From assembly GCA_965658655.1 (NCBI GenBank), contig CBFHTA010000002.1:64001-128000 (forward strand): a stretch of 64,000 nt of DNA, read 5' to 3'. Positions within the stretch are counted from its first letter, which is position 1. Every line of letters begins with the position of its first letter. Source of the DNA: Candidatus Babelota bacterium (lineage in GTDB: Bacteria; Babelota; Babeliae; Babelales; CAIQNR01). Below are positions 1 through 64,000 of this stretch, one piece after another. The translations under genes were made by a program, and so were the position numbers. A model generated the notes under the pieces. The model had not been told where the DNA came from. It saw only the letters and a list, made by a program, of their open reading frames with translations, and did no database searches.

Positions 1-2
1 TT

Positions 3-278
3 TGTGTTGAAAAAAGAGTGATGAAAAACGGTTCGTGGACAACAGAGGATAAACGTGAGGGTGTTGTAGGAGCACGTTGTAAGTTTCAAGTTCCTGATGT
101 CTGGCTTGATCGTTATCTTGAAAATTCATGGGCATTAAAAGCAGCAGGTGCAATTGCTGTTGAATTATATGGGGCGCAATTCTTAAAATGGGTAGAAGGG
201 TCTTCTACTGCTGTTATGGGCCTACCAATGTTTGAAGTTCGTCAATCGCTTGAAGAAATTGGATTTTTTAATTTTTAA
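3..278 (+). CDS. maf: Maf-family nucleotide pyrophosphatase, 3' part (5' end outside window)
   Basis: C-terminal Maf signature KAAGAIAVELYGAQFLKWVEGSSTAVMGLP; frame is open back to the window start. Confidence 0.85.
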   Translation, partial: CVEKRVMKNGSWTTEDKREGVVGARCKFQVPDVWLDRYLENSWALKAAGAIAVELYGAQFLKWVEGSSTAVMGLPMFEVRQSLEEIGFFNF

Positions 279-399
279 TTATCGTTAGCATTTCGATTGG
301 AACCAAAGCTCTTATTGTAGACTGTTTTATTTTTTACTAATTAATAATAAGTAGTACTATCGATGTCTTTTAAAATAAGTGAGAGTGTTGTTTTTAATT

Positions 400-900
400 T
401 CATTTCCTATCTTTAATTGGTCCTTCGAGCCAACTTGCATGGACACATGCATCGCAGGATCCAGCTATTGCTTCTAGAGGGAAAAAAGATTTTTTATTCA
501 GAGCATCTCTGTGTTTTTTTGCTGCAGTGTAGTTATGTATATAAAAGAATGGCCCATGATACTTTGGATCAATTAATTCTTTTGTATTGTTCGATGTTAT
601 AATTTCTCCTATCTCTTCAAAAGTTAAACCTGGTTTTTGGCAAACTGCCAAATATTGAGCTACTTTTGTAGTACCCATTTCCTTCATCGTCATATCTATT
701 GCGCTGTTAATATTAAACATCTCTTTGCAGTCGGCTTGTATTTGTACAAGATCGCCTTGCATTAGACCTTCAGGCAGATATTGAATGTTTCTTTTGATTT
801 TATATTTTTTGTTTTTTTCAATTATAGGTCCTGCATCGGCAGCAAAATTGTTTGTAAGGCTTACGAGTAAAAAGAGTACAAGTGTTTTTTTGTATTTCAT
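400..900 (-). CDS. Hypothetical exported protein (166 aa)
   Basis: Signal-peptide-like N-terminus MKYKKTLVLFLLVSLTNNFA; CDAC motif near the C-terminus. Confidence 0.7.
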   Translation of the reverse strand: MKYKKTLVLFLLVSLTNNFAADAGPIIEKNKKYKIKRNIQYLPEGLMQGDLVQIQADCKEMFNINSAIDMTMKEMGTTKVAQYLAVCQKPGLTFEEIGEIITSNNTKELIDPKYHGPFFYIHNYTAAKKHRDALNKKSFFPLEAIAGSCDACVHASWLEGPIKDRK

Positions 901-1120
901 GGTTTAATCTTTTTTTAATATTAAAAACTGCGAACTGTTTGTCATCATCTTTGATAGTTGCTTGAGCTCCTGTCGTAGCTTTCTCTGTTAAATTGTGGGT
1001 GTACCTCATTGATAGTAATTTTAGTACCTAACTTTAAACGTTCTATTTGAGGGTTATAGCTAAGTTTACTTGCTACCATAAGAATACAGAGTACGAGTGT
1101 TTCATTAATGCATATGTTTT

Positions 1121-1564
1121 TTAGTGGGTAATAGTTTTCTTGTTTGGTTTCCAGCACTTGAGTAATTCTTGAAATAAAATCTCTTGTGGGTTGCCTTCGG
1201 GATTATTCTCTATTTTTGAGGTTGCTTTTTCTACACTAAAATCAACAGTTGCTTTGTCGCATTCTTTGTTGTCTATATTGTCGATTGCTGGCATTAACTT
1301 TTTCTCCATGATGCGCTTCATGTTTTGTTCGCTTATGTTTTCTTGTAAAAGCGTTTCGAGTAAAGCTAAGAAGTCGACAATGCTATATTGTATGTCTTCT
1401 GTGCTTTTGAGTTCAGAGTTAACGGCTGTTTGGAGATCCTGTTTAAGTCCGTTTTCTAATGCATGACTGATAAGTTTTTTAAGTGCTTCTGATTCGTGTT
1501 CTAAAAGCCATTGAACAAGGTATAAGAGTTCGTAAGAAACAGTGAGTTGATTGTCGTTTACCAT
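1121..1564 (-). CDS. Hypothetical protein (147 aa)
   Basis: Long ORF with AAGGAG RBS upstream; helical composition. Confidence 0.75.
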   Translation of the reverse strand: MVNDNQLTVSYELLYLVQWLLEHESEALKKLISHALENGLKQDLQTAVNSELKSTEDIQYSIVDFLALLETLLQENISEQNMKRIMEKKLMPAIDNIDNKECDKATVDFSVEKATSKIENNPEGNPQEILFQELLKCWKPNKKTITH

Positions 1565-1656
1565 GATTTCTCCTTATCCCAAAAATCTTGCATATATTGC
1601 CTGTCTTTTAGCGTTACTTATTTTGCTCGCCAAAGAAAACCTTTTTTAAAAAAAGG

Positions 1657-2097
1657 TTACAATTGCTCTTCGTAGTCAACTTCCCAGTTATTTGCATCCT
1701 CTGTAGGTGAATTTATTTCTGATTCGGGAGTCTCTTTTCTGAGTTTGGCAAGACTTTGTGTTGTTAGTTTTATATCGTTTTTATGAGCGTTTTCCTGTTT
1801 GAGTAGGTCTTGTTTTGTTTCTTCAAACAAGTTGTTCATGTCTTTTTGCATCTTCTTTATTTGTCTTTGCAATTTAAGAATCATCTGAACACCCGCTAAA
1901 TTAATGCCTAGTTTATGTGTAAGATAAATTACTTCTTCAAGTTTGTTAACATCTTCTTCAGAAAAAAGTCTTGTGTTTCCTTCAGACCGTTTAGGTTGTA
2001 TTAATCCTTCACGTTCGTACAAACGAATGGTTTGCTGGTGTACAGAGAACATCTCTGCCACCGCTGATATAGAAAAAAAGGCTTTTTTGCGTTTCAT
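1657..2097 (-). CDS. hspR: MerR-family transcriptional regulator, HspR-like heat-shock repressor
   Basis: FSISAVAEMFSVHQQTIRLYEREGLIQPKRSEGNTRLFS and LGINLAGV match the HspR pattern; start reassigned to MKRKK (2097). Confidence 0.85.
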   Translation of the reverse strand: MKRKKAFFSISAVAEMFSVHQQTIRLYEREGLIQPKRSEGNTRLFSEEDVNKLEEVIYLTHKLGINLAGVQMILKLQRQIKKMQKDMNNLFEETKQDLLKQENAHKNDIKLTTQSLAKLRKETPESEINSPTEDANNWEVDYEEQL

Positions 2098-2266
2098 GTT
2101 TTTCCTTACACTTATATCTAAGTCCCGTTCCATCCTACTTATCCTTTTATGGTACATTTCTCTTTTCACAAAGTGTATCATAAAACTTTTCACAAATCAT
2201 GCTCAATATGGTAGATATAAAAGGGTTTTGAGGGTGGTTCTGTAGTAAAGAAAGGAGTAAGAAGGG

Positions 2267-2902
2267 ATGAATAGGAAGATAATTATCACATGTTTAAGCT
2301 TAACCTGCTTGTTTATAGAGGCAAAATCGGTTCGAGTTGTTACAGCTCACTTTAAAGAAGAAAAAATTAATGGACATACGTTTATGTATCGTCTGGATGT
2401 GGTTGATGGGCGTAAGAAAGAACAGTGGGCTCTTAATGGTCGGCCGATTGCTCAAGTTGATTATGACACTAAAATTTTAGAAGAAGAGATGAATGAGCGT
2501 CGTGCAGAACGGGAGCAGGAGTATCAAAAACAGATTAGATTAGCCGAACTTAGAAGCAATATGGCAAATCAAGCAGTTAAGAAACTTCTGGCCAGCACGC
2601 TCCAGGAAATCGAGCAAGGTTTAGCTCAAATTGATCGTTATGAGTTAAATCCATATTTAGTCTACAGCAAGAGTAGCTTTTACGACGAACTTGACCTCGT
2701 CACTTTCAAAGACCAAACAATTCCAGAAGTTAGGCAGGTTTTGGCCGAAAATTTTGACCATGATCAGGCAAAAGAAAAATTAAGCTTAATTCAGTCCTAT
2801 CCGCAGCGGCTTTCAAGCTTATTTGAGGCTACTGTTCAAAATGCTATCAATAGTTGTGATGACCCTAAAAAACTTAAAAACTGGCTTCAGATGCTCTCTT
2901 AA
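2267..2902 (+). CDS. Hypothetical exported protein (211 aa)
   Basis: AGGAG RBS, signal peptide, coiled-coil middle. Confidence 0.75.
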   Translation: MNRKIIITCLSLTCLFIEAKSVRVVTAHFKEEKINGHTFMYRLDVVDGRKKEQWALNGRPIAQVDYDTKILEEEMNERRAEREQEYQKQIRLAELRSNMANQAVKKLLASTLQEIEQGLAQIDRYELNPYLVYSKSSFYDELDLVTFKDQTIPEVRQVLAENFDHDQAKEKLSLIQSYPQRLSSLFEATVQNAINSCDDPKKLKNWLQMLS

Positions 2903-2995
2903 GCTCATGGCGGGTATTGCTATTTGTAATTTTTAGTGTATTCTAGGTTTTACTATTAAATGGAATATTTAGGGGGGAATGAGAGGTTTGTTATT

Positions 2996-3319
2996 ATGAA
3001 GAAAAATATTTTAGCGTTTATATTGATGGGTTTTATTGTGGGTGCTCAAATACAATGTGCAGATGCCCAATCAGGCAGTTTGTTGCGTTGGATTGTACCA
3101 ACAGTGGTCACAGCTGGTGTCGGTTACTATGTTTATAATGCATTTTTTAAGACTCAAAATGCGATCGAAGCAGATAAGCAAGAAAAGCTTACAAGGACAA
3201 AGAAGTATGTTCAAGCAAATAGGGCATCTAGAGGATTGAGTAATTCTGCAAGGCAGCTTGATGCAGTAAGAGAATTAAATGCAGCAATTAATAACAAGTT
3301 TAATAAGAATGTAGAGTAA
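2996..3319 (+). CDS. Small exported/membrane-anchored protein sharing its leader with the next gene
   Basis: GAGAGG RBS; MKKNILAFILMG signal plus TM segment WIVPTVVTAGVGYYVY. Confidence 0.75.
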   Translation: MKKNILAFILMGFIVGAQIQCADAQSGSLLRWIVPTVVTAGVGYYVYNAFFKTQNAIEADKQEKLTRTKKYVQANRASRGLSNSARQLDAVRELNAAINNKFNKNVE

Positions 3320-3338
3320 GGTAACTAGAGAGGTTATT

Positions 3339-4400
3339 ATGAAAAAATCTATCTTAAGTTTTATGCTGATGGGAGCACTTTTCGCTCCGTTTACCTTTTG
3401 TTCTGCTGCTCCAAAAAGAAGTATTACTGCTTTGGTTGTTCCTGCTCTAGTAACAGTTGGAGCGCTTTATTATGTTTGGTCTCATTGGAACAGCTCTCGT
3501 CCTGTTTTTTCTCAACCTAAAAGTTACGATTTTGCTCTTCCTGCAGCAACAAAAAAACATACAACAACTATTGATGTTATGCCTGCCTCAGAGTTAGGTG
3601 CTGTACCAGCACAACAAGCAGTGAAATTAATGCAATATTCTGTTATGCAACAAGGAGAAAACAACGATGGCGGTGCAAGTTGTGGGTATCATGCACTTAA
3701 GAATGCAATTGGTATTTTAACTAAAAATCATAATCTCTTTAATGATAGAGCATTCATTAAAAGACAGTTTAGTTTAGATCCAGGGACTTGGCGTGAATGG
3801 GTACAAGCAAAGCAGGGTGATAATGGCGAGTGGGTTCATACTGAGTTTTATGCAGATTTAATTACACGTGCATTTAATGAACGCAATATTAGATGTGGAT
3901 GGTCTATTCTTAATTCGCAAGGTCAGGCTATTAACGATGCTCATGTAGGGGAAGATATTTATGGGGTTTTCCGAATGTTAACATCAGAAGATGCTTATAA
4001 ACATGCTTTCTTTGTTAATACTGCAAGTGGTTATAATGTAGGGCAGCATGGACATTGGTTTGTGGTGATTATGGAAAAAGAAGCTCATGGACCAACAACA
4101 TATACGGTAATGGATTCTTTAGGTCATGAAAGGCACGCCGATAATACTGTTTGGACTATTATTAAAAGTATTCATCGCATTGCAAAAATTACTAGTCCAG
4201 AAGTGTTAGGAGATGAAAAACAAAAGACAAAAGTTTTGTTGCTAGATGTGGTTAATGGTTTATCTGATCAAAAGATGAATACAAACCAAAAAGAGAAATT
4301 AACAAGTATGGTTTTAGATCTTTATACAATTTTGCTTTCCCAAGGTGCAGTTGATGAAGAGATAAAAAAGGCGATGGTCAGGTTTATGGTTTTGGTCTAA
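3339..4400 (+). CDS. Exported papain-like cysteine protease, Josephin-like (putative deubiquitinase)
   Basis: Signal + TM, then QQ...SCGYHALKN (C115), AFFVN...GHWFVV (H239) and VMDSL (D259), in Josephin order. Confidence 0.7.
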   Translation: MKKSILSFMLMGALFAPFTFCSAAPKRSITALVVPALVTVGALYYVWSHWNSSRPVFSQPKSYDFALPAATKKHTTTIDVMPASELGAVPAQQAVKLMQYSVMQQGENNDGGASCGYHALKNAIGILTKNHNLFNDRAFIKRQFSLDPGTWREWVQAKQGDNGEWVHTEFYADLITRAFNERNIRCGWSILNSQGQAINDAHVGEDIYGVFRMLTSEDAYKHAFFVNTASGYNVGQHGHWFVVIMEKEAHGPTTYTVMDSLGHERHADNTVWTIIKSIHRIAKITSPEVLGDEKQKTKVLLLDVVNGLSDQKMNTNQKEKLTSMVLDLYTILLSQGAVDEEIKKAMVRFMVLV

Positions 4401-4430
4401 AAAAAGCCCCTAATTACAGGGGCTTTTTTT
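4401..4430. terminator. Bidirectional intrinsic terminator
   Basis: aaaaagcccct-aattac-aggggctttttt between convergent genes. Confidence 0.85.
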
Positions 4431-5524
4431 TATACGTTAAATTTAATGTGTAACCAATCACCATCTTGAACAATGTAATCTTGTCCTTCGGTTCTCATTT
4501 TGCCAGCTGTTTTAATAGCAGCTTCTGACTTGTGTTCAGCAAAGTCTTGATGGTTGCAAACTTCTGCACAAATAAATCCACGCTCTAGATCTGAGTGAAT
4601 TTCTCCTGCGGCTTTTCGTACAGTAATACCTTTTGGAATAGGCCATGCACGTGCTTCTTTTGGTCCAACAGTAAAAAATGTAATTAAACCAAGTTCATGG
4701 TATGTTTTTTGAATAACTGTGTCTAAACCCGAGATGGTCATACCGAGCATTTCGATCATTTCTTGGCGTTGTTCATCGTCAAGCTGCACAAGTTCATGTT
4801 CTGTTTTTGCGCATACAGGAATTACACGGTCTGAACCAAAACGCTCAACTAATGTTTTGAAATGTTTATTTTCTTTGTATGCATCTTCAGTAAAATCACT
4901 TTCAGATAAGTTTGCAACAACCAAAAACTTTTTAGTCGCAATTAACTCAGTGGTTGCTATTCCGCTTTCTAAGAGGGTGTTTCGCGCCTCTTCTACTTTG
5001 CTGTTAGTCAAAAAATGGTATAATTTTTTTAAGAGTTCAAGCTCTGCTTCGAGTGTTTTCTTTTCGGCTGGTTTGTTTTGTACCGCCTTCATTAAGCTTG
5101 GTATTTTTGCTTGACGTTTTTCGATAGATTCTAAATCTTTAAGAATTAATTCAGAAATAATAGTGTCGAAATGATCTAATGGGTCTACGGGGTCGTTGTT
5201 TTCAAAGCATCGGATAACATGCAGAATAACGTCTACTTCTCTAATGTGGCTTAAGAATTTATTTCCCAAACCTTCACCGCTTGCAGCACCTTTAACTAAT
5301 CCTGCAATATCAACAAATGATACATTTGCTGGAATGAGTTTTTTAGACTCATACACATTGGCCATTTCTGTTAATCGTGTGTCTGGCACTTCTGTGATTG
5401 CTAGGTGTGGGTCTATCGTACAAAATGGATAATTTTCTGCAGGAACCTGAGACTTGGTTAATGCATTAAAAAGGGTAGATTTTCCTACGTTTGGTAGTCC
5501 TACAAGGCCGGCTTTAATACTCAT
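4430..5524 (-). CDS. ychF: Ribosome-binding ATPase YchF
   Basis: GLVGLPNVGKST, NYPFCTIDP, DIAGLVKGAASGEGLGNKFL, TGS C-terminus ending FNV. Confidence 0.97.
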   Translation of the reverse strand: MSIKAGLVGLPNVGKSTLFNALTKSQVPAENYPFCTIDPHLAITEVPDTRLTEMANVYESKKLIPANVSFVDIAGLVKGAASGEGLGNKFLSHIREVDVILHVIRCFENNDPVDPLDHFDTIISELILKDLESIEKRQAKIPSLMKAVQNKPAEKKTLEAELELLKKLYHFLTNSKVEEARNTLLESGIATTELIATKKFLVVANLSESDFTEDAYKENKHFKTLVERFGSDRVIPVCAKTEHELVQLDDEQRQEMIEMLGMTISGLDTVIQKTYHELGLITFFTVGPKEARAWPIPKGITVRKAAGEIHSDLERGFICAEVCNHQDFAEHKSEAAIKTAGKMRTEGQDYIVQDGDWLHIKFNV

Positions 5525-6168
5525 TGTTTTCGGAGCTTTCGTGCTTTTGGATAACTTAATTACAAGATTTCAGTGTATCATAAAACTTATATTTTGCATC
5601 AAAGATATCCTTTTTCCTGTGTACTTTTCTTTTTATACGGGGTGTTTTGCCCACCCCTTATAAAAAGGGCGCAAACTTAGCAGTATGATTGGTTTAACGG
5701 GTCGATGGACTGACTTCGCCTTCGCTTTGCTTGTGGGTCATTTCACCCCGGTGCCCCTGATAAATGACTTTCTATAGTGTTCCTATATGTAAATGGAAGC
5801 CTTAATTGTAGTGGAATGACGATCTAAGATGCGAGCGTCTGTCCTTCGTAGCTTTAACGAAGCAACATGTTCGATTTTTTCACTGCAAGGGAGATCAAAC
5901 CGTCCTGGAGCTTTGTGCGTCTTGATTCCAGCAGGGTACTTGTCTACCCCGTTGGGTGATGCCCGCATAGGACTCCACTCTTTAAGCTCAGCAAAAAACA
6001 ACCGAAATTATTTTCAACAATAAAAAGCCAACAGATTTCAACCTCTTTTTAAGGTCAAAATAACAGGTTATGAGTTTTTTATTGCATTTTGTTTCCTAGA
6101 TATCGTATCCTTGTCTTTAAGCGTAAAAAAATGAAATCGGGCAGAAGCCCAAAAAAATGGAGAAAATA

Positions 6169-6792
6169 ATGAAAAAAACACTAAAAATAACATTGCTTCT
6201 GTCTCTTGCATATGCAGGATCAGCAAACGCAATGTATCATTACAATAATGATGGTTCTGGGAGCAATGGTTCTACGAGCAATCCTTTCTCTACGAGCAGT
6301 GATGATGATAATTTTGATTCATATCCTACGAGATCTACGAGCAGTGATGATAATAATTTAGATCCTATAAACGGTGGCTCTATGATGAATAGTACAGGTT
6401 CAGGTGTGCCTATTTCGCCATCTCTTAGAAGAGAACTTTCTACGATGAGTACATCTGCGGCTTATCAGCTAGGTGTAGCAAATGGTAGAAAAGCAGCAGG
6501 TGGTAGCTCAGGTGGAATGAACTCATATGGTAACTCAGGTGGAATGACCTCAGGTGGTAGCTCAGGTGGAATGACCTCAGGTGGTAGCTCAGGTGGAATG
6601 AACTCATATGGTAACTCAGGTGGAATGAACTCATATGGTAACTCAGGTGGAATGACCTCAGGTGGTAGCTCAGGTGGAATGAACTCATATGGTAACTCAG
6701 GTGGAATGACCTCAGGTGGTAGCTCAGGTGGAATGAGCTCAGGTGGTAGCTCAGGTGGAATGAGCTCAGATGATAACTTTAGTAGTTACTAA
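6169..6792 (+). CDS. Exported low-complexity Gly/Ser/Met/Asn/Tyr repeat protein
   Basis: GGAG RBS, signal peptide MKKTLKITLLLSLAYAGSANA, SGGM-x5 repeats; downstream terminator. Confidence 0.8.
   Translation: MKKTLKITLLLSLAYAGSANAMYHYNNDGSGSNGSTSNPFSTSSDDDNFDSYPTRSTSSDDNNLDPINGGSMMNSTGSGVPISPSLRRELSTMSTSAAYQLGVANGRKAAGGSSGGMNSYGNSGGMTSGGSSGGMTSGGSSGGMNSYGNSGGMNSYGNSGGMTSGGSSGGMNSYGNSGGMTSGGSSGGMSSGGSSGGMSSDDNFSSY
6499..6768 (+). repeat. In-frame 27-bp tandem repeat (9 full units plus partial flanks)
   Basis: tcaggtggaatg followed by aactcatatggtaac (A), acctcaggtggtagc (B) or agctcaggtggtagc (C); order ABBAABABC from 6508. Confidence 0.95.
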
Positions 6793-6812
6793 GTTTAGTA
6801 TCTAAGGAAATT

Positions 6813-6846
6813 AAAAAAGGCACTTTCATTTGAGAGTGCCTTTTTT
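6813..6846 (+). terminator. Intrinsic terminator
   Basis: aaaaaaggcactttca-tt-tgagagtgcctttttt. Confidence 0.85.
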
Positions 6847-6919
6847 AATTTCTAGCTTTTTTCAGATTACTTCTATTATCTTTAAAGTATCTTATTTTGA
6901 AATTAGAAGGGGTAATGGA

Positions 6920-9529
6920 ATGAAAAAATTGATTGTTTTGTTAGTGTTGTTATGTGGAACTGGTTCTTTTATGCAGGCACCAGATGCTTTCACAGATTTT
7001 ATGACTCAGGCAGGAGATCATGAAGATAGTGGAAATTCAATTAATAGTCAGTCTGATGGCGGAGAGGGAGATAAACAAGATAGCCAAGAAGAACAAATAC
7101 TTGATGATAGAGGTCATGATTCTCAATCATCCAATTCTTCTAGTCGAACAATACAAAGAACTATTTCTTGGGGTGATGATCCAGTAGAAGACCCAAACAC
7201 TGCAGGAAACAGAGGAGAAGGGGCTACGATTGATAACAATGCAAATATCCCTTCTGCAACACAGATGGCGACTGACAATGCAACAAGCGCATCACGAGGA
7301 TTATATCTAAAAGATACGCGTTTAGAAAGCGTAGATGATGAAAATAGCAATTTCTTTAGTTCCCTTTCTCCGGAAGATCAAAAGTTAATGCGAGATAATA
7401 GAGATTTAATCTCAGAACATATGATGGATAAACTTATTGATAAAAAATTATTTGGGGAGAGACCTTTAAGAGAAGGGGAAACCAGGGAATCTATTATTAA
7501 TAAATACAAAGGGCGGAAAATAACAGTTGAGGCACAGGCGCGACGTGCGGCATCTGACGATACAGGAGTAAAAAAACCAGTTGATCGTAGTCAGCGATCG
7601 TTAACTACGGAACGTGAGTTTGATCCTCAATATAGTCCTCTAGAAGTAAGCGATTCAGATAATGAAGAACAATTCAACATGCTTAATGAAAGTAGAAGTC
7701 AGACCGATGATAGCGAGAATCGTCAATTGGCGACAAGAAACACAATGCTTAATAATGATTCTCCAGATGTTTTTTTTAGGAGTCTTTCAGAAGAAGATAA
7801 AGGATTTTTGCAAGGACGCATTGATGATAATAATCAGACTTCAGCAATCAGAAAGATATTTGAAGAAGAAGGCTTGGAGGGGCGTTCTAAAAGAGATGTG
7901 TTTGATGAATATAAAGCTGATTTTGCTTCCGAAGAAGAACCTGAAAATTTGCAGCATTCAGAAGGTTTAGAAGGTGACATTAAAGAGCTCGAAGCAAAGA
8001 TAGAGAGAGGTGAGGGGTCGTATTCAGATGAACGTTATCTTAAGGAACTTAAAGATACTTTAAAGAAGAGACAGGAATCTTTAGCAAATATAATGGACGC
8101 AACAATGGAAAGCAAAGAAAGATTTTCTGGTGATTTAAACCTTACTCAACGAAGTTCAACCGAACTTGCCAATTATCGTTCAGAAGCTCTTAAAGATCAA
8201 ATTGAAAAGGCACGATCAAGACTTGCAAGAGTAGATCGTGCAGAGAAAGAAGACATTGCTAAAGCTCTTGAGCGATTGGGTGATGATGCTACTGATCAAG
8301 AAAAAGATGCCGCTATAGAAAAAGCCAAAGAAGGTTTAAGTGCCGATAGGAAAAGTCTTGAGGGCGAACTTAATGGGCTTTTAGCAAAAGATCAAACGGT
8401 GGGGCAGTATCTTACTATGAGCGATAGGGATCGAGCATTTAAGTTTCTAGATGCTGTTAGTCAAGAGGTTGACCAAAGGGAAACTTCTTTTGAACAACGG
8501 AAAGAAGGTGATCAAAAAGATCCTGCAACATTTTTTTCTAGCAGTAGGAGTATGCAGGATAGGCTGGGGAAGTATGAAAAGTTATTGACTTCAAAAAGTA
8601 TGAATGAATTAGCAGATGAAGATCCTCAATTCAAAGATAAAAGACAGGCTCTTCTAGATAGAGTTGAAAGTCAATTTGATGCTTTGAGAGATCGAGAAAA
8701 TGAGCTTCTTCCTGTTCGAGCAGATAAGATTTTGGAAGAAATTAATCGTTCAGATGAACAAGGGAAACGATCTTTTAATATTATAGAATCAGATTTAAAC
8801 ATGCTTGAAAAACGAATTGAAAAACAAAAAGAAAAGCTTGAGGAAGGTGAGGTTTCACCAGATCCAGGTAAAATGGAAAATCTTGATAAGGCTCAACAGA
8901 AAGTTCAAGAAGCATATGATAATCTTGGTAAAAAAATTATAGAAACATTTAACAAACAAGTTAATAGCTTAGACGGAGAAGTAGAGCATTATCTTGCTTT
9001 GAAAAAAGGTACTCGAACACAAGAAGAATATAATGTATTGAGCAGTGACGCAGGAAAAGTTTTTAATGAATTGGGAACTCGCATTGACAGTCTTGCCAAG
9101 CAAGAAAAAGCTTTAGGAGTTAAGGAAACTACAAAAAGAAGTTGGTGGTTTGGAAAAAAAAGAACCATCATAGATGACAGTGATGTGTCGGAAGAAGATA
9201 AGGCAAAAGTAAAAGAAATACAAGAACAGAAGGAACAACTGCAAGCGCTACAAGAACGATCAAGAGAAATGTATTCTCGGGTGGAAAATACCGATCCTAA
9301 AAATGCACGTGGTTTTAGATCTCTTAGAAAGCGTTTCCAATGGGGTTTTTTAAGTAGCGAACCTGCGCCAAAAAGATATTCGTTTGATGATTTGAGCCGG
9401 TTAGGCGATTCAGGACGAAACAAACTATCTAAAGAAAATTTGGAGCAATATTCGAACCGTATTAATCAGACTCAAGATCCTCAAGGCCAACCTAAAAAGG
9501 GTAGGTCTTTCTTTAGTAAAAAAGGCTAA
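6920..9529 (+). CDS. Large exported acidic/coiled-coil protein (869 aa), candidate effector
   Basis: Start reassigned to MKKLIVLLVLLC after AAGGGG RBS; disordered N-half, coiled-coil C-half. Confidence 0.8.
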   Translation: MKKLIVLLVLLCGTGSFMQAPDAFTDFMTQAGDHEDSGNSINSQSDGGEGDKQDSQEEQILDDRGHDSQSSNSSSRTIQRTISWGDDPVEDPNTAGNRGEGATIDNNANIPSATQMATDNATSASRGLYLKDTRLESVDDENSNFFSSLSPEDQKLMRDNRDLISEHMMDKLIDKKLFGERPLREGETRESIINKYKGRKITVEAQARRAASDDTGVKKPVDRSQRSLTTEREFDPQYSPLEVSDSDNEEQFNMLNESRSQTDDSENRQLATRNTMLNNDSPDVFFRSLSEEDKGFLQGRIDDNNQTSAIRKIFEEEGLEGRSKRDVFDEYKADFASEEEPENLQHSEGLEGDIKELEAKIERGEGSYSDERYLKELKDTLKKRQESLANIMDATMESKERFSGDLNLTQRSSTELANYRSEALKDQIEKARSRLARVDRAEKEDIAKALERLGDDATDQEKDAAIEKAKEGLSADRKSLEGELNGLLAKDQTVGQYLTMSDRDRAFKFLDAVSQEVDQRETSFEQRKEGDQKDPATFFSSSRSMQDRLGKYEKLLTSKSMNELADEDPQFKDKRQALLDRVESQFDALRDRENELLPVRADKILEEINRSDEQGKRSFNIIESDLNMLEKRIEKQKEKLEEGEVSPDPGKMENLDKAQQKVQEAYDNLGKKIIETFNKQVNSLDGEVEHYLALKKGTRTQEEYNVLSSDAGKVFNELGTRIDSLAKQEKALGVKETTKRSWWFGKKRTIIDDSDVSEEDKAKVKEIQEQKEQLQALQERSREMYSRVENTDPKNARGFRSLRKRFQWGFLSSEPAPKRYSFDDLSRLGDSGRNKLSKENLEQYSNRINQTQDPQGQPKKGRSFFSKKG

Positions 9530-9722
9530 ATCAGGGAATACGCAGCAATACGAATTAATGAATTAAATGAAAAGGTCTAAAATTTTCCTTTGAGATAGAT
9601 TTAAGGTCGGTTTCTTTGTTGAATAAGCTCAGGAAGGCTTTATTGGTCTCTAACCCTTGTTTTTACCACTCTAGATGAGCTACAATTATGTATATAATTT
9701 AGTTTAAAAAAGGTGGATGGAA

Positions 9723-19005: not shown

Positions 19006-20364
19006 ATGAAGTGTCGCTTTTTCGGGTTATTCTTGTTGGTGTCTATGCAAGTTAATGCTGTAACTGTATTCAGTGATACAAACCCGCCTGGGAAATGGAC
19101 ACACGAAGAGGTTGCTGCCGGAAGTCTTGATAGTAGTTTTAGTTCCGATGGCAAGGTAACCACTGCTATTGGTAGTGGTAATGATAGTATTTGGGGAGTT
19201 GCTATTCAGCCTGATGGTAAGATTGTAGTTGCCGGTGAAAGTCATAATGGTTCAAATGATGATCTTGTAGTGGCGCGTTATAACAGTGATGGGTCTCTTG
19301 ATATGAGATTTGGGGATTCTGGCCAAAAAATTACTACTTTTGGTAGTAGCGAGGATCATGGATATGGAGTCGTGATCCAACCTGATGGTAAAATTGTAGT
19401 TGCCGGTGATAGTAATAATGGTTCAAATTATGATTTTGCTGTTGTAAGGTATAACAGCGATGGTTCTCTTGATGCTACTTTTAATAGTACCGGCAAAGTT
19501 ACCACTGCTATTGGAAGTGGTCACGACATTGGACGGTCAATCGCTCTTCAGCCTGATGGTAAGATTGTAGTTGCTGGTTATAGTCATAATGGTTCTGATT
19601 ATGATTTTGCCGTTGTACGGTATAACAGCGATGGTTCTCTTGATACTACTTTTAATAGTACTGGTAAAGTAACCACTGATATTAGTGGCGCTACAGAATT
19701 TGGATATGGAGTTGTGATTCAACCCGACGGTAAGATTGTAGTTGCTGGTGCGAGTTACAATGGTTCTGATTATGATTTTGCCGTTGTGCGTTATAACAGC
19801 GATGGTTCTCTTGATACTACCTTGAATAGTACCGGTAAAGTAACCACTGCTGTTGGAGCTAGTAATGACTATGGTAGAGAGATCGCTCTTCAGCCTGATG
19901 GTAAGATTATAGTTGCTGGTTATAGTGACAATGGCTCAAATGATGTTTTTGCTGTTGTGCGTTATAACAGCGATGGTTCTCTTGATACTACTTTTAATAG
20001 CACCGGTAAAGTAACCACTGTTGTTGGGAGTAACGATAGTTTTGGTTATACAGTGTTACTTCAATCTGATGGTAAGATTATAGTTGCCGGTAGAAGTAAC
20101 AACGGTTCAGATAATGATTTTGCTGTTGTGCGTTATAACAGCGATGGTTCTCTTGATACTACTTTCGATTCTGATGGTAAAATAGCAACTGATTTTGGAA
20201 GTGGAGCAGATAGTGTTTATGCTCTTGCTCTTCAATCCGACGGTAAAATAGTCGCGTCTGGATTAGCAGATAATGGTTCAAACACTGATTTCGCATTAAC
20301 TCGATATAGTAATAATATTGCTTCGCTTAAATTAGCAAAGCGAGACATAGGCTTTGTGGCGTAA
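19006..20364 (+). CDS. Exported delta-60 repeat (DUF5122-like) beta-propeller protein
   Basis: Seven Q(P/S)DGKI(V/I) repeats, mostly followed by RYNSDGSLDxxF; signal peptide. Confidence 0.9.
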   Translation: MKCRFFGLFLLVSMQVNAVTVFSDTNPPGKWTHEEVAAGSLDSSFSSDGKVTTAIGSGNDSIWGVAIQPDGKIVVAGESHNGSNDDLVVARYNSDGSLDMRFGDSGQKITTFGSSEDHGYGVVIQPDGKIVVAGDSNNGSNYDFAVVRYNSDGSLDATFNSTGKVTTAIGSGHDIGRSIALQPDGKIVVAGYSHNGSDYDFAVVRYNSDGSLDTTFNSTGKVTTDISGATEFGYGVVIQPDGKIVVAGASYNGSDYDFAVVRYNSDGSLDTTLNSTGKVTTAVGASNDYGREIALQPDGKIIVAGYSDNGSNDVFAVVRYNSDGSLDTTFNSTGKVTTVVGSNDSFGYTVLLQSDGKIIVAGRSNNGSDNDFAVVRYNSDGSLDTTFDSDGKIATDFGSGADSVYALALQSDGKIVASGLADNGSNTDFALTRYSNNIASLKLAKRDIGFVA

Positions 20365-20454
20365 ATTTGGCATGTTTCTATCTTGACGAGACTGATAAAA
20401 ACATGTCAAAGTGAAGAACTAACCTGTCTTTTAACTAAGCGTAAGGAGAGAAAG

Positions 20455-21732
20455 ATGAAACGTTATTTTTTGGGGTTATTACTAGTGGTGTCTGCGCAAA
20501 TTAATTCTGTAGTTGTGTATAATGATGCAAATCCTCCCGGGAAATGGACCCATCAAGAGGTTACGCCTGGGGTAATAGATATTACTTTTGGTAGTAATAA
20601 TACCGGGTATGTAACTGCTGACTTGGGGATAAATGATCAAGATCATCAAATTAATGCTTTGGTTAAACAATCTGATGGTAAATTAGTAGGTGCCGGGTAT
20701 AGCAACAATTCGAGCGACAAGACACGTTGGGCCTTAGCACGTTTCAGTGAGGATGGAGTGCTTGATACTACTTTTGGTGGAAGTGATACAGGATATGTGT
20801 TTTTGAATTTCGGTGATAGCAATGTAGATCATACTCTTTATGCGTTAATTCAGCAAGCTGATGGTAAATTAGTGGCTGCAGGATTTAGCAGAAATTCAAG
20901 TGGATACAATAGATGGGCGTTGGCACGCTTTAGTAAAGATGGAGTTCTTGATACTACTTTTGGTGGGAGTGATACCGGGTATGTTTTCTTAGATTTTGGT
21001 GATAGTTCTCGTGATCATGAGATTAATGCTCTTGTAGAAACTTCTGAAGGAAAGTTAGTTGCTGGTGGTTATAGTGATAACACTGATGACGATGAACGTT
21101 GGGCCCTTGCAAGATTCAGTAAAGATGGCGTGCTCGATACCACGTTTGGTGGGAGTGACACCGGGTATGTTTTCTTAGATTTTGACACGGGAGGTCAGGA
21201 CCATGAGATTAATGCTCTTGTAGAGACTGCTGAGGGTAAGTTAGTTGCAGGTGGACATAGTGATAATGCAAGCAATAAAAAGAGTTGGGCACTCGCAAGA
21301 TTTAGTAAAGAGGGAGTGCTCGATACCACGTTTGGTGGTAACAGTACGGGTTACGTTACATTAAATTTTGGTGATGCTACAAGAGAACATACTTTGCGTG
21401 AACTGATTCTTCAGAGTGATGGAAAGTTGTTAGCTGGTGGTTATAGCGATAATACGAGTGATATGAATAGATGGGCAATTGCACGGTACAGTGAAGATGG
21501 AGTGCTTGATACTACTTTTGGTGAGAGTGGTACTGGATATGTCTTTTTGAATTTTGGTGATGATAGCAATGACCATGAAATTGATGCAATGCTTTTAGAG
21601 AGCAACGGAAAGATAGTAGTAGCGGGCGCAAGTGAACTTACCGGGAGTTATGAACGCTTTGCCTTGGCCCGTTTTAGTAATAATATTCCACCCCTTAATT
21701 TGATAGCTGCTTTTGCAGGAATGTTAGGATAG
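20455..21732 (+). CDS. Exported delta-60 repeat beta-propeller protein, paralog 2
   Basis: Six xxGK(L/I)...RWALARFSxDGVLDTTFG-type repeats; start MKRYF after AAGGAG. Confidence 0.9.
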   Translation: MKRYFLGLLLVVSAQINSVVVYNDANPPGKWTHQEVTPGVIDITFGSNNTGYVTADLGINDQDHQINALVKQSDGKLVGAGYSNNSSDKTRWALARFSEDGVLDTTFGGSDTGYVFLNFGDSNVDHTLYALIQQADGKLVAAGFSRNSSGYNRWALARFSKDGVLDTTFGGSDTGYVFLDFGDSSRDHEINALVETSEGKLVAGGYSDNTDDDERWALARFSKDGVLDTTFGGSDTGYVFLDFDTGGQDHEINALVETAEGKLVAGGHSDNASNKKSWALARFSKEGVLDTTFGGNSTGYVTLNFGDATREHTLRELILQSDGKLLAGGYSDNTSDMNRWAIARYSEDGVLDTTFGESGTGYVFLNFGDDSNDHEIDAMLLESNGKIVVAGASELTGSYERFALARFSNNIPPLNLIAAFAGMLG

Positions 21733-21762
21733 TAGTACAGCTTCATTAAAACATAGGCCTCA

Positions 21763-21912
21763 AAGATAAGGCGCATATCGACATCTACATAAGTTGATGG
21801 CGCCTTTTTGCTTCCAAGACTCTTTCATACGGTACGGTTCAGATTATAATTTTGCGTTAGAACAATATTGCTTCTTTAGAGTTGGGTACCTCCTGGGGGA
21901 ATAGTAGGATAG
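21763..21912. pseudogene. Mosaic relic: copy of flippase-gene 3' fragment fused to the C-terminus of a lost beta-propeller paralog
   Basis: 21800-21833 matches 23551-23584 at 32/34 nt; 21834-21912 encodes frameshifted GSDYNFAL/NNIASLEL/GIVG*. Confidence 0.75.
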
Positions 21913-22012
21913 CATCTTTTTTCTTTGTCTTTCTTCTATCTTGACGAAGTTGATAGAAACATGGCAGAGTGAAGAACTAACGTATCTTTTAACTAAATAT
22001 AAGGAGAGAAAG

Positions 22013-23389
22013 ATGAAACGTTATCTCATGGGGTTATTACTAGTGGTGTCTACGCAAATTAATGCTGAAACTGTGTATAGTGACAAAACTCCTCCCGGGA
22101 AATGGACCCATCAGGAGATGAAACCTACAGCTTTATTGACTTCCTTTGATGGTGGGAATGGTAAGATATCAAGTGATTTAGGGGCTAATACTGTTGTAAA
22201 GGGTATGGTAGTTGATAAAAACGGTGACATTTATGTTTGTGGTTCCCATGGATCTACAGCTCATGCTATGGTGGCTCGTTATAAAAAAACTTCTAACGGG
22301 GTTCATGCTTTAGATACTTCATTTGACGGTACTAATGGCTATGTGAAATTTGCTACCGAGGCCGCTTCAGTTGCCAATGCTATAGCTTTGGACGGAGAGA
22401 GTATTTATGTTGTTGGTAGCGGAACTGTGTCATCAGCAGGTAAATTAATAGCAAAACTTAAAAAATCAGATGGAAGCCTAGACACAACGTTTAGTACTGA
22501 TGGAATTTACCTTTCTACTGCTCTTGGAACAAGCGCAGTAGGTCATGGCATTGTAGTTGATGACAAACATGTATATGCGGTAGGTACAGACGGAACTGAT
22601 GCTACTGTTATAAAAGTTACTAAGTCAGCCGGTGTTGCAGACACTGTTTTTGATGGAGATTCTGGTACGGGCGGTAGCAATGGGGAGTTAACAGTCGATG
22701 TAAGTGGCAGTACTGACATAGCTTATGATGTTGTTGTAGATGGCACTACTCTTTACATTGTCGGTGATGGAGGAAGTGATTATTTTGTTGTTAAAATGGA
22801 TGCACCAACTGGAAAACTTCATACTGCTGCAAATGGCTTTACCGCATTTGCTACTAATGGTATTGCCTATACTTCTGGTGATTCCAATGCTGTGGCAAAA
22901 TCGGTAGTACTTGATAAGGATTTTCTTTATGTGGCAGGTAATAATGCAAGTACCTCTGCTGTTATACAAAAGTATAATAAATTAACAGGAGGATTGAAGG
23001 ATGATTTTGGTACAAGTGGTAGATGGGAAAGTGCTACTGTTGGTGCTCTTAATAGTGTAAAGCTCTTAAATAGAAAGCTTTATGTTGCGGGCGTAAAAAG
23101 TTCAAAAATGTCTGTAGCTCGATTGAATACGACAGGTACGAGTCCTTTAGATACTTCATTTTTTACTAATGGTTATGATGTAGCATTAGGAGATAACGCA
23201 ACACTTGGAGCAGTTGCTCTTGATTTTCTAAAGGAACCTCATTTACCAATTATACTTGCAGGTTATGATGCTAGTAGTGGGAACTTTATTGAATTAACTG
23301 TTTATGAAAACGATGTTGATATTCTTAGTGCTGCTCGCGTTGCAGGTCTTTCTGCTGGGCATCTTTCTGGTGGGCTCACCCATAGTTAG
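22013..23389 (+). CDS. Exported divergent beta-propeller protein, paralog 3
   Basis: Same leader (PPGKWTHQE); degenerate LDTSF/LDTTF and YVxG blades. Confidence 0.85.
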   Translation: MKRYLMGLLLVVSTQINAETVYSDKTPPGKWTHQEMKPTALLTSFDGGNGKISSDLGANTVVKGMVVDKNGDIYVCGSHGSTAHAMVARYKKTSNGVHALDTSFDGTNGYVKFATEAASVANAIALDGESIYVVGSGTVSSAGKLIAKLKKSDGSLDTTFSTDGIYLSTALGTSAVGHGIVVDDKHVYAVGTDGTDATVIKVTKSAGVADTVFDGDSGTGGSNGELTVDVSGSTDIAYDVVVDGTTLYIVGDGGSDYFVVKMDAPTGKLHTAANGFTAFATNGIAYTSGDSNAVAKSVVLDKDFLYVAGNNASTSAVIQKYNKLTGGLKDDFGTSGRWESATVGALNSVKLLNRKLYVAGVKSSKMSVARLNTTGTSPLDTSFFTNGYDVALGDNATLGAVALDFLKEPHLPIILAGYDASSGNFIELTVYENDVDILSAARVAGLSAGHLSGGLTHS

Positions 23390-23397
23390 ATAATGTT

Positions 23398-24648
23398 TTA
23401 ATAATTAAAAAAAGCCATTAAGGTTGCGCTTAAAAGCCTCAGCGCCTGCACCATAACCACCCACTGTAAAAGAGATACAGCCTGAGGCCACGCAATCAAG
23501 CAACCGAGACCTAAGATATAAGGCGCATACGACAACCATAGAAGTCGATAGCGCCTTTTTACTTCCAAGACTCTTTCATATGGTGACAACAACACCTCAA
23601 ACATATATCCGAGTGCAACAATAAAAAATAACACTAACATTTCTTGTGTAAGTACCTGAGTCTTAACAAAGAAAACACCAATGGTTAAAAACGTTAACGG
23701 AATAATAAGCGCAATAACAGTTTTGAAAAGTCTTATGAATGCTTTTTCATATACTGTTTGTGTGTTGTTTAAAACAAGTGCGTAAGACAATAATGCTGTG
23801 TCTGATGAACCCAAAATTCTAATAGCAATACGTTGAAAAAAAAGTGCTCCATCGTGTACTACTTTAAAGAGGTTGGCAGGAATTGCTCCAAAAGCATTTG
23901 TTAAAAACGGAAATAAAAAGTTTCTTTCTGATAAAGATTTAATACAAGTTGCAGACCACATCATAAACGAATGTTCTAGAAAGGCTTTTGTGAGGCTTCT
24001 TAAAGAAGGAGCTATTTTTTTACTGTATGTTATTGTTTCTAAAAGATTTGGCAATAACGCTATTGAACCAATCAAAACACCACCATTAGAAGCAATTTTA
24101 GTTGTTAGTAAAAAAGTTACTATTTGTGTACTTGAATGGGGGTGGGCAAGGTACCAAAAGTTACATATCATTTCTGTGAGCATGCATACGGCTTGCAACA
24201 AATTGAATTGTTTTTGCCAAAAGTGCGCATGGTAAATCGTCTTGAAAAGCTCACTGACTCCACCTATTGCAAAGAGTGTAAGCGCGTAAGAAATAAATGT
24301 TTTTTGTGTAACAAAGTGCGAAAAAACATACCATATAATGGGTAATCCAATCAACAGGACAATTGATTGAAGTGTTAACACAAGAGCAATAAATTGTTTA
24401 TGTGTTTGTTGATGTTGCGCAAACTCCGGACAGTAGCGAGGAATCGACTTTCTAAAACCACAATCTAACCAGAGTAAAATAAGGAAAACAATACTATTTA
24501 TTGTGGCCCATGCTGAAAACAACTCAGGAGAAAGGGTTTTGTACAATGCGAAAGAAAGTGCAACGTAAAAAATTTTATAAGTGACATATAAAAAACTGTT
24601 CCATTGCAGAGCGTTTGAAAATTTTGAAAAAAGAATATTTTTATTCAT
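23398..24648 (-). CDS. Polytopic membrane protein, MATE/Wzx flippase-like
   Basis: About 12 hydrophobic segments; N-terminal pattern and LDCGFRKSIPRY resemble polysaccharide exporters. Confidence 0.55.
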   Translation of the reverse strand: MNKNILFSKFSNALQWNSFLYVTYKIFYVALSFALYKTLSPELFSAWATINSIVFLILLWLDCGFRKSIPRYCPEFAQHQQTHKQFIALVLTLQSIVLLIGLPIIWYVFSHFVTQKTFISYALTLFAIGGVSELFKTIYHAHFWQKQFNLLQAVCMLTEMICNFWYLAHPHSSTQIVTFLLTTKIASNGGVLIGSIALLPNLLETITYSKKIAPSLRSLTKAFLEHSFMMWSATCIKSLSERNFLFPFLTNAFGAIPANLFKVVHDGALFFQRIAIRILGSSDTALLSYALVLNNTQTVYEKAFIRLFKTVIALIIPLTFLTIGVFFVKTQVLTQEMLVLFFIVALGYMFEVLLSPYERVLEVKRRYRLLWLSYAPYILGLGCLIAWPQAVSLLQWVVMVQALRLLSATLMAFFNY

Positions 24649-24706
24649 AATCCCTTGACCAATCTACTTAAGAAGGGTGAAAACTTTGCTTAGAATCGAT
24701 TCTCGT

Positions 24707-26086
24707 TTAAGGCTTTGAATAACCCCTACTAGAGCAATTTTTCGAGCGATTTTTGTACCAATATGATAAAAATGGAACTTGTTTTGGGGAAAAAATTAAA
24801 AGAGAAAGCCCAATAAGTAGTAAAACTCTTACACTAAAAATAAGAATAATAAGTACAAAAAAATTTAAATCTTGCAAACAAGAAAACAGAATGGCAGCAA
24901 CTAGAGAGGTTATTGCGTTGCATGCGAACAAGAAACTATTTTTGTTTTGGGCTGTAAAAAATTTTTCATACAACGTAAACAAGTGTTCAAGCAAATGCAC
25001 TATAAAGAAGAAACACATATAAAAAATTGCAGTTAAAGAAAGGGTGCTATGGTTTGCGGTATTGTAGAGAACCAGTCCAAAAAGTCCTGCCATAGATACT
25101 ATGAAGAAAAGTTTTACAGACAAACGAAACGCATCTTTTTGTTTTTCTTCGCCTAGGGTAGTTGTATCAGATAAAAAAGCAGCAGTTGGACTACAAATTT
25201 TATGTAAAAAATAAGTGAGTGTGTACGTTATGTTTTTTGCAAGCGTTGCAATACCTGCTTGAGTAAATCCAACCCAACCAACAAAAAGTGGAATGAGTAA
25301 ATTGCTAGAAAAAAGTGAGCGATTTATTTGATTTGCAAATGCAGAGAGTTGCGTCAAAAACAAGGAAGGCAATGTGTTGTTGTTGGTAGTATTGGGAAGT
25401 TCTTGATAATGCTTTTGGAAAAGGAATATAAAATATACTAGTGATGGAATACTTGATAAAAGAAAGGGAGTAATGATCAAAAAGAGTGAAGGCTTAACTC
25501 CAAAAAACACAGCAGTCCAAAATGCAACCATATAAGTACAGATGTTTGCAACCTCAATAGCAGCAGTTTGTTTATTGTAAAAAAGTAGTTGTAAAATTCT
25601 ACGCAATAATTTTCTGGCAGCTTCACATGCAATGAAGGTTCCCACAAAGAAACATTCGATTGGCGACAAATAATTAAGAGCGGGTATCATTTGCCACTTA
25701 ATTGTAATCAGTAACAGAAGGGGTGTTGAAAGCATCAGTACGCATTGAGGTAGCAAATAGCTTCGAATAAGTTTTCTGAATGACCATTTGTTTTTGGTCA
25801 ATTGTTTCATGTGAGGTATTAAAGCCATATCGAGTGCTCCCATTAAAAGGGGCACACATAAAAATGAGAATGAAATTAAAGATCCAAACTTACCGTATTC
25901 GTAAGTGCTGACCCATGCATAGAGGCTTACCTGATGGATAAAATAGAGGGCATGATACAGCACCGCCTCAATGGTATTCCATTTAATAGCGTGATAAAAC
26001 CTTTCCTTCGAGTTATTGAACTCGTTTGCATCGGTTTGTTTATTTTTGAGTGAGCCGTGTGCTACAGTATACGTGCTCTTCTTCAT
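24707..26086 (-). CDS. Polytopic membrane protein, MATE/Wzx flippase-like; distant paralog of its neighbour
   Basis: AIKWN vs ALQWN and YEK vs YER conserved; many TM segments. Confidence 0.55.
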   Translation of the reverse strand: MKKSTYTVAHGSLKNKQTDANEFNNSKERFYHAIKWNTIEAVLYHALYFIHQVSLYAWVSTYEYGKFGSLISFSFLCVPLLMGALDMALIPHMKQLTKNKWSFRKLIRSYLLPQCVLMLSTPLLLLITIKWQMIPALNYLSPIECFFVGTFIACEAARKLLRRILQLLFYNKQTAAIEVANICTYMVAFWTAVFFGVKPSLFLIITPFLLSSIPSLVYFIFLFQKHYQELPNTTNNNTLPSLFLTQLSAFANQINRSLFSSNLLIPLFVGWVGFTQAGIATLAKNITYTLTYFLHKICSPTAAFLSDTTTLGEEKQKDAFRLSVKLFFIVSMAGLFGLVLYNTANHSTLSLTAIFYMCFFFIVHLLEHLFTLYEKFFTAQNKNSFLFACNAITSLVAAILFSCLQDLNFFVLIILIFSVRVLLLIGLSLLIFSPKQVPFLSYWYKNRSKNCSSRGYSKP

Positions 26087-26297
26087 TTTTACCTTTCAAA
26101 ACAACATGAGGAGACCAATGAAGTATACCACACTTTTAACAGGTTTAAATCATCGGATCATTTTTGGGTTACGGCAAAATAGGCTAGAACAGGTGAAAAT
26201 AAGCGGGTGAAAAAAATATAAATCATGATATACTCTTATACAGCATGAATGAGCTTTTCCTATTGATGAGAGTATCTTTGGGAAGGGGAATTTTAAC

Positions 26298-26831
26298 ATG
26301 GCATTTTCTCTTAACGATAAGGTTGTTTACCCAGGTCACGGTGTGGCGTCTATTTGTAAAGTGTTCTCTCGAAATGTAGCAACTCAACAAATAATTTTTT
26401 TTGAGCTACAGTTTCAAAACAAAGATATGACGATTATGGTGCCTTCGGATAAGCTTGAAGAGGTTGGGGTTCGCCCACTCAGCTCAGTTAGCAAAATTAA
26501 TACAATGTTAGCAACGCTCGCTGAGCCGGCTAAGCGAGAAAAAACCTTTGAGCCAACCGCTACTAACTGGAATCGACGAAAAAAAGAATATCAAAATAAG
26601 CTCCGTACTGGATCTTTAGAAGATATCTCAGAAATCTATCGCGACCTTAAACATATTTCTCGCTTTAAAGAGCTTTCTTTTGGTGAAAAAAACCTGCTCT
26701 TGAAAACTGAAGCGTTACTTGTTGAAGAAATATCTGCGGCTAATAAAGTAGACGAAGACAAAGCTGTTGAGCGCTTACGCGCTTTATTTATGAGAAGGGT
26801 GGGACAGAATATTTCTACACAAGAGCTTTAA
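26298..26831 (+). CDS. carD: CarD-family RNA polymerase-binding regulator
   Basis: FSLNDKVVYPGHGV, NWNRR, LSFGEK. Confidence 0.93.
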   Translation: MAFSLNDKVVYPGHGVASICKVFSRNVATQQIIFFELQFQNKDMTIMVPSDKLEEVGVRPLSSVSKINTMLATLAEPAKREKTFEPTATNWNRRKKEYQNKLRTGSLEDISEIYRDLKHISRFKELSFGEKNLLLKTEALLVEEISAANKVDEDKAVERLRALFMRRVGQNISTQEL

Positions 26832-26885
26832 TATAAAAAAGTTTGCCGACTTCTTTTCTTTGCTGACTGTGTTATTATTACCTAC

Positions 26886-27815
26886 ATGAAAAATAAACTT
26901 ATAATTATCTACGGACCTACAGGGGTCGGAAAAACAGATTATGCACTGAGTCTGGGGAAAAGCCTGAATATCGAAATCATCAATGGTGATGTGGGTCAAT
27001 TCTATGAACCGCTGGCAATTGGAACTGCCAAGCCGGATTGGAAGAAAGAACCTATTCCTCATCATTTATTCGACGTTCTTGAAAAGCCAGAAGATTGTAC
27101 TGTGGTTAATTACCGATCTCTTGTCTTAGAAAAGGTCAAAGAGGTTTGGAGTCGTGGGGCATTTCCCGTTATAGTTGGTGGGTCAGGTTTTTATATTAAG
27201 TCGCTCTTCTTTACCCCTAAGGGTGAGCCTTGTGGTCAACAGGAAGCCTTAAGTGAAAAAACAGAAGAGCTTTGGCAGATTCTAAAAAAAAGAGATCCAA
27301 AGCGAGCTGCAGAAATTTATCAACAGGATCGCTATCGTATTGAGCGGGCGCTTGCGCTTCTTAATAAAGGGGCTACGCCGTCTGAGTGTGTTCCTGAGTA
27401 TGAATCGATAAAGGCCGATGTTTTGCTGTGTTTTTTAAATCGACCACGAACCGAACTTTATGATCGAATTAATCAGCGAACACATATAATGTTTGAACAG
27501 GGGTGGCTTGCTGAAATTGAACCTTTGATGAATACCGACTGGAAAGAATTTTTGGTTCGTAAAAAACTTATTGGTTATAACGATATTATTACTTTTCTAC
27601 AAGGTGATCGGACCGATCAAGAAAGAGAGTTTTTGTATACTTCTATCCAGAAAAAGACACGTAATTATGCGAAGCGCCAATTGACGTTTTGGCGTATGCT
27701 TGAAAAACTAATGAATCAGTATTTCGAGCAACCATCAAAAGCAATTGAGGTTGATGTTGCTCAAGTTACTCCAGAAAAGTTTAAAGAAAGTGTAGAGCGT
27801 TTTATTAAAGGATGA
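26886..27815 (+). CDS. miaA: tRNA dimethylallyltransferase
   Basis: GPTGVGKT, IGTAKP, VGGSGFY, TRNYAKRQLTF. Confidence 0.95.
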   Translation: MKNKLIIIYGPTGVGKTDYALSLGKSLNIEIINGDVGQFYEPLAIGTAKPDWKKEPIPHHLFDVLEKPEDCTVVNYRSLVLEKVKEVWSRGAFPVIVGGSGFYIKSLFFTPKGEPCGQQEALSEKTEELWQILKKRDPKRAAEIYQQDRYRIERALALLNKGATPSECVPEYESIKADVLLCFLNRPRTELYDRINQRTHIMFEQGWLAEIEPLMNTDWKEFLVRKKLIGYNDIITFLQGDRTDQEREFLYTSIQKKTRNYAKRQLTFWRMLEKLMNQYFEQPSKAIEVDVAQVTPEKFKESVERFIKG

Positions 27816-28525
27816 CGGTAATGAAGATCTGGGAAAAAATAAGAGATTTTACTGCTACTGCAACCACTCTGCGAGAAGACGAGACAGGGCTCTTTGTGCC
27901 TAATAGGCAAGTGAGTTGGTTGCTTTCGTTTGTATTACTGTTTGGTTTTTTAACTTTTATAACGGGTTATTTCTGGGGTCAAAGAAAAGCAATTGAACGG
28001 TTTGTAAATAAAGTAGAAGAAGAATCGTTTGCAGACAGAATTAGTTATTCACTTTATACCATGAACGACAGAGAAGTGAGTGAATTCGAAGCTCCAGATA
28101 GTGAAAATGGTCTAGGTGAATCCGAAAAAATTAACGAAGAAGGAACTGCGCAGCCATCAGTTGTTGTTGCACAAGCAGAAGTTTTACCTTCACAACAAGA
28201 ACCACCACAAACTATTCATAAACCTAATCCCACAACTGTTATGGATGAAGTTAACGAAAAACCAAAGCAGATATTTGTTGCTCCATTGGCTGGGTTTGGT
28301 ACACTACATGCTGCAAGTAGTTTTGCTCGTCGTGTGCGAAAGTTTGACTCTGATGTAAAAGTTAAAACTCGCATAAGTTCGACTCCAAAGGGTAAAAAGG
28401 TTGCATGGTATCAAGCTGTAACAGGAGAATTTGATGATCGTGAAGAACTCGAACGTATTCTCGGAAGAATAAAAACAGCTGAACATATTAAAGATATAAA
28501 GATTATTAAAAGAAGAAAGGTTTGA
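27812..28525 (+). CDS. Membrane-anchored SPOR-like (FtsN-like) protein
   Basis: N-terminal TM (FITGYFWG), low-complexity linker, C-terminal LAGFGT...WYQAVTGEF. Confidence 0.6.
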   Translation: MTVMKIWEKIRDFTATATTLREDETGLFVPNRQVSWLLSFVLLFGFLTFITGYFWGQRKAIERFVNKVEEESFADRISYSLYTMNDREVSEFEAPDSENGLGESEKINEEGTAQPSVVVAQAEVLPSQQEPPQTIHKPNPTTVMDEVNEKPKQIFVAPLAGFGTLHAASSFARRVRKFDSDVKVKTRISSTPKGKKVAWYQAVTGEFDDREELERILGRIKTAEHIKDIKIIKRRKV

Positions 28526-28527
28526 GA

Positions 28528-28731
28528 GTGACAAGCACAAAGAAAGGTCAAAAAAAGCAGAATGTAATTGGTACAGGAATTTTAATAGGTGTGTTGGCGG
28601 CTCATCTTGGAGGGTTAACAGCTCCTGTTGTTTCAGCAGTAGCTAAAGCTAAATCAGCGCTGCGCAAAAAAGGTCCTAAAGCACCTTGCTGTAAATGTGC
28701 ATGCCCAGCGTGCCCCGGATCTGTTAAATAA
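28528..28731 (+). CDS. Small cationic protein with a Cys-rich tail
   Basis: GAAAGG RBS + GTG; hydrophobic Gly-rich helix; CCKCACPAC. Confidence 0.55.
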   Translation: MTSTKKGQKKQNVIGTGILIGVLAAHLGGLTAPVVSAVAKAKSALRKKGPKAPCCKCACPACPGSVK

Positions 28732-28833
28732 AATAGAAAAAATAGTTATTGGTCGTAAGCGTATTAATGAACAAGCTAAATCGGCTGAACACAGTAAAAA
28801 TATAAGAATTATTAAAAGAAAGGTTGTACGCTC

Positions 28834-30786
28834 ATGATCATTATGAAGCTACGAAAAGGACTCCAAGGACCGATTGGAAAAGGCATTCTGATCGCTCTTT
28901 TTGTAACAATGTTTGGTGGCCTTGGTTTTTCTGGTGTCATCATGCGTTTTGTAGGAGGAGGCGTAGAGGGTGTTGCTAGAGTAAACGGCTACAATATTTC
29001 AAACGGTAAGTTTCAAAGAGCAACCGAAGATGCTGATCATCAAATTAGAATGATTAGAAGTAAGTATGGTGAAAGTGCTGATCTTGTTATGCAAATAAAT
29101 GGGGTTAGTTCTAACCCTCAACAGACAGCTCTAAGTAACGTTATACAGAATGCTTTGTTAGATGAGTCTGCAGATAAAATGGGATTATACTTAGGTGCTG
29201 AGTACTTAGAGTCTCACTTAGGAAATCCTCAATTTATTTTAAATAGAATTGGCCACAAGCTTCCTCATTATGTATTCGATCAAAAGTATGGAATGAACGC
29301 AGAAGCGCTTATGCAATTTCTTAAAACTCCGCAAATGCGCGGTGTGGAGGACTCTTTGGGGGGTGACTTAAGAAGAGAATTTGGATTAATAATGATCCAA
29401 AGTGGTTTTTATCTTCCACAATTCATGCTTAAGGCAGTTTATAAAGAAGCGCATACAGCTAAAAAGTTTTCGGTTCAAACTTTTAGTTTAAGCAGTTTCT
29501 TGCAAAAAGAAAAAGCAAAAGGAATAGCCGATGAAAAGCTGGAAGCCTATTATAAGAAGCATAATCAGGTCTACGCTATTCCAGAAAAACGCTCGGGCAA
29601 CACATGGACTTTTTCAGCCGATACGTATGGTATAAAGATTACCGAAAAAGAAATTGAAAAAAGTTATGCCGACCACAAGCGCACACGTTACGTAGAAGCT
29701 CCAGCACAATTTAAAGTGCGAGAAATTGTCTTTAATAAATTAAAAGACAAAGGAGTCGTTGCTCTTAAGGAAGAAGCCGAAAAGATCTATGAAGAGGTTG
29801 AAAAGACCCCTAAGAAGTTTGCAGAAATAGCGAAGAAAGTTTCTCAATCTGCGACAGCGAGCAAGGGCGGCTTAGTAGAGTTCTTTAAACGTGGAACAAA
29901 AGACAAAGCCTATGAAAAAGCGGTTGTTCGGTTAAAAAAAGATGAAGCTATTTCTCCTGTCACTCAAATGGCAGATGGAAGCTTTGTAATTATACAGCGT
30001 GTTGCTCGTAAAGAAGCTACCTATAAAGCTCTGGGGCAGGTAAAAGAAAATATTGTAAAGTCTCTTAAAGAACAAAAGTTTAGAACTCGATTTTCTAAAG
30101 AGGCTGATCGGGTGGTAAAGAGTAGCGATAAAGCGTTGCTTGAAAAATTCATTAAAGAGCATGGCGGCAAAAAAGACACTGTTGGGCCGACAGAGCGTTC
30201 TGGAGAAGGATTCGGGCGTCGTCTGTTTATTTTGAAAAAAGATGGCCAATCAATGTCATTCTTGCAGGATGGCAAAGGTACTATTTTGACCCTTACTAAA
30301 AAAGAAGCTAAAAAATTCCCTGCACTTTCTAAGGTTAAAGACCAGGTAAAAGAAGATTATTTTGAGAAAAAAGCTACTGATGCCCTTAAATCTCAGATGG
30401 AAAATGCTCGCTCAAAGGCGATTGCTTCAGGTAATTTAGTTCCCTTTGAGGGAGGAAAAATAAGCTCAACCGGTTTAATTCAACCTACTAATACCGAAAA
30501 AATAAAGGAACTTACCAATAAAGGTTACCCTCACGGGTTTATGAGTCTTGATTGGGAAGGTGCAGTCGTTTCAAGCTTAAATAAAGATGGCGCTGTGGTA
30601 ATAAGGCTGGATGAGGTAGAGGAAATAGATAAAACACTCTACGCAGCAGCGAAGCGTAAGCTCCATAAAGATGCATTTAAGCGATTTGGACAAGGTTTTG
30701 CGACCTCCTATATTGCTTCTTTGTATAGAAATGCTACAATTAAAGTCAATGATCAATTGGCGCAATTGAAAGAAGTACAGCTATGA
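28834..30786 (+). CDS. PpiD-like periplasmic chaperone (SurA N-terminal domain + PpiC parvulin)
   Basis: N-terminal [18 protein letters not shown]...SKGGLVEFF parvulin motif. Confidence 0.8.
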
Positions 30787-31847
30787 AAAGAAAAACAACC
30801 GCAGCTAAAGCAGCAAAAAACGTAGAATCTCTAGATGGAAGCATTAAAAGTGGGACCTCTGAGGTAAAGCAAAAGGCTCTCGAGGTGACCTTTGCTCAAA
30901 TCGACAAGCAGTATGGAAAAGGTGCTGTTATGTTGCTGGGGCAATCGCCAAACTCTGAAGTTAAAAAGATTTCGACAGGTTCAATACTAATCGATAAAGC
31001 TTTAGGTGGTGGAATGCCGGTTGGTCGTGTAATTGAAGTATACGGACCAGAAGCTTCGGGTAAAACAACATTGGCATTGCACACAATTGCTCAAGCACAA
31101 CGTCAAGGTGGAATTTGCGCCTTTATCGATGCTGAGCATGCACTTGATCCTGGGCATGCAAAAAATCTTGGAATCAATGTTGATGATTTAATTATCTCTC
31201 AACCTGATTACGGAGAGCAGGCTCTTGATATTGCTGAAATGTTAGTAAGGTCTGGTGCGGTTGACATTATTGTAATTGATTCCGTTGCTGCTCTTGTTCC
31301 AAAGGCAGAACTGGATGGTGATATGGGAGATACGCATGTAGGTTTACAAGCGCGTCTTATGTCGCAGGCGTTACGTAAATTAACTCCTGTGATTCATAAA
31401 TCAAAGACAGTTGTGATTTTTATTAATCAGATTCGTCAAACGATTAATAGCCTTCCATTTGCTAATAAAGAAACAACAAGTGGCGGTAACGCATTAAAGT
31501 TTTATGCTTCTCTGCGTATCGATGTGCGTCGTATTGCGGCATTACGTAAGAATGATGTGCATGTAGGTAACAGAGTTGCAGTGAAGATTGTTAAAAACAA
31601 AGTTGCTCCACCGTTTAAACGTGTAGAGTTAGACTTGTTGTTTAACGAAGGTATTAGTCGCGAGCTCGATCTTTTAGATGCTTCTATTTTTTACAACGTG
31701 ATTTCACAATCAGGAGCATGGTTTGCTTATGAAGACAAAAAGATTGCGCAAGGGCGTGAGCAAGCATTGCACTTTTTAAAAGATAATAAAGAAATTGCTG
31801 ATGCAATTAGAACTAAAGTGAACGAAGCAATACAGGCTTCTGTATAA
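30783..31847 (+). CDS. recA: Recombinase RecA
   Basis: [37 protein letters not shown]. Confidence 0.99.
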
Positions 31848-31865
31848 AGCTAGGAACGAATTATT

Positions 31866-32412
31866 ATGAGAAAGGGTTCAAACCCCCAACAAGACAATCA
31901 ACGAAGCTATTAAGGCTCGTGATGTTCAACTGATTACCGAAGAAGGAGAAAATCTGGGACAAGTTTCTCGCGATGAAGCGCTTGAGCGTGCTCAACGTGT
32001 GGGGCTTGATTTAGTTATGCTTTCTGACGGTGGTGGTAAGGGCGCGCCTATTGTTAAAATTATGGATTACGGCAAAGAGCTGTATAATCGTAAAAAGAAA
32101 CAAGTAGAGGCGAAAAAAACGCAAAAAACCATCCAGATTAAAGAAGTGAAGATTCGTCCAAAAATTGGAGAGCACGACTATCAAACAAAAATGAAGCAAG
32201 CCATTTCTTTCTTAAGAAGTGGAAAACGTGTTAAATTTACCCTCTTTTTTAGAGGACGCGAAATGGCAACACGTCAAGAACGGGGAAGGATTTTGTTTGA
32301 TAGAATTAATGAAACACTTTCACAAGAGGGTCTATTAGATAATCTTGTGCAAGAGAAAGAGATGAAAGCAGGGCCAGCGTGGTCCAAAGTTTGTTATTTA
32401 AAGAAAGTGTAA
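31866..32412 (+). CDS. infC: Translation initiation factor IF-3 (start uncertain: non-AUG start near 31897, or ATG 31866 with a +1 shift/indel)
   Basis: INEAIKARDVQLI begins at 31897 in frame with KIMDYGK...KEVKIRPKIGEHD; in-frame TGA at 31867; upstream ATG at 31866 is out of frame. Confidence 0.9.
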
Positions 32413-32413
32413 T

Positions 32414-32608
32414 ATGCCTAAAGTAAAAACAAATTCAGCAGCAAAGAAACGCTTTAGAAAGACCGGTAAGGGTAAGATCAAGCGTGCTTGTTCCTTGCGT
32501 CGTCATATCTTAACCAAGAAGACACGTAAAAGAAAAAGAGATTTGCGCCAAGGTAAATATATTTGTAAATCAGATGAGAAAGCAGCAAGAAACCTGCTTC
32601 CTAACTAA
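32414..32608 (+). CDS. rpmI: 50S ribosomal protein L35
   Basis: MPKVKTNSAAKKRF; infC-rpmI-rplT order. Confidence 0.97.
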   Translation: MPKVKTNSAAKKRFRKTGKGKIKRACSLRRHILTKKTRKRKRDLRQGKYICKSDEKAARNLLPN

Positions 32609-32627
32609 ATAATGGTGGAATGAGAGC

Positions 32628-32984
32628 ATGACAAGAATAAAACGTGGTACCGTAACCAAAAAACGTCACAAAAAGCTTTTGAAAGAAACCAAAGGGTTTT
32701 GGGGACAAAGAAGTAACGTATTTAAAAGAGCAAAAGAAACCTTGCTGCGTGCAATGGCATTTGCTTTTGTAGGTAGAAAACTTAAGAAGCGAGATACTCG
32801 TGCTTTGTTTATTACAAGAATTAAAGCTGGAGCTCGCCAACATGGTCTTTCTTATAGCCGTTTGATTCATGGCCTTAAGGTTGCAAAGGTTGATCTTAAC
32901 AGAAAAATGTTGAGTCAATTAGCAATTTTTGAGCCAAAGGGATTTGAAAAGATTGCTGATGTAGCTAAGCAAGCTCAATCTTGA
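32628..32984 (+). CDS. rplT: 50S ribosomal protein L20
   Basis: MTRIKRG...RKLKKRDTRALFITRI...LNRKMLSQLA. Confidence 0.97.
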   Translation: MTRIKRGTVTKKRHKKLLKETKGFWGQRSNVFKRAKETLLRAMAFAFVGRKLKKRDTRALFITRIKAGARQHGLSYSRLIHGLKVAKVDLNRKMLSQLAIFEPKGFEKIADVAKQAQS

Positions 32985-33047
32985 CAATAAAAGTTTATTC
33001 TCAGTAAACTTTTATGAATCATAATTGGCAAAAAAGGGGAGAGAAGT

Positions 33048-33299
33048 ATGGAAATGTTGAGCGCATTAGAAAAGAAAGTAGAGAACCTTATTACGCTGAT
33101 CAAGCATTTAAAAGATGAAAATTCTAGGATTGGTAACGAAAATCAAGAATTGAAAGATCAAGTTCGGCAGCTGGAAGGCTCTCTACTTAAAGAAGCGAAG
33201 CAAGTTGAGCAAGAACTCACCCAGGAACGTGAAACAACTAAGCAAGTGGTCGATGATCTAATCAAGAGCATTGACGATTTGATAGAGAGCGGAGGGTGA
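33048..33299 (+). CDS. zapB: ZapB-like coiled-coil cell-division protein
   Basis: LSALEKKVENLI coiled coil directly upstream of zapA. Confidence 0.6.
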   Translation: MEMLSALEKKVENLITLIKHLKDENSRIGNENQELKDQVRQLEGSLLKEAKQVEQELTQERETTKQVVDDLIKSIDDLIESGG

Positions 33300-33586
33300 G
33301 TATGACTAAGAAAAAAGTTCAAGTTACCATTAACGATGCAGTGTATTCTTTCGTAACTGATGAGTCGGAAGAACATCTTCATGGAGCAGCAGCTCGTGTA
33401 GACGAGTTGGTACGAGCTATTTTGCAAGCTGGGGCAGAAGTACCTAGTGCAGCTATTTTAGCAGCTCTACAACTGGCAAGTAGTTTGGTAAAACTGGAAG
33501 AAAGGCAACAGCAAGAAGAAGAAGAGAAACGTCGTCTTGTAGAAAGAATAGAACGCGAATCTCAACTTTTTGCTTCTTTGTCTTAA
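33296..33586 (+). CDS. zapA: Cell-division protein ZapA
   Basis: VQVTINDAVYSF...AAARVD...AILAALQLA; zapA-rny synteny. Confidence 0.8.
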   Translation: MSMTKKKVQVTINDAVYSFVTDESEEHLHGAAARVDELVRAILQAGAEVPSAAILAALQLASSLVKLEERQQQEEEEKRRLVERIERESQLFASLS

Positions 33587-33704
33587 CTCTGTTTTGTTTT
33601 CCTTTCAATTCTTTGTGCTCACGATAGTCTCTGCTCAAAAATGTTTGCGGGAGAGTGGGTAACAAAATTAACTTAAATGTGTTGGTTGTGAGAAAGAAAA
33701 ATAA

Positions 33705-35261
33705 ATGATTACATTATTAATTGAATTTGCAGGGATTATCGGTGTTGTAGTCGCTTTGGCTATGCTCTTTTATGCACGCCGAAGAATGCAAGCAGCTCAA
33801 GATAGCATGTTTCAGGCTAAAGAACGTTGGAAAGTGCTTAAGCGAGAAATTGAAACAGAACGAAAAGAAGCTCTTCTTAAGGTAAAAGATGAAATTTATC
33901 GTAGGAGAAATGAGTTTGAACTAGAGATTAAACGCGATAGACTAGAGCTTGAACGTCACCAGAATAAAGTTAATACCAAATACGAAACGCTTGAAAAGAA
34001 AGAGCAGCAACTTGACGAACTCAAGCGAGAAGTGCAACAAAAAGAACGTAAACTTTCTCGCATGAGCGAAGTAATGTACACTAACGAAGAAAAGCTTAAA
34101 ACATTGTACAACGAGTTAATTAGTAAGTTAGAAAATGTTAGTGGATACAGTAAAGACCAGGCAAAGAGAGAACTTTCTAATACTTTGCAAGCCGAGGTTG
34201 AACTGTCTAATGAAAAATGGATTCAGAAGGTTGAAGAAGAAACACGCCAAATAGCAAAAGATAAGTCGACACAAATTGTTGTAGGTGCAATGCAGCGATA
34301 CACCGTTGATCAAGTTACACCGCATTCTTCAAGCGTGGTTCATTTGCCAAACGAAGAGATGAAGGGTCGTATCATTGGTAAAGAAGGCCGTAACATTAAA
34401 GCGTTAGAAATGGCAACTGGAATGGAATTTGTTATTGGAGACGCTCCCGAAATTATTACCATCTCTGGGTTCAATCCAATTAGAAGAGAAGTTGCTCGTA
34501 GAGCACTAGAAAAACTTATTACAGATGGTCGAATTAACCCAACACGTATTGAAGAAACTGTTGCTGCGTGCGAAAAAGATCTTGAAGATATTATTCAAGA
34601 GTACGGGAAAAATGCTGTACTTGAATGCAACCTACAAGGTGTTCATCCAGAGATTGTTACACTCTTGGGAAAACTACACTTTAGAACAAGTTTTTCTCAA
34701 AACGTTTTAGACCATTCTTTAGAGGTTGGCAATTTTGCACGAATGATAGCAGAGGAGCTTGGTTTAGACGGTCAAAAAGCTTTGCGAGCTGGTCTTTTGC
34801 ATGATATTGGAAAAGCGGTTACTGCAGAAGTTGAAGGTCCTCACGCTATTATTGGTGGTGACATTGCAAAACGTTGTGGTGAAGAGGCAGAAATTGTAAA
34901 TGCAATTGCTGCTCATCACGAAGAAGTTCCGTTTATGTCTATTTATGCACCGCTAGTGGTGATTGCGGATACTATCTCTGCATCACGACCAGGAGCAAGA
35001 AGAGAGACGTTAACTGCGTATGTTAAACGTCTTGAAAAACTTGAAGAAATCGCAGGTACATTTGACGGTGTTAAAAAAGCGTATGCATTACAAGCTGGTA
35101 GAGAAGTACGAATCATTGTTGAGGAAGACATCCTTGATGATGAAAAGGCATTCTCATTGGCACGAGATGTAGCTAAAAAAATAGAGGAAGAAATGAACTT
35201 CCCTGGTCAAATTAAGGTTAACGTTATTCGCGAGAAGCGTGCAATTGAGTACGCAAGGTAA
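33705..35261 (+). CDS. rny: Ribonuclease Y
   Basis: TM + coiled coil + KH (MKGRIIGKEGRNI) + HD (LLHDIGKA). Confidence 0.98.
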   Translation: MITLLIEFAGIIGVVVALAMLFYARRRMQAAQDSMFQAKERWKVLKREIETERKEALLKVKDEIYRRRNEFELEIKRDRLELERHQNKVNTKYETLEKKEQQLDELKREVQQKERKLSRMSEVMYTNEEKLKTLYNELISKLENVSGYSKDQAKRELSNTLQAEVELSNEKWIQKVEEETRQIAKDKSTQIVVGAMQRYTVDQVTPHSSSVVHLPNEEMKGRIIGKEGRNIKALEMATGMEFVIGDAPEIITISGFNPIRREVARRALEKLITDGRINPTRIEETVAACEKDLEDIIQEYGKNAVLECNLQGVHPEIVTLLGKLHFRTSFSQNVLDHSLEVGNFARMIAEELGLDGQKALRAGLLHDIGKAVTAEVEGPHAIIGGDIAKRCGEEAEIVNAIAAHHEEVPFMSIYAPLVVIADTISASRPGARRETLTAYVKRLEKLEEIAGTFDGVKKAYALQAGREVRIIVEEDILDDEKAFSLARDVAKKIEEEMNFPGQIKVNVIREKRAIEYAR

Positions 35262-35263
35262 TT

Positions 35264-36073
35264 ATGAATACAGTGCGAATTTTGTTAATTGGAGATTTGG
35301 TAGGAAAAACAGGTAGAGAGCTTTTTGCTCGTCACATTGACAAGATTCGCCAAGAACATCGTATAGATGCGACTATTGTGAATGGAGAAAACTCTTCTCA
35401 TGGTAAGGGAATTACTCCTAAGGTTATGGCTTTTTTCAAAAAGCATAACGTTGACTTGGTAACATCGGGTAACCATATTTGGGATCGTCGAGAGATCATT
35501 CCTTATTTTAATGAAAACAATGATTTATTACGCCCTGCAAACTATCCAAGTTCTTGCCCTGGAGAAGGAATTGGTTTTTTTGAATGCGCAGGAGTAACTA
35601 TTGCAGTTATTAATGTTATGGGTCGTGTTTTTATGCGACAACAGTTAAGTTGTCCTTTTAAAACAACAGAATCTTTGGTGGAGTACGCTGCATCTAAAAC
35701 ACCTATTATTTTAGTAGATGTCCATGCCGAAGCAACAGCTGAAAAGCTTGGTCTAGGATATTCTCTTGATGGTAAAGTGTCTGCATTGGTAGGAACTCAT
35801 ACGCATGTGCAAACGAATGATGCTCGTATCTTACCAGGTGGAACTGCTTATATTACAGATCTTGGAATGGGCGGATCACTCAATTCTATGATAGGCGTCA
35901 AAAAAGAAGCTCCTATTGCTAATTTTGTAACACAAATGCCGGTTCGGCACGAGGTAGATACTGAGCCTCCTTATGTGTTGAGCGCGGTAGTAATTGAGGT
36001 TAACACTGACACAGGAAAAGCGCTTACCATAAAAACTATTTATGAAATTGATACACAAGGATTAGGGATTTAA
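35264..36073 (+). CDS. ymdB: YmdB-family metallophosphoesterase
   Basis: GDLVG, NGEN, GNHIWD, DVHAEATAEK, GTHTHVQT; follows rny. Confidence 0.93.
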   Translation: MNTVRILLIGDLVGKTGRELFARHIDKIRQEHRIDATIVNGENSSHGKGITPKVMAFFKKHNVDLVTSGNHIWDRREIIPYFNENNDLLRPANYPSSCPGEGIGFFECAGVTIAVINVMGRVFMRQQLSCPFKTTESLVEYAASKTPIILVDVHAEATAEKLGLGYSLDGKVSALVGTHTHVQTNDARILPGGTAYITDLGMGGSLNSMIGVKKEAPIANFVTQMPVRHEVDTEPPYVLSAVVIEVNTDTGKALTIKTIYEIDTQGLGI

Positions 36074-36075
36074 GA

Positions 36076-36996
36076 ATGAATTTTAAACAATACGGTATTG
36101 CTCCGGTTCTTTTTTTACATGCAATTTTTCCACTTATTTTTAGCATTGGCAAAGTAGGAATGTTGTATGCACCATTTTGCTTTTTTATTGCTTTGCGTGC
36201 ATTAAGTTGTGGTCTTTTTTCTATGAGTGTGTATTTACTTACAGTTAAAGAGAGAAAACCGGTAGAGAAGAAAGACAGAGCGCTGCTTGTGCTTGCCGGT
36301 CTGTTTGGAATTTATCTTACTTTTATTCCTGAGTTTTGGGCGCTACAGTATTTGTCTGTAGGTAAAGTTGCCTTTATTTTTGTACTGGCACCTTTTTTTA
36401 CTGCTCTTTTTTCCCGACTGCATGGGTTAGAAACGTTCAGTTATAAAAAGATCTTAGGGCTTATGATTGGATTTCTTGGATTCCTTCCAATCCTTATGAA
36501 TAAAACGGGCGCAGAGCTAAGCTTTAAGTCTTTTTTTAGTTTTGACTTGCCCGAAGTAGCTTTAATCTTTGCGGTAGGCTGCTATGCATACAGTTGGGTC
36601 ATCATCAAGCGTCTAACAAAACAATCTAATTATTCCCCGTGGTTTGTTAGTGGTTTTTCTATGCTAGAAGGTGGATTTGCTGCGCTTTTAACATCATTCT
36701 TTTATGATGGTTGGTATACGGGTGTTTCTCCGGTAACCGAGTGGGCTCCACTATTATTCTATGTTTTCTTGCTAATGAGTGTAGCGATCACTGTATTTGT
36801 TCTTTATATCTACTTACTGAAAGAATACTCGGCAACCCTTATTTCATTCTTTGGATTCACTCGATCATTCTTTGGAGCTTTTTACGGATGGCTCTTCTTG
36901 GGTGAGGTGGTTCCTTGGATTTTTTATCCTTCGGTCTTAGTTGTTTCAGTTGGTTTATACTTATTCTACCAAGAAGAGTTGTCGCTAGAAGGGTAA
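36076..36996 (+). CDS. DMT/EamA transporter 1
   Basis: Ten TM segments, two EamA repeats, C-terminal YLFYQEE. Confidence 0.9.
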   Translation: MNFKQYGIAPVLFLHAIFPLIFSIGKVGMLYAPFCFFIALRALSCGLFSMSVYLLTVKERKPVEKKDRALLVLAGLFGIYLTFIPEFWALQYLSVGKVAFIFVLAPFFTALFSRLHGLETFSYKKILGLMIGFLGFLPILMNKTGAELSFKSFFSFDLPEVALIFAVGCYAYSWVIIKRLTKQSNYSPWFVSGFSMLEGGFAALLTSFFYDGWYTGVSPVTEWAPLLFYVFLLMSVAITVFVLYIYLLKEYSATLISFFGFTRSFFGAFYGWLFLGEVVPWIFYPSVLVVSVGLYLFYQEELSLEG

Positions 36997-37086
36997 AAGA
37001 ACTCTTTTCTTTAAAATATCTTGACGGTAGCATGTTTTTCCTCACAGAATTAATAGATAAATTTAAATTATTAATCAGAGGGTGCA

Positions 37087-37254
37087 ATGGATATTTTTCA
37101 GCTAGGTGTTATTCCTGTTTTCGCTTTAATATATGGCTATGAGTGGTTAGGGGTACCAATTTCCTGGGCATTGATACCTTCTGTGGGTGTAGTTTTAATC
37201 GGTTTATATTTATTCTATCAAGATGAATTACATGCGGGGAAGGGGAAACAGTGA
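37087..37254 (+). CDS. 55-aa mini protein homologous to the last two TM helices of the DMT neighbours
   Basis: MDIFQLGVIPVFALIYGYEWLGVPISWALIPSVGVVLIGLYLFYQDELHAGKGKQ; GAGGG RBS; stop overlaps next start (GTGA). Confidence 0.65.
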   Translation: MDIFQLGVIPVFALIYGYEWLGVPISWALIPSVGVVLIGLYLFYQDELHAGKGKQ

Positions 37255-38168
37255 ATCTAAAAAGATTTGGTATAACTCCACTGATTCTTTTATATATGGT
37301 GTTTCCGTTAATGTTTAGTCTTAGCAAAATGGCTATGAACTATACTCCCCCAACAACTTTTATTGCCCTTAGAATGATATCTGCAGGCCTTGTTCTTCTT
37401 GTGTGTTTTCTATTGCAACATAAAGAGCGCTATACCATTATTTGGGAAGATGCGCGTCTGTTTTTTAAAGCGAGTCTCTTTGGTATTTATTTAACATATG
37501 TCCCTGAACTTTGGGCTTTGCAATATTTGTCTGTAGCTAAAAGCGCTTTTCTTTTTGTGTTGGCACCATTTTTTACTGCACTCTTTGCACATTTATATGA
37601 AAAAGAATCGTTTTCTTTTAAAAAGATAATAGGTTTGATTGTAGGTCTGATTGGTTTTATTCCTATGTTGATTGCAACCACGGGCCAAGAAGAAACTTTT
37701 AAAAGTTTTTTTAGTCTTAACTTGCCAGAAGTTATTACTATTTTATCTGTTGCTTTTTATGCCTATAGTTGGATCCCCATCAAACAATTAATGAACGAAA
37801 AAAAATATTCTCCTTGGTTGATCAATGGAATAACTATGTTAGGTGGCGGATTGGGTGCTGCAGCAACTTCTTTTTTTTGTGATGGATGGTATAAGGGAGT
37901 CTGTCCTATCACTGATTGGAAAGCTGTATCCTTCTATGTACTTTTAACACTTTTTGTTGGCGTTTTTTGTTATATTCTCTATACTTACCTTTTAAAAAGT
38001 TTTTCTACGACATTAGTTTCGTTTTTTTGCTTTACAGAACCGTTTTTTGCAGCTTTTTATGGCTGGTTTTTTTTAGGTGAAAAGGTTTCTTATTGGTTCT
38101 TTATTTCTATTTTTATTGTATCAATAGGGTTGTATATTTTTTATCAAGAAGAGTTACAAATAGGGTGA
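37251..38168 (+). CDS. DMT/EamA transporter 2
   Basis: Close paralog of 36076-36996 (PELWALQYLSV, APFFTALF). Confidence 0.9.
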   Translation: MNLKRFGITPLILLYMVFPLMFSLSKMAMNYTPPTTFIALRMISAGLVLLVCFLLQHKERYTIIWEDARLFFKASLFGIYLTYVPELWALQYLSVAKSAFLFVLAPFFTALFAHLYEKESFSFKKIIGLIVGLIGFIPMLIATTGQEETFKSFFSLNLPEVITILSVAFYAYSWIPIKQLMNEKKYSPWLINGITMLGGGLGAAATSFFCDGWYKGVCPITDWKAVSFYVLLTLFVGVFCYILYTYLLKSFSTTLVSFFCFTEPFFAAFYGWFFLGEKVSYWFFISIFIVSIGLYIFYQEELQIG

Positions 38169-38171
38169 ATC

Positions 38172-39071
38172 ATGCTTTCTATTGTATTTTTTTACGCAGT
38201 CATGGCTGGTGTTTTTACGGTTGGTAAACAGGTAGTACTTTATGCCTATCCCTTTTTTTTAACCGCATTGCGTCTTCCTGCTGGAGGATGTGTATTTTTA
38301 GCCTTTGCATATTTTTGGCAAAAGCACCCATTTAAAATAACAAAACCAATTGCTCTTTTACTCCTAGGTTACGGGGTAGGGACTGTCTTTATGGATTCAG
38401 GCCGATTCTTTGCCTTACAAACATTACCTGCAGCAAATACAGCATTAATAACTTCTCTTGCACCATTTGTAGCCGCACTTTTCTCTTACCTATTTCTAGG
38501 TGAACATATAACATACAGAAAAATTATCATTTTGGGCGTTGGATTTATGGGTATGCTTCCATTGTTTATTGCTCGTGCAGATACATCTCTTGGGGGCATG
38601 AACACTAATGATTTGATGTTTGCTTATGGTTCTGCTTTTTGTTCAATGCTTGGTTTTGTATTGATAGGTTTATTTGTAAAACTTCTAACAACCCGTTATA
38701 AAATGCCACTTTTTATGGCTTTGGGATGGGGAATGTTGTTAGGTGGTTTAATAGGTTTAGTATGCTCTTTACTGTTTGACCCATGGAATCCAGTACCCTT
38801 TATCAACGCATCAAAAGCATGGCCTATTGTAGTGTACTTATTCTTTACTCATAATTTACTTGCTTATCCCTTGTATGGTTATTTGCTTGAACATTATCCG
38901 TTAACATTAATTGCGTTCGCTCAACTACTTACTCCACTTTTTACTGCAATTTTACGATTAATTTTGTTTCATGAACCGATTTCATTACCATTCATGATTT
39001 CATTTACTATTTTGGGTGGCGCGCTTTATCTTTTCTACAAAGAAGAAGAAAAAGAAGGGTTGATCACATAA
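38172..39071 (+). CDS. DMT/EamA transporter 3
   Basis: EamA pattern APFVAALFSYLFLGE; C-terminal YLFYKEE. Confidence 0.9.
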   Translation: MLSIVFFYAVMAGVFTVGKQVVLYAYPFFLTALRLPAGGCVFLAFAYFWQKHPFKITKPIALLLLGYGVGTVFMDSGRFFALQTLPAANTALITSLAPFVAALFSYLFLGEHITYRKIIILGVGFMGMLPLFIARADTSLGGMNTNDLMFAYGSAFCSMLGFVLIGLFVKLLTTRYKMPLFMALGWGMLLGGLIGLVCSLLFDPWNPVPFINASKAWPIVVYLFFTHNLLAYPLYGYLLEHYPLTLIAFAQLLTPLFTAILRLILFHEPISLPFMISFTILGGALYLFYKEEEKEGLIT

Positions 39072-39089
39072 AAACAACAAGGGAATTGA

Positions 39090-39452
39090 ATGTATAAGTA
39101 CTTGTTTGTGTTGTTCTTAATTCCACTGAATATTCTTACGATGGATGATAGTACCCCTGAGTCGCAAAATGAGATCGAGCAGACTGTGCCTTTTCGTAAA
39201 AACAGCATTGCGATAAGGAAACGAAGAGAAGAAAAGGATGCAGAAGATAAAGAATTTCGAAAAAAATGTAATGCTTCAGGGCTAACATCTATGCTAACCT
39301 TAGAAGCTTTAAAAAAGCATGTGGGGCAAAGTCAGAATGATAATGACAACACATTTAACCCATCGATAAAAACTCCTCAAAAACGCGGTGTTTCTTGTGA
39401 AGAGGTTGAGCAAACCAAAAATAAATACCTTTTTTGCTGTGTATTGATTTAA
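39090..39452 (+). CDS. Small exported protein with a C-terminal CaaX-like motif
   Basis: Signal peptide; ends KNKYLFCCVLI*. Confidence 0.75.
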   Translation: MYKYLFVLFLIPLNILTMDDSTPESQNEIEQTVPFRKNSIAIRKRREEKDAEDKEFRKKCNASGLTSMLTLEALKKHVGQSQNDNDNTFNPSIKTPQKRGVSCEEVEQTKNKYLFCCVLI

Positions 39453-39550
39453 TTCTTAATTCTCATTAGTAAAAATCTGACAGGTATTGTTTTTTCTTGT
39501 AGTATTGCAATGATATTGATTTTGAAAACCTCTCTAAGAAAGGGCATACG

Positions 39551-40462
39551 TTGTTAGCAATACTTTTGTTGTACGCGTTGTTTGGTACTACGTTTATTTT
39601 GGGGAAAGAAGCTGTTTCGATTGTCCCCCCAATTTTCTTCATTGGTGTTAGGATGATGCTTGCAAGTATTATTCTTCTAGGGTTCATTAAACTCTGGCAA
39701 CGCGAATCTTTAGCTGTTAAACGTAAAGATGTTCCATGGTTTGTAGGAATTGTGCTCTTTCATATTTACATTGCCTATGTTTTTGAATTTGTAGGAATGC
39801 AGTACCTGACAGGAGGAAAAGCTTGTTTAATGTATAATCTGTCACCTTTTATTACTGCTTTATTTTCGTACATTTTCTTTAGTGAAGTTATGACACTCAG
39901 AAAATGGATAGGTTTAGCTATTGGATTTCTAGCTTTTATCCCAAGCTTAATTTTTCAGACTTCAGCGCAAGAAGCTAGTGCTGGTGGATTTGGATTTATC
40001 TCTTGGGGAGAACTGTTGTTGATCATCTCAGTAGTTTCTGCTTCTGCAGGTTGGATTTTTATGAGAAAGCTTACTCGTGAGCTTGGGTATTCATACTTCT
40101 TTGTGAATACAGTGGGAATGCTTGGAGGGGGTATTTTAGCGTTGGCAACCTCTTATCCGCTTGAAGTGTGGCCTTCTTGTAATAGTTTAATAACCAATTG
40201 GCCATTTTTGTATACACTTTTTGGTCTCATTTTGATTGGAAATATTATTTGCTTTAATTTATACGGTTATCTTTTGGCTAGTTATTCCGCAACCATATTA
40301 TCATTTTTTGGTTTTGTAACACCACTTTTTGCGGCCCTTTTTGGTTGGCTGTGGTTGGGAGAGACTGTTCATTGGACATTTTATGTGACGGTTGCATTGG
40401 TTACATTTGGTCTTTATGAATTTTATCAAGAAGAACTTAAGCAAGGGTATATTCTTAAATAA
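39551..40462 (+). CDS. DMT/EamA transporter 4, chlamydial SAM/SAH transporter-like
   Basis: EFVGMQYL...KACLMYNLSPFITALFSY...; C-terminal FYQEELKQGY. Confidence 0.88.
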   Translation: MLAILLLYALFGTTFILGKEAVSIVPPIFFIGVRMMLASIILLGFIKLWQRESLAVKRKDVPWFVGIVLFHIYIAYVFEFVGMQYLTGGKACLMYNLSPFITALFSYIFFSEVMTLRKWIGLAIGFLAFIPSLIFQTSAQEASAGGFGFISWGELLLIISVVSASAGWIFMRKLTRELGYSYFFVNTVGMLGGGILALATSYPLEVWPSCNSLITNWPFLYTLFGLILIGNIICFNLYGYLLASYSATILSFFGFVTPLFAALFGWLWLGETVHWTFYVTVALVTFGLYEFYQEELKQGYILK

Positions 40463-40480
40463 GTTGTATACACTAAAAAA

Positions 40481-40513
40481 TTACAAAGGGACCCTCTAAA
40501 GGCCCTTTTGTTT
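40481..40513 (+). terminator. Intrinsic terminator
   Basis: caaagggacc...ggcccttttg followed by a T-run. Confidence 0.6.
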
Positions 40514-40676
40514 TGTGCAAATAAACTTGTTTCAATAAAAACGTTTTGCTTTAGGATTTACTTTTTCTAGATAAGGCTTACTGGGGTCTTGATGGAGTTT
40601 GCATTGAATGCGAACTTAAAATAAAGAAATTATTAGTAGCCTTACTGTTGGAACATAATGTTAGACAGATGAGTAA

Positions 40677-41042
40677 TTAACTATCTATGTAATCGGTATA
40701 TTTGTTAGATTTACCTTTGCATTTCTCAACAGGGTATTTTTGAGCAGCGCGTTTTAGTTTAGACAAGAATGCCTGCTCAAGATCTATTCCGGTTGCATTA
40801 CAAAAAGAGAGTATGCCTAGTAATACATCAGCAATTTCGTCTTTTACATCTTGTTCTTTGTCTTTAAAGACTTTTTGATCGTCTTTAGGATTACACCATA
40901 AAAATAGTTCCATTAGTTCTGCTGCTTCAATAGAAATGTTCATGGCTAAATTTTTAGGAGTGTGGAATTGTTCCCAGTCTCGTTCTTGAACAAATTTTTT
41001 AGCTTTTTCTTTAAGTTCTTTTAAAGAGAGGCCTTTACTCAT
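40677..41042 (-). CDS. MazG-like nucleotide pyrophosphohydrolase (dCTPase-like)
   Basis: ERDWEQFHTPKNLA...EAAELMELFLW, DEIADV, KYPV. Confidence 0.92.
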   Translation of the reverse strand: MSKGLSLKELKEKAKKFVQERDWEQFHTPKNLAMNISIEAAELMELFLWCNPKDDQKVFKDKEQDVKDEIADVLLGILSFCNATGIDLEQAFLSKLKRAAQKYPVEKCKGKSNKYTDYIDS

Positions 41043-41127
41043 GTTTTTGTTTCTTTCTTTTTTACAAATAAGCCCAAACTACGTATAATGATAGCAAATT
41101 GTTTGGATTTACTCAAAGAGATGCATT

Positions 41128-42546
41128 ATGAGCGCAAAGCTACCAGATATTAAAACTAAATTTCCTGAATGGTATCAAGAAGTTGTACGTCAAGCTGAAC
41201 TAGCAGATCAATCGCCAGTTCGTGGTTGTATTGTTATTCGACCATATGGTACAGCAATTTGGGAACACCTTACTTCTATCGTTGATGGAAAAATGAAATC
41301 ATCTGGTTATCAAAACGCTTTGTTTCCAATGCTTCTTCCAGAATCTTTTCTAAAAAAAGAAGCCGATCACGTAGAAGGCTTTGCTCCAGAGCTTGCAGTG
41401 GTAACTCATGCAGGAGATAAAAAATTAGCTGAACCCTTAGTGGTTCGACCAACATCAGAAACCATGATTCACTCGATGTTTGCAAAGTGGATAAATTCAT
41501 GGAGAGATCTTCCTTTGAAAATTAACCAGTGGGGAAGTGTAATGCGTTGGGAAATGCGACCAAGGGCTTTCTTGAGAACTTCTGAGTTTTATTGGCATGA
41601 AGGACATTCAGCGCACAATTCTCAAGAAGATGCTCAAAAAGAAGTAGATTCTATGGTAAAGCATTTTGAAGATATTGCGCGTAACTACCTTGCAATTCCT
41701 GTTGTAACAGGTAAAAAATCTAAGGGAGAAACATTCCCGGGCGCTGATGCTACCTATACTTACGAAGGTTTTATGCAAGATGCAAAAGCTCTTCAGATGG
41801 GTACATCTCATATGCTTTCTCAAAGTTTTTCTAAAGCATTTGAAATTCAGTATCAAAACAAAGAAGGCGATCTTGAAATGCCTTGGCTCACAAGTACTTG
41901 TGCTGCAACCACACGTTTGATCGGCGCAGTTATCATGAGCCATGGAGATGAGAAAGGTTTAATTCTACCTCCAAAGATAGCACCGATTCAAGCAGTTATT
42001 ATTCCTATCTTCAGGAAAGACGAAGAGCGGGAAGCTGTTCTTGATGCTGCCTATAAAATTAAAAATGACCTTAAAGGTATTGTTCGCGTTCATATTGACT
42101 CTGATGAGCAGAAAAAACCTGGTAGCAAGTTCTTCCATTGGGAAATGAAAGGGGTGCCGCTACGTTTAGAAATTGGGCCTCGAGACTTAGAAAAAGAACA
42201 TGCCATGGTGGCAGATCGATTGGGGTTAGCCAAAGAACCAGTTCTTTTTGCAGATATAACACGCGTATTGCCAGAAAAACTCGAAGCGTTTCAGAAAGCA
42301 TTATATGATCGAGCAAAGGAGCGTTTAGACTCACAATGGGTTGTTAAAGAAAAACTTGAAGACATTGTGAAAGTTTCAGAATCTTCTGTTGTTCAAACAG
42401 GGTTCTGCGGATCTGACGAATGTGAAAAACTACTTAAACCCAAAAAGTTATCTATCCGATGTATTACGTCTGATAATACTTTAAGTAGTTGTTTTGGTTG
42501 TGACCAGAGCAATAGTGCTGATGTAGTAGTCGCGCGTTCGTATTAA
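41128..42546 (+). CDS. proS: Proline-tRNA ligase (archaeal/eukaryotic type)
   Basis: FLKKEADHVEGFAPE, RPTSET, FLRTSEFYWHEGH, ends ARSY. Confidence 0.97.
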   Translation: MSAKLPDIKTKFPEWYQEVVRQAELADQSPVRGCIVIRPYGTAIWEHLTSIVDGKMKSSGYQNALFPMLLPESFLKKEADHVEGFAPELAVVTHAGDKKLAEPLVVRPTSETMIHSMFAKWINSWRDLPLKINQWGSVMRWEMRPRAFLRTSEFYWHEGHSAHNSQEDAQKEVDSMVKHFEDIARNYLAIPVVTGKKSKGETFPGADATYTYEGFMQDAKALQMGTSHMLSQSFSKAFEIQYQNKEGDLEMPWLTSTCAATTRLIGAVIMSHGDEKGLILPPKIAPIQAVIIPIFRKDEEREAVLDAAYKIKNDLKGIVRVHIDSDEQKKPGSKFFHWEMKGVPLRLEIGPRDLEKEHAMVADRLGLAKEPVLFADITRVLPEKLEAFQKALYDRAKERLDSQWVVKEKLEDIVKVSESSVVQTGFCGSDECEKLLKPKKLSIRCITSDNTLSSCFGCDQSNSADVVVARSY

Positions 42547-42619
42547 TATAAATTATTCTTGAGAGTAGAAAGTTTCCATAATATACATGTATAGCACAAC
42601 AACGAGAGGAAGGTTTGCT

Positions 42620-43069
42620 ATGGTCAAAGTAGGTGAGCATATTACGTTAGATATTGTTGGGACAACAAAAGAATACGATATTGCTTTTTACGAAAGATTG
42701 GTTCATGAAATTGCTAAAGAAGCAAAGGTAGAAGTTCTAAAGATTTCTAGTCATAAGTTTGAACCTCAAGGATCAACAACTTTAGCTTTATTAGCTGAAA
42801 GCCATATTAGCTTTCATACGTTTCCAGAGCATGGAGTTATAAGTTTTGATTTTTTTACTTGTGGAAAAGTTCATCCACGCATTGCAGAAGATATTATTAA
42901 AAAAGAAATTGAACATACTCGGATTGTAAAAAAAGAATTTGATAGAGATACGCAAGGTGCCAGCTGGTATTACAATGTAAATCCTTCTGGGATAATGATA
43001 ATGATGGTAATGGCACTATTAACAAAAAAGCTTTTTGATACAGGATTACACAAAAGGATTTTTGGTTAA
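42620..43069 (+). CDS. speD: S-adenosylmethionine decarboxylase proenzyme with a hydrophobic C-terminal extension
   Basis: HKFEPQG, LLAESHISFHTFPE (E/S autocleavage site), DFFTCG; start MVKVGEH after GAGGA. Confidence 0.92.
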   Translation: MVKVGEHITLDIVGTTKEYDIAFYERLVHEIAKEAKVEVLKISSHKFEPQGSTTLALLAESHISFHTFPEHGVISFDFFTCGKVHPRIAEDIIKKEIEHTRIVKKEFDRDTQGASWYYNVNPSGIMIMMVMALLTKKLFDTGLHKRIFG

Positions 43070-43196
43070 ATTAGAATTTGGAATACCATTTTAGATGGGG
43101 TATATATCCCCAGTTGTGATTACCATTGAAATTTTGCTTCTGCTTAATATGAAACACTATAATTAATACTTTAAAATTAATCATAAGGACATCTAC

Positions 43197-43973
43197 ATGA
43201 AAAATAAATTATTACTCTCTTTATTGATGCCAATGTTACTTTGCAGCCAGAACTTGCATAAAACCTTCCTCTACCCCAGTTTGACTGGTTCTGAAGGTCT
43301 TGTTAAGCATTATGTTGTTGAAGAAGTTTTGAAAGATTTTACTTCAAAGATGGGCCAGCATGTTCAAATCTTTAAACTAAAGGAATTTGGAAAAGCTTTA
43401 TTCATAGATGGTGATATACAAGTTTCCACTAAAGATGAGTACCTTTATAGTTCTACTTTTGTACGTTCAAGTTTAAAACTAAGTGAAGTAAAAGATAAAG
43501 TTGCTATTATTGGTGGCGGAGATGGCGGAGTTGCGCGAGAATGTCTTGCACAAGGGTGTGGTTCTATAGATTGGTATGATTTAGATAAAGAAGTTGTTGA
43601 AGTATCGAGTAAGTATTTAAGCACGATTGGAAACAGCGTTCTTGAAAGCGACAAGGTAAAAGGTATTTGGGGAGATGCTTTTGAGAATATTAAAGCAGTT
43701 ACCGATAATACTTATGATAAAATATTTATAGATCTTACAGATGATCAGTTTTGTGTTGATTTAACAATAAAAAATATAGATGAATTAAAAAGAATTCTTA
43801 AACCAGATGGTGTGGTAACAGTTCAAGCAAGCAGTAAAGATACCAATCCTACACAAGTAGAAATGTGGACAAAGGCCTTTCATAAAGCATTTGGAAATAC
43901 AAGCTTAGATGAAGTGTATATCCCAAGTTTTGACTGTGCTTGGAATTTTTTATCTTCCACCTATACTCAATAA
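43197..43973 (+). CDS. speE: Spermidine synthase (aminopropyltransferase) with a signal-peptide-like N-terminus
   Basis: FGKALFIDGDIQ, IIGGGDGGVARE, DLDKEVV, GDAF, YIPSF. Confidence 0.9.
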   Translation: MKNKLLLSLLMPMLLCSQNLHKTFLYPSLTGSEGLVKHYVVEEVLKDFTSKMGQHVQIFKLKEFGKALFIDGDIQVSTKDEYLYSSTFVRSSLKLSEVKDKVAIIGGGDGGVARECLAQGCGSIDWYDLDKEVVEVSSKYLSTIGNSVLESDKVKGIWGDAFENIKAVTDNTYDKIFIDLTDDQFCVDLTIKNIDELKRILKPDGVVTVQASSKDTNPTQVEMWTKAFHKAFGNTSLDEVYIPSFDCAWNFLSSTYTQ

Positions 43974-44160
43974 TAAAATCTTCATAAGGGACAGAAGAAT
44001 GCTATGTAGGGTGCTATTGATAGTAGGTTTTTTAATGGTTCCAAAAGAAATCTATAGAATTTACTGCTGAGGAAGAAGCGAAGTTGAGTAGCTCAAGTGA
44101 CGAAGAGTTAACTGGTGCAGAGTAAAATGGGATGGTAGCATAAGATAAAAAGGGTAAGTC

Positions 44161-45072
44161 GTGAAGAATCAGGATTATGCAACAAAATTTGAAAGCTATT
44201 TGTTAACAGAGAAGCGTGTAGCAAAAAATACATTTGATGCTTACAGAAGAGATCTAGAGCAATTCTTCACGTTTTTAACAGAAAAAAAACTTCTCATTAA
44301 AAAAGTAGCATTAAAAGACCTCAAGTCGTATTTAGGTTATTTGAATAAAGAAGGAATTGGTGCACGAAGTGCTGCAAGGAAGATATCAACACTTAAAGCA
44401 TTCTACCTTTATTTATCGGAACACTACGAGTTGAAAAACATTGCTATAGAGCTTACTACACCACGACTAGACAAAAAACTTCCAAAACACCTAAAAGAAA
44501 AAGAAGTAGAGAATCTTTTAGCAGCTGCGAAAGATGATGATTCTAATAACGGTGTCCGCAATTGTACCATGCTCTATTTACTCTATGTAACAGGTATGCG
44601 GATTAGCGAATTGGTTAATTTAACTGTTTCCAGTATCGATTTTTCTTCTGGGTTTGTAACTGTTCCAGGAAAAGGTGGAAAAGAACGTATGGTGCCACTT
44701 CCACATCATATGTCTGAATTAATTAAGAGTTATCTAAAAACAATCTACCCTAATCTCTTAACGAAAAAAAACACTACCTTAAAAACTGATTATCTATTTC
44801 CTACATTCTACGGAGGAAAACTTAAACCAATGTCTCGGCAAATGTTTTGGATTTATCTAAAGTCAGTCGCAGAACAGGCGGGTATTAGTACAGAGCTTTC
44901 TCCCCACAAATTACGTCATTCGCTGGCTACACATTTATTGAAAAAGGGTGCAAATCTACGGTCGCTTCAAATGCTGTTAGGGCACGAACAGTTAACTACG
45001 GTTCAAATTTATACCCATGTTGAAACGGAACATTTACGAAAAATATATGATAAGAAGCATCCTCGATCATGA
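44161..45072 (+). CDS. xerD: Tyrosine recombinase XerD (XerC/D family)
   Basis: LYVTGMRISEL, GKGGKERMVP, SPHKLRHSLATHLL, LLGH...TVQIYTHV. Confidence 0.9.
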   Translation: MKNQDYATKFESYLLTEKRVAKNTFDAYRRDLEQFFTFLTEKKLLIKKVALKDLKSYLGYLNKEGIGARSAARKISTLKAFYLYLSEHYELKNIAIELTTPRLDKKLPKHLKEKEVENLLAAAKDDDSNNGVRNCTMLYLLYVTGMRISELVNLTVSSIDFSSGFVTVPGKGGKERMVPLPHHMSELIKSYLKTIYPNLLTKKNTTLKTDYLFPTFYGGKLKPMSRQMFWIYLKSVAEQAGISTELSPHKLRHSLATHLLKKGANLRSLQMLLGHEQLTTVQIYTHVETEHLRKIYDKKHPRS

Positions 45073-45680
45073 AAAAACATTTTTTACTTTTTTTGTTCTG
45101 TGGTTCATTGTCGGCAGCTACGTTAAAAATACCTGATTTCTCTCCTAAGAATATTGAGGGGATACAAAATTATTTAAAAGTACATCCTGGAGATCTCACG
45201 ATTAAGATTGAGGGACCAAAAACTATTTTTCAAACGATAGTTGGATATAGCGAAGTAATACTGGGAAAAGCAGACTCAACTGCTGGAACAATGAACGATC
45301 TAGGGCTATTAAAGCCTATTTTAAAAACGATAGTTGGGGGAACCGCTGCATCATATGGAGCTGGTTTTTATTTAATTTATCGTGCTTATAAATTGTTGCG
45401 TGTAGTTGGATCATGGACGTTTGCAGCTAGCAAGCAAAATGAAGAAGAAATGGTACTCTATATTCGCAAAACACAAACAAAAAAACTACAAAAAAAGTCT
45501 TTGCAAGAAATCAAAGAAGAAAAAGATACTTTGGCACAGTATTTAAAATTACATACATACTTATGTCGATGGAAAATTCGCAGATTATTCTTGTATGATC
45601 GAGCCACACACAGATCTATTGTAGAAAGTTATCAACGATTATGTTCAGTAGAAAGTAAGTTGTGCAAAAAGGAGAAATGA
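45069..45680 (+). CDS. Hypothetical exported/membrane protein
   Basis: Signal peptide plus internal TM; overlaps the xerD stop (ATGA). Confidence 0.7.
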   Translation: MKKHFLLFLFCGSLSAATLKIPDFSPKNIEGIQNYLKVHPGDLTIKIEGPKTIFQTIVGYSEVILGKADSTAGTMNDLGLLKPILKTIVGGTAASYGAGFYLIYRAYKLLRVVGSWTFAASKQNEEEMVLYIRKTQTKKLQKKSLQEIKEEKDTLAQYLKLHTYLCRWKIRRLFLYDRATHRSIVESYQRLCSVESKLCKKEK

Positions 45681-45757
45681 TTTTTTGCAAAACAAGAGTA
45701 ACTGTATTATAGTTTTTAATTAAAATAACGTGTGTATCATACTATAAGGTCTATAAG

Positions 45758-46885
45758 ATGGCAGAAAAATTTGTAGTCGAACAGAAGCCGTTGCTTTCTA
45801 TTCTTTCTTCAATGCAGCCCATTTGTTCAAAGCGTACAACACTTGATGCTACAACCAGCATTTTCTTTAGTGTTGGGCCCAAAGAGCTTGTGTTAAAGAG
45901 TACTGATCTTGAAGTGAGCTTGCAATCAAGCTACGGACTTAAAGAGTGTACCCTGCGTGAAACAAAGTTGTTTCTAGTGAGCGGAAAGCGTCTGTTTGAT
46001 ATTGTAAAAGAATTAGAAAACGATATTACTTTTACTATTACTAAGAGCCAACTTGCCCTTACTTCTGGTACAGTACATCTGGCTCTTAATATTAAAGATG
46101 CGCAAGAGTTTCCTCCATTTCCAGAACGTATTGAAAATCTTATGCAGATGGAAGCGGCTTTTGTGTTAACGTTGCTAGACAAAGTAGCGTTCTTAATTCC
46201 ACAAAACAATGCGAATCCTGCATTGAACGGTCTCTATTTTGAGTTAACTAAAGAGTGTTTAACGCTAACAACCACCGATGGTCACTGCTTAGCGCAAATA
46301 AAAACACCTAAGTATAAACTAGAAAAACCACAAAGCTGGTTGTTGCCTCGTAGAGCTATCTTAGAATTGAAGAAAATTCTTGAAGGTTCTACAGAAGAAC
46401 ATGTTTTCTTGGGTACCTGTGGTAACCAATTAGTATTCTCTGGTGAGTCATTCAATTTCTTTACCAAATTGCTTTCAACAAAATTTCCTGAATACAAAAC
46501 TATTCTTAACAGAAACGGCTTTGTTCCTGCGCAAATCGACAGAAGCAGTTTGGTAAAAACATTACGTCGTTCTGCATGTTTACTTTCCGGTCAGTTTATT
46601 GCAACTGAATTTGGATTTAAACCAGATAATGTAGATGTGTCTATGACCAATAAAGAAGTAGGTAACCTCAATGAGAAGATTACATTGGGAGAATTTACTG
46701 GGGATGCACTTGACCTGCGTTTCTATGCTCCTTATTTGTTAAGTGGCTTACATGCATTTTCAGATGAAAAGCTTACCTTCTATTTAAGCAATGCAGCAAA
46801 ACCTATAATTTTTGAAACTGAAGAAAAAGAAAAATTCAATCTTACCTATTTGGTGATGCCGGTTTCTGCTAACGCAAATCGATGA
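45758..46885 (+). CDS. dnaN: DNA polymerase III beta clamp
   Basis: STDLEV, EFPPFP, TTDGHCLA, KFPEY, YLVMPV. Confidence 0.95.
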   Translation: MAEKFVVEQKPLLSILSSMQPICSKRTTLDATTSIFFSVGPKELVLKSTDLEVSLQSSYGLKECTLRETKLFLVSGKRLFDIVKELENDITFTITKSQLALTSGTVHLALNIKDAQEFPPFPERIENLMQMEAAFVLTLLDKVAFLIPQNNANPALNGLYFELTKECLTLTTTDGHCLAQIKTPKYKLEKPQSWLLPRRAILELKKILEGSTEEHVFLGTCGNQLVFSGESFNFFTKLLSTKFPEYKTILNRNGFVPAQIDRSSLVKTLRRSACLLSGQFIATEFGFKPDNVDVSMTNKEVGNLNEKITLGEFTGDALDLRFYAPYLLSGLHAFSDEKLTFYLSNAAKPIIFETEEKEKFNLTYLVMPVSANANR

Positions 46886-47955
46886 CGGTTTGTATACAGC
46901 GCTTACAGGTTAAGAATTTTAGATGTTTCCCTTCTCAGACAATAAACCTTGATGCTCCAGTTGTTGTTATTCAAGGAGCTAACGGGTCGGGGAAAACATC
47001 TCTTTTAGAAGCGCTTCATTATGCCTGTTATCTTAAATCTTTTAGAACCCATATTCCTCGCGATCTTATTGCATTTGAAGAAAACAATTTTTTTATCAAT
47101 GCAATATGTCGTGATCATTCTATTACGGTAGGCGCAAGCAGAGGGAAAAAGCAGGTAAAGGTCGATCAAAAAACGATAACATCTTACAAGCAATTGCGAG
47201 AATATTATCGCGTGATAACTGTTACTGAAGATGATCTTGCCCTGGTAAAAGGGAGCCCTGATAAAAGGCGATCATTCCTAGACTATGCATTGTTATTGTT
47301 AGAGTCCTCTGTTTCTAACGTTTATAGACAATATAAGCAAGTACTTGAACAAAGAAATGCTTTACTACAACGCCCACATCATTCTCGAGAGGAATTTCTA
47401 ATTTGGACACGCAAAACCTGGGAGCTTTCGATCGAGATTCAGAGACATAGAGAAAATTATCTATCAGGGTTGGTACAAGAAGTACAAGTACTTTGTGATA
47501 AATATTGGCCAGATAAGGCATATGGTCTAGAGTACTCGAGAAGAGAAATAGTGGCAGGGGAAAAGTTTGAGGCCTTTATAGAACGAAATGATGCATTGTT
47601 TGAGAAAGAGAGACGCTACGGACGATCGCTTTTTGGGGCTCACCTAGATGATATAAGTATTCTCTTAAACAAGAAAAAAGCACGCCTTTTCTCTTCTCGA
47701 GGGCAGCAAAAACTTATTGTCTTGCTTCTTAAAATTGCTCAGGTTCGTCACCTTATAGACCTGCATGGCACAGATCACACTCTTTTCCTTATTGATGACT
47801 TTATGACCGATTTTGACAACCAAGTATTAAAGACTTTAATGTCGGCTAGCTTAGAATTGAAAGTACAGGTTATCTTTGCCTCTCCTATTCAAGAAGGCCC
47901 TGAGGTTATCTTTTTAGACAAACATGCCATTTCGAGCTTAAAAGTTTCTATATGA
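46882..47955 (+). CDS. recF: DNA replication/repair protein RecF
   Basis: NFR, GANGSGKTSLLEA, KSFR, SRGQQK, LIDD. Confidence 0.93.
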   Translation: MTVCIQRLQVKNFRCFPSQTINLDAPVVVIQGANGSGKTSLLEALHYACYLKSFRTHIPRDLIAFEENNFFINAICRDHSITVGASRGKKQVKVDQKTITSYKQLREYYRVITVTEDDLALVKGSPDKRRSFLDYALLLLESSVSNVYRQYKQVLEQRNALLQRPHHSREEFLIWTRKTWELSIEIQRHRENYLSGLVQEVQVLCDKYWPDKAYGLEYSRREIVAGEKFEAFIERNDALFEKERRYGRSLFGAHLDDISILLNKKKARLFSSRGQQKLIVLLLKIAQVRHLIDLHGTDHTLFLIDDFMTDFDNQVLKTLMSASLELKVQVIFASPIQEGPEVIFLDKHAISSLKVSI

Positions 47956-48185
47956 AACAAATCCTTTAGTTTAGCGGGTTATTTTAGTAGCCACTCATTT
48001 GACAATAGTAAACTTATTGATTACAGTATGAAGGGAGTTATGCGAAAGAGTGGCTTAAATAGGCTTCTCTCTTAAATATTTAAATTTGACATTTTTATGT
48101 TTTTTCAGCAAGCTTAACTCATGTGTTTTTTGTCTCAAAGATAAAAGGCACTCTTTTAATAAGGCTTCATTACTACTCTCCTTTT

Positions 48186-48226
48186 TTCCATCGCATTGAT
48201 TTCGGTCAATGCGGTGGAATTTTTTT
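48186..48226 (+). terminator. Strong intrinsic terminator in the recF-protease intergenic region
   Basis: ttccatcgcattga-tttcgg-tcaatgcggtggaa followed by T7. Confidence 0.8.
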
Positions 48227-48316
48227 GCTTATAAATGAGTAATACTGTTGCGCGAAATATAGTGTTTTCTTTATGTTCATGATAGCTTAATGTCATTATA
48301 TTTAGAGGAAACATTA

Positions 48317-51067
48317 ATGAGAAGTGCACGCGCCTTTCTATTTATTTTTATAGTCTTTTCTTCATGTGATGCGTTTGTTACTCGTAGAGATACGCGTCAT
48401 GTAACGATAGAGTTTAATCAACAACCAAAAGATAACAAACAACGTTTAGATTGGGTAGAGGGAGTTAAGAATGCAATTAATAGTGTTAATGTAACACTTA
48501 GAAGAGATGGATTTCTAATTCCAGAAACTCACCCACTCTCAGTTCAATCATCAGATGGGTGGTGGTCAAAAATTTCAAAATACTGTGCTAACTTATACTA
48601 TGAAGTCTTTTTTCATCAAAAAGCGATTTCTTATCCCGGTGAACTCAATAGAGCCTTTATTGTAAGAAGAAACGATGAGCTAGGAAGTTTTTCTGTTTAT
48701 ATTCCTGACGGTATTCCGGAAAAACTCTTTCTTGAGGTGCTTAGAAAAATGATAGCACAGCATGGTATTGAAGCTTCTATTGAACCAGATCAGCATGTTA
48801 TACTTTCTCATATACAGTATGTAGACACTGATCAAGGTTATCCTAACTTTCAAGGAACATTCTTTGGTTTGGAAGAATTGCAAAAATTCAAAAAAGATTC
48901 TGATGTTAGATCTTTAAAAAAAGCTGATAGAAAACTCCTTGAAAAACGGGAACATAAATTGATGAACTCTGAAGTCGTTCAAAAATCACTTTTAGAAGGC
49001 GATTTTTTTGAAACAGGTAAAGAACGGTTAGAGATCGAAAGAAAAAAGCGTATAGCTCCTTATTTGTTTTGGTGGCAAAGTATTCCTACAACTGGATTAA
49101 GGCTCGAAGAGCCTTTCTGGCCACTTCCTTATCCTTTTTTACCGCATGCTTTTCCATTATGGCAAATGGCTCCAAATATGGGGAAGGGAATAAAAGTTTT
49201 TATTGTTGATACCGGTATGGCAGCCTTTGATGTCATTGGTAAGCCAGAATATAAATGTAATCAAGACTTGCAAATGCAGGCGAATTTTAAAAATGTAAAT
49301 TATAATTTAGTTTCTTCGCAGCATAGTTTGCTTGATAGAACAGAACAACTTGCTCAGCTGCTCGAGGTTTACACTGATAAAGATAAAAGAAATCTTACTT
49401 CTATAAAGAAAAAATTACCTTCTCTAATAACTCATTATGTTTCAAAATATAAAAATGATAAAGAGGAAGCTATAGAACCTATCAGGAACTATCTACTCAA
49501 GAATGGAAGACCGGAATACATTGATACTAAAACAAATAAGCTTTCTAGTGCAGGTAACGCTGCCTTAAATGATATTGTGCATGGAAATGTAGGAATACAT
49601 CCTCATACAAAAGAAGAACCCGATTACACGCTCGTTACGCTCGGTGCTCCTAACAGTCAAGAAAAAGCGATTCTTGAATTTATGCCTTTAGCTGTTATGC
49701 ATAAGAAGCCCTTTAATCTGTTTGCATCTTCTTCCAAGCATCTTGATAGTCGATGGATTACTAAGCACACAACAGGGCATGGAACTCACACGGCTGGTAT
49801 TATTGGAGGATCATTAAAACCAGCTATTGATGAACCTCTTACTTCTGATTCTGTTATAGATCTTCTAGATAAAGATTCTGGGATTTGTGGAATAGCACCA
49901 AAGTGTGATCTTGTAATGATTAAAGCATTTAAAAGCTCTGGTTTTGCAACAAATCGTTCCATTGTTACTCAAGCAGTTAAAAAAGCCCAAGAACAAGGTG
50001 CGCATATTCTTAACTTAAGCCTTAAAATAGATGATCATATTGATACAGCCGAATTTGAATCAAAGAGCTTACAGCAAACGTTAAGTGACATCCCATATGT
50101 TGCTGCAGCTTCAGGAAATGCGCAAAGAAATAATATGGGTGTATATCAATCAGATAGAGAAGGGTACCCTGCGCGATTTCCAAATATAGCATTTGATACT
50201 GGTGCATTTGTTCTTTATAAAAATGAGAATGGTGACTATCACTGTCACATCCCTGCATTTTCTCAACATCAAGTAGGAGTAGGGCCTAAGTTTGTAGCTC
50301 CAGGACAAAATATTTTGAGTTGTGGGCTTATACCGAACCAACAAGAATCTTCTACGTACATGTTCTTACAAGGAACATCTACTGCAGCTCCTTTATTAAG
50401 TGGTTTCTGCGCTTTGTTAATAAGTGAATTTTCGGGTCTTTTTGAATCAAAAGAACGAGAAAGATTCCTTGCAATTTGTTATTCATCAGCTTTAAAAATG
50501 GAGAATTCAGATGACTGGAAAAAGAAAACACTTCTTGGTGTGCTTGATTTTAGAACAGTTCTTTTCAAATTACATGTATTAAGAAAACTTAAAAAAATCC
50601 TTACAGATAAAGAAGTTTTCTACACACCACACTCTAAAACTAAAAAAGCTGTAAAATTAAGTATAGAGAAAGACTTTGATAGAGTATGTAAAGGTATTCA
50701 CATTATACTTTTTGGTATGGTGCATAGCTTTGCAAAAAAGCATAAATTTGACGAAAAAGATAACTTTGAAACAAACTTTATGGGATACTTTAATACTGCT
50801 CGCAAAATAGAACATAGTTTAAATCCCGATATCTTCACTTCTTTTGAAAAAGCTGTCTCTATAGTTGTGCATTCTGTGCTTTATGCTGCAAATAAAGACT
50901 CTCTTTCTCTAGATAATAGAAAACAGGTAGAGCAACATATTGATAATGACACCTTAAAAAATCTTAAAATTCTTTTTTCTCAAGAAAAAGTTGATATGCT
51001 AGATCATACTTCTGGTAGTGCAAGAAGAAGAATAAAAGGTGCATCTCGAGGCACAAAATTAAAGTAG
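48317..51067 (+). CDS. Exported subtilisin-like (S8) serine protease
   Basis: FIVDTG (D), GHGTHTAGII (H), AASGN, GTSTAAP (S); signal peptide. Confidence 0.92.
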   Translation: MRSARAFLFIFIVFSSCDAFVTRRDTRHVTIEFNQQPKDNKQRLDWVEGVKNAINSVNVTLRRDGFLIPETHPLSVQSSDGWWSKISKYCANLYYEVFFHQKAISYPGELNRAFIVRRNDELGSFSVYIPDGIPEKLFLEVLRKMIAQHGIEASIEPDQHVILSHIQYVDTDQGYPNFQGTFFGLEELQKFKKDSDVRSLKKADRKLLEKREHKLMNSEVVQKSLLEGDFFETGKERLEIERKKRIAPYLFWWQSIPTTGLRLEEPFWPLPYPFLPHAFPLWQMAPNMGKGIKVFIVDTGMAAFDVIGKPEYKCNQDLQMQANFKNVNYNLVSSQHSLLDRTEQLAQLLEVYTDKDKRNLTSIKKKLPSLITHYVSKYKNDKEEAIEPIRNYLLKNGRPEYIDTKTNKLSSAGNAALNDIVHGNVGIHPHTKEEPDYTLVTLGAPNSQEKAILEFMPLAVMHKKPFNLFASSSKHLDSRWITKHTTGHGTHTAGIIGGSLKPAIDEPLTSDSVIDLLDKDSGICGIAPKCDLVMIKAFKSSGFATNRSIVTQAVKKAQEQGAHILNLSLKIDDHIDTAEFESKSLQQTLSDIPYVAAASGNAQRNNMGVYQSDREGYPARFPNIAFDTGAFVLYKNENGDYHCHIPAFSQHQVGVGPKFVAPGQNILSCGLIPNQQESSTYMFLQGTSTAAPLLSGFCALLISEFSGLFESKERERFLAICYSSALKMENSDDWKKKTLLGVLDFRTVLFKLHVLRKLKKILTDKEVFYTPHSKTKKAVKLSIEKDFDRVCKGIHIILFGMVHSFAKKHKFDEKDNFETNFMGYFNTARKIEHSLNPDIFTSFEKAVSIVVHSVLYAANKDSLSLDNRKQVEQHIDNDTLKNLKILFSQEKVDMLDHTSGSARRRIKGASRGTKLK

Positions 51068-51077
51068 GGTTGTATGT

Positions 51078-52271
51078 ATGCTTAATTTAAAAAAAGGTGT
51101 CGTGTGGGGCATACTTCTTTGTACTGTACAGACAGTCGCTTTTCAGGAATTTCTTTATCCTGTTGGTATCATTAAACATGAAGGTAAACACAAGGTATGT
51201 GTTTTATACCAAAAAAACTCTCACCTAGAGTTATGGTTTTGGGACCCTGAATCTCTTGAGGCCATAAAAGGACTCCTTTCTTCCTATACTCCCGGTGGCA
51301 TTAGGGTTTTGCCTAGCAAAACAGCGATTAGTTTTATTGATAATGATTTTATACGTATTAAAGTTCTTGCTAAACGTTCTCCCGGAACTCTCGATTTGCC
51401 CTATGGCCCTTACGATTTAAGCACTATTGAATGGATCGACGATCAATCATTTTATTTTTGCGCACGAGCTGGAGAGCATCTTAATTTATTTCATGCTACC
51501 AGAGAAGGGGAGCTCTCTTACCTTACAAGATCAACTAATACTCATTATAGTTATCCTCAAAAAATAGAAGGAACGCTCTTTTATTTGGCTAAAACAGATA
51601 AGGGTGAAACAACCCTTGAGCAAGCAGAATATCCCATTAAAAACTTGCCTTCTCGAACGTGGGGTCAAGAACAGAATTTTAAAGAACAGCTTAAAAAACT
51701 TTTTGATGAAGAAAACGATACTTTTACCCAAACCTATTTAAATCCTGTCACCCAGAAAAAACTCTATACTTGGGCAGATCCAGAAAGAGAATTGGCGTTT
51801 CTTTTTATGAAGAATGCTAATAAAGGTTACTTTTTAACACATCCTGCTACCATAGGCCGTAGTGACAATCATATGACTTTTGAGTGTTATACCTTTGTAT
51901 GTGACTCTGAGGTTGTACCCAAAAGACTCTTTTCATTTGATATACCATTATATTTATTGATGCCCAAACACAATCAACCGGAGCGTCTTTATGAATCTAT
52001 TCTTCCATTGTTGCCTATGTACTACAAAGATGCCGTATATTATACCCATGATTCTGGAACAGGATTGAAACTTTATAAATACAATGAAGTTGAAGACAAA
52101 AGTGAGATGGTAACTTACTCAGAAAATGCTCATCATTTTGCACCACTTTGTTATGGGAACAAAATCTATTACGGAGGAACTGTTTCTTATGGTGACGGCT
52201 TGTCTCACACATCTCCAGAAATATGGATGAATGAAAATGGAGACCACAAATTTGCATTTCCGATTTTATAA
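51078..52271 (+). CDS. Hypothetical exported protein, possibly beta-propeller/TolB-like
   Basis: Signal peptide; beta-rich with W/YP blade-like motifs. Confidence 0.65.
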   Translation: MLNLKKGVVWGILLCTVQTVAFQEFLYPVGIIKHEGKHKVCVLYQKNSHLELWFWDPESLEAIKGLLSSYTPGGIRVLPSKTAISFIDNDFIRIKVLAKRSPGTLDLPYGPYDLSTIEWIDDQSFYFCARAGEHLNLFHATREGELSYLTRSTNTHYSYPQKIEGTLFYLAKTDKGETTLEQAEYPIKNLPSRTWGQEQNFKEQLKKLFDEENDTFTQTYLNPVTQKKLYTWADPERELAFLFMKNANKGYFLTHPATIGRSDNHMTFECYTFVCDSEVVPKRLFSFDIPLYLLMPKHNQPERLYESILPLLPMYYKDAVYYTHDSGTGLKLYKYNEVEDKSEMVTYSENAHHFAPLCYGNKIYYGGTVSYGDGLSHTSPEIWMNENGDHKFAFPIL

Positions 52272-52319
52272 AAAATCTTCAAAATTTATCTTTTAATTTA
52301 ATATTTGAAGGATTTTATT

Positions 52320-52347
52320 TTTTAACATAATCATCATTATCAGTTTT
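52320..52347 (-). other. dif: dif site (XerCD chromosome dimer resolution site)
   Basis: Minus strand AAAACTGATAA-TGATGA-TTATGTTAAAA: 11-6-11 layout, XerD arm 10/11 identical to E. coli TTATGTTAAAT; lies between convergent gene blocks. Confidence 0.85.
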
Positions 52348-52360
52348 CGTATAAGCTCCG

Positions 52361-52825
52361 CTATTGCTGATATGTCAGTATAACAATCGGTATCATTGTA
52401 TCAAGATGATAATTAAACAGTTGTTGTTCAAATGAGTAAATCCATGGCATTTTCACTAGTCCTGGTGTTGCTTCAATCCATAAGAAGTCATAATAAAAAT
52501 GCTCTATAAAGAACGTTTCTACCCCTTCTTGATTTATGGGTTGATCAAGTATCGGTAGAATGTTTTGAGCCGGTAAACAAAGAGCCGATTGGTCAGCTGT
52601 TAAGAACCCAATTTCTTGATGCCACTGGAGTGCTTCTAATTGTTCCAAAATCAATTGCCGACCGCTTTTAAGATTCGGTACAGTTAATGTATGTACGCCT
52701 GGGGTTATGAAGATGGTCTGTAGATAAAGAATGTCCGCTTCGGTGTATGGAGTTAAAATTCTTCTTGAATCCCCCTCAGCTCCAATGATGGTCTGTTCGT
52801 ACTCGTGTATTACTCGATTGTTCAT
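52361..52825 (-). CDS. Hypothetical protein
   Basis: GGAGG RBS before MNNRV. Confidence 0.7.
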   Translation of the reverse strand: MNNRVIHEYEQTIIGAEGDSRRILTPYTEADILYLQTIFITPGVHTLTVPNLKSGRQLILEQLEALQWHQEIGFLTADQSALCLPAQNILPILDQPINQEGVETFFIEHFYYDFLWIEATPGLVKMPWIYSFEQQLFNYHLDTMIPIVILTYQQ

Positions 52826-52937
52826 TTTGAGCCTCCCTCCGCTCAAAATTGTTTGTCGATAGTTTCAATGAACGCTTCCTTTTTTCCATCGTTTTTTAGT
52901 GTAAATCCAATCGTTGGATTATTACAAGAGTTTCCAG

Positions 52938-53429
52938 TCACTTTAACATATGATATGGATTTTTTTGTTGCCAAACCCCACAAAGAGTAATAGCCAAAGC
53001 ATCTGTAACATCGTCTCTTTGAGGCGATTTAAGTCTTGGCAACAATTGGTATATAACACGTGCAACTTGTTCCTTGCTAGCTCCACCCGATCCTGTAACA
53101 GCAGATTTAACTTGGCGTGGTGCAAATTCATGGAGCTCAAGTTGATGTTTATGAGTAAGTAGGTAAAGAATACCTCTTAAATACCCTAACTTCATAAAAT
53201 TCTGTGCGTTTTTGCCCAAGAACGGTGTTTCTATAGCAAGATGGGTTACAGAGTGTTCTTGCACCTTTTTATCGAAAAATTCATGAAAAAGACCTGTTCG
53301 TTCAATAAGGCTTTTTTTTGGAGGTAACCGTAAAAAGCCATAATCGAGAATACCTACTTGGGTACCGTCTTTTTTAGCTACTCCAAACCCGGCAAACCTA
53401 AATCCGGGGTCTACTCCAAGCAAAACCAC
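52938..53429 (-). CDS. ruvC: Holliday junction resolvase RuvC
   Basis: LGVDPG, AIE, VKSAVTGSGGASKEQV, DDVTDALAI. Confidence 0.96.
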   Translation of the reverse strand: MVLLGVDPGFRFAGFGVAKKDGTQVGILDYGFLRLPPKKSLIERTGLFHEFFDKKVQEHSVTHLAIETPFLGKNAQNFMKLGYLRGILYLLTHKHQLELHEFAPRQVKSAVTGSGGASKEQVARVIYQLLPRLKSPQRDDVTDALAITLCGVWQQKNPYHMLK

Positions 53430-53453
53430 TTCTCTCCCCTCTCCTTATGGGTT

Positions 53454-54158
53454 CTAAAATCTTAAGTGATGAACATAATAAACAGGAATATTTCGTAAAA
53501 CAAGAACAGTTTTATCAAGGTGGCTCTCTTTAAACTTATTTACTAGCTCATATTGTTTTTTAAATTGTGAACGCTTTTCAGAATCCATAAATATTCTTGA
53601 AAGAGTGGAGCTTCCAGCACCTTCTACATAAGATATTCGACCACCTGGAACAATCCATTTTTCATAAGATTGTATAACCTTTCCAGTAATTTCTGGAGGT
53701 AATAAATTAAAAGGCAGTGTTGAAATAATTACGTCATATTGTTGAGTTGGCTGCCATTGAGTAATATCCGTTTGGTGAATAGTTACGTAACCATTATCTT
53801 TAAACTCATTTTTAAGTGCCTGAGCAAATACCGCGTTAATTTCTATTGCATCAAGACTGTACTGTTTCCCTTTTAAATAACTGGTAATTTCTCTAGTGCA
53901 TACACCTGTACCAGAGCCTACTTCTAGAATTCGTAAAGGTTCTTTACCAATATCTAAACAACTAACAATTTCTCTTGTTACATATTTTGAAGACGGTGCG
54001 CATGACCCAACAACTTTTGGATTAAAAACCCATTCTTTAACAAACGGCTTAAGCCCATCTCCACACATTTCATTTACGCCGTAACCTACAAGGGCTCCAC
54101 AAGTAATGATCGCTGCAAAAAGAACTAAATTTATCTTTTTCCGATATAAATTTTTCAT
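53454..54158 (-). CDS. Class I SAM methyltransferase, phospholipid N-methyltransferase (PmtA)-like
   Basis: NPKVVGSCAPSS, ILEVGSGTG, DVIISTLPF, RNIP. Confidence 0.8.
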   Translation of the reverse strand: MKNLYRKKINLVLFAAIITCGALVGYGVNEMCGDGLKPFVKEWVFNPKVVGSCAPSSKYVTREIVSCLDIGKEPLRILEVGSGTGVCTREITSYLKGKQYSLDAIEINAVFAQALKNEFKDNGYVTIHQTDITQWQPTQQYDVIISTLPFNLLPPEITGKVIQSYEKWIVPGGRISYVEGAGSSTLSRIFMDSEKRSQFKKQYELVNKFKESHLDKTVLVLRNIPVYYVHHLRF

Positions 54159-54178
54159 ACGTATCCTTTAGAATGCAT

Positions 54179-55555
54179 TTAGAATGATTCAGGGGCATCC
54201 TCAAACTTCATGATCTCTTTTAAGAAATGTAAGTTAACGATACCAGTGGGTCCGTTACGTTGTTTACCGACAATAAGCTCTGCGGCTGCTGGATTTTCGG
54301 TATCTGGATTGTAAACTATATCTCGATAGATAAACATAATTACGTCAGCATCTTGCTCAATCGCTCCAGATTCACGTAAGTCGGAAAGCATAGGACGTTT
54401 GTCCATACGACTATCAACACCACGGGAAAGCTGAGACAAAGCCAATATGGGAATCTCTAGTTCTTTAGCTAATGCTTTAAGTGCACGAGAGATTTCGGAC
54501 ACTTCTTGATGTCTATTTTCGTGTCGTCGACCACTATGTAATAGCTGCAAGTAATCGATAACAATAAGATCTACACCGTGCTGCGCTTTAAGTTTCCGAG
54601 CTTTTGCTCGAAGTGCCATAATATCTAGTCCCGCAGTATCATCGATAAACAATTTAGCTTCTGCTAAACGCGCAGCAACATTAGTTAATTCAACCCATTC
54701 ATCCGAAGTGATAGTTGCATTCCTAATAGACTGATGAGCAATAGTAGATTCAGATGTTAGTAAACGAAGTGTTAATTGTTCGGCAGACATCTCCAAAGAA
54801 AACACACCAACAGAGAGGCCATTGGCAGCAGCATGTGCTGCAACATTAAGACCAATAATGGTTTTCCCCATCGAAGGTCTTCCTGCCAAAACAACCATAT
54901 CACCTTTTTGTAATCCAGAAGTCATCTGGTCCAAAACGTTGTACCCCGTAGAAATTCCCGTAAGTCCAGCACTGTTGCTTTTGATGTCAGATAAATGCTG
55001 AAATGTTTTCTTTAACCAAATGTTTAACTGAACAAAGTTCTGTTCGGTTCTTCGATTAGAGATTTGAAAAATGGTTTTTTCGGCCGTATCTAAAATTCCA
55101 CTAATTTCTTGATCTTCTTGGTTGTAACACGTGGTAATAATGTTGGTCGCTGAATTTATAAGCTCCCGCAGAACAGCTTTTTCTTTAATGATTTTACCGT
55201 GCTGTGTAACTAAACCAAGCGCAGGGATATTCTCTTGAAGACCTAATAAGTAGGCTACACCGCCTACTTTCTCAAGCGCTCCCTTCTTTTCTAATTCATT
55301 CTGGAGTGTGACTATATCAAGACGTTCGTTACGTTGCGAGAGTGTAACAATACCTTCATAAATTGCTTTATGAGAATGAATATAAAAATCATCTGGAGTA
55401 AGAACTTCTACCGCTTGAGCAACATTCTCATCATTAAGCAAAAGGGCCCCCAGAAGAGCTTTTTCTGCCTCTATGGCTGCAGGCAACTTTTTACCTAAAG
55501 CTCGTTCTGTAGTACCAGTATTTTTGAAGGAATTTTTCTGGGGTACACCCATCAC
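54179..55555 (-). CDS. dnaB: Replicative DNA helicase
   Basis: AGRPSMGKT, FSLEMS, IDYLQL, LSDLRESGAIEQDAD, KQRNGPTG. Confidence 0.98.
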   Translation of the reverse strand: MMGVPQKNSFKNTGTTERALGKKLPAAIEAEKALLGALLLNDENVAQAVEVLTPDDFYIHSHKAIYEGIVTLSQRNERLDIVTLQNELEKKGALEKVGGVAYLLGLQENIPALGLVTQHGKIIKEKAVLRELINSATNIITTCYNQEDQEISGILDTAEKTIFQISNRRTEQNFVQLNIWLKKTFQHLSDIKSNSAGLTGISTGYNVLDQMTSGLQKGDMVVLAGRPSMGKTIIGLNVAAHAAANGLSVGVFSLEMSAEQLTLRLLTSESTIAHQSIRNATITSDEWVELTNVAARLAEAKLFIDDTAGLDIMALRAKARKLKAQHGVDLIVIDYLQLLHSGRRHENRHQEVSEISRALKALAKELEIPILALSQLSRGVDSRMDKRPMLSDLRESGAIEQDADVIMFIYRDIVYNPDTENPAAAELIVGKQRNGPTGIVNLHFLKEIMKFEDAPESF

Positions 55556-55570
55556 ATAGTGCTTTCTTAG

Positions 55571-56026
55571 TTATGCAGATTTTTTTTCAGGAACAATCTT
55601 AAGCGTAAAGGTAGACTCTAATTTTGAAGTTAGTTTAACACCAACTGCAAATTCACCTTTTTCTTTAATGTTCTTTTTAAATTTTACCTGGCTTTTAGAG
55701 ATGGTCACTCCCTCTTTGGCTAATAGATCAACAACCTCTGATGGACTAATTGAACCATAAAGCTTACCGTCATCATGCATTTTACGCTCTAAAGAAAGCT
55801 TAAGACTCTTAATCTTTTCTCCCAACATTGATGTTTGAGAAGAAATAACTTCTTTTCTGTGCTCAACGGTTTTTGTTCGAGCGGCATAAAAGGCTTCGTT
55901 TTGAGGAGTAATCTTTACCGCCATCTTTTTAGGAATTAAAAAGTTTTGAGCGTAACCTTCTTTTACTTTAAGAACTTCTCCAGCCATACCTACATTTTCT
56001 ACATTTTTTAATAAATATACTTTCAT
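55571..56026 (-). CDS. rplI: 50S ribosomal protein L9
   Basis: VKEGYAQNFLIP, GKLYGSI; rplI-dnaB order. Confidence 0.96.
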   Translation of the reverse strand: MKVYLLKNVENVGMAGEVLKVKEGYAQNFLIPKKMAVKITPQNEAFYAARTKTVEHRKEVISSQTSMLGEKIKSLKLSLERKMHDDGKLYGSISPSEVVDLLAKEGVTISKSQVKFKKNIKEKGEFAVGVKLTSKLESTFTLKIVPEKKSA

Positions 56027-56182
56027 GCATATCCTTTGATAGTTATTGGTTTCCCTCCTAAATTTAATTCAGTATAAAGGAAAAGAACGAACTTGAAAAA
56101 TGTAAGATCTTATTTTTTATATTATGGAGCGAGCTTTTAACTGAGCGAATCATTTCTAACTATAATAATATTAATCCAAAAG

Positions 56183-56212
56183 AAAAACCCAACGGAAAGA
56201 ATTCCGTTGGGT
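56183..56212 (-). terminator. Intrinsic terminator of the small ORF
   Basis: aacccaacggaa-agaa-ttccgttgggtt with an A-run on the plus strand. Confidence 0.75.
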
Positions 56213-56238
56213 TAGGGTATCTTAATTTTTGTTAAGAC

Positions 56239-56379
56239 TTACTTCCAAAAGCGTCTAATTTTTTCCGCTTGTTGGTTTTCTCCATTTCCCCTTGTTTCTT
56301 CTTTGACTTTTACTGGAACTTTTTCAGCTCCGGTCATCCAGTTTCGTAACTTTTCTAATTGTCGTTCTATAAAATTCAT
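56239..56379 (-). CDS. 46-aa small protein in its own transcription unit
   Basis: TTGCTT-N17-TATAAT promoter (56479-56451), GGAGG RBS, downstream terminator. Confidence 0.7.
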   Translation of the reverse strand: MNFIERQLEKLRNWMTGAEKVPVKVKEETRGNGENQQAEKIRRFWK

Positions 56380-56555
56380 GCTGCCTCCTGTCATTATGAA
56401 AAGTTTGCCTACCCTTGAGCTCAATTTAACTCCATTACTACTTAAACATAATTATACTATTTGAAATATTAAAAAGCAAGAGCTTGGAATTTTTATTTTT
56501 TTATATTGAGCTTATTTAACCTTAAACTACTTAAGCTTAATCCTCGGTTAAAAAA

Positions 56556-57782
56556 TTAAAAATTGCTCCGCCAGGAGCAATAAAAGAGCGCTGTATTCTT
56601 TTCAAGAGCATTCATTTGAGCTAAAAGGTTCATAAGTTCAGGAAAATACGATAAAGAGAAATAGCTGTCATTAACAAGAGCTATAGCTTGTTTACAACTA
56701 GGCATGAGCCAAAAAGTCTCAGAGCATACCATTGGAGTTATTGAAGGTAAAAATTCCGTTTTTAGTAACCGGGCACCTGTCGTGCCCGGCGTAAATGATT
56801 CCTTTGTTGATAAAAATAAAGAGTTTCCTTTTCTTAAAATCTGAGACGAATTTGTTTTTTCAAAAAAAGGAATCAAATGTGTTTTGTCATAATAAAAAAT
56901 TATACGACCTTGATATATATTATAAAAGGTGTTTCGGAGTTTTCCATTGTTTCTTCGGTATGACCCTAAAATCAAGTGCTTGTTGTCCTTTAACGCATTG
57001 TCTGTCCACATTCTTATTGCGTACCTATGTTCATGTAGTGGCCATGGGAATACTGATTCGGGTAAAATAAGCACCCTCTTTTTAGGATATTTTTGAATTG
57101 TTTTAATTAAGGTGTGGCAAATTTCTTGCGCGCGCTCGTATGGCTTCTGCTCGTTCCAGCGGTGAGATATTCCAATACATTTTTTTTTCCAATCGCTTTG
57201 CTGTTCACTTGCTGGGACTGTAAAAAAGAGCGCTATAGTTAAAAAAATAGGCAAGAAAACATGTTCATATGCAATTAAAACTTGAATTGTAACAAGTCCT
57301 ATTAGTAGCCCTATTTTTCCAATAAGTGGTAACAGGCCAAGATGGCCACCATAAGCAATGGGTACTATCGGCAACGCAAAAGGATATCCTTCGAGGTAAC
57401 CAAAGAATGGCGTTAACACGGCATAGTTAATAAATATAAAAAAAAGTGATGTAACAACACACTGGACCGACAGAGATTGAATTCTTATGCTACAAAACCA
57501 AAACCCTGTGAATAATGCAAACCAACAAATAACAATACCGGGAGCAAAGAAACGAAACAACCCTTCTCCTTGCTCAATAGAGAGAAACCACACAGCCAAA
57601 AGCTGTAAGGTGTAAGTAATGAAGCCCCACGTAAAGCCATGAAAAAAAGTAAATTTTTTAAATCGAGCTACATAAAAAAGAGGAACTAAAAAAAGAAAAG
57701 TACTCCACCAGAAAAAAGGCATCCATAAAAAGGAGGCGGCATAAAGTGCCGCCGAAATTATTACGTATAACCAAATGTTCAT
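56556..57782 (-). CDS. lnt: Apolipoprotein N-acyltransferase-like (divergent)
   Basis: Multi-TM N-half + nitrilase triad LPES, YDKTHLIPFFE, VCSE. Confidence 0.8.
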   Translation of the reverse strand: MNIWLYVIISAALYAASFLWMPFFWWSTFLFLVPLFYVARFKKFTFFHGFTWGFITYTLQLLAVWFLSIEQGEGLFRFFAPGIVICWFALFTGFWFCSIRIQSLSVQCVVTSLFFIFINYAVLTPFFGYLEGYPFALPIVPIAYGGHLGLLPLIGKIGLLIGLVTIQVLIAYEHVFLPIFLTIALFFTVPASEQQSDWKKKCIGISHRWNEQKPYERAQEICHTLIKTIQKYPKKRVLILPESVFPWPLHEHRYAIRMWTDNALKDNKHLILGSYRRNNGKLRNTFYNIYQGRIIFYYDKTHLIPFFEKTNSSQILRKGNSLFLSTKESFTPGTTGARLLKTEFLPSITPMVCSETFWLMPSCKQAIALVNDSYFSLSYFPELMNLLAQMNALEKNTALFYCSWRSNF

Positions 57783-57791
57783 GAAAAGTGG

Positions 57792-57920
57792 TTATTCTCC
57801 ACCCTGCTGAGATTCATCGCCTTCATTGCTCTCTGGTTTGCCCTTAGAATCATCATTGTTGTCTCCACCACAACACCCGCCTTCTTCTCCATCAAAGTAA
57901 AATAAGAATTTTTTCAACAT
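57792..57920 (-). CDS. 42-aa acidic peptide with a GGCCGG motif
   Basis: MLKKFLFYFDGEEGGCCGGDNNDDSKGKPESNEGDESQQGGE; AAGGAG RBS. Confidence 0.6.
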   Translation of the reverse strand: MLKKFLFYFDGEEGGCCGGDNNDDSKGKPESNEGDESQQGGE

Positions 57921-58096
57921 GACTCTCCTTCCCGTTAATAAAAAATTATTTAACTCTAGATTTTGAACGTAGCTCGACTTTACAGAGAATTCAAGCCTTT
58001 ACTTAAGGTTAAATACCAAAAACTCCTTTGACTTTGAAAGACCCCCCCTTTAAACTGAACTCCTAAATTTAGAAAAAAACTGTAAAGGCCAATCAT

Positions 58097-64000: not shown

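Follow-up and report, generated by a model that had tools for sequence, protein, structure and literature searches.

A predicted circularly permuted, membrane-anchored Ulp1-like protease and its family across one bacterial phylum

Introduction

The closest described relatives of the protein analysed here come from Babela massiliensis, for which Pagnier et al. (2015) reported nine signal-peptide-bearing proteins that combine a "derived, circularly permuted" Ulp1 homolog with an AAA ATPase (PMC4378268). The conserved blocks are given in Additional file 13 of that genome paper as QQED-GSSCGYHALYN / GHWLSS / HW..C.V.K....FIFADSLG. HHpred probabilities were 75-91% overall: against PF02902, query residues 280-391 aligned with template positions 2-135 (probability 89.4) and query residues 28-62 with template positions 148-182 (probability 75.1), and the GHWLSS block lay on P-G-x-WLND of Ulp1 (PMC4378268). 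In 2015 the family was deemed unique to B. massiliensis (PMC4378268). Signal peptides are described as marks of putative effectors in the phylum Dependentiae (PMC6561590, PMC4378268). Our literature search found no biochemical work on any member of the family, and no mention of Dependentiae in the papers on bacterial deubiquitinases (DUBs) that it covered.

The canonical proteases and effectors of the CE clan include Ulp1/SENP, Den1, XopD, NopD, SseL, ElaD, CidB, OtDUB, RickCE and adenain. In the chain of a canonical CE enzyme the Trp block is followed by the His-Trp block, the Asp and finally Gln...Cys, and the His-Trp "gatekeeper" is typical for Gly-Gly-specific proteases of ubiquitin or ubiquitin-like modifiers (Ubl). 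A 2026 review assigns every bacterial DUB effector known so far to one of two folds, papain (CA) or permuted adenain (CE) (PMC13720258). Circular permutation of a eukaryote-type fold as the origin of a bacterial DUB family that spread within one lineage has a precedent in EmcB of the Legionellales (PMC12501173). Other bacterial DUB-type domains carry a hydrophobic anchor on their N-terminal side, namely Cdu1/ChlaDUB1 of Chlamydia and SnVTD and SnOTU of Simkania, for which a role in keeping the pathogen-containing membrane free of ubiquitin is proposed (PMC13720258).

Here we analyse a gene in a 64,000-nt stretch of DNA (the window) from the genome of a host-dependent bacterium, with a size of 0.93 Mb and a completeness of 95%. 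An original prediction, made from the sequence, had taken the encoded protein for a membrane-anchored, Josephin-like DUB. Our data make it fairly probable that it is instead a circularly permuted Ubl protease of the CE clan (Ulp1/SENP-type), which is Sec-directed, tethered to a membrane and aimed at host modifiers.

Layout of the protein

The features of the locus are collected in Table 1. Hydropathy analysis of the encoded protein delimits two hydrophobic stretches, at about residues 4-24 and 28-47. Within the family, an N-terminal hydrophobic segment is found in 55 of 68 proteins, and 37 of the 68 carry a second one ahead of the catalytic Cys. The C-terminal three-helix bundle is restricted to the four closest homologues (P0001-P0004) in an alignment of the eight closest ones (A1), and it yielded only generic helical-bundle matches.

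Table 1. Features of the locus, with positions counted from the first nucleotide of the window
Feature	Position	Strand	Remarks
Small ORF ahead of the gene, 107 aa when read from the MKKNIL start	2996..3319	+	signal-like and membrane-helix module in common with the 353-aa protein
Shine-Dalgarno-like AGAGAGG	3327..3333	+	5 nt ahead of the ATG of the 3339..4400 gene
Gene of the 353-aa protein (coordinates include the stop codon)	3339..4400	+	ORF list; self-match at 100% (P0001) plus 7 close homologues
Signal-peptide-like segment (MKK, hydrophobic core, C-S-A), residues 1-23	3339..3407	+	hydropathy; helix 2-19 in the full-length model
Second hydrophobic helix, residues 28-48, membrane anchor or hairpin partner	3420..3482	+	hydropathy; helix 29-48
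Variable linker, residues 49-92	3483..3614	+	pLDDT <50 for 57-92; weakly conserved and gapped in A1
Putative catalytic papain-fold domain (permuted Ulp1/CE-like), residues 93-285	3615..4193	+	model; structural neighbours
Gln/Cys block QQGENNDGGASCGYHALKN, residues 104-122	3648..3704	+	Q105 oxyanion-hole candidate; C115 candidate nucleophile, start of helix 115-127
GEW (W165), residues 163-165	3825..3833	+	corresponds to the tryptophan block ("WLND") of Ulp1
Strand AFFVN and His-Trp block, residues 223-243	4005..4067	+	H239 candidate general base; W240 aromatic gatekeeper
YTVMDSL, residues 255-261	4101..4121	+	D259 putative third triad member; S260 invariant
C-terminal three-helix bundle, residues 293-353	4215..4397	+	helices 290-307, 315-334 and 340-352 (full-length model)

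Conserved blocks in a permuted order

In a scripted check, every motif named by the original prediction was found at its residues, with QQ at 104-105, SCGYHALKN at 114-122 (C115), AFFVN at 223-227, HWFVV at 239-243 and 11 residues between N227 and H239, and these motifs are conserved in relatives beyond chance. In A1, invariant positions are Q105, D110, G111, C115, G116, Y117, H118 and N122 on the Cys side, followed by W151, W165, H222, N227, H239, W240, D259 and S260. A second alignment of 52 sequences reaching down to about 25% identity (A2) retains C115, H239 and S260 as invariant, while Q105, Y117, H118, N122, W151, W240 and D259 are conserved in at least 90% of them and the block around W165 has the family consensus G-x-W-L. 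The idea of a papain-fold cysteine peptidase with DUB-like features is thereby upheld, as the Gln/Cys/His/Asp set is intact, the His-Trp gatekeeper is in place and relatives carry NZF fingers and UIM-like motifs.

All four blocks, i.e. Gln...Cys-Gly (Q105...C115-G116), G-x-W-L, His-Trp and Asp-Ser-Leu-Gly (D259-S260-L261-G262), are invariant in A1 and conserved in A2, and their order in the chain is permuted, running from C115 over W165 and H239 to D259. The same holds for the family: in all 39 proteins (of 52) that matched both regular expressions, the Cys motif precedes the HW...DS motif. Canonical C48 genes within the same phylum show H...D...Q...C. Besides the circular permutation, which brings the Cys helix to the front, the protein differs from canonical CE enzymes by a longer Gln-to-Cys spacing (10 residues) and by the His and Asn that follow the Cys (C-G-Y-H-A-L-K-N). 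Cys and His are 124 residues apart, compared with a family median of 266; the distances from W165 to H239 (74; median 82) and from His to Asp (20; median 19) are close to those of the family.

Structural neighbours

The AlphaFold2 model of the domain alone has a pLDDT of 93.1 and a pTM of 0.90. Foldseek returned no match for it at E<=0.001, and its best structural neighbours are DUBs almost without exception. CE entries occupy the top VIA rows, and many CE-clan chains are among Foldseek's best 1000 chains. They begin to align at model residues 61-72, corresponding to protein residues 153-164, and the Trp/His/Asp half superposes on them up to, and without including, their Cys helix. Josephin entries are absent from these best 1000 chains, and their structural scores are no better than those of USP, OTU or tegument DUBs.

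Profile matches of the family

The 353-aa protein itself matched no CE-clan profile of Pfam at E<=1, and PF02902 run against the genome at E<=1 did not retrieve it. Likewise, searches of the protein against NCBIfam and PDB sequences, and of the close-family profile against the PDB, gave no useful match. Support for the link to the CE clan comes from more divergent members of the family and from the HHpred results published for Babela.

Among these members, CE-clan models are matched by eight of 44 proteins at E<=0.1 and by six of 53 at E<=0.01, while models for Josephin, UCH, OTU and USP have no match in either set at the same thresholds. On the Cys side, residues 126-156 of P0038 align with positions 157-187 of Peptidase_C48 (29.1 bits, E 1.1e-6), which is the one match over the Pfam cut-off of 20.7 bits, and residues 83-121 of P0040 with positions 161-199. 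On the His side, the block corresponds to Peptidase_C48 positions 87-144 at E-values of 6e-4 to 1e-3, as seen for P0028 (509-543 on 87-120, E 9.5e-4), P0030 (471-496 on 93-116, E 8.7e-4) and L026 (226-276 on 93-144, E 6.1e-4), and further His-side matches come from P0013, P0022 and L030. Several matches of family members fall slightly short of the cut-off, with 19.5-20.1 bits, and lie at the expected profile positions. The Pfam scan also connected L027 with the adenain C5 model, P0034, P0040 and L037 with the ElaD/SseL model, and P0049, L034 and L039 with the RickCE model. The NCBIfam ElaD/SseL deubiquitinase model aligned with residues 446-529 of P0028 at E 2.5e-4, with a score far below the cut-off of that model. 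The swapped block order of the C48, ElaD/SseL, RickCE and adenain matches indicates, at the level of sequence comparison, a circular permutation.

The Ulp1 domain of CidB was the sole papain-like match in a PDB profile search, with the HW...DS block at E 0.23, and YTVMDSL was aligned there to its "yyADSLG". Using hhalign, the family profile aligned with one and with two canonical C48 domains of the same phylum over the HW...DS block alone, and neither alignment was significant (E 0.071 and 0.035, respectively; probability ~1%); so thin a template makes this outcome uninformative. A homologue search intended for a C48 profile yielded one protein.

Spread and architectures of the family

The family occurs in 68 of the 151 genomes sampled from the phylum to which the window belongs, covering 46 of 96 genera. 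This phylum is Dependentiae according to the few records with a label, in which relatives are named Candidatus Babeliales/Dependentiae. Single genomes hold between 0 and 11 family matches. A profile search of a 90%-clustered database, limited to 8000 candidates, added at least 16 proteins, and none is Pfam-annotated among the matches listed.

Four architectures occur: stand-alone membrane-anchored, AAA-fused, NZF-fused and tandem, the latter with 2-3 domain copies per protein. AAA ATPase domains were detected in 12 of 53 relatives and additionally in P0028, RanBP2/NZF zinc fingers in two of the 53 (E 5e-11 and 4e-9), ankyrin repeats in one and weak RING matches in one. UIM-like motifs are found in three of 52 family proteins, compared with 0.37 expected from 200 shuffles.

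The protein encoded in the window represents the compact, stand-alone form. With the permuted Ulp1 family of Babela it shares the blocks, their permuted order, the N-terminal signal-like sequence and the phylum, and a family profile built from its relatives recovers AAA-fused members. Unlike the Babela proteins, it has no AAA ATPase and lacks an insert of ~140 residues that separates the Cys helix from the Trp block, and it possesses the second hydrophobic helix and the C-terminal bundle. The phylum-wide spread contradicts the 2015 view of a family unique to Babela, while the kind of protein itself was already known computationally.

A likely permuted Ulp1-type protease and its alternatives

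Taken as a permuted Ulp1-type enzyme, the protein would work with a Gln...Cys helix that has moved to the front of the chain relative to canonical CE enzymes. C115, at the N-terminus of this helix, would act as the nucleophile and be activated by H239 and D259, Q105 would help to build the oxyanion hole, and W165 and W240 may hold the Gly-Gly tail of the modifier, ubiquitin or ubiquitin-like, in a clamp. With such a triad and clamp, modifiers would be cut off proteins of the protist host. The signal-like segment and the second hydrophobic helix suggest targeting to the Sec pathway and a tether in a membrane. An exported, membrane-anchored candidate effector that deconjugates ubiquitin or Ubl in a protist host is the most likely role. 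The motifs with their conservation and order, the fold, the spread of the family and its domain fusions are results of the analysis; that the protein is catalytically active, what it cleaves (ubiquitin, SUMO, NEDD8 or other), that it is exported and where it ends up are inferred.

By the classical insertion rules, a cleaved signal peptide that is directly followed by a membrane helix leaves the domain facing the cytoplasm. Such a topology fits poorly to an effector unless export is unconventional. The hydrophobic anchor ahead of a DUB-type domain is a feature in common with Cdu1, SnVTD and SnOTU (PMC13720258). These are delivered via type III secretion; for Babela, the genome paper reports detection of a type II system only (PMC4378268).

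We consider it unlikely that the protein is a distant, true member of the bacterial Josephin-like family, whether as a conventional DUB or as a clippase of the ubiquitin C-terminus. The C-x-x-H-x-L-x-N arrangement after the Cys is a Josephin-like feature, already pointed out in the original prediction, and counts against the CE reading. The residue order of Q105, C115, H239 and D259 matches as well, but an order of Q-C-H-D is common to most papain-fold families and thus has no discriminating power. Moreover, the distances from Cys to His (124) and from His to Asp (20) lie near those of the solved bacterial Josephins, as given for PcJOS (C162/H284/D300), PaJOS (C66/H187/D203) and BpJOS (C69/H166/D182) (10.1101/2024.07.24.604956). 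Nevertheless, these three bacterial Josephin-like DUBs/clippases have no detectable sequence relationship with our protein, and the family profile retrieved no solved bacterial or human Josephin from the PDB at E<=10. PF02099 matched none of 98 members (the 353-aa protein at E<=1, 44 proteins at E<=0.1 and 53 at E<=0.01) and nothing in the six-frame translated genome at E<=1. Whereas Josephins are missing from the best 1000 Foldseek chains, CE-clan chains are many, and all profile links lead to the CE clan in permuted order, which speaks against the Josephin homology originally proposed.

Within the CE clan, the triad could also serve a different chemistry such as that of a YopJ-like acetyltransferase, or a competent protease could act on a host substrate other than Ubl; both together hold little probability. 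Acetyltransferases and enzymes with both activities occur in the clan and rely on these same residues, and lpg1949 illustrates that an aromatic residue after the His does not guarantee DUB activity (PMC7391069). Since the triad is shared with acetyltransferases, it is no guarantee of protease activity in our protein, and two structures of the YopJ family, PopP2 and Lem17, rank with the best of the weak Foldseek matches (E 0.075-0.096). However, the profile matches lead to Ulp1/C48, ElaD/SseL, RickCE and adenain models and not to a YopJ model, conservation extends to the two Trp residues of the Ulp1-type clamp, and the NZF fingers and UIM-like motifs of relatives point to ubiquitin binding.

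Quite improbable, too, is a housekeeping envelope peptidase that processes exported proteins of the bacterium itself in a C39-like double-glycine or other papain-like manner. The N-terminal signal-like segment and the membrane helix would suit such an enzyme, as would the position amid housekeeping genes and beside ychF. A protein-language-model comparison points to peptidase clusters of the C39, C58 and IpaJ types with scores of 0.86-0.91; these are leads only, as scores of about 0.9 for such peptidases lie inside the chance range. On the other hand, C39 and C39_2 profiles have no match in the 98 members, and relatives carry AAA ATPases as well as eukaryote-type NZF, ankyrin and RING-like modules. 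As AAA ATPases require ATP, they cannot function in the periplasm. In addition, the patchy and expanded distribution is the pattern of an effector family and not of a core envelope enzyme.

A permuted OTU of the EmcB type was rejected, with the Cys lying C-terminally in EmcB and no sequence link. As a comparison, EmcB is still instructive: its parent fold is OTU and not CE, its Cys helix has moved in the opposite direction, to the C-terminal end, and EmcB proteins are Dot/Icm substrates with experimentally shown activity (PMC12501173).

A wider reading, possible but rather doubtful, would make this protein the minimal membrane-anchored prototype of active Ub/Ubl proteases across the phylum. 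These would have a third chain topology, with the CE fold re-permuted to Cys-first, and would be delivered via Sec instead of being injected by type III/IV systems. The tandem relatives might then reflect a duplication route to the permutation, and specificity could be unusual, for instance for a Ubl of protists or with a shift of the cleavage site. A Cys-first, re-permuted CE enzyme was earlier described only computationally, in one genome paper from 2015, and is now seen in about half of the genomes sampled from the phylum. Since the 193-residue domain is compact and confidently modelled, it offers a convenient construct for the first biochemical or structural test of the family, and a biochemical test would bear on how Sec-exported effectors reach host ubiquitin.

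Gene neighbourhood

Only 19 nt separate the gene from the stop of the upstream ORF (3319), and both are probably co-transcribed. A scan for promoters and terminators around the gene gave no signal exceeding shuffled expectation. The small upstream protein is 42% identical to the 353-aa protein over residues 1-48 of both (BLASTP, E 7e-10), and a homologue of this ORF occupies the equivalent position in a relative of the same genus. The gene is adjoined by ychF within a neighbourhood of housekeeping genes, and this adjacency recurs in another genus (L020).

Results

Sequence affinities of the candidate peptidase

Judged by its sequence, the candidate peptidase of the window is most likely a member of a circularly permuted Ulp1-like (CE-clan) family that was first noted in Babela massiliensis. 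The original prediction had described it as a membrane-anchored Josephin-like cysteine protease and candidate deubiquitinase (DUB), and a script check placed all motifs named there at their residues (see the table). The protein itself has no match in Pfam, NCBIfam or the PDB sequences, and its divergent relatives match CE-clan models only. Such a family was hit by 8 of 44 database relatives (Pfam scan, E ≤ 0.1); the Cys-side block of relative P0038 (residues 126-156) corresponds to Peptidase_C48 positions 157-187 with 29.1 bits at a Pfam cut-off of 20.7, and the His-side blocks of P0028, P0030, P0013 and P0022 correspond to positions 87-136 (best E 9e-4). CE-clan models were also matched by 6 of 53 further family ORFs from related genomes (E ≤ 0.01), namely C48 on the His side (L026, L030), adenain C5 on the Cys side (L027), ElaD/SseL (L037) and RickCE (L034, L039). 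The NCBIfam ElaD/SseL deubiquitinase model aligned to P0028 446-529, from the Trp to the His block, with an E of 2.5e-4, far below the model cut-off, and the sole papain-like match of the family profile among all PDB sequences was the HW...DS block of the CidB Ulp1 domain (E 0.23). Models for Josephin, UCH, OTU, USP and C39 matched none of 98 proteins, and Pfam Josephin found nothing at E ≤ 1 in the six-frame translated genome. The Josephin assignment is not supported. What stands of the original prediction is the functional part, a membrane-anchored bacterial cysteine protease of DUB type, which is a reasonable reading.

In all 39 proteins in which both motifs were found by pattern (52 examined), the Cys block precedes the His block, whereas canonical C48 genes of the same phylum keep the usual order His...Asp...Gln...Cys. 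Together with the CE-clan matches, this argues for a family that is CE-like in sequence yet circularly permuted. The Babela family was noted computationally and its permuted form stated to be unique to B. massiliensis at that time (Pagnier et al. 2015, PMC4378268). The alignment in Additional file 13 of that paper contains the blocks QQED-GSSCGYHALYN, GHWLSSxEIE and HW..C.V.K....FIFADSLG, whose counterparts in the window protein are QQGENNDGGASCGYHALKN, GEWVHTEF and HWFVVIMEKEAHGPTTYTVMDSLG. The HHpred results given there comprise PLN03189, a SUMO protease (probability 91.2), and PF02902 with query 280-391 against template 2-135 (89.4) and query 28-62 against template 148-182 (75.1). Since the GHWLSS block was aligned onto the P-G-x-WLND block of Ulp1 (PMC4378268), the GEW motif can be read as the Ulp1-type Trp block. 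Full-text searches for Babela and Ulp1 returned this paper alone, and searches for Dependentiae with ubiquitin and TM6/Dependentiae with DUB returned no biochemical study; for the permuted family there is no Pfam or NCBIfam model and no structure.

Features of the peptidase, its surroundings and related loci (window or locus positions; residues refer to the window protein)
Feature	Position	Strand	Residues	Remarks
Peptidase ORF	3339-4400	+	353 in total	ORF list
QQ			104-105	
SCGYHALKN			114-122	Cys = C115
GEW			163-165	
AFFVN			223-227	followed by 11 residues
HWFVV			239-243	
YTVMDSL			255-261	Asp = D259
C-terminal three-helix bundle	4215-4397		293-353	
Small upstream genes	2267-2902; 2996-3319			two signal-peptide proteins, directly upstream
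Repeat protein	6157-6792			signal peptide; mostly Gly/Ser-rich tandem repeats (GGMNSYGNSGGMTSGGSS...); no Pfam match
Acidic protein	6830-9529			899 aa; coiled-coil-rich; internal signal-like start; Pfam matches sub-threshold only
DUF5122 beta-propeller proteins	19006-21732			two adjacent genes; E 5e-92 and 2e-55
EamA-family transporter genes	36076-40462			four in a row; fits metabolite-scavenging lifestyle
L004, family genes	3579-8596			three in tandem, two with RanBP2/NZF zinc fingers
L037, family protein	256-6015			1920 aa; three tandem peptidase domains and AAA ATPase
L048, family protein	1235-4633			1133 aa; two tandem peptidase domains
L053, ubiquitin domain	1495-1722			inside a signal-peptide protein

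Conservation and predicted fold

Seven close homologues were found in a collection of 5.8 billion proteins; a search of 1.84 billion cluster representatives with a threshold of E ≤ 0.001 gave 50 relatives. Invariant in the 8 close sequences are Q105, D110, G111, C115, G116, Y117, H118, N122, W151, W165, H222, N227, H239, W240, D259 and S260. Across 52 sequences, down to ~25% identity, C115, H239 and S260 are still invariant, and conservation is 90% or higher at Q105, Y117, H118, N122, W151, W240 and D259. The window protein is a compact, stand-alone form, since its Cys-to-His spacing is 124 against a family median of 266, with 74 against 82 from Trp to His and 20 against 19 from His to Asp (117 family sequences).

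The full-length AlphaFold2 model (pLDDT 71) begins with two helices, which a disordered linker (57-92) joins to a globular domain, and ends with the C-terminal helix bundle; the latter occurs in the four closest homologues only, and its structural matches are generic helical ones. Residues 93-285, modelled with the 52-sequence alignment, reached a pLDDT of 93.1 and a pTM of 0.90. Foldseek gave no match at E ≤ 0.001 for either model. When the domain model was searched exhaustively with VIA-align, nearly all matches were papain-fold cysteine peptidases, mostly deubiquitinases, at modest scores (M48 tegument DUB, TssM and an OTU 5.8; staphopain C and PcJOS 5.6; PaJOS and ATXN3L 5.5). Because these top rows are tied, the structure indicates a papain-fold, DUB-like protein and nothing finer. 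The lists do show one informative pattern. All CE-clan structures in them (XopD 5.4; CidB and NopD 5.2; OtDUB 5.1; ASFV pS273R 5.0; adenain 4.9; SseL 4.7; SENP2 4.6; Den1 4.5; LupA 4.2) aligned to model residues ~61-192 only, from just ahead of the GEW Trp to the domain end. The aligned range of XopD (328-455) stops short of the Cys that carries the mutation of entry 2oix (C470A), and the other CE-clan alignments presumably end ahead of the Cys as well. Within Foldseek's best 1000 chains, the top VIA rows were all CE-clan, with no Josephin entry among the rows listed.

N-terminus and gene neighbourhood

A Shine-Dalgarno-like AGAGAGG lies 5 nt ahead of the ATG of the peptidase gene. The upstream ORF ends at a distance of only 19 nt, and the two products have an N-terminal module in common (first 48 residues 42% identical, E 7e-10; best upstream start 2996). 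The window protein has two hydrophobic stretches (~4-24 and ~28-47). As an N-terminal hydrophobic segment is present in 55 of 68 family proteins from the database, and a second one N-terminal to the catalytic Cys in 37, the two-helix N-terminus is a family trait. If the signal peptide is cleaved and a membrane helix starts 4-5 residues on, the domain would, by classical rules, be left facing the bacterial cytoplasm; alternatively, the two helices may form an uncleaved hairpin or an anchor for a host-facing membrane.

A same-genus relative has the peptidase gene in the same neighbourhood, downstream of the small-ORF homologue, and the gene adjoins ychF again in another genus. Both small upstream genes keep their order in the same-genus relative (identity 63%, and 36% over 58 residues). 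In Babela, a membrane-protein family is encoded beside the Ulp1-like genes (PMC4378268). The rest of the window holds ordinary housekeeping genes, including dnaK, recA, RNase Y, dnaB, dnaN and tRNA synthetases, in a genome of 0.93 Mb (4 contigs, 95% complete). A locus syntenic with the window (L002, record JBLICC010000025.1; 61-89% protein identity) is titled Alteromonas naphthalenivorans, yet its genes are identical to those of the same-genus genome G135, and the label looks wrong.

Distribution and architectures in the phylum

The permuted family is not limited to one species, as it is phylum-wide and architecturally diverse. In a phylum-wide sample of 151 genomes, a profile search detected it in 68 genomes and 46 of 96 genera, with at most 11 matches per genome, of which several may come from one gene; there is a single copy in the genome of the window. 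Just 2 of these 151 genomes were found to contain canonical Peptidase_C48. Among the 53 family ORFs scanned, 12 are fused to an AAA ATPase, as is P0028, two carry RanBP2/NZF zinc fingers (E 5e-11 and 4e-9; both within the three-gene array), one has ankyrin repeats and one weak RING-finger matches under the Pfam cut-offs. The RanBP2/NZF zinc finger is a known ubiquitin-binding module. UIM-like motifs were found in 3 of the 52 proteins examined, where shuffling predicts 0.37 (200 shuffles; shuffle maximum 3). In the window's genome, neither canonical C48 nor Josephin was detected; USP and OTU were not detected either, and these two negatives are weak, because both searches were also silent in every control genome.

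Tandem duplication with subsequent loss of the outer halves could have produced the permutation, and the arrangements in L004, L037 and L048 are possible relics of this route. Relatives with tandem domains are consistent with it, as is the long variable insert that separates Cys helix from Trp block, but neither is proof.

Discussion

In the predicted structure, C115, with which helix 115-127 begins, would be the nucleophile, and H239, at a strand start, would be oriented by D259 after the hairpin, with Q105 contributing to the oxyanion hole. SENP/Ulp1 enzymes clamp the Gly-Gly tail in a tunnel formed by the WLND Trp and the Trp that follows the catalytic His; W165 and W240 may likewise limit the site to such a tail. 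The putative substrate is a modifier from the protist host, either ubiquitin itself or a ubiquitin-like protein, as suggested by the CE-clan affinities together with the His-Trp "gatekeeper" (PMC7391069), the NZF and UIM-like modules and AAA fusions of relatives and the obligate intracellular lifestyle. For Babela, SUMO was favoured by homology (PMC4378268), and bacterial CE effectors are mostly DUBs (PMC4961225). A less likely reading is that the protein performs another chemistry, for instance as a CE-type acetyltransferase, since the catalytic triad is common to such enzymes (PMC7391069) and PopP2 and Lem17 are among the weak Foldseek rows. An envelope housekeeping peptidase, to which the signal-like N-terminus, C39-like leads and the position beside ychF would point, is disfavoured by the fusion of relatives to AAA, NZF and ankyrin and by the patchy, expanded distribution of the family.

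The peptidase is presumably exported by the Sec route. Dependentiae, Babela among them, live inside protists as obligate parasites, and signal peptides are present on a large fraction of their proteins, presumed effectors included (PMC6561590, PMC4378268); type II is the sole secretion system found in Babela (PMC4378268). Since the AAA fusions of relatives need ATP, action in the host cytoplasm can be argued.

Besides, near-eukaryotic ubiquitin domains occur inside signal-peptide proteins at three loci of the phylum (L053 and L059, both on contig C9 of genome G052, and L054 on contig C9 of G033), with Pfam ubiquitin scores of 96-97 and 58 bits; of the 151 genomes of the phylum, 6 have a PF00240 match. 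These domains end in LVLRWS, LVLRIK and LILRRAG without Gly-Gly and may be ubiquitin mimics that are neither conjugated nor cleaved.
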